Positions 1 to 64,000 of a DNA stretch of 64,000 nt are shown piece by piece. Within the stretch, counting starts at the first letter, position 1. Each line of letters begins with the position of its first letter. The position numbers were made by a program, and so were the translations under genes. This stretch comes from Eledone cirrhosa (taxonomy: Eukaryota), in assembly GCA_964016885.1 (NCBI GenBank), contig OZ024740.1:211234001-211298000 (forward strand). The letters run 5' to 3'. The notes beneath the pieces are model-generated. The model saw only the letters and a program-made list of their open reading frames with translations, had not been told where the DNA came from and did not search any database.

Positions 1-330
1 TTGTAAACTTCTATCATGGCTATCTTCTACTATCAACTTATGAGAGAATTTCATTGTAAACTTCTATCATGACTACCTTCTACTATCATTTTATGGGAGA
101 CTTTCATTGTAAACTTCTATCATGGCTATCTTCTACTATCAGCTTATGAGAGACTTTCATTGTAAACTTCTGTTATGGCTACCTTCTACTATCAACTTAT
201 GAGAGACTTTCATTGTAAACTTCTGTCATGACTACCTTCTACTATCATTTTATGGGAGACTTTCATTGTAAACTTCTATCATGGCTACCTTCTACTATCA
301 ACTTATGAGAGACTTTCATTGTAAACTTCT
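1..330 (-). repeat. Same 53-bp satellite in opposite orientation (~6 monomers visible, runs off the left edge)
   Basis: Reads TTGTAAACTTCTATCATGGCTACCTTCTACTATCAACTTATG..., the reverse complement of the main monomer, up to ...GTAAACTTCT at 330. Confidence 0.99.
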
Positions 331-634
331 AAGTTGATAGTAGAAGGTAGCCATGATAGAAGTTTACAATGAAAGTCTCCCATAAAATGATAGTGGAAGG
401 TAGTCATGACAGAAGTTTACAATGAAAGTCTCTCATAAGTTGATAGTAGAAGGTAGCCATAACAGAAGTTTACAATGAAAGTCTCTCATAAGCTGATAGT
501 AGAAGATAGCCATGATAGAAGTTTACAATGAAAGTCTCCCATAAAATGATAGTAGAAGGTAGTCATGATAGAAGTTTACAATGAAAGTCTCTCATAAGTT
601 GATAGTAGAAGGTAGCCATGATAGAAGTTTACAA
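1..634. other. Fold-back inverted duplication (palindrome) centred on a 24-nt spacer at 306-329
   Basis: 1-305 is the reverse complement of 330-634 with 3 mismatches (23/612, 48/587, 240/395). Rare monomer variants GTCATGAC, GCCATAAC and AGCTGATAGTAGAAGATAGCC are mirrored in the same order on both arms. Confidence 0.95.
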
Positions 635-1462
635 TGAAAGTCTCCCATAAAATGATAGTAGAAGGTAGCCATGACAGAAGTTTACAATGAAAGTCCCCCA
701 TAAGTTGATAGTAGAAGGTAGCCATGATAGAAGTTTACAATGAAAGTCCCCCATAAGTTGATAGTAGAAGGTAGCCATGATAGAAGTTTACAATGAAAGT
801 CTCCCATAAATTGATAGTGGAAGGTAGCCATGATAGAAGTTTACAATGAAAGTCTCCCATAAAATGATAGTAGAAGGTAGCCACGATAGAAGTTTACGAT
901 GAAAGTCTCCCATAAAATGATAGTAGAAGGTAGCCATGATAGAAGTTTACAATGAAAGTCTCCCATAAGTTGATAGTAGAAGGTATCCATGATAGAAGTT
1001 TACAATGAAAGTCTTCCATTAAATGATAGTAGAAGGTAGCCATGATAGAAGTTTACAATTAAAGACTCCCATAAAATGATAGTAGAAGGTAGCCATGATA
1101 GAAGTTTACAATGAAAGTCTTCCATTAAATGATAGTAGAAGGTAGCCATGATAGAAGTTTACAATGAATGTCTCTCATAAAATGATAGTAGAAGGTAGCC
1201 ATGATAGAAGTTTACAATGAATGTCTCCCATAAAATAATAGTAGAAGGTAGCCATGATAGAAGTTTACAATGAAAGTCTCCCGTAAGTTGATAGTAGAAG
1301 GTAGCCATGATAGAAGTTTACAATGAAAGTCTCCCATAAGTTATTAGTAGAAGGTAGTCATGATAGAAGTTTACAATGAAATTCTCCCATAAGTTGATAG
1401 TGGAAGGTAGCCTTGATAGAAGTTTACAATTAAAGACTCCCATAAAATGATAGTAGAAGGTA

Positions 1463-4400
1463 GCCATGATAGAAGTTTACAATGAAAGGCTCCCAAAAGT
1501 TGATAGTAGAAGGTAGCCATGATAGAAGTTTACAATGAAAGTCTCCCATAAGTTGATAGTAGAAGGTAGCCATGATAGAAGTTTACAATGAAAGTCTCCC
1601 ATAAGTTGATAGAGAAGGTACCCATGATAGTAGTTTACAATGAAAGTCTCCCATAAGTTGATGGTAGAATGTAGCCATGATAGAAGTTTACAATGAAAGT
1701 CTCCCATAAAATGATAGTAGAAGGTAGCCATGATAGAAGTTTACAATGAAAGTCCCCCATAAGTTGATAGTAGAAGGTATCCATGATAGAAGTTTACAAT
1801 GAAAGTCTTCCATTAAATGATAGTAGAAGGTATCCATGATAGAAGTTTACAATGAATGTCTCCCATAAAATAATAGTAGAAGGTAGCCATGATAGAAGTT
1901 TACAATGAAAGTCTCCCGTAAGTTGATAGTAGAAGGTAGCCATGATAGAAGTTTACAATGAAAGTCTCCCATAAGTTATTAGTAGAAGGTAGTCATGATA
2001 GAAGTTTACAATGAAAGTCTCCCATAAGTTGATAGTAGAAGGTAGTCATGATAGAAGTTTACAATGAAAGTCTCTCATACGTTGATAGTAGAAGGTAGCC
2101 ATGATAGAAGTTTACAATGAAAGTCTCCCATGAAATGATAGTAGAAGGTAGCCATGATAGAAGTTTACAATGAAAGTCTCCCATAAAATGATAGTAGAAG
2201 GTAGCCATGATAGAAGTTTACAATGAAAGTCTCCCATAAGTTGATAGTGGAAGGTAGCCATGATAGAAGTTTACAATGAAAGTCTCCCATAAGTTGATAG
2301 CAGAAGGTAGCCATGATACAAGTTTACAATGAATGTCTCCCATAAAATAATAGTAGAAGGAAGCCATGATAGAAGTTTAAAATGAAAGTCTCCCATAAAA
2401 TGATAGTATAAAGTAGCCATGATAGAAGTTTACAATGAAAGTCTCCCATAAGCTGATAGTAGAACATAGCCATGATAGAAGTTTACAATGAAAGTCTCCC
2501 ATAAGTTGATAGTAGAAGGTAGCCATGATAGAAGTTTACAATGAAAGTCTCTCATAAGTTGATAGTACATGGTAGCCATGATAGAAGTTTACAATGAAAG
2601 TCTCCCATGAAATGATAGTAGAAGGTAGCCATGATAGAAGTTTACAATGAAAGTCCCCCATAAGTTGATAGTAGAAGGTAGCCATGATAGAAGTTTACAA
2701 TGAAAGTCTCCCATAAAATGATAGTAGAAGGTAGCCATGATAGAAGTTTACAATGAAAGTCTCTCATAAGTTGATAGTAGATGGTAGCCATGATAGAGGT
2801 TTACAATGAAAGTCTCCCATAAAATGATAGTAGAAGGTAGCCATGATAGAAGTTTACAATGAAAGTCTCTCATAAGTTGATAGTAGATGGTAGTCATGAT
2901 AGAAGTTTAAAATGAAAGTCTCTCATAAGTTGATAGTAGATGGTAGCCCTGATAGAAGTTTACAATGAAAGTCTCTCATAAGTTGATAGTAGAAGGTAGC
3001 CATGATAGAAGTTTACAATGAAAGTCTCCCATGAAATGATAGTACAAGGTAGCCATGATAGAAGTTTACAATGAAAGTCCCCCATAAGTTGATAGTAGAA
3101 GGTAGCCATGATAGAGGTTTACAATGAAAGTCTCCCATAAATTGATAGTAGAAGGTAGCCATGATAGAAGTTTACAATGAAAGTCTCCCATTAAATGATA
3201 GTAGAAGGTAGCCATGATAGAAGTTTACGATGAAAGTCTCCCATAAAATGATAGTAGAAGGTAGCCATAATAGAAGTTTACAATGAAAGTCTCCCATAAA
3301 ATGATAGTAGAAGGTAGCCATGATAGAAGTTTACAATGAAAGTCTCCCATAAATTGATAGTAGAAGGTAGCCATGATAGAAGTTTACAATGAAAGTCTCC
3401 AATAAGATGATAGTAGAAGGTAGCCATGATAGAAGTTTACAATGAAAGACTCCCATAAGTTGATAGTAGAAAGCAGCCATAATAGAAGTTTACAATGAAT
3501 GTCTCCCATAAAATGATAGTAGAAGGTAGCCATGATAGAAGTTTACAATGAATGTCTCCCATAAGCTGATAGTAGAAGGTAGCCATGATAGAAGTTTACA
3601 ATGAAAGTCTCCCATAAGTTGATAGTAGAAGGTCGCCATGATAGAAGTTAACAATGAAAGGCTCCCAAAAGTTGATAGTAGAAGGTAGCCATGATAGAAG
3701 TTTACAATGAAAGTCTCCCATAAGTTGATAGTAGAAGGTAGCCATGATAGAAGTTTACAATGAAAGTCTCCCATAAGTTGATAGAGAAGGTACCCATGAT
3801 AGTAGTTTACAATGAAAGTCTCCCATAAGTTGATGGTAGAATGTAGCCATGATAGAAGTTTACAATGAAAGTCTCCCATAAAATGATAGTAGAAGGTAGC
3901 CATGATAGAAGTTTACAATGAAAGTCCCCCATAAGTTGATAGTAGAAGGTATCCATGATAGAAGTTTACAATGAAAGTCTTCCATTAAATGATAGTAGAA
4001 GGTATCCATGATAGAAGTTTACAATGAATGGCTCCCATAAAATAATAGTAGAAGGTAGGCATGATAGAAGTTTACAATGAAAGTCTCCCGTAAGTTGATA
4101 GTAGAAGGTAGCCATGATAGAAGTTTACAATGAAAGTCTCCCATAAGTTATTAGTAGAAGGTAGTCATCATAGAAGTTTACAATGAAAGTCTCCCATAAG
4201 TTGATAGTAGAAGGTAGTCATGATAGAAGTTTACAATGAAAGTCTCTCATACGTTGATAGTAGAAGGTAGCCATGATAGAAGTTTACAATGAAAGTCTCC
4301 CATGAAATGATAGTAGAAGGTAGCCATGATAGAAGTTTACAATGAAAGTCTCCCATAAAATGATAGTAGAAGGTAGCCATGATAGAAGTTTACAATGAAA

Positions 4401-6097
4401 GTCTCCCATAAGTTGATAGTGGAAGGTAGCCATGATAGAAGTTTACAATGAAAGTCTCCCATAAGTTGATAGCAGAAGGTAGCCATGATACAAGTTTACA
4501 ATGAATGTCTCCCATAAAATAATAGTAGAAGGAAGCCATGATAGAAGTTTAAAATGAAAGTCTCCCATAAAATGATAGTATAAAGTAGCCATGATAGAAG
4601 TTTACAATGAAAGTCTCCCATAAGCTGATAGTAGAACATAGCCATGATAGAAGTTTACAATGAAAGTCTCCCATAAGTTGATAGTAGAAGGTAGCCATGA
4701 TAGAAGTTTACAATGAAAGTCTCTCATAAGTTGATAGTACATGGTAGCCATGATAGAAGTTTACAATGAAAGTCTCCCATGAAATGATAGTAGAAGGTAG
4801 CCATGATAGAAGTTTACAATGAAAGTCCCCCATAAGTTGATAGTAGAAGGTAGCCATGATAGAAGTTTACAATGAAAGTCTCCCATAAAATGATAGTAGA
4901 AGGTAGCCATGATAGAAGTTTACAATGAAAGTCTCTCATAAGTTGATAGTAGATGGTAGCCATGATAGAGGTTTACAATGAAAGTCTCCCATAAAATGAT
5001 AGTAGAAGGTAGCCATGATAGAAGTTTACAATGAAAGTCTCTCATAAGTTGATAGTAGATGGTAGTCATGATAGAAGTTTAAAATGAAAGTCTCTCATAA
5101 GTTGATAGTAGATGGTAGCCCTGATAGAAGTTTACAATGAAAGTCTCTCATAAGTTGATAGTAGAAGGTAGCCATGATAGAAGTTTACAATGAAAGTCTC
5201 CCATGAAATGATAGTACAAGGTAGCCATGATAGAAGTTTACAATGAAAGTCCCCCATAAGTTGATAGTAGAAGGTAGCCATGATAGAGGTTTACAATGAA
5301 AGTCTCCCATAAATTGATAGTAGAAGGTAGCCATGATAGAAGTTTACAATGAAAGTCTCCCATTAAATGATAGTAGAAGGTAGCCATGATAGAAGTTTAC
5401 GATGAAAGTCTCCCATAAAATGATAGTAGAAGGTAGCCATAATAGAAGTTTACAATGAAAGTCTCCCATAAAATGATAGTAGAAGGTAGCCATGATAGAA
5501 GTTTACAATGAAAGTCTCCCATAAATTGATAGTAGAAGGTAGCCATGATAGAAGTTTACAATGAAAGTCTCCAATAAGATGATAGTAGAAGGTAGCCATG
5601 ATAGAAGTTTACAATGAAAGACTCCCATAAGTTGATAGTAGAAAGCAGCCATAATAGAAGTTTACAATGAATGTCTCCCATAAAATGATAGTAGAAGGTA
5701 GCCATGATAGAAGTTTACAATGAATGTCTCCCATAAGCTGATAGTAGAAGGTAGCCATGATAGAAGTTTACAATGAAAGTCTCCCATAAGTTGATAGTAG
5801 AAGGTCGCCATGATAGAAGTTTACAATGAAAGGCTCCCAAAAGTTGATAGTAGAAGGTAGCCATGATAGAAGTTTACAATGAAAGTCTCCCATAAGTTGA
5901 TAGTAGAAGGTAGCCATGATAGAAGTTTACAATGAAAGTCTCCCATAAGTTGATAGAGAAGGTACCCATGATAGTAGTTTACAATGAAAGTCTCCCATAA
6001 GTTGATGGTAGAATGTAGCCATGATAGAAGTTTACAATGAAAGTCTCCCATAAAATGATAGTAGAAGGTAGCCATGATAGAAGTTTACAATGAAAGT
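1463..6097 (+). repeat. Higher-order duplication, period 2,172 bp (41 monomers minus 1 bp), ~2.1 copies
   Basis: Markers AAGGCTCCCAAAAG and the 1-bp-deletion monomer GATAGAGAAGGTACCC recur at 2,172-bp spacing. The ORF track shows the same spacing (right ends 1731, 3903, 6075). 41x53-1=2172. Confidence 0.92.
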
Positions 6098-7679
6098 CTC
6101 CCATTAAATGATAGTAGAAGGTAGCCATGATAGAAGTTTACAATGAATGTGTCCCATAAAATGATAGTGGAAGGTAGCCATGATAGAAGTTTACAATGAA
6201 AGTCTCCCATAAGTTGATAGTAGAAAGCAGCCATGATAGAAGTTTACAATGAATGTCTCCCATAAAATGATAGTAGAAGGTAGCCATGATAGAAGTTTAC
6301 AATGAAAGTCTCCCATTAAATGATAGTAGAATGTAGCCATGATAGAAGTTTACAATGAAAGTCCCCCATAAGTTGATGGTAGAATGTAGCCATGATAGAA
6401 GTTTACAATGAAAGTCTCCCATAAATTGATAGTAGAAGGTAGCCATGATAGAAGTTTACAATGAAAGTCTCCCATTAAATGATAGTAGAAGGTAGCCATG
6501 ATAGAAGTTTACAATGAAAGACTCCCATAAAATGATAGTAGAAGGTAGCCATGATAGAAGTTTACAATGAAAGTCTCTCATAAGTTGATAGTAGATGGTA
6601 GCCATGAGAGAAGTTTACAATGAAAGTCTCTCATAAGTTGATAGTAGATGGTAGCCATGATAGAAGTTTACAATGAAAGTCTCCCATAAAATGAAAGTAG
6701 AAGGTAGCCATGATAGAAGATTACAATGAAAGTCTCTCATAAGTTGATAGTAGATGGTAGCCATGATAGAAGTTTACAATGAAAGTCTCTCATAAGTTGA
6801 TAGTAGAAGGTAGCCATGATAGAAGTTTACAATGAAAGTCTCTCATAAGTTGATAGTAGATGGTAGCCATGATAGATATTTACAATGAAATTCTCCCATA
6901 AAATGATAGTAGAAGGTAGCCATGATAGAAGTTTACAATGAAAGTCTCCCATGAAATGATAGTAGAAGGTAGCCATGATATAAGTTTACGATGAAAGTCC
7001 CCCATAAGTTGATAGTAGAAGGTAGCCATGATAGAGGTTTACAATGAAAGTCTCCCATAAATTGATAGTAGAAGGTAGCCATGATAGAAGTTTACAAGGA
7101 AAGTCTCCCATTAAATGATAGTAGAAGGTAGCCATGATAGAAGTTTACGATGAAAGTCTCCCATAAAATGATAGTAGAAGGTAGCCATAATAGAAGTTTA
7201 CAATGAAAATCTCCCATAAAATGATAGTAGAAGGTAGCCATGATAGAAGTTTACAATGAAAGTCTCCCATAAATTGATAGTAGAAGGTAGCCAAGACAGA
7301 AGTTTACAATGAAAGTCTCCCATAAGTTGATAGTAGAAAGCAGCCATGATAGAAGTTTACGATGAATGTCTCCCATAAAATGATAGTAGAAGGTAGCCAT
7401 GATAGAAGTTTACAATGAAAGTCTCCCATAAGTTGATAGTGGAAGGTAGCCATGATAGAAGTTTACGATGAAAGTCTCCCATAAGTTAATAGCAGAAGGT
7501 AGCCATGATACAAGTTTACGATGAATGTCTCCCATAAAATAATAGTAGAAGGTAGCCATGATAGAAGTTTAAAATGAAAGTCTCCCATAAGTTGATAGTA
7601 GAAAGCAGCCGTGATACAAGTTTACAATGAAAGTCTCCCATAAAATGATAGTAGAAGGTAGCCATGATAGAAGATTACA

Positions 7680-10228
7680 ATGAATGTCTCCCATAAAATG
7701 ATAGTAGAAGGGAGTGTTGATAGAAGTTTACAATGAAAGTCTCCCATAAGCTGATAGTAGAACGTAGCCATGATAGAAGTTTACAATGAAAGTCTCCCAT
7801 AAGTTGATAGTAGAAGGTAGCCATGATAGAAGTTTACAATTAAAGACTCCCATAAAATGATAGTAGAAGGTAGCCATGATAGAAGTTTACAATGAAAATC
7901 TCCCGTCAGTTGATAATAGAAGGTAGCCACGATAGAAGTTTACAATTAAAGACTCCAATAAAATGATAGTAGAATGTAGCCATGATAGAAGTTTACAATG
8001 AATGTCTCCCATAAAATGATAGTAGAAGGGAGTGTTGATGGAAGTTTACAATGAAAGTCTCCCATAAAATGATAGTAGAAGGTAGCCATCATAGAAGTTT
8101 ACAATGAAAGTCCCCCATAAGATGATAGTAGAAGGTAGCCATGAGAGAAGTTTACAATGAAAGTCTCCCATAAGCTGATAGTAGAACGTAGCCATGATAG
8201 AAGTTTACAATGAAAGTCTCCCATAAGTTGATAGTAGAAGGTAGCCATGATAGAAGTTTACAATTAAAGACTCCCATAAAATGATAGTAGAAGGTAGCCA
8301 TGATAGAACTTTACAATGAAAGTCTCTCATGAGTTGATAGTAAAAGGTAGCCGTGATAGAAGTTTACAATGAAAGTCTCCCATAAAATGATAGTAGAAGG
8401 TAGCCATGATAGAAGTTTACAATGAAAGTCCCCCATAAGTTGATGGTAGAAGGTAGCCATGATAGAAGTTTACAATGAAAGTCTCCCATAAATTGATAGT
8501 AGAAGGTAGCCATGATAGAAGTTTACAATGAAAGTCTCCCATAAAATGATAGTAGAAGGTAGCCATGATAGAAGTTTACAATGAAAGTCTCCCATAAATT
8601 GATAGTAGAAGGTAGCCATGATAGAAGTTTACAATGAAATTCTCCCATAAAATGATAGTAGAAGGTAGCCATGATAGAAGTTTACAATGAAAGTCTCCCA
8701 TAAGTTAATAGTAGAAGGTAGCCATGATAGAAGTTTAAAATGAAAGTCTCCCATAAGTTGATAGTAGAAAGCAGCCATGATAGAAGTTTACAATGAATGT
8801 CTCCCATAAAATAATAGTAGAAGGTAGCCATGATAGAAGTTTACAATGAATGTCTCCCATAAAATGATAGTAGAAGGTAGCCATAATAGAAGTTTACAAT
8901 GAAAGTCTCCCATAAAATGATAGTAGAAGGTAGCCATGATAGAAGTTTACAATGAATGTCTCCCATAAAATGATAGTAGAAGGGAGTGTTGATAGAAGTT
9001 TACAATGAAAGTCTCCCATAAGCTGATAGTAGAACGTAGCCATGATAGAAGTTTACAATGAAAGTCTCCCATAAGTTGATAGTAGAAGGTAGCCATGATA
9101 GAAGTTTACAATTAAAGACTCCCATAAAATGATAGTAGAAGGTAGCCATGATAGAAGTTTACGATGAAAATCTCCCGTCAGTTGATAATAGAAGGTAGCC
9201 ACGATAGAAGTTTACAATTAAAGACTCCAATAAAATGATAGTAGAATGTAGCCATGATAGAAGTTTACAATGAATGTCTCCCATAAAATGATAGTAGAAG
9301 GGAGTGTTGATGGAAGTTTACAATGAAAGTCTCCCATAAAATGATAGTAGAAGGTAGCCATCATAGAAGTTTACAATGAAAGTCCCCCATAAGATGATAG
9401 TAGAAGGTAGCCATGAGAGAAGTTTACAATGAAAGTCTCCCATAAGCTGATAGTAGAACGTAGCCATGATAGAAGTTTACAATGAAAGTCTCCCATAAGT
9501 TGATAGTAGAAGGTAGCCATGATAGAAGTTTACAATTAAAGACTCCCATAAAATGATAGTAGAAGGTAGCCATGATAGAACTTTACAATGAAAGTCTCTC
9601 ATGAGTTGATAGTAAAAGGTAGCCGTGATAGAAGTTTACAATGAAAGTCTCCCATAAAATGATAGTAGAAGGTAGCCATGATAGAAGTTTACAATGAAAG
9701 TCCCCCATAAGTTGATGGTAGAAGGTAGCCATGATAGAAGTTTACAATGAAAGTCTCCCATAAATTGATAGTAGAAGGTAGCCATGATAGAAGTTTACAA
9801 TGAAAGTCTCCCATAAAATGATAGTAGAAGGTAGCCATGATAGAAGTTTACAATGAAAGTCTCCCATAAATTGATAGTAGAAGGTAGCCATGATAGAAGT
9901 TTACAATGAAATTCTCCCATAAAATGATAGTAGAAGGTAGCCATGATAGAAGTTTACAATGAAAGTCTCCCATAAGTTAATAGTAGAAGGTAGCCATGAT
10001 AGAAGTTTAAAATGAAAGTCTCCCATAAGTTGATAGTAGAAAGCAGCCATGATAGAAGTTTACAATGAATGTCTCCCATAAAATAATAGTAGAAGGTAGC
10101 CATGATAGAAGTTTACAATGAATGTCTCCCATAAAATGATAGTAGAAGGTAGCCATAATAGAAGTTTACAATGAAAGTCTCCCATAAAATGATAGTAGAA
10201 GGTAGCCATGATAGAAGTTTACAATGAA
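7680..10228 (+). repeat. Higher-order duplication, period 1,272 bp (24 monomers), 2 copies
   Basis: GGGAGTGTTG at 7710/8982 and 8028/9300; CCATAATAG at 8881/10153; all offsets 1272=24x53. Confidence 0.92.
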
Positions 10229-13200
10229 AGACTCCCATAAATTGATAGTAGAAGGTAGCCATGATAGAAGTTTACAATGAAAGTCTCCCATAAGTTGATA
10301 GTAGAACGTAGCCATGATAGAAGTTTACAATGAAAGTCTCCCATAAAATGATAGTAGAAGGTAGCCAAGATAGAAGTTTACAATGAAAGACTCCCGTAAG
10401 TTGATAGTAGAAAGCAGCCATAATAGAAGTTTACAATGAATGTCTCCCATAAAATGATAGTAGAAGGTAGCCATGATAGAAGTTTACAATGAATGTCTCC
10501 CATAAGCTGATAGTAGAAGGTAGCCATGATAGAAGTTTACAATGAAAGTCTCCCATAAGTTGATAGTAGAAGGTCGCCATGATAGAAGTTTACAATGAAA
10601 GGCTCCCAAAAGTTGATAGTAGAAGGTAGCCATGATAGAAGTTTACAATGAAAGTCTCCCATAAGTTGATAGTAGAAGGTAGCCATGGTAGAAGTTTACA
10701 ATGAAAGTCTCCCATAAGTTGATGGTAGAATGTAGCCATGATAGAAGTTTACAATGAATGTCTCCCATAAAATGATAGAAGGTAGCCATGATAGAAGTTT
10801 ACAATGAAAGTCTCCCATAAGTTGATAGTAGAAGGTAGCCATGATAGAAGTTTACAATGAATGTGTCCCATAAAATGATAGTAGAAGGTAGCCATGATAG
10901 AAGTTTACAATGAAAGTCTCCCATAAGTTGATAGTAGAAAGCAGCCATGATAGAAGTTTACAATGAAAGTCTCCCATAAGTTGATAGTAGAAAGCAGCCA
11001 TGATAGAAGTTGACAATGAATGTCTCCCATAAGCTGATAGTAGAAGGAAGCCATGATAGAAGTTTACAATGAAAGTCTCCCATAAATTGATAGTAGAAGG
11101 TAGCCATGATAGAAGTTTACAATGAAAGTCTCCCATTAAATGATAGTAGAAGGTAGCCATGATAGAAGTTTACAATGAAAGACTCCCATAAAATGAGAGT
11201 AGAAGGTAGCCATGATAGAAGTTTACAATCAAAGTCTCTCATAAGATGATAGTAGATGGTAGCCATGAGAGAAGTTTACAATGAAAGTCTCTCATAAGTT
11301 GATAGTAGATGGTAGCCATGATAGAAGTTTACAATGAAAGTCTCCCATAAAATGATAGTAGAAGGTAGCCATGATAGAAGTTTACAATGAAAGTCTCTCA
11401 TAAGTTGATAGTAGAAGGTAGCCATGATAGAAGTTTACAATGAAAGTCTCTCATAAGTTGATAGTAGATGGTAGCCATGATAGATATTTACAATGAAATT
11501 CTCCCATAGGTTGATATTAGAAGGTAGCCATGATAGAAGTTTACAATGAAAGTCTCCCATGAAATGATAGTAGAAGGTAGCCATGATAGAAGTTTACAAT
11601 GAAAGTCTCCCATAAAATGATAGTAGAAGGTAGCCATGATAGAAGTTTACAATGAAAGTCCCCCATAAGATGATAGTAGAAGGTAGCCATGAGAGAAGTT
11701 TACAATGAAAGTCTCCCATAAGCTGATAGTAGAACGTAGCCATGATAGAAGTTTACAATGAAAGTCTCCCATAAGTTGATAGTAGAAGGTAGCCATGATA
11801 GAAGTTTACAATTAAAGACTCCCATAAAATGATAGTAGAAGGTAGCCATGATAGAACTTTACAATGAAAGTCTCTCATGAGTTGATAGTAAAAGGTAGCC
11901 GTGATAGAAGTTTACAATGAATGTCTCCCATAAAATGATAGTAGAAGGTAGCCATGATAGAAGTTTACAATGAAAGTCTCCCATAAAATGATAGTAGAAG
12001 GTAGCCATGATAGAAGTTTACAATGAATGTCTCCCATAAAATGATAGTAGAAGGTAGCCATGATAGAAGTTTACAATGAAAGTCTCCCATAAGTTGATAG
12101 TAGAAGGTAGCCATGATAGAAGTTTACAATGAATGTGTCCCATAAAATGATAGTAGAAGGTAGCCATGATAGAAGTTTACAATGAAAGTCTCCCATAAGT
12201 TGATAGTAGAAAGCAGCCATGATAGAAGTTTACAATGAAAGTCTCCCATAAGTTGATAGTAGAAAGCAGCCATGATAGAAGTTTACAATGAATGTCTCCC
12301 ATAAGCTGATAGTAGAAGGAAGCCATGATAGAAGTTTACAATGAAAGTCTCCCATAAATTGATAGTAGAAGGTAGCCATGATAGAAGTTTACAATGAAAG
12401 TCTCCCATTAAATGATAGTAGAAGGTAGCCATGATAGAAGTTTACAATGAAAGTCTCTCATAAGTTGATAGTAGATGGTAGCCATGATAGATATTTACAA
12501 TGAAATTCTCCCATAGGTTGATATTAGAAGGTAGCCATGATAGAAGTTTACAATGAAAGTCTCCCATGAAATGATAGTAGAAGGTAGCCATGATAGAAGT
12601 TTACAATGAAAGTCTCCCATTAAATGATAGTAGAAGGTAGCCATGATAGAAGTTTACGATGAAAGTCTCCCATAAAATGATAGTAGAAGGTAGCCATAAT
12701 AGAAGTTTACAATGAAAATCTCCCATAAAATGATAGTAGAAGGTAGCCATGATAGAAGTTTACAATGAAAGTCTCCCATAAATTGATAGTAGAAGGTAGC
12801 CAAGACAGAAGTTTACAATGAAAGTCTCCCATAAGTTGATAGTAGAAAGCAGCCATGATAGAAGTTTACGATGAATGTCTCCCATAAAATGATAGTAGAA
12901 GGTAGCCATGATAGAAGTTTACAATGAAAGTCTCCCATATGTTGATAGTGGAAGGTAGCCATGATAGAAGTTTACGATGAAAGTCTCCCATAAGTTAATA
13001 GCAGAAGGTAGCCATGATACAAGTTTACGATGAATGTCTTCCATAAAATAATAGTAGAAGGTAGCCATGATAGAAGTTTAAAATGAAAGTCTCCCATAAG
13101 TTGATAGTAGAAAGCAGCCGTGATACAAGTTTACAATGAAAGTCTCCCATAAAATGATAGTAGAAGGTAGCCATGATAGAAGTTTACAATGAATGTCTCC

Positions 13201-15934
13201 CATAAAATGATAGTAGAAGGGAGTGTTGATAGAAGTTTACAATGAAAGTCTCCCATAAAATGATAGTAGAAGGTAGGAATGATAGAAGTTTACAATGAAA
13301 GTCCCCCATAAGATGATAGTAGAACGTAGCCATGATAGAAGTTTACAATGAAAGTCTCCCATAAAATGATAGTAGAAGGTAGGAATGATAGAAGTTTACA
13401 ATTAAAGACTCCCATAAAATGATAGTAGAAGGTAGCCATGATAGAACTTTACAATGAAAGTCTCTCATGAGTTGATAGTAAAAGGTAGCCATGATAGAAG
13501 TTTACAATTAAAGACTCCAATAGAATGATAGTAGAAGGTAGCCATGATAGAACTTTACAATGAAAGTCTCTCATGAGTTGATAGTAAAAGGTAGCCATGA
13601 TAGAAGTTTACAATGAAAGTCTCCCATAAAATGATAGTAGAAGGTAGCCATGATAGAAGTTTACAATGAAAGTCCCCCATAAGTTGATGGTAGAAGGTAG
13701 CCATGATAGAAGTTTACAATGAAAGTCTCCCATGAAATGATAGTAGAAGGTAGCCATGATAGAAGTTTACAATGAAAGTCTCCCATAAGTTGATAGTAGA
13801 AGGTAGCCATGATAGAAGTTTACAATGAAAGTCTCCCATAAAATGATAGTAGAAGGTAGCCATGATAGAAGTTTACAATGAAAGTCTCCCATAAATTGAT
13901 AGTAGAAGGTAGCCATGATAGAAGTTTACAATGAAAGTCTCCCATAAAATGATAGTAGAAGGTAGCCATGATAGAAGTTTACAATGAAAGTCTCCCATAA
14001 GTTGATAGTAGAAAGCAGCCATGATAGAAGTTTACAATGAATGTCTCCCATAAAATAATAGTAGAAGGTAGCCATGATAGAAGTTTACAATGAATGTCTC
14101 CCATAAAATGATAGTAGAAGGTAGCCATGATAGAAGTTTACAATGAAAGTCTCCCATAAGCTGATAGTAGAACGTAGCCATGATAGAAGTTTACAATGAA
14201 AGTCTCCCATAAGTTGATAGTAGAAGGGAGCCATGATACAAGTTTACAATGAATGTCTCCCATAAAATGATAGTAGAAGGTAGCCATGATAGAAGTTTAC
14301 AATGAAAGTCTCCCATTAAATGATAGTAGAAGGTAGCCATGATAGAAGTTTACAATGAAAGTCTCCCATAAGCTGATAGTAGAACGTAGCCATGATAGAA
14401 GTTTACAATGAAAGTCTCCCATAAGTTGATAGTAGAAAGCAGCCATGATAGAAGTTTACAATGAATGTCTCCCATAAAATAATAGTAGAAGGTAGCCATG
14501 ATAGAAGTTTACAATGAATGTCTCCCATAAAATGATAGTAGAAGGTAGCCATGATAGAAGTTTACAATGAAAGTCTCCCATAAGTTGATAGTAGAAGGGA
14601 GCCATGATACAAGTTTACAATGAATGTCTCCCATAAAATGATAGTAGAAGGTAGCCATGATAGAAGTTTACAATGAAAGTCTCCCATTAAATGATAGTAG
14701 AAGGTAGCCATGATAGAAGTTTACAATGAAAGTCTCCCATAAGCTGATAGTAGAACGTAGCCATGATAGAAGTTTACAATGAAAGTCTCCTAAAGTTGAT
14801 AGTAGAAGGTAGCCATGATAGAAATTTACAATTAAAGACTCCCATAAAATGATAGTAGAAGGTAGCCATGATAGAAGTTTACAATGAAAGTCTCCCGTCA
14901 GTTGATAGTAGAAGGTAGCCATGATAGAAGTTTACAATTAAAAACTCCAATAAAATGATAGTAGAAGGTAGCCATGATAGAAGTTTACAATGAATTTCTC
15001 CCATAAAATGATAGTAGAAGGTAGCCATGAGAGAAGTTTACAATGAAAGTCTCCCATAAAATGATAGTAGAAGGTAGCCATGATAGAAGTTTACAATGAA
15101 AGTCCCCCATAAGATGATAGTAGAAGGTAGCCATGAGAGAAGTTTACAATGAAAGTCTCCCATAAGCTTATAGTAGAACGTAGCCATGATAGAAGTTTAC
15201 AATGAATGTCTCCCATAAGTTGATAGTAGAAGGTAGCCATGATAGAAGTTTACAGTTAAAGACTCCCATAAAATGATAGTAGAAGGTAGCCATGATAGAA
15301 GTTTACAATGAAAGACCTAAAAAAGTTGATGGTAGAAGGTAGCCATGATAGAAGTTTACAATGAAAGTCTCCCATGAAACGATAGTAGAAGGTAGCCATG
15401 ATAGAAGTTTACAATGAAAGTCTCCCATAAGTTGAGAGTAGAAGGTAGCCATGATAGAAGTTTACAATGAAAGTCTCCCATAAAATGATAGTAGAAGGTA
15501 GCCATGATAGAAGTTTACAATGAAAGTCTCCCATAAATTGATAGTAGAAGGTAGCCATGATAGCAGTTTTCAATGAAAGTCTCCCATAAAATGATAGTAG
15601 AAGGTAGCCCTGGTAGAAGTTTACAATGAAAGCCTCCTGTAAGTTGATAGTAGAAGGTAGCCATGATAGAAGTTTACAATGAAAGTCTCCCATAAGTTAA
15701 TAGTAGAAGGTAGCCATGATAGGAGTTTACAATGAAAGTCTCCCATAAGTTGATAGTAGAAGGTAGCCATGATAGAAGTTTACAATGAAAGTCTCTCATA
15801 AGTTGATAGTAGATGGTAGTCATGATACAAGTTTACAATGAAAGTCTCTCATGAGTTGATAGTAAAAGGTAGCCATGATAGAAGTTTACAATGAAAGTCT
15901 CCCATAAAATGATAGTAGAAGGTAGCCATGATAG

Positions 15935-18900
15935 AAGTTTACAATGAAAGTCTCCCATAAAATGATAGTAGAAGGTAGCCATGATAGAAGTTTACAATGA
16001 AAGTCCCCCATAAGTTGATGGTAGAAGGTAGTCATGATAGAAGTTTACAATGAAAGTCTCCCATGAAATGATAGTAGAAGGTAGCCATGATAGAAGTTTA
16101 CAATGAAAGTCTCCCATAAGTTGATAGTAGAAGGTAGCCATGATAGAAGTTTACAATGAAAGTCTCCCATAAAATGATAGTAGAAGGTAGCCATGATAGA
16201 AGTTTACAATGAAAGTCTCCCATAAATTGATAGTAGAAGCTAGCCATGATAGAAGTTTACAATGAAAGTCTCCCATAAAATGATAGTAGAAGGTAGCCAT
16301 GATAGAAGTTTACAATGAAAGTCTCCCATAAGTTAATAGTAGAAGGTAGCCATGATAGAAGTTTAAAATGAAAGTCTCCCATAAGTTGATAGTAGAAAGC
16401 AGCCATGATAGAAGTTTACAATGAATGTCTCCCATAAAATAATAGTAGAAGGTAGCCATGATAGAAGTTTACAATGAAAGTCTCCCATAAGTTGATAGTA
16501 GAAGGTAGCCATGATAGAAATTTACAATGAATGTCTCCCATAAAATGATAGTAGAAGGTAGCCATGATAGAAGTTTACAATGAAAGTCTCCCATAAGTTG
16601 ATAGTAGAAGGTAGCCATGATAGAAGTTTACAATGAATGTCTCCCATAAAATGATAGTAGAAGGTAGCCATGATAGAAGTTTACAATGAAAGTCTCCCAT
16701 AAAATGATAGTAGAAGGTAGCCATGATAGAAGTTTACAATGAAAGTCTCCCATAAGTTGATAGTAGAAGGTAGCCATGATAGAAGTTTACAATGAATGTC
16801 TCCCATGAAATGATAGTAGAAGGTAGCCATGATAGAAGTTTACAATGAATGTCTCCCATAAAATGATAGTAGAAGGTAGCCATGATAGAAGTTTACAATG
16901 AAAGTCTCCCATAAGTTGATAGTAGAAGGTAGCCATGATACAAGTTTACAATGAATGTCTCCCATAAAATGATAGTAGAAGGTAGCCATGATAGAAGTTT
17001 ACAATGAAAGTCTCCCATAAGTTGATAGTAGAAAGCAGCCATGATAGAAGTTTACAATGAATGTCTCCCATAAAATGATAGTAGAAGGTAGCCATGATAT
17101 AAGTTTACAATGAAAGTCTCCCATTAAATGATAGTAGAAGGTAGCCATGATAGAAGTTTACAATGAAAGTCTCCCATAAGCTGATAGTAGAACGTAGCCA
17201 TGATAGAAGTTTACAATGAAAGTCTCCTAAAGTTGATAGTAGAAGGTAGCCATGATAGAAATTTACAATTAAAGACTCCCATAAAATGATAGTAGAAGGT
17301 AGCCATGAGAGAAGTTTACAATGAAAGTCTCCCATAAAATGATAGTAGAAGGTAGCCATGATAGAAGTTTACAATGAAAGTCCCCCATAAGATGATAGTA
17401 GAAGGTAGCCATGAGAAAAGTTTACAATGAAAGTCTCCCATAAGCTGATAGTAGAACGTAGCCATGATAGAAGTTTACGTTGAATGTCTCCCATAAGTTG
17501 ATAGTAGAACGTAGCCATGATAGAAGTTTACAATTAAAGACTCCCATAAAATGATAGTAGAAGGTAGCCATGATAGAACTTTACAATGAAAGTCTCTCAT
17601 GAGTTTATAGTAAAAGGTAGCCATGATAGAAGTTTACAATGAAAGTCTGCCATAAAATGATAGTAGAAGGTAGCCATGATAGAAGTTTACAATGAAAGAC
17701 CTAAGAAAGTTGATGGTAGAAGGTAGCCATGATAGAAGTTTACAATGAAAGTCTCCCATGAAACGATAGTAGAAGGTAGCCATGATAGAGGTTTACAATG
17801 AAAGTCTCCCATAAGTTGAGAGTAGAAGGTAGCCATGATAGAACTTTACAATGAAAGTCTCTCATGAGTTGATAGTAAAAGGTAGCCATGACAGAAGTTT
17901 ACAATCAAAGTCTCCCATAAAATGATAGTAGAAGGTAGCCATGATAGAAGTTTACAATGAAAGTCCCCCATAAGTTGATGGTAGAAGGTAGCCATGATAG
18001 AAGTTTACAATGAAAGGCTCCCATGAAATGATAGTAGAAGGTAGCCATGATAGAAGTTTACAATGAAAGTCTCCCATAAGTTGATAGTAGAAGGTAGCCA
18101 TGATAGAAGTTTACAATGAAAGTCTCCCATAAAATGATAGTAGAATGTAGCCATGATAGAAGTTTACAATGAAAGTCTCCCATAAATTGATAGTAGAAGG
18201 TAGCCATGATAGAAGTTTACAATGAAAGTCTCCCATAAGATGATAGTAGAAGGTAGCCATGATAGAAGTTTACAATGAAAGTCTCCCATAAGTTAATAGT
18301 AGAAGGTAGCCATGATAGAAGTTTAAAATGAAAGTCTCCCATAAGTTGATAGTAGAAAGCAGCCATGATAGAAGTTTACAATGAATGTCTCCCATAAAAT
18401 AATAGTAGAAGGTAGCCATGATAGAAGTTTACAATGAAAGTCTCCCATAAGTTGATAGTAGAAGGTAGCCATGATAGAAGTTTACAATGAATGTCTCCCA
18501 TAAAATGATAGTAGAAGGTAGCCATGATAGAAGTTTACAATGAAAGTCTCCCATAAGTTGATAGTAGAAGGTAGCCATGATAGAAGTTTACAATGAATGT
18601 CTCCCATAAAATGATAGTAGAAGGTAGCCATGATAGAAGTTTACAATGAAAGTCTCCCATTAAATGATAGTAGAAGGTAGCCATGATAGAAGTTTACAAT
18701 GAAAGTCTCCCATAAGCTGATAGTAGAACGTAGCCATGATAGAAGTTTACAATGAAAGTCTCCTAAAGTTGATAGTAGAAGGTAGCCATGATAGAAATTT
18801 ACAATTAAAGACTCCCATAAAATGATAGTAGAAGGTAGCCATGATAGAAGTTTACAATGAAAGTGTCCCGTCAGTTGATAGTAGAAGGTAGCCATGATAG

Positions 18901-21900
18901 AAGTTTACAATTAAAGACTCCAATAAAATGATAGTAGAAGGTAGCCATGATAGAAGTTTACAATGAATTTCTCCCATAAAATGATAGTAGAAGGTAGCCA
19001 TGAGAGAAGTTTACAATGAAAGTCTCCCATAAAATGTTAGTAGAAGGTAGCCATGATATAAGTTTACAATGAAAGTCTCCCATAAAATGATAGTAGAAGG
19101 TAGCCATGATAGAAGTTTACAATGAAAGTCCCCCATAAGTTGATGGTAGAAGGTAGTCATGATAGAAGTTTACAATGAAAGTCTCCCATGAAATGATAGT
19201 AGAAGGTAGCCATGATAGAAGTTTACAATGAAAGTCTCCCATAAGTTGATAGTAGAAGGTAGCCATGATAGAAGTTTACAATGAAAGTCTCCCATAAAAT
19301 GATAGTAGAAGGTAGCCATGATAGAAGTTTACAATGAAAGTCTCCCATAAATTGATAGTAGAAGCTAGCCATGATAGAAGTTTACAATGAAAGTCTCCCA
19401 TAAAATGATAGTAGAAGGTAGCCATGATAGAAGTTTACAATGAAAGTCTCCCATAAGTTAATAGTAGAAGGTAGCCATGATAGAAGTTTAAAATGAAAGT
19501 CTCCCATAAGTTGATAGTAGAAAGCAGCCATGATAGAAGTTTACAATGAATGTCTCCCATAAAATAATAGTAGAAGGTAGCCATGATAGAAGTTTACAAT
19601 GAAAGTCTCCCATAAGTTGATAGTAGAAGGTAGCCATGATAGAAATTTACAATGAATGTCTCCCATAAAATGATAGTAGAAGGTAGCCATGATAGAAGTT
19701 TACAATGAAAGTCTCCCATAAGTTGATAGTAGAAGGTAGCCATGATAGAAGTTTACAATGAATGTCTCCCATAAAATGATAGTAGAAGGTAGCCATGATA
19801 GAAGTTTACAATGAAAGTCTCCCATAAAATGATAGTAGAAGGTAGCCATAATAGAAGTTTACAATGAAAGTCTCCCATAAGTTGATAGTAGAAGGTAGCC
19901 ATGATAGAAGTTTACAATGAATGTCTCCCATGAAATGATAGTAGAAGGTAGCCATGATAGAAGTTTACAATGAATGTCTCCCATAAAATGATAGTAGAAG
20001 GTAGCCATGATAGAAGTTTACAATGAAAGTCTCCCATAAGTTGATAGTAGAAGGTAGCCATGATACAGGTTTACAATGAATGTCTCCCATAAAATGATAG
20101 TAGAAGGTAGCCATGATAGAAGTTTACAATGAAAGTCTCCCATAAGTTGATAGTAGAAAGCAGCCATGATAGAAGTTTACAATGAATGTCTCCCATAAAA
20201 TGATAGTAGAAGGTAGCCATGATATAAGTTTACAATGAAAGTCTCCCATTAAATGATAGTAGAAGGTAGCAATGATAGAAGTTTACAATGAAAGTCTCCC
20301 ATAAGCTGATAGTAGAACGTAGCCATGATAGAAGTTTACAATGAAAGTCTCCTAAAGTTGATAGTAGAAGGTAGCCATGATAGAAATTTACAATTAAAGA
20401 CTCCCATAAAATGATAGTAGAAGGTAGCCATGAGAGAAGTTTACAATGAAAGTCTCCCATAAAATGATAGTAGAAGGTAGCCATGATAGAAGTTTACAAT
20501 GAAAGTCCCCCATAAGATGATAGTAGAAGGTAGCCATGAGAAAAGTTTACAATGAAAGTCTCCCATAAGCTGATAGTAGAACGTAGCCATGATAGAAGTT
20601 TACGTTGAATGTCTCCCATAAGTTGATAGTAGAACGTAGCCATGATAGAAGTTTACAATTAAAGACTCCCATAAAATGATAGTAGAAGGTAGCCATGATA
20701 GAACTTTACAATGAAAGTCTCTCATGAGTTTATAGTAAAAGGTAGCCATGATAGAAGTTTACAATGAAAGTCTGCCATAAAATGATAGTAGAAGGTAGCC
20801 ATGATAGAAGTTTACAATGAAAGACCTAAGAAAGTTGATGGTAGAAGGTAGCCATGATAGAAGTTTACAATGAAAGTCTCCCATGAAACGATAGTAGAAG
20901 GTAGCCATGATAGAGGTTTACAATGAAAGTCTCCCATAAGTTGAGAGTAGAAGGTAGCCATGATAGAACTTTACAATGAAAGTCTCTCATGAGTTGATAG
21001 TAAAAGGTAGCCATGACAGAAGTTTACAATCAAAGTCTCCCATAAAATGATAGTAGAAGGTAGCCATGATAGAAGTTTACAATGAAAGTCCCCCATAAGT
21101 TGATGGTAGAAGGTAGCCATGATAGAAGTTTACAATGAAAGGCTCCCATGAAATGATAGTAGAAGGTAGCCATGATAGAAGTTTACAATGAAAGTCTCCC
21201 ATAAGTTGATAGTAGAAGGTAGCCATGATAGAAGTTTACAATGAAAGTCTCCCATAAAATGATAGTAGAATGTAGCCATGATAGAAGTTTACAATGAAAG
21301 TCTCCCATAAATTGATAGTAGAAGGTAGCCATGATAGAAGTTTACAATGAAAGTCTCCCATAAGATGATAGTAGAAGGTAGCCATGATAGAAGTTTACAA
21401 TGAAAGTCTCCCATAAGTTAATAGTAGAAGGTAGCCATGATAGAAGTTTAAAATGAAAGTCTCCCATAAGTTGATAGTAGAAAGCAGCCATGATAGAAGT
21501 TTACAATGAATGTCTCCCATAAAATAATAGTAGAAGGTAGCCATGATAGAAGTTTACAATGAAAGTCTCCCATAAGTTGATAGTAGAAGGTAGCCATGAT
21601 AGAAGTTTACAATGAATGTCTCCCATAAAATGATAGTAGAAGGTAGCCATGATAGAAGTTTACAATGAAAGTCTCCCATAAGTTGATAGTAGAAGGTAGC
21701 CATGATAGAAGTTTACAATGAATGTCTCCCATAAAATGATAGTAGAAGGTAGCCATGATAGAAGTTTACAATGAAAGTCTCCCATTAAATGATAGTAGAA
21801 GGTAGCCATGATAGAAGTTTACAATGAAAGTCTCCCATAAGCTGATAGTAGAACGTAGCCATGATAGAAGTTTACAATGAAAGTCTCCTAAAGTTGATAG

Positions 21901-22180
21901 TAGAAGGTAGCCATGATAGAAATTTACAATTAAAGACTCCCATAAAATGATAGTAGAAGGTAGCCATGATAGAAGTTTACAATGAAAGTCTCCCGTCAGT
22001 TGATAGTAGAAGGTAGCCATGATAGAAGTTTACAATTAAAGACTCCAATAAAATGATAGTAGAAGGTAGCCATGATAGAAGTTTACAATGAATTTCTCCC
22101 ATAAAATGATAGTAGAAGGTAGCCATGAGAGAAGTTTACAATGAAAGTCTCCCATAAAATGTTAGTAGAAGGTAGCCATG
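15935..22180 (+). repeat. Higher-order duplication, period 3,125 bp (59 monomers minus 2 bp), 2 copies
   Basis: ORF pairs 17105/20230 and 18641/21766 are offset by 3125. Markers AGAAGCTAGCC, TTTACGTTGAATG, GACCTAAGAAAG and AAAATGTTAG each recur at that offset. Two TCTCCTAAAG 1-bp-deletion monomers per unit explain 59x53-2. Confidence 0.92.
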
Positions 22181-22399
22181 ATAGAAGTTTACAATGAAAG
22201 TCCCCCATAAGATGATAGTAGAAGGTAGCCATGAGAGAAGTTTACAATGAAAGTCTCCCATAAGCTGATAGTAGAACGTAGCCATGATAGAAGTTTACGA
22301 TGAATGTCTCCCATAAGTTGATAGTAGAAGGTAGCCATGATAGAAGTTTACAATTAAAGACTCCCATAAAATGATAGTAGAAGGTAGCCATGATAGAAC

Positions 22400-25300
22400 T
22401 TTACAATGAAAGTCTCTCATGAGTTGATAGTAAAAGGTAGCCATGATAGAAGTTTACAATGAAAGTCTCCCATAAAATGATAGTAGAAGGTAGCCATGAT
22501 AGAAGTTTACAATGAAAGTCCTAAAAAAGTTGATGGTAGAAGGTAGCCATGATAGAAGTTTACAATGAAAGTCTCCCATGAAACGATAGTAGAAGGTAGC
22601 CATGATAGAAGTTTACAATGAAAGTCTCCCATAAGTTGAGAGTAGAAGGTAGCCATGATAGAAGTTTACAATGAAAGTCTCCCATAAAATGATAGTAGAA
22701 GGTAGCCATGATAGAAGTTTACAATGAAAGTCTCCCATAAATTGATAGTAGAAGGTAGCCATGATAGAAGTTTACAATGAAAGCCTCCTGTAAGTTGATA
22801 GTAGAAGGTAGCCATGATAGAAGTTTACAATGAAAGTCTCCCATAAGTTAATAGTAGAAGGTAGCCATGATAGGAGTTTACAATGAAAGTCTCCCATAAG
22901 TTGATAGTAGAAGGTAGCCATGATAGAAGTTTACAATGAAAGTCTCTCATAAGTTGATAGTAGATGGTAGTCATGATACAAGTTTACAATGAAAGTGTCC
23001 CAAAAAATGATAGTAGAAGGTAGCCATGATAGAAGTTTACAAAGAAAGTCTCCCATAAGTTGATAGTAGAAGGTAGTCATGATAGAAGTTTACAATGAAA
23101 ATCTCCCATGAATTGATAGTAGAAGGTAGCCATGATAGAAGTTTACAATGAAAGTCTCCCATAAAATGATAGTAGAAGGTAGCCATGAAAGAAGTTTACA
23201 ATGAAAGTCTCCCATAAGTTGATAGTAGAAGGTAGCCATGATAGAAGTTTACAATTAAAGTCTCTCATGAAATAATAGTAGAAGGTAGCCATGATAGAAG
23301 TTTACAATGAAAGTCTCTCATAAGTTGATAGTAGATGGTAGCCATGAGAGAAGTTTACAATGAAAGTCTCTCATAAGTTGATAGTAGATGGTAGCCATGA
23401 TAGAAGTTTACAATGAAAGTCTCCCATAAAATGATAGTAGAAGGTAGCCATGATAGAAGTTTACAATGAAAGTCTCTCATAAGTTGATAGTAGATGGTAG
23501 CCATGATAGAAGTTTACAATGAAAGTCTCTCATAAGTTGATAGTAGATGGTAGCCATGATAGAAGTTTACAATGAAAGTCTCTCATAAGTTGATAGTAGA
23601 TGGTAGCCATGATAGATATTTACAATGAAATTCTCCCATAAGTTGATAGTAGAAGGTAGCCATGATAGAAGTTTACAATGAAAGTCTCCCATGAAATGAT
23701 AGTAGAAGGTAGCCATGATAGAAGTTTACGATGAAAGTCGCCCATAAGTTGATAGTAGAAGGTAGCCATGATAGAGGTTTACAATGAAAGTCTCCCATAA
23801 ATTGATAGTAGAAGGTAGCCATGATAGAAGTTTACAATGAAAGTCTCCCATTAAATGATAGTAGAAGGTAGCCATGATAGAAGTTTACGATGAAAGTCTC
23901 CCATAAAATGATAGTAGAAGGTAGCCATAATAGAAGTTTACAATGAAAGTCTCCCATAAAATGATAGTAGAAGGTAGCCATGATAGAAGTTTACAATGAA
24001 AGTCTCTCATGAGTTGATACTAAAAGGTAGCCATGATAGAAGTTTACAATGAAAGTCTCCCATAAAATGATAGTAGAAGGTAGCCATGATAGAAGTTTAC
24101 AATGAAAGTCCTAAAAAAGTTGATGGTAGAAGGTAGCCATGATAGAAGTTTACAATGAAAGTCTCCCATGAAACGATAGTAGAAGGTAGCCATGATAGAA
24201 GTTTACAATGAAAGTCTCCCATAAGTTGAGAGTAGAAGGTAGCCATGATAGAAGTTTACAATGAAAGTCTCCCATAAAATGATAGTAGAAGGTAGCCATG
24301 ATAGAAGTTTACAATGAAAGTCTCCCATAAATTGATAGTAGAAGGTAGCCATGATAGAAGTTTACAATGAAAGCCTCCTGTAAGTTGATAGTAGAAGGTA
24401 GCCATGATAGAAGTTTACAATGAAAGTCTCCCATAAGTTAATAGTAGAAGGTAGCCATGATAGGAGTTTACAATGAAAGTCTCCCATAAGTTGATAGTAG
24501 AAGGTAGCCATGATAGAAGTTTACAATGAAAGTCTCTCATAAGTTGATAGTAGATGGTAGTCATGATACAAGTTTACAATGAAAGTGTCCCAAAAAATGA
24601 TAGTAGAAGGTAGCCATGATAGAAGTTTACAAAGAAAGTCTCCCATAAGTTGATAGTAGAAGGTAGTCATGATAGAAGTTTACAATGAAAATCTCCCATG
24701 AATTGATAGTAGAAGGTAGCCATGATAGAAGTTTACAATGAAAGTCTCCCATAAAATGATAGTAGAAGGTAGCCATGAAAGAAGTTTACAATGAAAGTCT
24801 CCCATAAGTTGATAGTAGAAGGTAGCCATGATAGAAGTTTACAATTAAAGTCTCTCATGAAATAATAGTAGAAGGTAGCCATGATAGAAGTTTACAATGA
24901 AAGTCTCTCATAAGTTGATAGTAGATGGTAGCCATGAGAGAAGTTTACAATGAAAGTCTCTCATAAGTTGATAGTAGATGGTAGCCATGATAGAAGTTTA
25001 CAATGAAAGTCTCCCATAAAATGATAGTAGAAGGTAGCCATGATAGAAGTTTACAATGAAAGTCTCTCATAAGTTGATAGTAGATGGTAGCCATGATAGA
25101 AGTTTACAATGAAAGTCTCTCATAAGTTGATAGTAGATGGTAGCCATGATAGAAGTTTACAATGAAAGTCTCTCATAAGTTGATAGTAGATGGTAGCCAT
25201 GATAGATATTTACAATGAAATTCTCCCATAAGTTGATAGTAGAAGGTAGCCATGATAGAAGTTTACAATGAAAGTCTCCCATGAAATGATAGTAGAAGGT

Positions 25301-28300
25301 AGCCATGATAGAAGTTTACGATGAAAGTCGCCCATAAGTTGATAGTAGAAGGTAGCCATGATAGAGGTTTACAATGAAAGTCTCCCATAAAATGATAGTA
25401 GAAGGTAGCCATAATAGAAGTTTACAATGAAAGTCTCCCATAAAATGATAGTAGAAGGTAGCCATGATAGAAGTTTACAATGAAAGTCTCCCATAAATTG
25501 ATAGTAGAAGGTAGCCAAGACAGAAGTTTACAATGAAAGTCTCCCATAAGTTGATAGTAGAAAGCAGCCATGATAGAAGTTTACAATGAATGTCTCCCAT
25601 AAAATGATAGTAGAAGGTAGCCATGATAGAAGTTTACAATGAAAGTCTCCCATAAGTTGATAGTAGAAAGCAGCCATGATAGAAGTTTACAATGAATGTC
25701 TCCCATAAAATGATAGTAGAAGGTAGTCATGATAGAAGTTTACAATGAAAGTCTCCCATAAGTTGATAGTGGAAGGTAGCCATGATAGAAGTTTACGATG
25801 AAAGTCTCCCATAAGTTAATAGCAGATGGTAGCCATGATACAAGTTTACGATGAATGTCTCCCATAAAATAATAGTAGAAGGTAGCCATGATAGAAGTTT
25901 AAAATGAAAGTCTGCCATAAGTTGATAGTAGAAAGCAGCCGTGATACAAGTTTACAATGAAAGTCTCCCATAAAATGATAGTAGAAGGTAGCCATGATAG
26001 AAGTTTACAATGAAAGTCTCCCATGAAATGATAGTAGAAGGTAGCCATGATAGAAGTTTACGATGAAAGTCGCCCATAAGTTGATAGTAGAAGGTAGCCA
26101 TGATAGAGGTTTACAATGAAAGTCTCCCATAAATTGATAGTAGAAGGTAGCCATGATAGAAGTTTACAATGAAAGACTCCCATTAAATGATAGTAGAAGG
26201 TAGCCATGATAGAAGTTTACGATGAAAGTCTCCCATAAAATGATAGTAGAAGGTAGCCATAATAGAAGTTTACAATGAAAGTCTCCCATAAAATGATAGT
26301 AGAAGGTAGCCATGATAGAAGTTTACAATGAAAGTCTCTCATGAGTTGATAGTAAAAGGTAGCCATGATAGAAGTTTACAATGAAAGTCTCCCATAAAAT
26401 GATAGTAGAAGGTAGCCATGATAGAAGTTTACAATGAAAGTCCTAAAAAAGTTGATGTTAGAAGGTAGCCATGATAGAAGTTTACAATGAAAGTCTCCCA
26501 TGAAACGATAGTAGAAGGTAGCCATGATAGAAGTTTACAATGAAAGTCTCCCATAAGTTGAGAGTAGAAGGTAGCCATGATAGAAGTTTACAATGAAAGT
26601 CTCCCATAAAATGATAGTAGAAGGTAGCCATGATAGAAGTTTACAATGAAAGTCTCCCATAAATTGATAGTAGAAGGTAGCCATGATAGAAGTTTACAAT
26701 GAAAGCCTCCTGTAAGTTGATAGTAGAAGGTAGCCATGATAGAAGTTTACAATGAAAGTCTCCCATAAGTTAATAGTAGAAGGTAGCCATGATAGGAGTT
26801 TACAATGAAAGTCTCCCATAAGTTGATAGTAGAAGGTAGCCATGATAGAAGTTTACAATGAAAGTCTCTCATAAGTTGATAGTAGATGGTAGTCATGATA
26901 CAAGTTTACAATGAAAGTGTCCCAAAAAATGATAGTAGAAGGTAGCCATGATAGAAGTTTACAAAGAAAGACTCCCATAAGTTGATAGTAGAAGGTAGTC
27001 ATGATAGAAGTTTACAATGAAAATCTCCCATGAATTGATAGTAGAAGGTAGCCATGATAGAAGTTTACAATGAAAGTCTCCCATAAAATGATAGTAGAAG
27101 GTAGCCATGAAAGAAGTTTACAATGAAAGTCTCCCATAAGTTGATAGTAGAAGGTAGCCATGATAGAAGTTTACAATTAAAGTCTCTCATGAAATAATAG
27201 TAGAAGGTAGCCATGATAGAAGTTTACAATGAAAGTCTCTCATAAGTTGATAGTAGATGGTAGCCATGAGAGAAGTTTACAATGAAAGTCTCTCATAAGT
27301 TGATAGTAGATGGTAGCCATGATAGAAGTTTACAATGAAAGTCTCCCATAAAATGATAGTAGAAGGTAGCCATGATAGAAGTTTACAATGAAAGTCTCTC
27401 ATAAGTTGATAGTAGATGGTAGCCATGATAGAAGTTTACAATGAAAGTCTCTCATAAGTTGATAGTAGATGGTAGCCATGATAGAAGTTTACAATGAAAG
27501 TCTCTCATAAGTTGATAGTAGATGGTAGCCATGATAGATATTTACAATGAAATTCTCCCATAAGTTGATAGTAGAAGGTAGCCATGATAGAAGTTTACAA
27601 TGAAAGTCTCCCATGAAATGATAGTAGAAGGTAGCCATGATAGAAGTTTACGATGAAAGTCGCCCATAAGTTGATAGTAGAAGGTAGCCATGATAGAGGT
27701 TTACAATGAAAGTCTCCCATAAATTGATAGTAGAAGGTAGCCATGATAGAAGTTTACAATGAAAGTCTCCCATTAAATGATAGTAGAAGGTAGCCATGAT
27801 AGAAGTTTACGATGAAAGTCTCCCATAAAATGATAGTAGAAGGTAGCCATAATAGAAGTTTACAATGAAAGTCTCTCATAAAATGATAGTAGAAGGTAGC
27901 CATGATAGAAGTTTACAATGAAAGTCTCTCATGAGTTGATAGTAAAAGGTAGCCATGATAGAAGTTTACAATGAAAGTCTCCCATAAAATGATAGTAGAA
28001 GGTAGCCATGATAGAAGTTTACAATGAAAGTCCTAAAAAAGTTGATGGTAGAAGGTAGCCATGATAGAAGTTTACAATGAAAGTCTCCCATGAAACGATA
28101 GTAGAAGGTAGCCATGATAGAAGTTTACAATGAAAGTCTCCCATAAGTTGAGAGTAGAAGGTAGCCATGATAGAAGTTTACAATGAAAGTCTCCCATAAA
28201 ATGATAGTAGAAGGTAGCCATGATAGAAGTTTACAATGAAAGTCTCCCATAAATTGATAGTAGAAGGTAGCCATGATAGAAGTTTACAATGAAAGCCTCC

Positions 28301-29060
28301 TGTAAGTTGATAGTAGAAGGTAGCCATGATAGAAGTTTACAATGAAAGTCTCCCATAAGTTAATAGTAGAAGGTAGCCATGATAGGAGTTTACAATGAAA
28401 GTCTCCCATAAGTTGATAGTAGAAGGTAGCCATGATAGAAGTTTACAATGAAAGTCTCTCATAAGTTGATAGTAGATGGTAGTCATGATACAAGTTTACA
28501 ATGAAAGTGTCCCAAAAAATGATAGTAGAAGGTAGCCATGAAAGAAGTTTACAATGAAAGCCTCCCATAAGTTGATAGTAGAAGGTAGCCATGATAGAAG
28601 TTTACAATTAAAGTCTCTCATGAAATAATAGTAGAAGGTAGCCATGATAGAAGTTTACAATGAAAGTCTCTCATAAGTTGATAGTAGATGGTAGCCATGA
28701 GAGAAGTTTACAATGAAAGTCTCTCATAAGTTGATAGTAGATGGTAGCCATGATAGAAGTTTACAATGAAAGTCTCCCATAAAATGATAGTAGAAGGTAG
28801 CCATGATAGAAGTTTACAATGAAAGTCTCTCATAAGTTGATAGTAGATGGTAGCCATGATAGAAGTTTACAATGAAAGTCTCTCATAAGTTGATAGTAGA
28901 TGGTAGCCATGATAGATATTTACAATGAAATTCTCCCATAAGTTGATAGTAGAAGGTAGCCATGATAGAAGTTTACAATGAAAGTCTCCCATAAAATGAT
29001 AGTAGAAGGTAGCCATGATAGAAGTTTACAATGAAAGTCGCCCATAAGTTGATAGTAGAA
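22400..29060 (+). repeat. Four copies of a 30-monomer (1,590 bp) unit with a ~14-monomer interruption and a shortened fourth copy
   Basis: CTAAAAAAGTTGATG at 22521, 24111, 26443, 28033 (spacings 1590, 2332, 1590 = 30, 44, 30 monomers). GCCTCCTGTAAG, GATAGGAG and GTGTCCCAAAAAATG follow in each copy. Confidence 0.9.
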
Positions 29061-32000
29061 GGTAGCCATGATAGAAGTTTACAATGAAAGTCTCCCATAA
29101 GTTGATAGTAGAAGGTAGCCATGATAGAAGTTTACAATTAAAGACTCCCATAAAATGATAGTAGAAGGTAGCCATGATAGAAGTTTACAATGAAAGTCTC
29201 CCATAAGTTGAAAGTAGAAGGTAGCCATGATACAAGTTTACAATGAATGTCTCCCATAAAATGATAGTAGAAGGTAGCCATGATAGAAGTTTACAATGAA
29301 AGTCCCCCATAAATTGATAGTAGAAGGTAGCCATGATAGAAGTTTACAATGAAAGTCTCCCATAAAATGATAGTAGAAGGTAGCCATGATAGAAGTTTAC
29401 AATGAAAGTCTCCCATAAGTTGAAAGTAGAAGGTAGCCATGATACAAGTTTACAATGAATGTCTCCCATAAAATGATAGTAGAAGGTAGCCATGATAGAA
29501 GTTTACAATGAAAGTCTCCCATAAGTTGATAGTAGAAAGCAGCCATGATAGAAGTTTACAATGAATGTCTCCCATAAAATGATAGTAGAAGGTAGCCATG
29601 ATAGAAGTTTACAATGAAAGTCTCCCATTAAATGATAGTAGAAGGTAGCCATGATAGAAGTTTACAATGAAAGTCCCCCATAAGTTGATAGTAGAAGGTA
29701 GCCATGATAGAAGTTTACAATGAAAGACTCCCATAAAATTATAGTTGAAGGTAGCCAAGATAGAAGTTTACAATGAAAGTCTCCCATAAAATGATAGTAG
29801 AAGGTAAACAAGATAGAAGTTTACAATGAAAGTCTCCCATAAGTTGATAGTAGAAGGTAGCCATGATAGAAGTTTACGATGAAAGTCTCCCATAAGTTGA
29901 TATTGGAAGGTAGCCATGATAGAAGTTTACGATGAAAGTCTCCCATAAGTTAATAGCAGAAGGTAGCCATGATACAAGTTTACAATGAATGTCTCCCATA
30001 AAATAATAGTAGAAGGTAGCCATGATAGAAGTTTAAAATGAAAGTCTCCCATAAGTTGATAGTAGAAGGTAGCCATGATAGAAGTTTACAATGAAAGTCT
30101 CCCATAAGCTGATAGTAGAACGTAGCCATGATAGAAGTTTACAATGAAAATCTCCCGTCAGTTGATAGTAGAAGGTAGCCATGATAGAAGTTTACAATTA
30201 AAGACTCCAATAAAATGATAGTAGAAGGTAGCCATGATAGAAGTTTACAATGAATGTCTCCCATGAATTGATAGTAGAAGGGAGTGTTGATAGAAGTTTA
30301 CAATGAAAGTCTCCCATAAAATGATAGTAGAAGGTAGCCATGATAGAAGTTTACAATGGAAGTCCCCCATAAGATGATAGTAGAAGGTAGCCATGATAGA
30401 AGTTTACAATGAAAGTCTCCCATAAGCTGATAGTAGAACGTAGCCATGATAGAAGTTTACAATGAAAGTCTCCCATAAGTTGATAGTAGAAGGTAGCCAT
30501 GATAGAAGTTTACAATTAAAGACTCCCATAAAATGATAGTAGAAGGTAGCCATGATAGAAGTTTACAATGAAAGTCTCCCGTAAGTTGTTAGTAGAAGGT
30601 AGCCATGATAGAAGTTTACAATTAAAGACTCCCATAAAATGATAGTAGAAGGTAGCCATGATAGAAGTTTACAATGAATGTCTCCCATAAAATGATAGTA
30701 GAAGGTAGCCATGATAGAAGTTTACAATGAAAGTCTCCTGTAAGTTGATAGTAGAAGGTAGCCATGATAGAAGTTTACAATGAAAGTCTCCCATAAGTTA
30801 ATAGTAGAAGGTAGCCATGATAGAAGTTTACAATGAAAGACTCCCATAAGTTGATAGTAGAAGGTAGCCATGATAGAAGTTTACAATGAATGTCTCTCAT
30901 AAAATATTAGTAGAAGGTAGCCATGATAGAAGTTTACAATGAAAGTCTCCCATAAGTTGATAGTAGAAGGTAGCCATGATAGAAGTTTACAATGAAAGTC
31001 TCCCATAAGTTGATAGTAGAAGGTAGCCATGATAGAAGTTTACAAGGAAAGTCCCCCAGAAGTTGATAGTAGAAGGTAGCCATGATAGAAGTTTACAATG
31101 AAAGTCCCCCAGAAGTTGATAGTAGAAGGTAGCCATTATAGAAGTTTACAATGAAAGTCTCCCATAAGTTGATAGTAGAAGGTAGCCATGATAGAAGTTT
31201 ACAATGAAAGTCCCCCAGAAGTTGATAGTAGAAGGTAGCCATGATAGAAGTTTACAATGAAAGTCTCCCATAAAATAATAATAGAAGGTAGCCATGATAG
31301 AAGTTTACAATGAAAATCTCCCATAAAATAATAGTAGAAGGTAGCCATGATAGAAGTTTACAATGAATGTCTCCCATAAAATGATAGTAGAAGGGAGACA
31401 TGATAGAAGTTTACAATGAAAGTCCCCCATAAGTTGATAGTAGAAGGTAGCCATGATAGAAGTTTACAATGAAAGTCTCCCATAAAATCATAGTAGAAGG
31501 TAGCCATGATAGAAGTTCACAATTAAAGTCTCCCATAAAATGATAGTAGAAGGTAGCCATGATAGAATTTTACAATGAAAGTCTCTCATGAGTTGATAGT
31601 AGAAGGTAGACATGATAGAAGTTTACAATGAAAGTCCCCCATAAGTTGATAGTAGAAGGTAGCCATGATAGAAGTTTACAATGAAAGTCCCCCAGAAGTT
31701 GATAGTAGAAGGTAGCCATGATAGAAGTTTACAATGAAAGTCTCCATAAAATAATAGTAGAAGGTAGCCATGATAGAAGTTTACAATGAAAGTCTCCCAT
31801 AAAATAATAGTAGAAGGTAGCCATGATAGAAGTTTACAATGAATGTCTCCCATAAAATGATAGTAGAAGGTAGACATGATAGAAGTTTACAATGAAAGTC
31901 CCCATAAGTTGAAAGTAGAAGGTAGCCATGATAGAAGTTTACAATGAAAGTCTCCCATGAGTTGATAGCAGAAGGTAGCCATGATAGAAGTTTACAATGA

Positions 32001-32564
32001 AAGTCTCCCATAAAATCATAGTAGGAGGTAGCCATGATAGAAGTTCACAATTAAAGTATCCCATAAATTGATAGTAGAAGGTAGCCATGATAGAAGTTTA
32101 CGATTAAAGTCTCCCATAAAATGATATTAGAAGGTAGCCATGATAGAAGTTTACAATGAAAGTCTCCCATAAGCTGATAGTAGAACGTAGCCATGATAGA
32201 AGTTTAAAATGAAAGTCTCCCATAAGTTGATAGTAGAAGGTAGCCATGATAGAAGTTTACAATTAAAGACTCCCATAAAATGATTGTAGAAGGTAGCCAT
32301 GATAGAAGTTTACAATGAAAGTCTCCCGTAAGTTGTTAGTAGAAGGTAGCCATGATAGAAGTTTATAATTAAAGACTCCCATAAAATGATAGTAGAAGGT
32401 AGCCATGATAGAAATTTACAATGAATGTCTCCCATAAAATGATAGTAGAAGGGAGTGTTGATAGAAGTTTACAATGAAAGTCTCCCATAAAATGATAGTA
32501 GAAGGTAGCCATGATAGAAGTTTACAATGAAAGTCTCCCATAAGCTGATATTAGAACATACCCA

Positions 32565-35500
32565 TGATAGAAGTTTACAATGAAAGTCTCCCATAAGTTG
32601 ATAGTAGAAGGTAGCCATGATAGAAGTTTACAATTAAAGACTCCCATAAAATGATAGTAGAAGGTAGCCATGATAGAAGTTTACAATGAAAGTCTCCCGT
32701 AAGTTGATAGTAGAAAGTAGCCATGATAGAAGTTTACAATGAAAGTCTCCCATAAGTTAATAGTAGAAGGTAGCCATGATAGAAGTTTACAATGAAAGAC
32801 TCCCATAAGTTGATAGTAGAAGGTAGCCATGATAGAAGTTTACAATGAATGTCTCTCATAAAATATTAGTAGAAGGTAGCCATGATAGAAGTTTTCAATG
32901 AAAGTCTCCCATAAGTTGATAGTAGAAGGTAGCCATGATAGAAGTTTACAATGAAAGTCTCCCATAAGTTGATAGTAGAAGGTAGCCATGATAGAAGTTT
33001 ACAATGAAAGTCCCCCAGAAGTTGATAGTAGAAGGTAGCCATGATAGAAGTTTACAATGAAAGTCCCCCAGAAGTTGATAGTAGAAGGTATCCATGATAG
33101 AAGTTTACAATGAAAGTCTCCCATAAGTTGATAGTAGAAGGTAGCCATGATAGAAGTTTACAATGAAAGTCCCCCAGAAGTTGATAGTAGAAGGTAGCCA
33201 TGATAGAAGTTTACAATGAAAGTCTCCCATAACATAATAGTAGAAGGTAGCCATGATAGAAGTTTACAATGAATGTCTCCCATAAAATGATAGTAGAAGG
33301 TAGACATGATAGAAGTTTACAATGAAAGTCCCCCATAAGTTGATAGTAGAAGGTAGCCATGATAGAAGTTTACAATGAAAGTCTCCCATAAAATCATAGT
33401 AGAAGGTAGCCATGATAGAAGTTCACAATTAAAGTCTCCCATAAAATGATAGTAGAAGGTAGCCATGATAGAATTTTACAATGAAAGTCTCTCATGAGTT
33501 GATAGTAGAAGGTAGACATGATAGAAGTTTACAATGAAAGTCCCCCATGAGTTGATAGTAGAAGGTAGCCATGATAGAAGTTTACAATGAAAGTCCCCCA
33601 GAAGTTGATAGTAGAAGGTAGCCATGATAGTAGTTTACAATGAAAGTCTCCTATAAAATAATATTAGAAGGTAGCCATGATAGAAGTTTACAATTAAAGT
33701 CTCCCATAAAATGATAGTAGAATGTAGCCATGATAGAAGTTTACAATGAAAGTCCCCCAGAAGTTGATAGTAGAAGATAGCCATGATAGAAGTTTACAAT
33801 GAAAGTCTCCCATAAAATAATAGTAGAAGGTAGCCATGATAGAAGTTTACAATTAAAGTATCCCATAAAATGATAGTAGAAGGTAGCCATGATAGAAGTT
33901 TACAATTAAAGTCTCCCGTAAAATGATAGTAGAAGGTAGCCATGATAGAAGTTTACAATGAAAGTCTCCCATAAAATGATAGTAGAAGGTAGACATGATA
34001 GAAGTTTACAATGAAAGTCTCCCATAAGTTGATAGCAGAAGGTAGCCATGATAGAAGTTTACAATGAATGTCTCCCATAAAATGATAGTAGAAGGTAGCC
34101 ATGATAGAAGTTTACAATGAAAGTCTCCCATAAGTTGATAGTAGAAGGTAGCCATGATAGAAGTTTACAATTAAAGACTCCCATAAAATGATAGTAGAAG
34201 GTAGCCATGATAGAAGTTTACAATGAAAGTCTCCCGTAAGTTGATAGTAGAAAGTAGCCATGATAGAAGTTTACAATGAAAGTCTCCCATAAGTTAATAG
34301 TAGAAGGTAGCCATGATAGAAGTTTACAATGAAAGACTCCCATAAGTTGATAGTAGAAGGTAGCCATGATAGAAGTTTACAATGAATGTCTCTCATAAAA
34401 TATTAGTAGAAGGTAGCCATGATAGAAGTTTTCAATGAAAGTCTCCCATAAGTTGATAGTAGAAGGTAGCCATGATAGAAGTTTACAATGAAAGTCTCCC
34501 ATAAGTTGATAGTAGAAGGTAGCCATGATAGAAGTTTACAATGAAAGTCCCCCAGAAGTTGATAGTAGAAGGTAGCCATGATAGAAGTTTACAATGAAAG
34601 TCCCCCAGAAGTTGATAGTAGAAGGTATCCATGATAGAAGTTTACAATGAAAGTCTCCCATAAGTTGATAGTAGAAGGTAGCCATGATAGAAGTTTACAA
34701 TGAAAGTCCCCCAGAAGTTGATAGTAGAAGGTAGCCATGATAGAAGTTTACAATGAAAGTCTCCCATAACATAATAGTAGAAGGTAGCCATGATAGAAGT
34801 TTACAATGAATGTCTCCCATAAAATGATAGTAGAAGGTAGACATGATAGAAGTTTACAATGAAAGTCCCCCATAAGTTGATAGTAGAAGGTAGCCATGAT
34901 AGAAGTTTACAATGAAAGTCTCCCATAAAATCATAGTAGAAGGTAGCCATGATAGAAGTTCACAATTAAAGTCTCCCATAAAATGATAGTAGAAGGTAGC
35001 CATGATAGAATTTTACAATGAAAGTCTCTCATGAGTTGATAGTAGAAGGTAGACATGATAGAAGTTTACAATGAAAGTCCCCCATGAGTTGATAGTAGAA
35101 GGTAGCCATGATAGAAGTTTACAATGAAAGTCCCCCAGAAGTTGATAGTAGAAGGTAGCCATGATAGTAGTTTACAATGAAAGTCTCCTATAAAATAATA
35201 TTAGAAGGTAGCCATGATAGAAGTTTACAATTAAAGTCTCCCATAAAATGATAGTAGAATGTAGCCATGATAGAAGTTTACAATGAAAGTCCCCCAGAAG
35301 TTGATAGTAGAAGATAGCCATGATAGAAGTTTACAATGAAAGTCTCCCATAAAATAATAGTAGAAGGTAGCCATGATAGAAGTTTACAATTAAAGTATCC
35401 CATAAAATGATAGTAGAAGGTAGCCATGATAGAAGTTTACAATTAAAGTCTCCCGTAAAATGATAGTAGAAGGTAGCCATGATAGAAGTTTACAATGAAA

Positions 35501-35670
35501 GTCTCCCATAAAATGATAGTAGAAGGTAGACATGATAGAAGTTTACAATGAAAGTCTCCCATAAGTTGATAGCAGAAGGTAGCCATGATAGAAGTTTACA
35601 ATGAATGTCTCCCATAAAATGATAGTAGAAGGTAGCCATGATAGAAGTTTACAATGAAAGTCTCCCATAA
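32565..35670 (+). repeat. Higher-order duplication, period 1,537 bp (29 monomers), 2 copies
   Basis: CCCGTAAGTTGATAGTAGAAAGTAG at 32696/34233 and GTTTTCAATG at 32891/34428; offset 1537=29x53. Confidence 0.92.
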
Positions 35671-37899
35671 AATGATAGTAGAAGGTAGCCATGATAGAAG
35701 TTTACAATGAAAGTCTCCCATAAAATCATAGTAGGAGGTAGCCATGATAGAAGTTCACAATTAAAGTATCCCATAAAATGATAGTAGAAGGTAGCCATGA
35801 TAGAAGTTTACAATTAAAGTCTCCCATAAAATGATAGTAGAAGGTAGCCATGATAGAAGTTTACAATGAAAGTCTCCCATAAGCTGATAGTAGAACGTAG
35901 CCATGATAGATGTTTAAAATGAAAGTCTCCCATAAGTTGATAGTAGAAGGTAGCCATGATAGAAGTTTACAATTAAAGACTCCCATAAAATGATTGTAGA
36001 AGGTAGCCATGATAGAAGTTTACAATGAAAGTCTCCCGTAAGTTGTTAGTAGAAGGTAGCCATGATAGAAGTTTATAATTAAAGACTCCCATAAAATGAT
36101 AGTAGAAGGTAGCCATGATAGAAATTTACAATGAATGTCTCCCATAAAATGATAGTAGAAGGGAGTGTTGATAGAAGTTTACAATGAAAGTCTCCCATAA
36201 AATGATAGTAGAAGGTAGCCATGATAGAAGTTTACAATGAAAGTCTCCCATAAGCTGATATTAGAACGTACCCATGATAGAAGTTTACAATGAAAGTCTC
36301 CCATAAGTTAATAGTAGAAGGTAGCCATGATAGAAGTTTACAATGAAAGACTCCCATAAGTTGATAGTAGAAGGTAGCCATGATAGAAGTTTACAATGAA
36401 TGTCTCTCATAAAATATTAGTAGAAGGTAGCCATGATAGAAGTTTACAATGAAAGTCTCCCATAAGTTGATAGTAGAAGGTAGCCATGATAGAAGTTTAC
36501 AATGAAAGTCTCCCATAAGTTGATAGTAGAAGGTAGCCATGATAGAAGTTTACAATGAAAGTCTCCCATAAGTTGATAGTAGAAGGTAGCCATGATAGAA
36601 GTTTACAATGAAAGTCTCCCATCAGTTGATAGTAGAAGGTAGCCATGATAGAAGTTTACAATGAAAGTCCCCCAGAAGTTGATAGTAGAAGGTAGCCATG
36701 ACAGAAGTTTACAATGAAAGTCTCCCATAACATAATAGTAGAAGGTAGCCATGATAGAAGTTTACAATGAATGTCTCCCATAAAATGATAGTAGAAGGTA
36801 GACATGATAGAAGTTTACAATGAAAGTCCCCCATAAGTTGATAGTAGAAGGTAGCCATGATAGAAGTTTACAATGAAAGTCTCCCATAAAATCATAGTAG
36901 AAGGTAGCCATGATAGAAGTTTACAATTAAAGTCTCCCATAAAATGATAGTAGAAGGTAGCCATGATAGAAGTTTACAATGAAAGTCCCCCAGAAGTTGA
37001 TAGTAGAAGGTAGCCATGATAGAAGTTTACAATTAAAGTCTCCCATAAAATGATAGTAGAAGGTAGCCATGATAGAAGTTTACAATTAAAGTCTCCCATA
37101 AAATGATAGTAGAAGGTAGCCATGATAGAAGTTTACAATGAAAGTCTCCCATAAAATGATAGTAGAAGGTAGACATGATAAAAGTTTACAATGAAAGTCT
37201 CCCATAAGTTGATGGTAGAATGTAGCCATGATAGAAGTTTACAATGAAAATCTCCCATAAAATGAGAGTAGAAGGTAGACATGATACAAGTTTACAATGA
37301 AAGTCTCCCATAAGTTGATAGTAGAATGTAGCCATAATAGAAGTTTACAATGAAAGTCTCCCATAAAATGATAGTAGAAGGTAGCGATGATAGAAGTTTA
37401 CAATGAATGTCTCCCATAAAATAATAGTAGAAGGTAGCCATGATAGAAGTTTAAAATGAAAGTCTCCCATAAGTTGATAGTAGAAAGCAGCCATGATAGA
37501 AGTTTACAATGAATGTCTCCCATAAAATGATAGTAGAAGGGAGCCATGATAGAAGTTTACAATGAAAGTCTCCCATAAAATGATAGAAGGTAGCCATGAT
37601 AGAAGTTTGCAATGAAAGTCTCCCATAAAATGATAGTAGAAGGTAGCCATGATAGAAGTTTACAATGAAAGTCTCCCATAAGTTGATAGTGGAAGGTAGC
37701 CATGATAGAAGTTTACAATGAAAGTCTCCCATAAGTTGATAGCAGAAGGTAGCCATGATAGAAGTTTACAATGAATGTCTCCCATAAAATAATAGTAGAA
37801 GGTAGCCATGATAGAAGTTTAAAATGAAAGTCTCCCATAAGTTGATAGTAGAAAGCAGCCATGATAGAAGTTTACAATGAATGTCTCCCATAAAATGAT

Positions 37900-40800
37900 A
37901 GTAGAAGGTAGCCATGATAGAAGTTTACAATGAAAGTCTCTCATAAGTTGATAGTAGAAGGTAGCCATGATAGAAGTTTACAATGAAAGTCTCCCATAAA
38001 ATGATAGTAGAAGGTAGCCATGATAGAGGTTTACAATGAAAGTCCCCCATAAGTTGATAGTAGAAGGTAGCCATGATAGAAGTTTACAATGAAAGTCTCC
38101 CATAAGTTGATAGTAGAAGGTAGCCATGATAGAAGTTTACAATGAAAGTCTCCCATAAGTTGATAGTAGAAGGTAGCCATGATAGAAGTTTACAATGAAA
38201 GTCTCCCATTAAAGGATAGTAGAAGGTAGCCATGATAGAAGTTTACAATGAAAGTCTCCCATTAAATGATAGTAGAAGGTAGCCATGATAGAAGTTTACA
38301 ATGAAAGTCCCCCATAAGTTGATAGTAGAAGGTAGCCATGATAGAAGTTTACAATGAAAGTCTCCCATAAAATTATAGTAGAAGGTAGCCAAGATAGAAG
38401 TTTACAATGAAAGTCTACCATAAGTTGATAGTAGAAGGTAGCCATGATAGAAGTTTACAATGAAAGTCCCCCATAAGTTGATAGTAGAAGGTAGCCATGA
38501 TAGAAGTTTACAATGAAAGTAACCAATAAAATCATAATAGAAGGTAGCCAAGTTAGAAGTGTACAATGAAAGTCTCCCATAAAATTATAGTAGAAAGTAG
38601 CCATGATAGAAGTTTACAATGAAAGTCTCCCATAAAATGATAGTGGAAGGTAGCCATGATAGAAGTTTACAATGAAAGTCTCCCATCAGTTGATAGTAGA
38701 ACGTAGCCATGATAGAAGTTTACAATGAAAGTCTCCCATAAAATGATAGTAGAAGGTAGCCATGATAGAAGTTTACGATGAAAGTCTCCCATAATTTGAT
38801 AGTGGAATGTAGACATGATAGAAGTTTACAATGAAAGTCTCCCGTAAGTTGATAGTAGAAGGTAGCCATGATAGAAGTTTACAATGAAAGTCTCCCATAA
38901 GTTGATAGTGGAAGGTAGCCATGATAGAAGTTTACAATTAAAGACTCCCATAAAATGATAGTAGAAGGTAGCCATGATAGAAGTTTACAATGAAAGTCTC
39001 CCATAAGTTAATAGTAGAAGGTAGCCATGATAGAAGTTTACAATGAAAGTCTCCCATAAGTTGATAGTAGAAGGTAACCATGATAGACGTTTACAATGAA
39101 AGTCTCCCATAAGTTAATAGTAGAAGGTAGCCATGATAGAAGTTTACGATGCAAGTCTCCCATTAAATGATAGTAGAAGGTAGCCATGATAGAAGTTTAC
39201 AATGAAAGTCTCTCATAAGCTGATAGTAGAAGGTAGCCATGATAGAAGTTTACAATGAAAGTCTCCCATTAAATGATAGTAGAAGGTAGCCATGATAGAA
39301 GTTTACAATGAAAGTCTCCCATAAAATGATTGTAGAAGGTAGCCATGATAGATGTTTACAATGAAAGTCTCCCATAAGTTGATAGTAGAAGGTAGCCATG
39401 ATAGAAGTTTACAATGAAAGTCTCCCATAAAATGATAGTAGAAGGTAGCAATGATAGAAGTTTACAATGAAAGTCTCCCATAAAATGATAGTAGAAGGTA
39501 GCCATGATAGAAGTTTACATTGAAAGTCTCCCATAAGTTGATAGTGGAAGGTAGCCATGATAGAAGTTTACAATGAAAGTCTCCCATAAGTTGATAGCAG
39601 AAGGTAGCCATGATACAAGTTTAAAATGAATGCCTCCCATAAAATAATAGTAGAAGGTAGCCATGATAGAAGTTTAAAATGAAAGTCTCCCATAAGTTGA
39701 TAGTAGAAAGCAGCCATGCTAGAAGTTTACAATGAATGTCTCCCATAAAATGATAGTAGAAGGTAGTCTTGATAGAAGTTTACAATGAAACTCTCCCATA
39801 AAATGATAGTAGAAGGTAGCCATGATAGAAGTTTACAATGAAAGACCACATAAGTTCATAGTAGAAAGTAGCCATGCTAGAAGTTTACAATGAATGCCTC
39901 CCATAAGTTGATAGTAGAAGGTAGTCTTGATAGAAGTTTACAATGAAAGTCTCCCATAAGCTGATAGTAGAAGGGAGCCATGATAGAAGTTTACAATGAA
40001 AGTCTCCCATAAAATGATAGTAGAAGGTAGCCATGATAGAAGTTTACAATGAAAGTCTCCCATAAAATGATAGTAGAAGGTAGCCATGATAGAAGTTTAC
40101 AATGAAAGTCTACCATAAGTTGATAGTAGAAGGTAGCCATGATAGAAGTTTACAATGAAAGTCTCCCATAAAATGATAGTAGAAGGTAGCCATGATAGAA
40201 GTTTATAATGAAAGTCTCCCATAAGTTGATAGTAGAAGGTAGCCATGATAGAAGTTTACAATTAAAGTCTCTCATAAAATAATAGTAGAAGGTAGCCATG
40301 ATAGAAGTTTACAATTAAAGTCTCTCATAAAATAATAGTAGAAGGTAGCCATGATAGAAGTTTACAATGAAAGTCTCACATAAGTTGATAGTAGAAGGTA
40401 GCCATGATAGAAGTTTACAATGAAAGTCTCCCATAAAATGATAGTAGAAGGTGGCCATGATAGAAGTTTACAATGAAAGTCTCCCATAAAATGATAGTAG
40501 AAGGTGGCCATGATAGAAGTTTACAATGAAAGTCTCCCATACGTTGATAGTAGAAAGTAGCCATGATAGAAGTTTACAATGAAAGTCTCCCATAAGTTGA
40601 TAGTAGAAGGTAGCCATGATAGAAGTTTACAATGAATGCCCCCCATAAGTTGATAGAGAAGGTACCCATGATAGAAGTTTACAATGAAAGTCTCCCATAA
40701 GTTATTGGTAGAATGTAGCCATGATAGAAGTTTACAATGAAAGTCTCCCATAAAATGATAGTAGAAGGTAGTCATGATAGAAGTTTACAATGAAAGTCTC

Positions 40801-43800
40801 CCATAAAATGATAGTAGAAGGTAGCCATGATAGAAGTTTACAATGAAAGTGTCCCATAAATTGATAGTAGAAGGTAGCCATGATAGAAGTTTACAATGAA
40901 AGTCCCCCATAAGTTGATAGTAGAAGGTAGCCATGATAGAAGTTTACAATGAAAGTCTCCCATTAAATGATAGTAGAAGGTAGCCATGATAGAAGTTTAC
41001 AATTAAAGACTCCCATAAAATGATAGTAGAAGGTTGCCATGATAGAAGTTTACAATAAAAGTCTCCGATAAGTTATTAGTAGAAGGTAGCCATGATAGAA
41101 GTTTACAATGAAAGTCTCCCATAAGTTGATAGTAGAAGGTAGCGATGATAGAAGTTTACGATGAAAGTCTCCCATAAATTGAGAGTAGAAGGTAGCCATG
41201 ATAGAAGTTTACAATGAAAGTCTCCCATAAGTTGATAGTAGAAGGTAGCCATGATAGAAGTTTACAATGAATGCCTCCCATAAGTTGATAGTAGAAGTTA
41301 GCCATGATAGAAGTTTACAATGAAAGTCTCCCATAAGCTGATAGTAGAAGGTAGCGATGATAGAAGTTTACAATGAAAGTCTCCCATAAATTGAGAGTAG
41401 AAGGTAGCCATGATAGAAGTTTACAATGAAAGTCTCCGATAAGTTGATAGTAGAAGGTAGCCATGATAGAAGTTTACAATGAAACACTCCCATAAAATGA
41501 TAGTAGAAGGTAGCCATGATAGAAGTTTACAATGAATGTCTCTCATGAAATAATAGTAGAAGGTAGTCATGATAGAAGTTTACAATTAAAGTCTCCCATA
41601 AGTTGATAGTAGAAGGTAACCATGGTAGAAGTTTACAATGAAAGTCTCTCATAAGTTGATAGTAGAAGGTAGCCATGATAGAAGTTTACAATGAAAGTCT
41701 CCCATAAGTTGATAGCAGAAGGTAGCCATGATAGAAGTTTACAATGAAAATCTCCCATAAATTGATAGTAGAAGGTAGTCATGATAGAAGTTTACAATGA
41801 AAGTCTCCCATAAGTTGATAGTAGAAGGTAGCCATGGTAGAAGTTTAAAATGAAAGTCTCCCTTAAAATGATAGTAGAAGGTAGCCATGGTAGAAGTCTA
41901 CAATGAAAGTCTCCCATAAGCTGATAGTAGAAGGTAGCCATGATAGAAGTTTACAATGAATGCCTCCCATAAGTTGATAGTAGAAGTTAGCCATGATAGA
42001 AGTTTACAATGAAAGTCTCCCATAAGCTGATAGTAGAAGGTAGCGATGATAGAAGTTTACAATGAAAGTCTCCCATAAATTGAGAGTAGAAGGTAGCCAT
42101 GATAGAAGTTTACAATGAAAGTCTCCGATAAGTTGATAGTAGAAGGTAGCCATGATAGAAGTTTACAATGAAACACTCCCATAAAATGATAGTAGAAGGT
42201 AGCCATGATAGAAGTTTACAATGAAAGTCTCTCATAAGTTGATAGTAGAAGGTAGCCATGATAGAAGTTTACAATGAAAGTCTCCCATAAAATGATAGTA
42301 GAAGGTAGCCATGATAGAGGTTTACAATGAAAGTCCCCCATAAGTTGATAGTAGAAGGTAGCCATGATAGAAGTTTACAATGAAAGTCTCCCATAAGTTG
42401 ATAGTAGAAGGTAGCCATGATAGAAGTTTACAATGAAAGTCTCCCATAAGTTGATAGTAGAAGGTAGCCATGATAGAAGTTTACAATGAAAGTCTCCCAT
42501 TAAAGGATAGTAGAAGGTAGCCATGATAGAAGTTTACAATGAAAGTCTCCCATTAAATGATAGTAGAAGGTAGCCATGATAGAAGTTTACAATGAAAGTC
42601 CCCCATAAGTTGATAGTAGAAGGTAGCCATGATAGAAGTTTACAATGAAAGTCTCCCATAAAATTATAGTAGAAGGTAGCCAAGATAGAAGTTTACAATG
42701 AAAGTCTACCATAAGTTGATAGTAGAAGGTAGCCATGATAGAAGTTTACAATGAAAGTCCCCCATAAGTTGATAGTAGAAGGTAGCCATGATAGAAGTTT
42801 ACAATGAAAGTAACCAATAAAATCATAATAGAAGGTAGCCAAGTTAGAAGTGTACAATGAAAGTCTCCCATAAAATTATAGTAGAAAGTAGCCATGATAG
42901 AAGTTTACAATGAAAGTCTCCCATAAAATGATAGTGGAAGGTAGCCATGATAGAAGTTTACAATGAAAGTCTCCCATCAGTTGATAGTAGAACGTAGCCA
43001 TGATAGAAGTTTACAATGAAAGTCTGCCATAAAATGATAGTAGAAGGTAGCCATGATAGAAGTTTACGATGAAAGTCTCCCATAATTTGATAGTGGAATG
43101 TAGACATGATAGAAGTTTACAATGAAAGTCTCCCGTAAGTTGATAGTAGAAGGTAGCCATGATAGAAGTTTACAATGAAAGTCTCCCATAAGTTGATAGT
43201 GGAAGGTAGCCATGATAGAAGTTTACAATTAAAGACTCCCATAAAATGATAGTAGAAGGTAGCCATGATAGAAGTTTACAATGAAAGTCTCCCATAAGTT
43301 AATAGTAGAAGGTAGCCATGATAGAAGTTTACAATGAAAGTCTCCCATAAGTTGATAGTAGAAGGTAACCATGATAGACGTTTACAATGAAAGTCTCCCA
43401 TAAGTTAATAGTAGAAGGTAGCCATGATAGAAGTTTACGATGCAAGTCTCCCATTAAATGATAGTAGAAGGTAGCCATGATAGAAGTTTACAATGAAAGT
43501 CTCTCATAAGCTGATAGTAGAAGGTAGCCATGATAGAAGTTTACAATGAAAGTCTCCCATTAAATGATAGTAGAAGGTAGCCATGATAGAAGTTTACAAT
43601 GAAAGTCTCCCATAAAATGATTGTAGAAGGTAGCCATGATAGATGTTTACAATGAAAGTCTCCCATAAGTTGATAGTAGAAGGTAGCCATGATAGAAGTT
43701 TACAATGAAAGTCTCCCATAAAATGATAGTAGAAGGTAGCAATGATAGAAGTTTACAATGAAAGTCTCCCATAAAATGATAGTAGAAGGTAGCCATGATA

Positions 43801-46515
43801 GAAGTTTACATTGAAAGTCTCCCATAAGTTGATAGTGGAAGGTAGCCATGATAGAAGTTTACAATGAAAGTCTCCCATAAGTTGATAGCAGAAGGTAGCC
43901 ATGATACAAGTTTAAAATGAATGCCTCCCATAAAATAATAGTAGAAGGTAGCCATGATAGAAGTTTAAAATGAAAGTCTCCCATAAGTTGATAGTAGAAA
44001 GCAGCCATGCTAGAAGTTTACAATGAATGTCTCCCATAAAATGATAGTAGAAGGTAGTCTTGATAGAAGTTTACAATGAAACTCTCCCATAAAATGATAG
44101 TAGAAGGTAGCCATGATAGAAGTTTACAATGAAAGACCACATAAGTTCATAGTAGAAAGTAGCCATGCTAGAAGTTTACAATGAATGCCTCCCATAAGTT
44201 GATAGTAGAAGGTAGTCTTGATAGAAGTTTACAATGAAAGTCTCCCATAAGCTGATAGTAGAAGGGAGCCATGATAGAATTTACAATGAAAGTCTCCCAT
44301 AAAATGATAGTAGAAGGTAGCCATGATAGAAGTTTACAATGAAAGTCTCCCATAAAATGATAGTAGAAGGTAGCCATGATAGAAGTTTACAATGAAAGTC
44401 TACCATAAGTTGATAGTAGAAGGTAGCCATGATAGAAGTTTACAATGAAAGTCTCCCATAAAATGATAGTAGAAGGTAGCCATGATAGAAGTTTATAATG
44501 AAAGTCTCCCATAAGTTGATAGTAGAAGGTAGCCATGATAGAAGTTTACAATTAAAGTCTCTCATAAAATAATAGTAGAAGGTAGCCATGATAGAAGTTT
44601 ACAATTAAAGTCTCTCATAAAATAATAGTAGAAGGTAGCCATGATAGAAGTTTACAATGAAAGTCTCACATAAGTTGATAGTAGAAGGTAGCCATGATAG
44701 AAGTTTACAATGAAAGTCTCCCATAAAATGATAGTAGAAGGTGGCCATGATAGAAGTTTACAATGAAAGTCTCCCATAAAATGATAGTAGAAGGTGGCCA
44801 TGATAGAAGTTTACAATGAAAGTCTCCCATACGTTGATAGTAGAAAGTAGCCATGATAGAAGTTTACAATGAAAGTCTCCCATAAGTTGATAGTAGAAGG
44901 TAGCCATGATAGAAGTTTACAATGAATGCCCCCCATAAGTTGATAGAGAAGGTACCCATGATAGAAGTTTACAATGAAAGTCTCCCATAAGTTATTGGTA
45001 GAATGTAGCCATGATAGAAGTTTACAATGAAAGTCTCCCATAAAATGATAGTAGAAGGTAGTCATGATAGAAGTTTACAATGAAAGTCTCCCATAAAATG
45101 ATAGTAGAAGGTAGCCATGATAGAAGTTTACAATGAAAGTGTCCCATAAATTGATAGTAGAAGGTAGCCATGATAGAAGTTTACAATGAAAGTCCCCCAT
45201 AAGTTGATAGTAGAAGGTAGCCATGATAGAAGTTTACAATGAAAGTCTCCCATAAAATGATAGTAGAAGGTAGCCATGATAGAAGTTTACAATTAAAGAC
45301 TCCCATAAAATGATAGTAGAAGGTTGCCATGATAGAAGTTTACAATAAAAGTCTCCGATAAGTTATTAGTAGAAGGTAGCCATGATAGAAGTTTACAATG
45401 AAAGTCTCCCATAAGTTGATAGTAGAAGGTAGCGATGATAGAAGTTTACGATGAAAGTCTCCCATAAATTGAGAGTAGAAGGTAGCCATGATAGAAGTTT
45501 ACAATGAAAGTCTCCCATAAGTTGATAGTAGAAGGTAGCCATGATAGAAGTTTACAATGAATGCCTCCCATAAGTTGATAGTAGAAGTTAGCCATGATAG
45601 AAGTTTACAATGAAAGTCTCCCATAAGCTGATAGTAGAAGGTAGCGATGATAGAAGTTTACAATGAAAGTCTCCCATAAATTGAGAGTAGAAGGTAGCCA
45701 TGATAGAAGTTTACAATGAAAGTCTCCGATAAGTTGATAGTAGAAGGTAGCCATGATAGAAGTTTACAATGAAACACTCCCATAAAATGATAGTAGAAGG
45801 TAGCCATGATAGAAGTTTACAATGAATGTCTCTCATGAAATAATAGTAGAAGGTAGTCATGATAGAAGTTTACAATTAAAGTCTCCCATAAGTTGATAGT
45901 AGAAGGTAACCATGGTAGAAGTTTACAATGAAAGTCTCTCATAAGTTGATAGTAGAAGGTAGCCATGATAGAAGTTTACAATGAAAGTCTCCCATAAGTT
46001 GATAGCAGAAGGTAGCCATGATAGAAGTTTACAATGAAAATCTCCCATAAATTGATAGTAGAAGGTAGTCATGATAGAAGTTTACAATGAAAGTCTCCCA
46101 TAAGTTGATAGTAGAAGGTAGCCATGGTAGAAGTTTAAAATGAAAGTCTCCCTTAAAATGATAGTAGAAGGTAGCCATGGTAGAAGTTTACAATGAAAGT
46201 CTCCCATAAGCTGATAGTAGAAGGTAGCCATGATAGAAGTTTACAATGAATGCCTCCCATAAGTTGATAGTAGAAGTTAGCCATGATAGAAGTTTACAAT
46301 GAAAGTCTCCCATAAGCTGATAGTAGAAGGTAGCGATGATAGAAGTTTACAATGAAAGTCTCCCATAAATTGAGAGTAGAAGGTAGCCATGATAGAAGTT
46401 TACAATGAAAGTCTCCGATAAGTTGATAGTAGAAGGTAGCCATGATAGAAGTTTACAATGAAACACTCCCATAAAATGATAGTAGAAGGTAGCCATGATA
46501 GAAGTTTACAATGAA
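37900..46515 (+). repeat. Nested duplication, period 4,291/4,290 bp (81 monomers), 2 copies
   Basis: AACCAATAAAATCATAATAG at 38521/42812 (offset 4291). ORFs 40521/44811 are offset by 4290 after an extra 1-bp deletion near 44279. Confidence 0.93.
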
Positions 46516-46815
46516 TGTCTCTCATGAAATAATAGTAGAAGGTAGTCATGATAGAAGTTTACAATTAAAGTCTCCCATAAGTTGATAGTAGAAGGTAACC
46601 ATGGTAGAAGTTTACAATGAAAGTCTCTCATAAGTTGATAGTAGAAGGTAGCCATGATAGAAGTTTACAATGAAAGTCTCCCATAAGTTGATAGCAGAAG
46701 GTAGCCATGATAGAAGTTTAAAATGAAAATCTCCCATAAATTGATAGTAGAAGGTAGCCATGATAGAAGTTTACAATGAAAGTCTCCCATAAGTTGATAG
46801 TAGAAGGTAGCCATG
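45540..46815 (+). repeat. Innermost duplication, period 689 bp (13 monomers); truncated versions at ~41250-42220 and ~53800-54775, full version again at ~58095-59370
   Basis: ATGCCTCCCATAAGTTGATAGTAGAAGTTAG at 41271/41960 and 45561/46250 (offset 689=13x53), each followed by GCGATG, TTGAGAG, CCGATAAG and AACACTCCC monomers in the same order. Confidence 0.88.
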
Positions 46816-49800
46816 ATAGAAGTTTACAATGAAAGTCTCCCATAAGTTGGTAGTAGAAGGTAGCCATGATTGAAGTTTACAATGAAAGTCTCCCATAAGT
46901 TGGTAGTAGAAGGTAGCCATGATAGAAGTTTACAATGAATGCCTCCCATAAAATAATACTAGAAGGTAGCCATGATAGAAGTTTACAATCAAAGTCTCCC
47001 ATAAGTTAATAGTAGAAGCTAGCCATGGTAGAAGTTTACAATGAAAGTCTCCCATAAGTTGATAGTAGAAGGTTTCCATGATAGAAGTTTACAATGAAAG
47101 TCCCCCATAAGTTGATAGTAGAAGGTAGCCATGATAGAAGTTTACAATTAAAGTCTCCCATAAAATGATAGTAGAAGGTAGCCATGATAGAAGTTTACAA
47201 TGAAAGTCTCCCATAAGTTGATAGTAGAAGGTAGCCATGAGAGAAGTTTACAATGAATGTCTCCCATAAAATGATAGTAGAAGGTAGTCATGATAGAATT
47301 TTATACTTAAAGTCTCCCATAAAATGATAGTAGAAGGTAGCCATGATAGAAATTTACAATGAAAGTCTCCCATAAAATGATAGTAGAAGGTAGCCATGAT
47401 AGAAGTTTACAATGAATGTCTACCATAAAATGATAGTAGAAGGTAGTCATGATAGAAGTTTATACTTAAAGTCTCCCATAAAATGATAGTAGAAGGTAGC
47501 CATGATAGAAGTTTACAATGAAAGTCTCCCATAAGTTGATAGTAGAACGTAGCCATGATAGAAGTTTACAATAAAAGTCTCCCATAAGTTGATAGTAGAA
47601 GGTAGCCATGATAGAAGTTTACAATGAAAGTCTCCCATAAAATAATAGTAGAAGGTAGCCATGATAGAAGTTTACGATAAAAGTCTCCCATAAAATGATA
47701 GTAGAAGGTAGCCATGATAGAAGTTTACAATAAAAGTCTCCCATAAGTTGATAGTAGAAGGTAGCCATGATAGAAGTTTAAAATGAAAGTCTCCCATAAG
47801 TTGATAGTAGAAGGTAGCCATGATAGAAGTTTACAATGAAACACTCCCATAAAATGATAGTAGAAGGTAGCCATGATAGAAGTTTACAATGAAATTCTCC
47901 CATAAGTTGATAGTAGAAGGTAGCCATGATAGAAGTTTACAATGAAACACTCCCATAAAATGATAGTAGAAGGTAGCCATGATAGAAGTTTACAATGAAA
48001 GTCTCCCATAAATTGATAGTAGAAGGTAGCCATGATAGAAGTTTACAATGAAAGTCTCCCATAAGTTGATAGTAGAAGGTAGCCATGAGAGAAATTTACA
48101 ATGAAAGTCTCCCATAAAATGATAGTAGAAGGTAGCCATGATAGAAGTTTACAATGAAAGTCCCCCATAAAATGATAGTAGAAGGTAGCCATGATAGAAG
48201 TTTACAATGAAAGTCTCCCATAAGTTGATAGTAGAAGGTAGCCATGATAGAAGTTTACAATGAAAGTCTCCCATAAAATGATAGTAGAAGGTAGCCATGA
48301 TAGAAGTTTACAATGAAAGTCTCCCATAAAATGATAGTAGAAGGTAGCCATGATAGAAGTTTACAATGAAAGTCTCCCATAAAATGATAGTAGAAGGTAG
48401 CCATGATAGAAGTTTACAATGAAAGTCCCCCATAAGTTGATAGTAGAAGGTAGCCATGATAGAAGTTTACAATGAAAGTCTCCCATAAAATGATAGTAGA
48501 AGGTAGCATATGATAGAAGTTTACAATGAAAGTCTCCCATAAGTTGAAAGTAGAAGGTAGCCATGATACAAGTTTACAATGAAAGTCTCCCATTAAATGA
48601 TAGTAGAAGGTAGCCATGATAGAAGTTTACAATGAAAGTCTCCCATAAGTTGATAGTAGAAAGCAGCCATGATAGAAGTTTACAATGAATGTCTCCCATA
48701 AAATGATAGTAGAAGGTAGCCATGATAGAAGTTTACAATGAAAGTCTCCTATAAAATGATAGTAGAAGGTAGCCATGATAGAAGTTTACAATGAAAGTCT
48801 CCCATAAGCTGATATTAGAACGTACCCATGATAGAAGTTTACAATGAAAGTCTCCCATAAGTTAATAGTAGAAGGTAGCCATGATAGAAGTTTACAATGA
48901 AAGACTCCCATAAGTTGATAGTAGAAGGTAGCCATGATAGAAGTTTACAATGAATGTCTCTCATAAAATATTAGTAGAAGGTAGCCATGATAGAAGTTTA
49001 CAATGAAAGTCTCCCATAAGTTGATAGTAGAAGGTAGCCATGATAGAAGTTTACAATGAAAGTCTCCCATAAGTTGATAGTAGAAGGTAGCCATGATAGA
49101 AGTTTACAATGAAAGTCTCCCATAAGTTGATAGTAGAAGGTAGCCATGATAGAAGTTTACAATGAAAGTCTCCCATCAGTTGATAGTAGAAGGTAGCCAT
49201 GATAGAAGTTTACAATGAAAGTCCCCCAGAAGTTGATAGTAGAAGGTAGCCATGACAGAAGTTTACAATGAAAGTCTCCCATAACATAATAGTAGAAGGT
49301 AGCCATGATAGAAGTTTACAATGAATGTCTCCCATAAAATGATAGTAGAAGGTAGACATGATAGAAGTTTACAATGAAAGTCCCCCATAAGTTGATAGTA
49401 GAAGGTAGCCATGATAGAAGTTTACAATGAAAGTCTCCCATAAAATCATAGTAGAAGGTAGCCATGATAGAAGTTTACAATTAAAGTCTCCCATAAAATG
49501 ATAGTAGAAGGTAGCCATGATAGAAGTTTACAATGAAAGTCCCCCAGAAGTTGATAGTAGAAGGTAGCCATGATAGAAGTTTACAATTAAAGTCTCCCAT
49601 AAAATGATAGTAGAAGGTAGCCATGATAGAAGTTTACAATTAAAGTCTCCCATAAAATGATAGTAGAAGGTAGCCATGATAGAAGTTTACAATGAAAGTC
49701 TCCCATAAAATGATAGTAGAAGGTAGACATGATAAAAGTTTACAATGAAAGTCTCCCATAAGTTGATGGTAGAATGTAGCCATGATAGAAGTTTACAATG

Positions 49801-50453
49801 AAAATCTCCCATAAAATGAGAGTAGAAGGTAGACATGATACAAGTTTACAATGAAAGTCTCCCATAAGTTGATAGTAGAATGTAGCCATAATAGAAGTTT
49901 ACAATGAAAGTCTCCCATAAAATGATAGTAGAAGGTAGCGATGATAGAAGTTTACAATGAATGTCTCCCATAAAATAATAGTAGAAGGTAGCCATGATAG
50001 AAGTTTAAAATGAAAGTCTCCCATAAGTTGATAGTAGAAAGCAGCCATGATAGAAGTTTACAATGAATGTCTCCCATAAAATGATAGTAGAAGGGAGCCA
50101 TGATAGAAGTTTACAATGAAAGTCTCCCATAAAATGATAGAAGGTAGCCATGATAGAAGTTTGCAATGAAAGTCTCCCATAAAATGATAGTAGAAGGTAG
50201 CCATGATAGAAGTTTACAATGAAAGTCTCCCATAAGTTGATAGTGGAAGGTAGCCATGATAGAAGTTTACAATGAAAGTCTCCCATAAGTTGATAGCAGA
50301 AGGTAGCCATGATAGAAGTTTACAATGAATGTCTCCCATAAAATAATAGTAGAAGGTAGCCATGATAGAAGTTTAAAATGAAAGTCTCCCATAAGTTGAT
50401 AGTAGAAAGCAGCCATGATAGAAGTTTACAATGAATGTCTCCCATAAAATGAT

Positions 50454-53400
50454 AGTAGAAGGTAGCCATGATAGAAGTTTACAATGAAAGTCTCTCATAA
50501 GTTGATAGTAGAAGGTAGCCATGATAGAAGTTTACAATGAAAGTCTCCCATAAAATGATAGTAGAAGGTAGCCATGATAGAGGTTTACAATGAAAGTCCC
50601 CCATAAGTTGATAGTAGAAGGTAGCCATGATAGAAGTTTACAATGAAAGTCTCCCATAAGTTGATAGTAGAAGGTAGCCATGATAGAAGTTTACAATGAA
50701 AGTCTCCCATAAGTTGATAGTAGAAGGTAGCCATGATAGAAGTTTACAATGAAAGTCTCCCATTAAAGGATAGTAGAAGGTAGCCATGATAGAAGTTTAC
50801 AATGAAAGTCTCCCATTAAATGATAGTAGAAGGTAGCCATGATAGAAGTTTACAATGAAAGTCCCCCATAAGTTGATAGTAGAAGGTAGCCATGATAGAA
50901 GTTTACAATGAAAGTCTCCCATAAAATTATAGTAGAAGGTAGCCAAGATAGAAGTTTACAATGAAAGTCTACCATAAGTTGATAGTAGAAGGTAGCCATG
51001 ATAGAAGTTTACAATGAAAGTCCCCCATAAGTTGATAGTAGAAGGTAGCCATGATAGAAGTTTACAATGAAAGTAACCAATAAAATCATAATAGAAGGTA
51101 GCCAAGTTAGAAGTGTACAATGAAAGTCTCCCATAAAATTATAGTAGAAAGTAGCCATGATAGAAGTTTACAATGAAAGTCTCCCATAAAATGATAGTGG
51201 AAGGTAGCCATGATAGAAGTTTACAATGAAAGTCTCCCATCAGTTGATAGTAGAACGTAGCCATGATAGAAGTTTACAATGAAAGTCTCCCATAAAATGA
51301 TAGTAGAAGGTAGCCATGATAGAAGTTTACGATGAAAGTCTCCCATAATTTGATAGTGGAATGTAGACATGATAGAAGTTTACAATGAAAGTCTCCCGTA
51401 AGTTGATAGTAGAAGGTAGCCATGATAGAAGTTTACAATGAAAGTCTCCCATAAGTTGATAGTGGAAGGTAGCCATGATAGAAGTTTACAATTAAAGACT
51501 CCCATAAAATGATAGTAGAAGGTAGCCATGATAGAAGTTTACAATGAAAGTCTCCCATAAGTTAATAGTAGAAGGTAGCCATGATAGAAGTTTACAATGA
51601 AAGTCTCCCATAAGTTGATAGTAGAAGGTAACCATGATAGACGTTTACAATGAAAGTCTCCCATAAGTTAATAGTAGAAGGTAGCCATGATAGAAGTTTA
51701 CGATGCAAGTCTCCCATTAAATGATAGTAGAAGGTAGCCATGATAGAAGTTTACAATGAAAGTCTCTCATAAGCTGATAGTAGAAGGTAGCCATGATAGA
51801 AGTTTACAATGAAAGTCTCCCATTAAATGATAGTAGAAGGTAGCCATGATAGAAGTTTACAATGAAAGTCTCCCATAAAATGATTGTAGAAGGTAGCCAT
51901 GATAGATGTTTACAATGAAAGTCTCCCATAAGTTGATAGTAGAAGGTAGCCATGATAGAAGTTTACAATGAAAGTCTCCCATAAAATGATAGTAGAAGGT
52001 AGCAATGATAGAAGTTTACAATGAAAGTCTCCCATAAAATGATAGTAGAAGGTAGCCATGATAGAAGTTTACATTGAAAGTCTCCCATAAGTTGATAGTG
52101 GAAGGTAGCCATGATAGAAGTTTACAATGAAAGTCTCCCATAAGTTGATAGCAGAAGGTAGCCATGATACAAGTTTAAAATGAATGCCTCCCATAAAATA
52201 ATAGTAGAAGGTAGCCATGATAGAAGTTTAAAATGAAAGTCTCCCATAAGTTGATAGTAGAAAGCAGCCATGCTAGAAGTTTACAATGAATGTCTCCCAT
52301 AAAATGATAGTAGAAGGTAGTCTTGATAGAAGTTTACAATGAAACTCTCCCATAAAATGATAGTAGAAGGTAGCCATGATAGAAGTTTACAATGAAAGAC
52401 CACATAAGTTCATAGTAGAAAGTAGCCATGCTAGAAGTTTACAATGAATGCCTCCCATAAGTTGATAGTAGAAGGTAGTCTTGATAGAAGTTTACAATGA
52501 AAGTCTCCCATAAGCTGATAGTAGAAGGGAGCCATGATAGAAGTTTACAATGAAAGTCTCCCATAAAATGATAGTAGAAGGTAGCCATGATAGAAGTTTA
52601 CAATGAAAGTCTCCCATAAAATGATAGTAGAAGGTAGCCATGATAGAAGTTTACAATGAAAGTCTACCATAAGTTGATAGTAGAAGGTAGCCATGATAGA
52701 AGTTTACAATGAAAGTCTCCCATAAAATGATAGTAGAAGGTAGCCATGATAGAAGTTTATAATGAAAGTCTCCCATAAGTTGATAGTAGAAGGTAGCCAT
52801 GATAGAAGTTTACAATTAAAGTCTCTCATAAAATAATAGTAGAAGGTAGCCATGATAGAAGTTTACAATTAAAGTCTCTCATAAAATAATAGTAGAAGGT
52901 AGCCATGATAGAAGTTTACAATGAAAGTCTCACATAAGTTGATAGTAGAAGGTAGCCATGATAGAAGTTTACAATGAAAGTCTCCCATAAAATGATAGTA
53001 GAAGGTGGCCATGATAGAAGTTTACAATGAAAGTCTCCCATAAAATGATAGTAGAAGGTGGCCATGATAGAAGTTTACAATGAAAGTCTCCCATACGTTG
53101 ATAGTAGAAAGTAGCCATGATAGAAGTTTACAATGAAAGTCTCCCATAAGTTGATAGTAGAAGGTAGCCATGATAGAAGTTTACAATGAATGCCCCCCAT
53201 AAGTTGATAGAGAAGGTACCCATGATAGAAGTTTACAATGAAAGTCTCCCATAAGTTATTGGTAGAATGTAGCCATGATAGAAGTTTACAATGAAAGTCT
53301 CCCATAAAATGATAGTAGAAGGTAGTCATGATAGAAGTTTACAATGAAAGTCTCCCATAAAATGATAGTAGAAGGTAGCCATGATAGAAGTTTACAATGA

Positions 53401-56400
53401 AAGTGTCCCATAAATTGATAGTAGAAGGTAGCCATGATAGAAGTTTACAATGAAAGTCCCCCATAAGTTGATAGTAGAAGGTAGCCATGATAGAAGTTTA
53501 CAATGAAAGTCTCCCATTAAATGATAGTAGAAGGTAGCCATGATAGAAGTTTACAATTAAAGACTCCCATAAAATGATAGTAGAAGGTTGCCATGATAGA
53601 AGTTTACAATAAAAGTCTCCGATAAGTTATTAGTAGAAGGTAGCCATGATAGAAGTTTACAATGAAAGTCTCCCATAAGTTGATAGTAGAAGGTAGCGAT
53701 GATAGAAGTTTACGATGAAAGTCTCCCATAAATTGAGAGTAGAAGGTAGCCATGATAGAAGTTTACAATGAAAGTCTCCCATAAGTTGATAGTAGAAGGT
53801 AGCCATGATAGAAGTTTACAATGAATGCCTCCCATAAGTTGATAGTAGAAGTTAGCCATGATAGAAGTTTACAATGAAAGTCTCCCATAAGCTGATAGTA
53901 GAAGGTAGCGATGATAGAAGTTTACAATGAAAGTCTCCCATAAATTGAGAGTAGAAGGTAGCCATGATAGAAGTTTACAATGAAAGTCTCCGATAAGTTG
54001 ATAGTAGAAGGTAGCCATGATAGAAGTTTACAATGAAACACTCCCATAAAATGATAGTAGAAGGTAGCCATGATAGAAGTTTACAATGAATGTCTCTCAT
54101 GAAATAATAGTAGAAGGTAGTCATGATAGAAGTTTACAATTAAAGTCTCCCATAAGTTGATAGTAGAAGGTAACCATGGTAGAAGTTTACAATGAAAGTC
54201 TCTCATAAGTTGATAGTAGAAGGTAGCCATGATAGAAGTTTACAATGAAAGTCTCCCATAAGTTGATAGCAGAAGGTAGCCATGATAGAAGTTTACAATG
54301 AAAATCTCCCATAAATTGATAGTAGAAGGTAGTCATGATAGAAGTTTACAATGAAAGTCTCCCATAAGTTGATAGTAGAAGGTAGCCATGGTAGAAGTTT
54401 AAAATGAAAGTCTCCCTTAAAATGATAGTAGAAGGTAGCCATGGTAGAAGTTTACAATGAAAGTCTCCCATAAGCTGATAGTAGAAGGTAGCCATGATAG
54501 AAGTTTACAATGAATGCCTCCCATAAGTTGATAGTAGAAGTTAGCCATGATAGAAGTTTACAATGAAAGTCTCCCATAAGCTGATAGTAGAAGGGAGCGA
54601 TGATAGAAGTTTACAATGAAAGTCTCCCATAAATTGAGAGTAGAAGGTAGCCATGATAGAAGTTTACAATGAAAGTCTCCGATAAGTTGATAGTAGAAGG
54701 TAGCCATGATAGAAGTTTACAATGAAACACTCCCATAAAATGATAGTAGAAGGTAGCCATGATAGAAGTTTACAATGAAAGTCTCTCATAAGTTGATAGT
54801 AGAAGGTAGCCATGATAGAAGTTTACAATGAAAGTCTCCCATAAAATGATAGTAGAAGGTAGCCATGATAGAGGTTTACAATGAAAGTCCCCCATAAGTT
54901 GATAGTAGAAGGTAGCCATGATAGAAGTTTACAATGAAAGTCTCCCATAAGTTGATAGTAGAAGGTAGCCATGATAGAAGTTTACAATGAAAGTCTCCCA
55001 TAAGTTGATAGTAGAAGGTAGCCATGATAGAAGTTTACAATGAAAGTCTCCCATTAAAGGATAGTAGAAGGTAGCCATGATAGAAGTTTACAATGAAAGT
55101 CTCCCATTAAATGATAGTAGAAGGTAGCCATGATAGAAGTTTACAATGAAAGTCCCCCATAAGTTGATAGTAGAAGGTAGCCATGATAGAAGTTTACAAT
55201 GAAAGTCTCCCATAAAATTATAGTAGAAGGTAGCCAAGATAGAAGTTTACAATGAAAGTCTACCATAAGTTGATAGTAGAAGGTAGCCATGATAGAAGTT
55301 TACAATGAAAGTCCCCCATAAGTTGATAGTAGAAGGTAGCCATGATAGAAGTTTACAATGAAAGTAACCAATAAAATCATAATAGAAGGTAGCCAAGTTA
55401 GAAGTGTACAATGAAAGTCTCCCATAAAATTATAGTAGAAAGTAGCCATGATAGAAGTTTACAATGAAAGTCTCCCATAAAATGATAGTGGAAGGTAGCC
55501 ATGATAGAAGTTTACAATGAAAGTCTCCCATCAGTTGATAGTAGAACGTAGCCATGATAGAAGTTTACAATGAAAGTCTCCCATAAAATGATAGTAGAAG
55601 GTAGCCATGATAGAAGTTTACGATGAAAGTCTCCCATAATTTGATAGTGGAATGTAGACATGATAGAAGTTTACAATGAAAGTCTCCCGTAAGTTGATAG
55701 TAGAAGGTAGCCATGATAGAAGTTTACAATGAAAGTCTCCCATAAGTTGATAGTGGAAGGTAGCCATGATAGAAGTTTACAATTAAAGACTCCCATAAAA
55801 TGATAGTAGAAGGTAGCCATGATAGAAGTTTACAATGAAAGTCTCCCATAAGTTAATAGTAGAAGGTAGCCATGATAGAAGTTTACAATGAAAGTCTCCC
55901 ATAAGTTGATAGTAGAAGGTAACCATGATAGACGTTTACAATGAAAGTCTCCCATAAGTTAATAGTAGAAGGTAGCCATGATAGAAGTTTACGATGCAAG
56001 TCTCCCATTAAATGATAGTAGAAGGTAACCATGATAGAAGTTTACAATGAAAGTCTCTCATAAGCTGATAGTAGAAGGTAGCCATGATAGAAGTTTACAA
56101 TGAAAGTCTCCCATTAAATGATAGTAGAAGGTAGCCATGATAGAAGTTTACAATGAAAGTCTCCCATAAAATGATTGTAGAAGGTAGCCATGATAGATGT
56201 TTACAATGAAAGTCTCCCATAAGTTGATAGTAGAAGGTAGCCATGATAGAAGTTTACAATGAAAGTCTCCCATAAAATGATAGTAGAAGGTAGCAATGAT
56301 AGAAGTTTACAATGAAAGTCTCCCATAAAATGATAGTAGAAGGTAGCCATGATAGAAGTTTACATTGAAAGTCTCCCATAAGTTGATAGTGGAAGGTAGC

Positions 56401-59069
56401 CATGATAGAAGTTTACAATGAAAGTCTCCCATAAGTTGATAGCAGAAGGTAGCCATGATACAAGTTTAAAATGAATGCCTCCCATAAAATAATAGTAGAA
56501 GGTAGCCATGATAGAAGTTTAAAATGAAAGTCTCCCATAAGTTGATAGTAGAAAGCAGCCATGCTAGAAGTTTACAATGAATGTCTCCCATAAAATGATA
56601 GTAGAAGGTAGTCTTGATAGAAGTTTACAATGAAACTCTCCCATAAAATGATAGTAGAAGGTAGCCATGATAGAAGTTTACAATGAAAGACCACATAAGT
56701 TCATAGTAGAAAGTAGCCATGCTAGAAGTTTACAATGAATGCCTCCCATAAGTTGATAGTAGAAGGTAGTCTTGATAGAAGTTTACAATGAAAGTCTCCC
56801 ATAAGCTGATAGTAGAAGGGAGCCATGATAGAATTTACAATGAAAGTCTCCCATAAAATGATAGTAGAAGGTAGCCATGATAGAAGTTTACAATGAAAGT
56901 CTCCCATAAAATGATAGTAGAAGGTAGCCATGATAGAAGTTTACAATGAAAGTCTACCATAAGTTGATAGTAGAAGGTAGCCATGATAGAAGTTTACAAT
57001 GAAAGTCTCCCATAAAATGATAGTAGAAGGTAGCCATGATAGAAGTTTATAATGAAAGTCTCCCATAAGTTGATAGTAGAAGGTAGCCATGATAGAAGTT
57101 TACAATTAAAGTCTCTCATAAAATAATAGTAGAAGGTAGCCATGATAGAAGTTTACAATTAAAGTCTCTCATAAAATAATAGTAGAAGGTAGCCATGATA
57201 GAAGTTTACAATGAAAGTCTCACATAAGTTGATAGTAGAAGGTAGCCATGATAGAAGTTTACAATGAAAGTCTCCCATAAAATGATAGTAGAAGGTGGCC
57301 ATGATAGAAGTTTACAATGAAAGTCTCCCATAAAATGATAGTAGAAGGTGGCCATGATAGAAGTTTACAATGAAAGTCTCCCATACGTTGATAGTAGAAA
57401 GTAGCCATGATAGAAGTTTACAATGAAAGTCTCCCATAAGTTGATAGTAGAAGGTAGCCATGATAGAAGTTTACAATGAATGCCCCCCATAAGTTGATAG
57501 AGAAGGTACCCATGATAGAAGTTTACAATGAAAGTCTCCCATAAGTTATTGGTAGAATGTAGCCATGATAGAAGTTTACAATGAAAGTCTCCCATAAAAT
57601 GATAGTAGAAGGTAGTCATGATAGAAGTTTACAATGAAAGTCTCCCATAAAATGATAGTAGAAGGTAGCCATGATAGAAGTTTACAATGAAAGTGTCCCA
57701 TAAATTGATAGTAGAAGGTAGCCATGATAGAAGTTTACAATGAAAGTCCCCCATAAGTTGATAGTAGAAGGTAGCCATGATAGAAGTTTACAATGAAAGT
57801 CTCCCATTAAATGATAGTAGAAGGTAGCCATGATAGAAGTTTACAATTAAAGACTCCCATAAAATGATAGTAGAAGGTTGCCATGATAGAAGTTTACAAT
57901 AAAAGTCTCCGATAAGTTATTAGTAGAAGGTAGCCATGATAGAAGTTTACAATGAAAGTCTCCCATAAGTTGATAGTAGAAGGTAGCGATGATAGAAGTT
58001 TACGATGAAAGTCTCCCATAAATTGAGAGTAGAAGGTAGCCATGATAGAAGTTTACAATGAAAGTCTCCCATAAGTTGATAGTAGAAGGTAGCCATGATA
58101 GAAGTTTACAATGAATGCCTCCCATAAGTTGATAGTAGAAGTTAGCCATGATAGAAGTTTACAATGAAAGTCTCCCATAAGCTGATAGTAGAAGGTAGCG
58201 ATGATAGAAGTTTACAATGAAAGTCTCCCATAAATTGAGAGTAGAAGGTAGCCATGATAGAAGTTTACAATGAAAGTCTCCGATAAGTTGATAGTAGAAG
58301 GTAGCCATGATAGAAGTTTACAATGAAACACTCCCATAAAATGATAGTAGAAGGTAGCCATGATAGAAGTTTACAATGAATGTCTCTCATGAAATAATAG
58401 TAGAAGGTAGTCATGATAGAAGTTTACAATTAAAGTCTCCCATAAGTTGATAGTAGAAGGTAACCATGGTAGAAGTTTACAATGAAAGTCTCTCATAAGT
58501 TGATAGTAGAAGGTAGCCATGATAGAAGTTTACAATGAAAGTCTCCCATAAGTTGATAGCAGAAGGTAGCCATGATAGAAGTTTACAATGAAAATCTCCC
58601 ATAAATTGATAGTAGAAGGTAGTCATGATAGAAGTTTACAATGAAAGTCTCCCATAAGTTGATAGTAGAAGGTAGCCATGGTAGAAGTTTAAAATGAAAG
58701 TCTCCCTTAAAATGATAGTAGAAGGTAGCCATGGTAGAAGTTTACAATGAAAGTCTCCCATAAGCTGATAGTAGAAGGTAGCCATGATAGAAGTTTACAA
58801 TGAATGCCTCCCATAAGTTGATAGTAGAAGTTAGCCATGATAGAAGTTTACAATGAAAGTCTCCCATAAGCTGATAGTAGAAGGTAGCGATGATAGAAGT
58901 TTACAATGAAAGTCTCCCATAAATTGAGAGTAGAAGGTAGCCATGATAGAAGTTTACAATGAAAGTCTCCGATAAGTTGATAGTAGAAGGTAGCCATGAT
59001 AGAAGTTTACAATGAAACACTCCCATAAAATGATAGTAGAAGGTAGCCATGATAGAAGTTTACAATGAA
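50454..59069 (+). repeat. Second instance of the nested 81-monomer duplication inside the right-hand 12,554-bp unit
   Basis: AACCAATAAAATCATAATAG at 51075/55366; ORFs 53075/57365. Confidence 0.93.
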
Positions 59070-61399
59070 TGTCTCTCATGAAATAATAGTAGAAGGTAGT
59101 CATGATAGAAGTTTACAATTAAAGTCTCCCATAAGTTGATAGTAGAAGGTAACCATGGTAGAAGTTTACAATGAAAGTCTCTCATAAGTTGATAGTAGAA
59201 GGTAGCCATGATAGAAGTTTACAATGAAAGTCTCCCATAAGTTGATAGCAGAAGGTAGCCATGATAGAAGTTTAAAATGAAAATCTCCCATAAATTGATA
59301 GTAGAAGGTAGCCATGATAGAAGTTTACAATGAAAGTCTCCCATAAGTTGATAGTAGAAGGTAGCCATGATAGAAGTTTACAATGAAAGTCTCCCATAAG
59401 TTGGTAGTAGAAGGTAGCCATGATTGAAGTTTACAATGAAAGTCTCCCATAAGTTGGTAGTAGAAGGTAGCCATGATAGAAGTTTACAATGAATGCCTCC
59501 CATAAAATAATACTAGAAGGTAGCCATGATAGAAGTTTACAATCAAAGTCTCCCATAAGTTAATAGTAGAAGCTAGCCATGGTAGAAGTTTACAATGAAA
59601 GTCTCCCATAAGTTGATAGTAGAAGGTTTCCATGATAGAAGTTTACAATGAAAGTCCCCCATAAGTTGATAGTAGAAGGTAGCCATGATAGAAGTTTACA
59701 ATTAAAGTCTCCCATAAAATGATAGTAGAAGGTAGCCATGATAGAAGTTTACAATGAAAGTCTCCCATAAGTTGATAGTAGAAGGTAGCCATGAGAGAAG
59801 TTTACAATGAATGTCTCCCATAAAATGATAGTAGAAGGTAGTCATGATAGAATTTTATACTTAAAGTCTCCCATAAAATGATAGTAGAAGGTAGCCATGA
59901 TAGAAATTTACAATGAAAGTCTCCCATAAAATGATAGTAGAAGGTAGCCATGATAGAAGTTTACAATGAATGTCTACCATAAAATGATAGTAGAAGGTAG
60001 TCATGATAGAAGTTTATACTTAAAGTCTCCCATAAAATGATAGTAGAAGGTAGCCATGATAGAAGTTTACAATGAAAGTCTCCCATAAGTTGATAGTAGA
60101 ACGTAGCCATGATAGAAGTTTACAATAAAAGTCTCCCATAAGTTGATAGTAGAAGGTAGCCATGATAGAAGTTTACAATGAAAGTCTCCCATAAAATAAT
60201 AGTAGAAGGTAGCCATGATAGAAGTTTACGATAAAAGTCTCCCATAAAATGATAGTAGAAGGTAGCCATGATAGAAGTTTACAATAAAAGTCTCCCATAA
60301 GTTGATAGTAGAAGGTAGCCATGATAGAAGTTTAAAATGAAAGTCTCCCATAAGTTGATAGTAGAAGGTAGCCATGATAGAAGTTTACAATGAAACACTC
60401 CCATAAAATGATAGTAGAAGGTAGCCATGATAGAAGTTTACAATGAAATTCTCCCATAAGTTGATAGTAGAAGGTAGCCATGATAGAGGTTTACAATGAA
60501 ACACTCCCATAAAATGATAGTAGAAGGTAGCCATGATAGAAGTTTACAATGAAAGTCTCCCATAAATTGATAGTAGAAGGTAGCCATGATAGAAGTTTAC
60601 AATGAAAGTCTCCCATAAGTTGATAGTAGAAGGTAGCCATGAGAGAAATTTACAATGAAAGTCTCCCATAAAATGATAGTAGAAGGTAGCCATGATAGAA
60701 GTTTACAATGAAAGTCCCCCATAAAATGATAGTAGAAGGTAGCCATGATAGAAGTTTACAATGAAAGTCTCCCATAAGTTGATAGTAGAAGGTAGCCATG
60801 ATAGAAGTTTACAATGAAAGTCTCCCATAAAATGATAGTAGAAGGTAGCCATGATAGAAGTTTACAATGAAAGTCTCCCATAAAATGATAGTAGAAGGTA
60901 GCCATGATAGAAGTTTACAATGAAAGTCTCCCATAAAATGATAGTAGAAGGTAGCCATGATAGAAGTTTACAATGAAAGTCCCCCATAAGTTGATAGTAG
61001 AAGGTAGCCATGATAGAAGTTTACAATGAAAGTCTCCCATAAAATGATAGTAGAAGGTAGCATATGATAGAAGTTTACAATGAAAGTCTCCCATAAGTTG
61101 AAAGTAGAAGGTAGCCATGATACAAGTTTACAATGAAAGTCTCCCATTAAATGATAGTAGAAGGTAGCCATGATAGAAGTTTACAATGAAAGTCTCCCAT
61201 AAGTTGATAGTAGAAAGCAGCCATGATAGAAGTTTACAATGAATGTCTCCCATAAAATGATAGTAGAAGGTAGCCATGATAGAAGTTTACAATGAAAGTC
61301 TCCCATTAAATGATAGTAGAAGGTAGCCATGATAGAAGTTTACAATGAAAGTCCCCCATAAGTTGATAGTAGAAGGTAGCCATGATAGGAGTTTACAAT

Positions 61400-63850
61400 G
61401 AAAGTCTCCCATAAGTTGATAGTAGAAGGTAGCGATAATAGAAGTTTACGATGAAAGTCTCCCATAAATTGAGAGTAGAAGGTAGCCATGATAGAAGTTT
61501 ACAATGAAAGTCTCCCATAAGTTGATAGTTGAAGGTAGCCATGATAGAAGTTTACAATGAATGCCTCCCATAAGTTGATAGTAGAAGTTAGCCATGATAG
61601 AAGTTTACAATGAAAGTCTCCCATAAGCTGATAGTAGAAGGTAGCGATGATAGAAGTTTACAATGAAAGTCTCCCATAAATTGAGAGTAGAAGGTAGCCA
61701 TGATAGAAGTTTACAATGAAAGTCTCCGATAAGTTGATAGTAGAAGGTAGCCATGATAGAAGTTTACAATGAAAGTCTACCATAAGTTGATAGTAGAAGG
61801 TAGCCATGATAGAAGTTTACAATGAAACACTCCCATAAAATGATAGTAGAAGGTAGCCATGATAGAAGTTTACAATGAATGTCTCTCATGAAATAATAGT
61901 AGAAGGTAGTCATGATAGAAGTTTACAATGAAAGTCTCCCATAAGTTGATAGTAGAAGGTAGCCATGATAGAAGTTTACAATGAAAGTCTCCCATAAGTT
62001 GATAGCAGAAGGTAGCCATGATAGAAGTTTACAATGAAAATCTCCTATAAATTGATAGTAGAAGGTAGCCATGATAGAAGTTTACAATGAAAGTCTCCCA
62101 TAAGTTGATAGTAGAAGGTAGCCATGGTAGAAGTTTAAAATGAAAGTCTCCCTTAAAATGATAGTAGAAGGTAGCCATGGTAGAAGTTTACTATGAAAGT
62201 CTCCCATAAGCTGATAGTAGAAGGTAGCGATGATAGAAGTTTACAATGAAAGTCTCCTATAAATTGATAGTAGAAGGTAGCCATGATAGAAGTTTACAAT
62301 GAAAGTCTCCCATAAGTTGGTAGTAGAAGGTAGCCATGATTGAAGTTTACAATGAAAGTCTCCCATAAGTTGGTAGTAGAAGGTAGCCATGATTGAAGTT
62401 TACAATGAAAGTCTCCCATAAGTTGGTAGTAGAAGGTAGCCATGATAGAAGTTTACAATGAATGCCTCCCATAAAATAATAGTAGAAGGTAGCCATGATA
62501 GAAGTTTACAATCAAAGTCTCCCATAAGTTAATAGTAGAAGCTAGCCATGGTAGAAGTTTACAATGAAAGTCTCCTATAAATTGATAGTAGAAGGTAGCC
62601 ATGATAGAAGTTTACAATGAAAGTCTCCCATAAGTTGATAGTAGAAGGTAGCGATGAGAGAAGTTTACAATGAATGTCTCCCATAAAATGATAGTAGAAG
62701 GTAGTCATGACAGAATTTTATACTTGAAGTCTCCCATAAAATGATAGTAGAAGGTAGCCATGATAGAAATTTACAATGAAAGTCTCCCATAAAATGATAG
62801 TAGAAGGTAGCCATGATAGAAGTTTACAATGAATGTCTACCATAAAATGATAGTAGAAGGTAGTCATGATAGAAGTTTATACTTAAAGTCTCCCATAAAA
62901 TGATAGTAGAAGGTAGCCATGATAGAAGTTTACAATGAAAGTCTCCCATAAGTTGATAGTAGAACGTAGCCATGATAGAAGTTTACAATAAAAGTCTCCC
63001 ATAAGTTGATAGTAGAAGGTAGCAATGATAGAAGTTTAAAATGAAAGTCTCCCATAAGTTGATAGTAGAAGGTAGCCATGATAGAAGTTTACAATGAAAC
63101 ACTCCCATAAAATGATAGTAGAAGGTAGCCATGATAGAAGTTTACAATGAAAGTCTCCCATAAGTTGATAGTAGAAGGTAGCCATGATAGAAGTTTACAA
63201 TGAAACACTCCCATAAAATGATAGTAGAAGGTAGCCATGATAGAAGTTTACAATGAAAGTCTCCCATAAATTGATAGTAGAAGGTAGCCATGATAGAAGT
63301 TTACAATGAAAGTCTCCCATAAGTTGATAGTAGAAGGTAGCCATGATAGAAATTTACAATGAAAGTCTCCCATAAAATGATAGTAGAAGGTAGCCATGAT
63401 AGAAGTTTACAATGAAAGTCTCCCATAAAATGATAGTAGAAGGTAGCCATGATAGAAGTTTACAATGAAAGTCTCCCATAAGTTGATAGTAGAAGGTAGC
63501 CATGATAGAAGTTTACAATGAAAGTCTCCCATAAAATGATAGTAGAAGGTAGCCATGATAGAAGTTTACAATGAAAGTCTCCCATAAAATGATAGTAGAA
63601 GGTAGCCATGATAGAAGTTTACAATGAAAGTCTCCCATAAAATGATAGTAGAAGGTAGCCATGATAGAAGTTTACAATGAAAGTCTACCATAAAATGATA
63701 GTAGAAGGTAGCCATGATAGAAGTTTACAATGAAAGTCCCCCATAAGTTGATAGTAGAAGGTAGCCATGATAGAAGTTTACAATGAAAGTCTCCCATAAA
63801 ATGATAGTAGAAGGTAGCATATGATAGAAGTTTACAATGAAAGTCTCCCA
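61400..63850 (+). repeat. Older, more diverged paralogue of the 45.4-48.5 kb / 58-61 kb segment
   Basis: Same ordered markers (GCGAT, TTGAGAG, CCTTAAAATG, TTGGTAG, ATCAAAG, TATACTT, GTAGCATATG) but with extra substitutions and monomer gains/losses. ORF left ends 60915/63672 are offset by 2757=52x53+1. Confidence 0.8.
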
Positions 63851-64000
63851 TAAAATGATAGTAGAAGGTAAACAAGATAGAAGTTTACAATGAAAGTCTC
63901 CCATAAGTTGATAGTAGAAGGTAGCCATGATAGAAGTTTACGATGAAAGTCTCCCATAAGTTGATAGTGGAAGGTAGCCATGATAGAAGTTTACGATGAA

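Follow-up and report, generated by a model that had tools for sequence, protein, structure and literature searches.

A mirrored 505-bp inversion at the edge of a 53-bp satellite array is most likely an ordinary scar of local DNA copying

Results

The window, i.e., the whole 64,000-nucleotide stretch of Eledone cirrhosa DNA analysed here, starts at G000:C1:211,234,001 of the 3.0-Gb assembly and consists of a single 53-bp satellite, with 6.2 copies on the minus strand (1-331) and approximately 1,202 copies on the plus strand (330-64,000). We also examined flanks of 90 kb upstream and 200 kb downstream of the window. The whole array, located at approximately G000:C1:211,233,325-211,401,310, is 168 kb long and comprises about 3,169-3,170 monomers with zero N. 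The minus-strand monomers belong to an inverted island of 505 bp (about 9.5 monomers), to the left of which lie approximately 500 bp of plus-strand monomers, followed by unique DNA. Beyond those 500 bp, the satellite was not found in the remaining 90 kb upstream. No second inverted tract was found in the 168-kb array, leaving the island as its sole inversion. An exact monomer 24-mer matched the genome 1,610 times in the forward and 6 times in the reverse orientation, every match being located within the array. With these 1,616 exact matches, the 53-bp satellite is apparently restricted to one 168-kb locus in the 3-Gb genome. The coordinates of the features are collected in Table 1.

Table 1. 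Features of the inverted island and the adjoining satellite tract (window positions unless a genomic coordinate is given).
Feature	Position	Strand	Remark
Main 53-bp satellite tract	330..64000	+	Part of the 168-kb array
Window part of the 505-bp inverted island	1..331	-	174 bp more lie upstream of the window
Left mirror arm	1..305	-	Reaches 29 bp beyond the window start (334 bp altogether), then breaks down
Inverted spacer, 24 nt (loop)	306..329	-	Inverted tail of the monomer that the left junction interrupts
Right junction, shared TA	330..331	.	Monomer phase 1-2 on the plus strand, phase 28-29 on the minus strand
Right mirror arm, monomers m20 to head of m26	330..663	+	Presumed native sequence and template of the island
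Arm difference 23/612, variant 18A	23..23	.	Probable junction of a 106-bp (two-monomer) duplication
Left junction, reciprocal TA	G000:C1:211,233,827-828		Outside the window, 174 bp before position 1

The array contains 594 distinct monomers, as well as higher-order copies at lags of, e.g., 30, 41, and 81 monomers. In its right quarter (window-equivalent positions 126,000-167,000; L017-L021), the differences per monomer from the common type rise from approximately 2.8 to 3.4-4.0. The left edge is formed by a decayed first monomer with an internal deletion (L002 4323-4375), a 25-mer of which is single-copy genome-wide. Variant 34G, carried by 3 of the 3,170 monomers, occurs on the first full monomer (L002 4376-4428) and on the last one (at approximately G000:C1:211,401,264). 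The two array edges, sharing this rare variant, may thus preserve an ancestral monomer. As for the flanks, an imperfect CA-rich microsatellite of 450 bp (L002 3600-4050) is located about 270 bp left of the array, and another CA run begins approximately 100 bp beyond the right end. The left flank also contains a short dispersed repeat (L002 4232-4283), where many unrelated contigs and reads match with loose ends. A run of 200 N lies at approximately G000:C1:211,419,940-211,420,140, about 18.6 kb past the right end of the array.

The inverted island (G000:C1:211,233,827-211,234,331) is closed, carries a TA at each end, and lies approximately 500 bp from the array edge. At the left junction, the plus strand ends at a TA of phase 28-29 and the minus strand begins at a TA of phase 1-2; the right junction is the converse. 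Un-inverting the island in silico restored a continuous 53-bp phase from monomer m2 to m43, the first phase shift thereafter occurring at window position 1602. The island can therefore be flipped back without gain or loss at either junction, as in a clean reciprocal inversion. Each junction pattern occurs once in the genome, which, together with the lack of a further inverted tract in the array, led us to reject a recurrent TA hot spot.

The microhomology amounts to 2 bp (TA) at both junctions. There are six TA sites per monomer, and 168 of the 2,809 phase pairs offer at least 2 bp. Among 200,000 simulated clean inversions in this array, 16.5% showed an inverted microhomology of at least 2 bp (P = 0.165); the TA is at chance level. 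The tail that forms the 24-nt spacer is also found, identical, at the opposite end of the island, and the left junction has the same 24-nt loop geometry, yet it shows 20 mismatches over 305 bp and no variant-level mirror. Single-stranded DNA of 181 nt was predicted to fold at -84.2 kcal/mol at the right junction and -70.8 kcal/mol at the left one, compared with -2.6 kcal/mol for the un-inverted sequence. Equal loop geometry and strong folding at both junctions indicate that the short loop stems from the phase of the inversion and not from fold-back priming; any inversion that preserves the phase and has its ends at these two TA sites is expected to give a 24-nt loop. Because the left junction folds comparably without any mirror, we gave hairpin energy no weight. 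The preliminary description had taken the short spacer and the microhomology as a signature of fold-back, a reading not supported by a loop that is itself inverted sequence and a TA at chance level.

When each position i is paired with 635-i, only three mismatches are found across positions 1-305 (23/612, 48/587, and 240/395). The TA at 304-305 pairs with the TA at 330-331, leaving the 24 nt at 306-329 unpaired in minus orientation, exactly as had been described. The reverse complement of 1-305 gives three mismatches at position 330 and at least 16 at the 1,125 others among the 1,126 in-phase placements in the window. Over the 2,777 in-phase placements of the whole array, the next best after the mirror has 16 mismatches, so that no other monomer run among the 2,776 remaining placements matches the left arm equally well. 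The mirror is thus monomer-specific and real as assembled, which bears out the claim that the two sides mirror the same individual monomers and not only the same family. The variants underlying the three arm differences are also present elsewhere in the array, on 63, 20, and 39 of the 3,169 monomers. Four monomers are unique in the array, m12, m15, and m17 of the island and m21 on the right.

The comparison with the upstream sequence gave an arm length of 334 bp, and the last 145 bp of the island contain nine mismatches. The palindrome, which had been suggested as possibly extending far upstream, therefore continues for merely 29 bp past the window start inside an island of 505 bp. The arms differ at 3 of 318 positions, whereas a perfect copy exists elsewhere in the array for 1,865 of the 3,163 six-monomer blocks. 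The event is thus likely older than much of the recent amplification of the array, in agreement with the earlier suggestion of some age.

For the monomer-level reading, we coded the monomers against the commonest base per column, using letter labels of our own. The un-inverted edge then reads B C 0 D E' F / B C 0 D+ E F C' x C'' 0 y / 0 D+ E F C 0 D'. Monomers m3-m8 and m9-m14 differ by three mismatches in 318 bp, and this duplicate at a lag of six monomers runs straight across the left breakpoint. Since it is intact there, no sequence was lost at the left breakpoint, and the far end of the island fits its un-inverted place. The 6-monomer tandem duplication at the array edge (L002 4429-4828 and the island) predates the inverted copy, judging from a shared 22T variant.

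A second identity, at a lag of nine monomers, sets in at the diagnostic base closest to the left breakpoint on its left side. Its boundary is marked by a mismatch at m10 phase 22, 6 bp from the breakpoint at phase 28, the next mismatches being 64 bp away. Because the identity starts next to the left breakpoint, duplication and inversion have a common boundary. In the rest of the array, none of the 115,745 in-phase windows at lag 9 has three or fewer mismatches per 305 bp. For lags of 1-11 monomers, such windows were found only at lag 6 (12 windows) and lag 10 (40 windows). At the monomer level, the nearest such partner lies at lag 9 for 9 of the 3,163 blocks, two of which belong to the island. 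These array-wide figures understate the local odds of a duplicate, as the edge has a lag-6 duplication of its own. An independent inversion would rarely land on such a duplicate.

Gapped pairwise alignment of the island opened no gap under the chosen scoring (12 mismatches ungapped), and we therefore searched for in-phase jumps. When island monomers m11-m19 are built from the ten monomers to the right, 12, 6, 3, and 2 mismatches are left with 0, 1, 2, and 3 jumps, respectively; from the left tract, the corresponding numbers are 31, 12, 7, and 6. The control blocks (n = 446) had a minimum of 12 and a median of 40 mismatches without jumps. With two jumps, their median was 25, and 4 of the 446 blocks reached four or fewer mismatches, so that about 1% of them fit as well as the island does under a model that was devised post hoc from the monomer codes. 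The exhaustive search returned a single two-jump path with three mismatches. Its first jump, at m16 phase 6-18, spans 106 bp and explains the 23/612 difference, which would be best taken as the junction of a 106-bp (two-monomer) duplication in the island and not as a point mutation. The second jump, at m19 phase 23-28, joins the head of D' to the tail of C and coincides with the phase of the left breakpoint. Alternatively, a single point change in a D or C monomer could have produced m19.

The order of the locus is accordingly left tract, C-head, rc(C-tail + Y* + C-tail), Y, and the rest of the array, where Y stands for the 6.5 monomers that follow the switch on its right side and Y* for Y with one extra 106-bp dimer and three substitutions. 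The ancestral order would have been left tract, C-head, C-tail, Y. Monomer m26 of the right arm carries the rare variant 28C (14 of 3,170 monomers), which is absent from the paired island monomers, and the right arm thus looks native.

We found seven public runs, of which five were compared with the locus (three contig sets of one sample and two RAD runs). Of the sampled words, 0.30-0.32 were present in the three contig sets, from which the assembly itself may have been derived. Their contigs match the unique flank exactly; the depth is zero across the right junction, and a junction-spanning piece is absent among those listed. Equally, no depth is seen at the edge of the array itself (L002 4305-4353) or over monomers of two to three copies (L002 5110-5219), which indicates that low-copy paths were dropped and that missing junctions are not informative. 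One of the RAD runs contained few satellite reads and the other none at 99% likeness.

Discussion

The mirrored 505-bp piece most likely goes back to a local error in DNA copying, as an ordinary scar, and not to a broken chromosome end. We consider it probable that template switching during replication or repair both inverted 24 nt at their original site and inserted a reverse copy of the seven monomers that follow. In such a scheme, the nascent strand would first depart at the TA of phase 28-29 and use the TA located 24 nt ahead to prime on the opposite strand, producing a micro-inversion. After copying the 26-nt tail, it would re-anneal in phase to the like tail seven monomers further on and copy back, ending at the same stop point as before. 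It would finally return to the original strand at the second TA. The second and third steps could also have taken place later, by in-phase repair from an un-inverted sister or homologue, and the extra dimer and the substitutions may have arisen during the same event or afterwards. The re-annealing step predicts a jump at the phase of the left breakpoint, which is where the second jump lies (m19 phase 23-28). A plain two-switch event leaves the phase reciprocity unexplained, and the additional in-phase step is therefore required. The scheme would account for the phase reciprocity, the identical tails at both ends of the island, the chimeric m19, and the mirror beginning at the loop. We infer each of its steps from one haplotype, with a reconstructed ancestral allele. 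Relative to this ancestor, the 24-nt flip and the inverted copy of the following monomers would make up the net change, and nothing would have been lost. The island is probably a neutral scar, and nothing points to a function.

A more general form of this process, which we put forward only tentatively, might be described as a stuttering micro-inversion. The 24-nt flip would give a reverse-copying strand homology to all neighbouring monomers. Re-priming in phase could then enlarge the inverted island by whole monomers, and the product would be a short-spacer palindrome with reciprocal junctions that arose without a broken end.

Two separate events offer a possible but less likely origin. A clean cut-and-flip between TA sites, sealed by end joining, could have been combined, in either order, with an in-phase unequal exchange or tandem duplication. 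The phase reciprocity then follows without any assumption, and successive tandem duplications are a natural reading of the un-inverted array, whose edge already bears a lag-6 duplication. If the island looped out during exchange with an un-inverted homologue, the exchange would presumably begin at the junction. However, the boundary of the duplication must otherwise fall by chance within 6-64 bp of the left breakpoint, the switch in m19 at phase 23-28 must be a second coincidence, and duplicates at lags of up to 11 monomers are rare in this array.

It is improbable that a simple inversion came first and that a hairpin or cruciform at the right junction later allowed one arm to overwrite the other, generating the mirror by quasi-palindrome correction. 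Such a correction would suit the identity, which peaks beside the loop and stops after 334 bp, and the strong predicted folding of the right junction relative to the un-inverted sequence. Against it, the left junction folds nearly as well and has no mirror, and the rare 28C at m26 lets the right arm appear native.

A chimeric fold-back read or an assembly artefact is a very unlikely source of the island, even though none of the public contigs listed crosses either junction. These contigs are missing the edge of the array as well, and their silence carries no weight. Fold-backs do occur in long reads, at approximately 0.55-0.6% of ONT genomic reads, and are virtually absent from the HiFi data tested; their typical form is one turn mapping to the same place (PMC12870357). 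The locus instead has two reciprocal junctions and non-identical arms. Moreover, the three variants that distinguish the arms recur elsewhere in the array, the island holds a 106-bp insertion, four monomers here occur once only, and the array is gapless.

The fold-back of a breakage-fusion-bridge cycle leaves a long inverted duplication, loss of sequence beyond the break, no reciprocal junction, and a short spacer with microhomology. The preliminary description proposed such an origin from a broken end, which the assembly contradicts and which we regard as highly improbable. The short spacer, the mirrored adjacent monomers, and the TA at the right junction are indeed present, but at least 2 bp of microhomology also arises in 16.5% of simulated clean inversions, and the spacer itself is inverted. 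A long palindrome was rejected because the mirror of 334 bp lies in an island of 505 bp and unique DNA begins approximately 500 bp further left, with no satellite in the 90 kb upstream past those first 500 bp. Neither is ancestral sequence missing: a second, phase-reciprocal junction 505 bp away restores the plus orientation, and the lag-6 duplicate crosses it intact.

Among described rearrangements, the locus corresponds to the outcome of a four-point template switch of type 1-3-4-2, in which an inverted repeat is separated by an inverted spacer (Loytynoja and Goldman 2017, PMC5453318), and template switching is a likely cause. Both features are present here. That study deals with single switch-and-return events in unmasked complex DNA (PMC5453318). 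In our case, the copied piece is approximately 500 bp long and lies inside a satellite; it requires two additional in-phase slips and lengthened the array by complete monomers. The insert is not a single contiguous reverse-complement copy, as 12 mismatches without jumps fall to six with one and three with two, and extra slips or later changes are thus needed.

Micro-inversions that are precise, 17-33 nt long, and bordered by perfect or near-perfect inverted repeats have also been documented (PMC8755829). The core flip at the satellite edge is similarly small, with 24 nt (28 nt including both TAs), and lossless. Unlike those micro-inversions, which lack an added copy, it is flanked by only TA/TA and accompanied by a gain of approximately 477 bp (PMC8755829).

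Small inverted triplications have a DUP/IN/DUP structure with two spacers and reverse-complement junction homology with a median of 6 bp (PMC13334657). They resemble our locus, as do ODIRA and DUP-TRP/INV-DUP, in having a central inverted fragment of a few hundred base pairs and a spacer near 30 bp (PMC13334657). The rare run D-E-F is likewise present three times here, with the middle copy inverted. However, one junction alone forms a variant-level mirror, the left copy being an older, more diverged tandem duplicate that spans the breakpoint, and the junction homology is 2 bp instead of the median of 6 bp (PMC13334657). Inverted triplications and ODIRA would mirror the flank at both junctions, and a link to a replication origin or to the ends of Okazaki fragments would also be expected of them. 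We rejected an inverted triplication, since the left junction shows 11-26 mismatches in all eight registers with a loop below 200 bp, in contrast to three at the right junction.

By itself, one small and probably neutral rearrangement is of little weight. It is, however, a cleanly readable case, in which monomer variants allow both junctions and the template to be traced. Any phase-keeping inversion yields short loops at both ends, and a lone short-spacer mirrored junction in a satellite is therefore not evidence of breakage-fusion-bridge. If in-phase growth held across many arrays, it would explain how satellite strand switches start and lengthen. A stuttering micro-inversion, if true, would be a way, specific to satellites, for tiny flips to become larger strand switches, legible in chimeric monomers at the breakpoint phase.

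In a narrow literature search, which supports no claim of absence, we did not find a junction of this kind described at the level of monomers. Switches of strand within satellite arrays are common in human HSat3 and alpha satellite, with approximately 129 per haplotype reported on human chromosome 9 (PMC13684623; 10.64898/2026.07.22.740206). The Eledone locus shares with them the local switch of orientation within one family. In contrast to the human arrays as described there, it contains a single very small island, resolved to the monomer, and its 53-bp array occupies one locus. At the edge of this otherwise homogenised array, the island also stands out as a unique marker.
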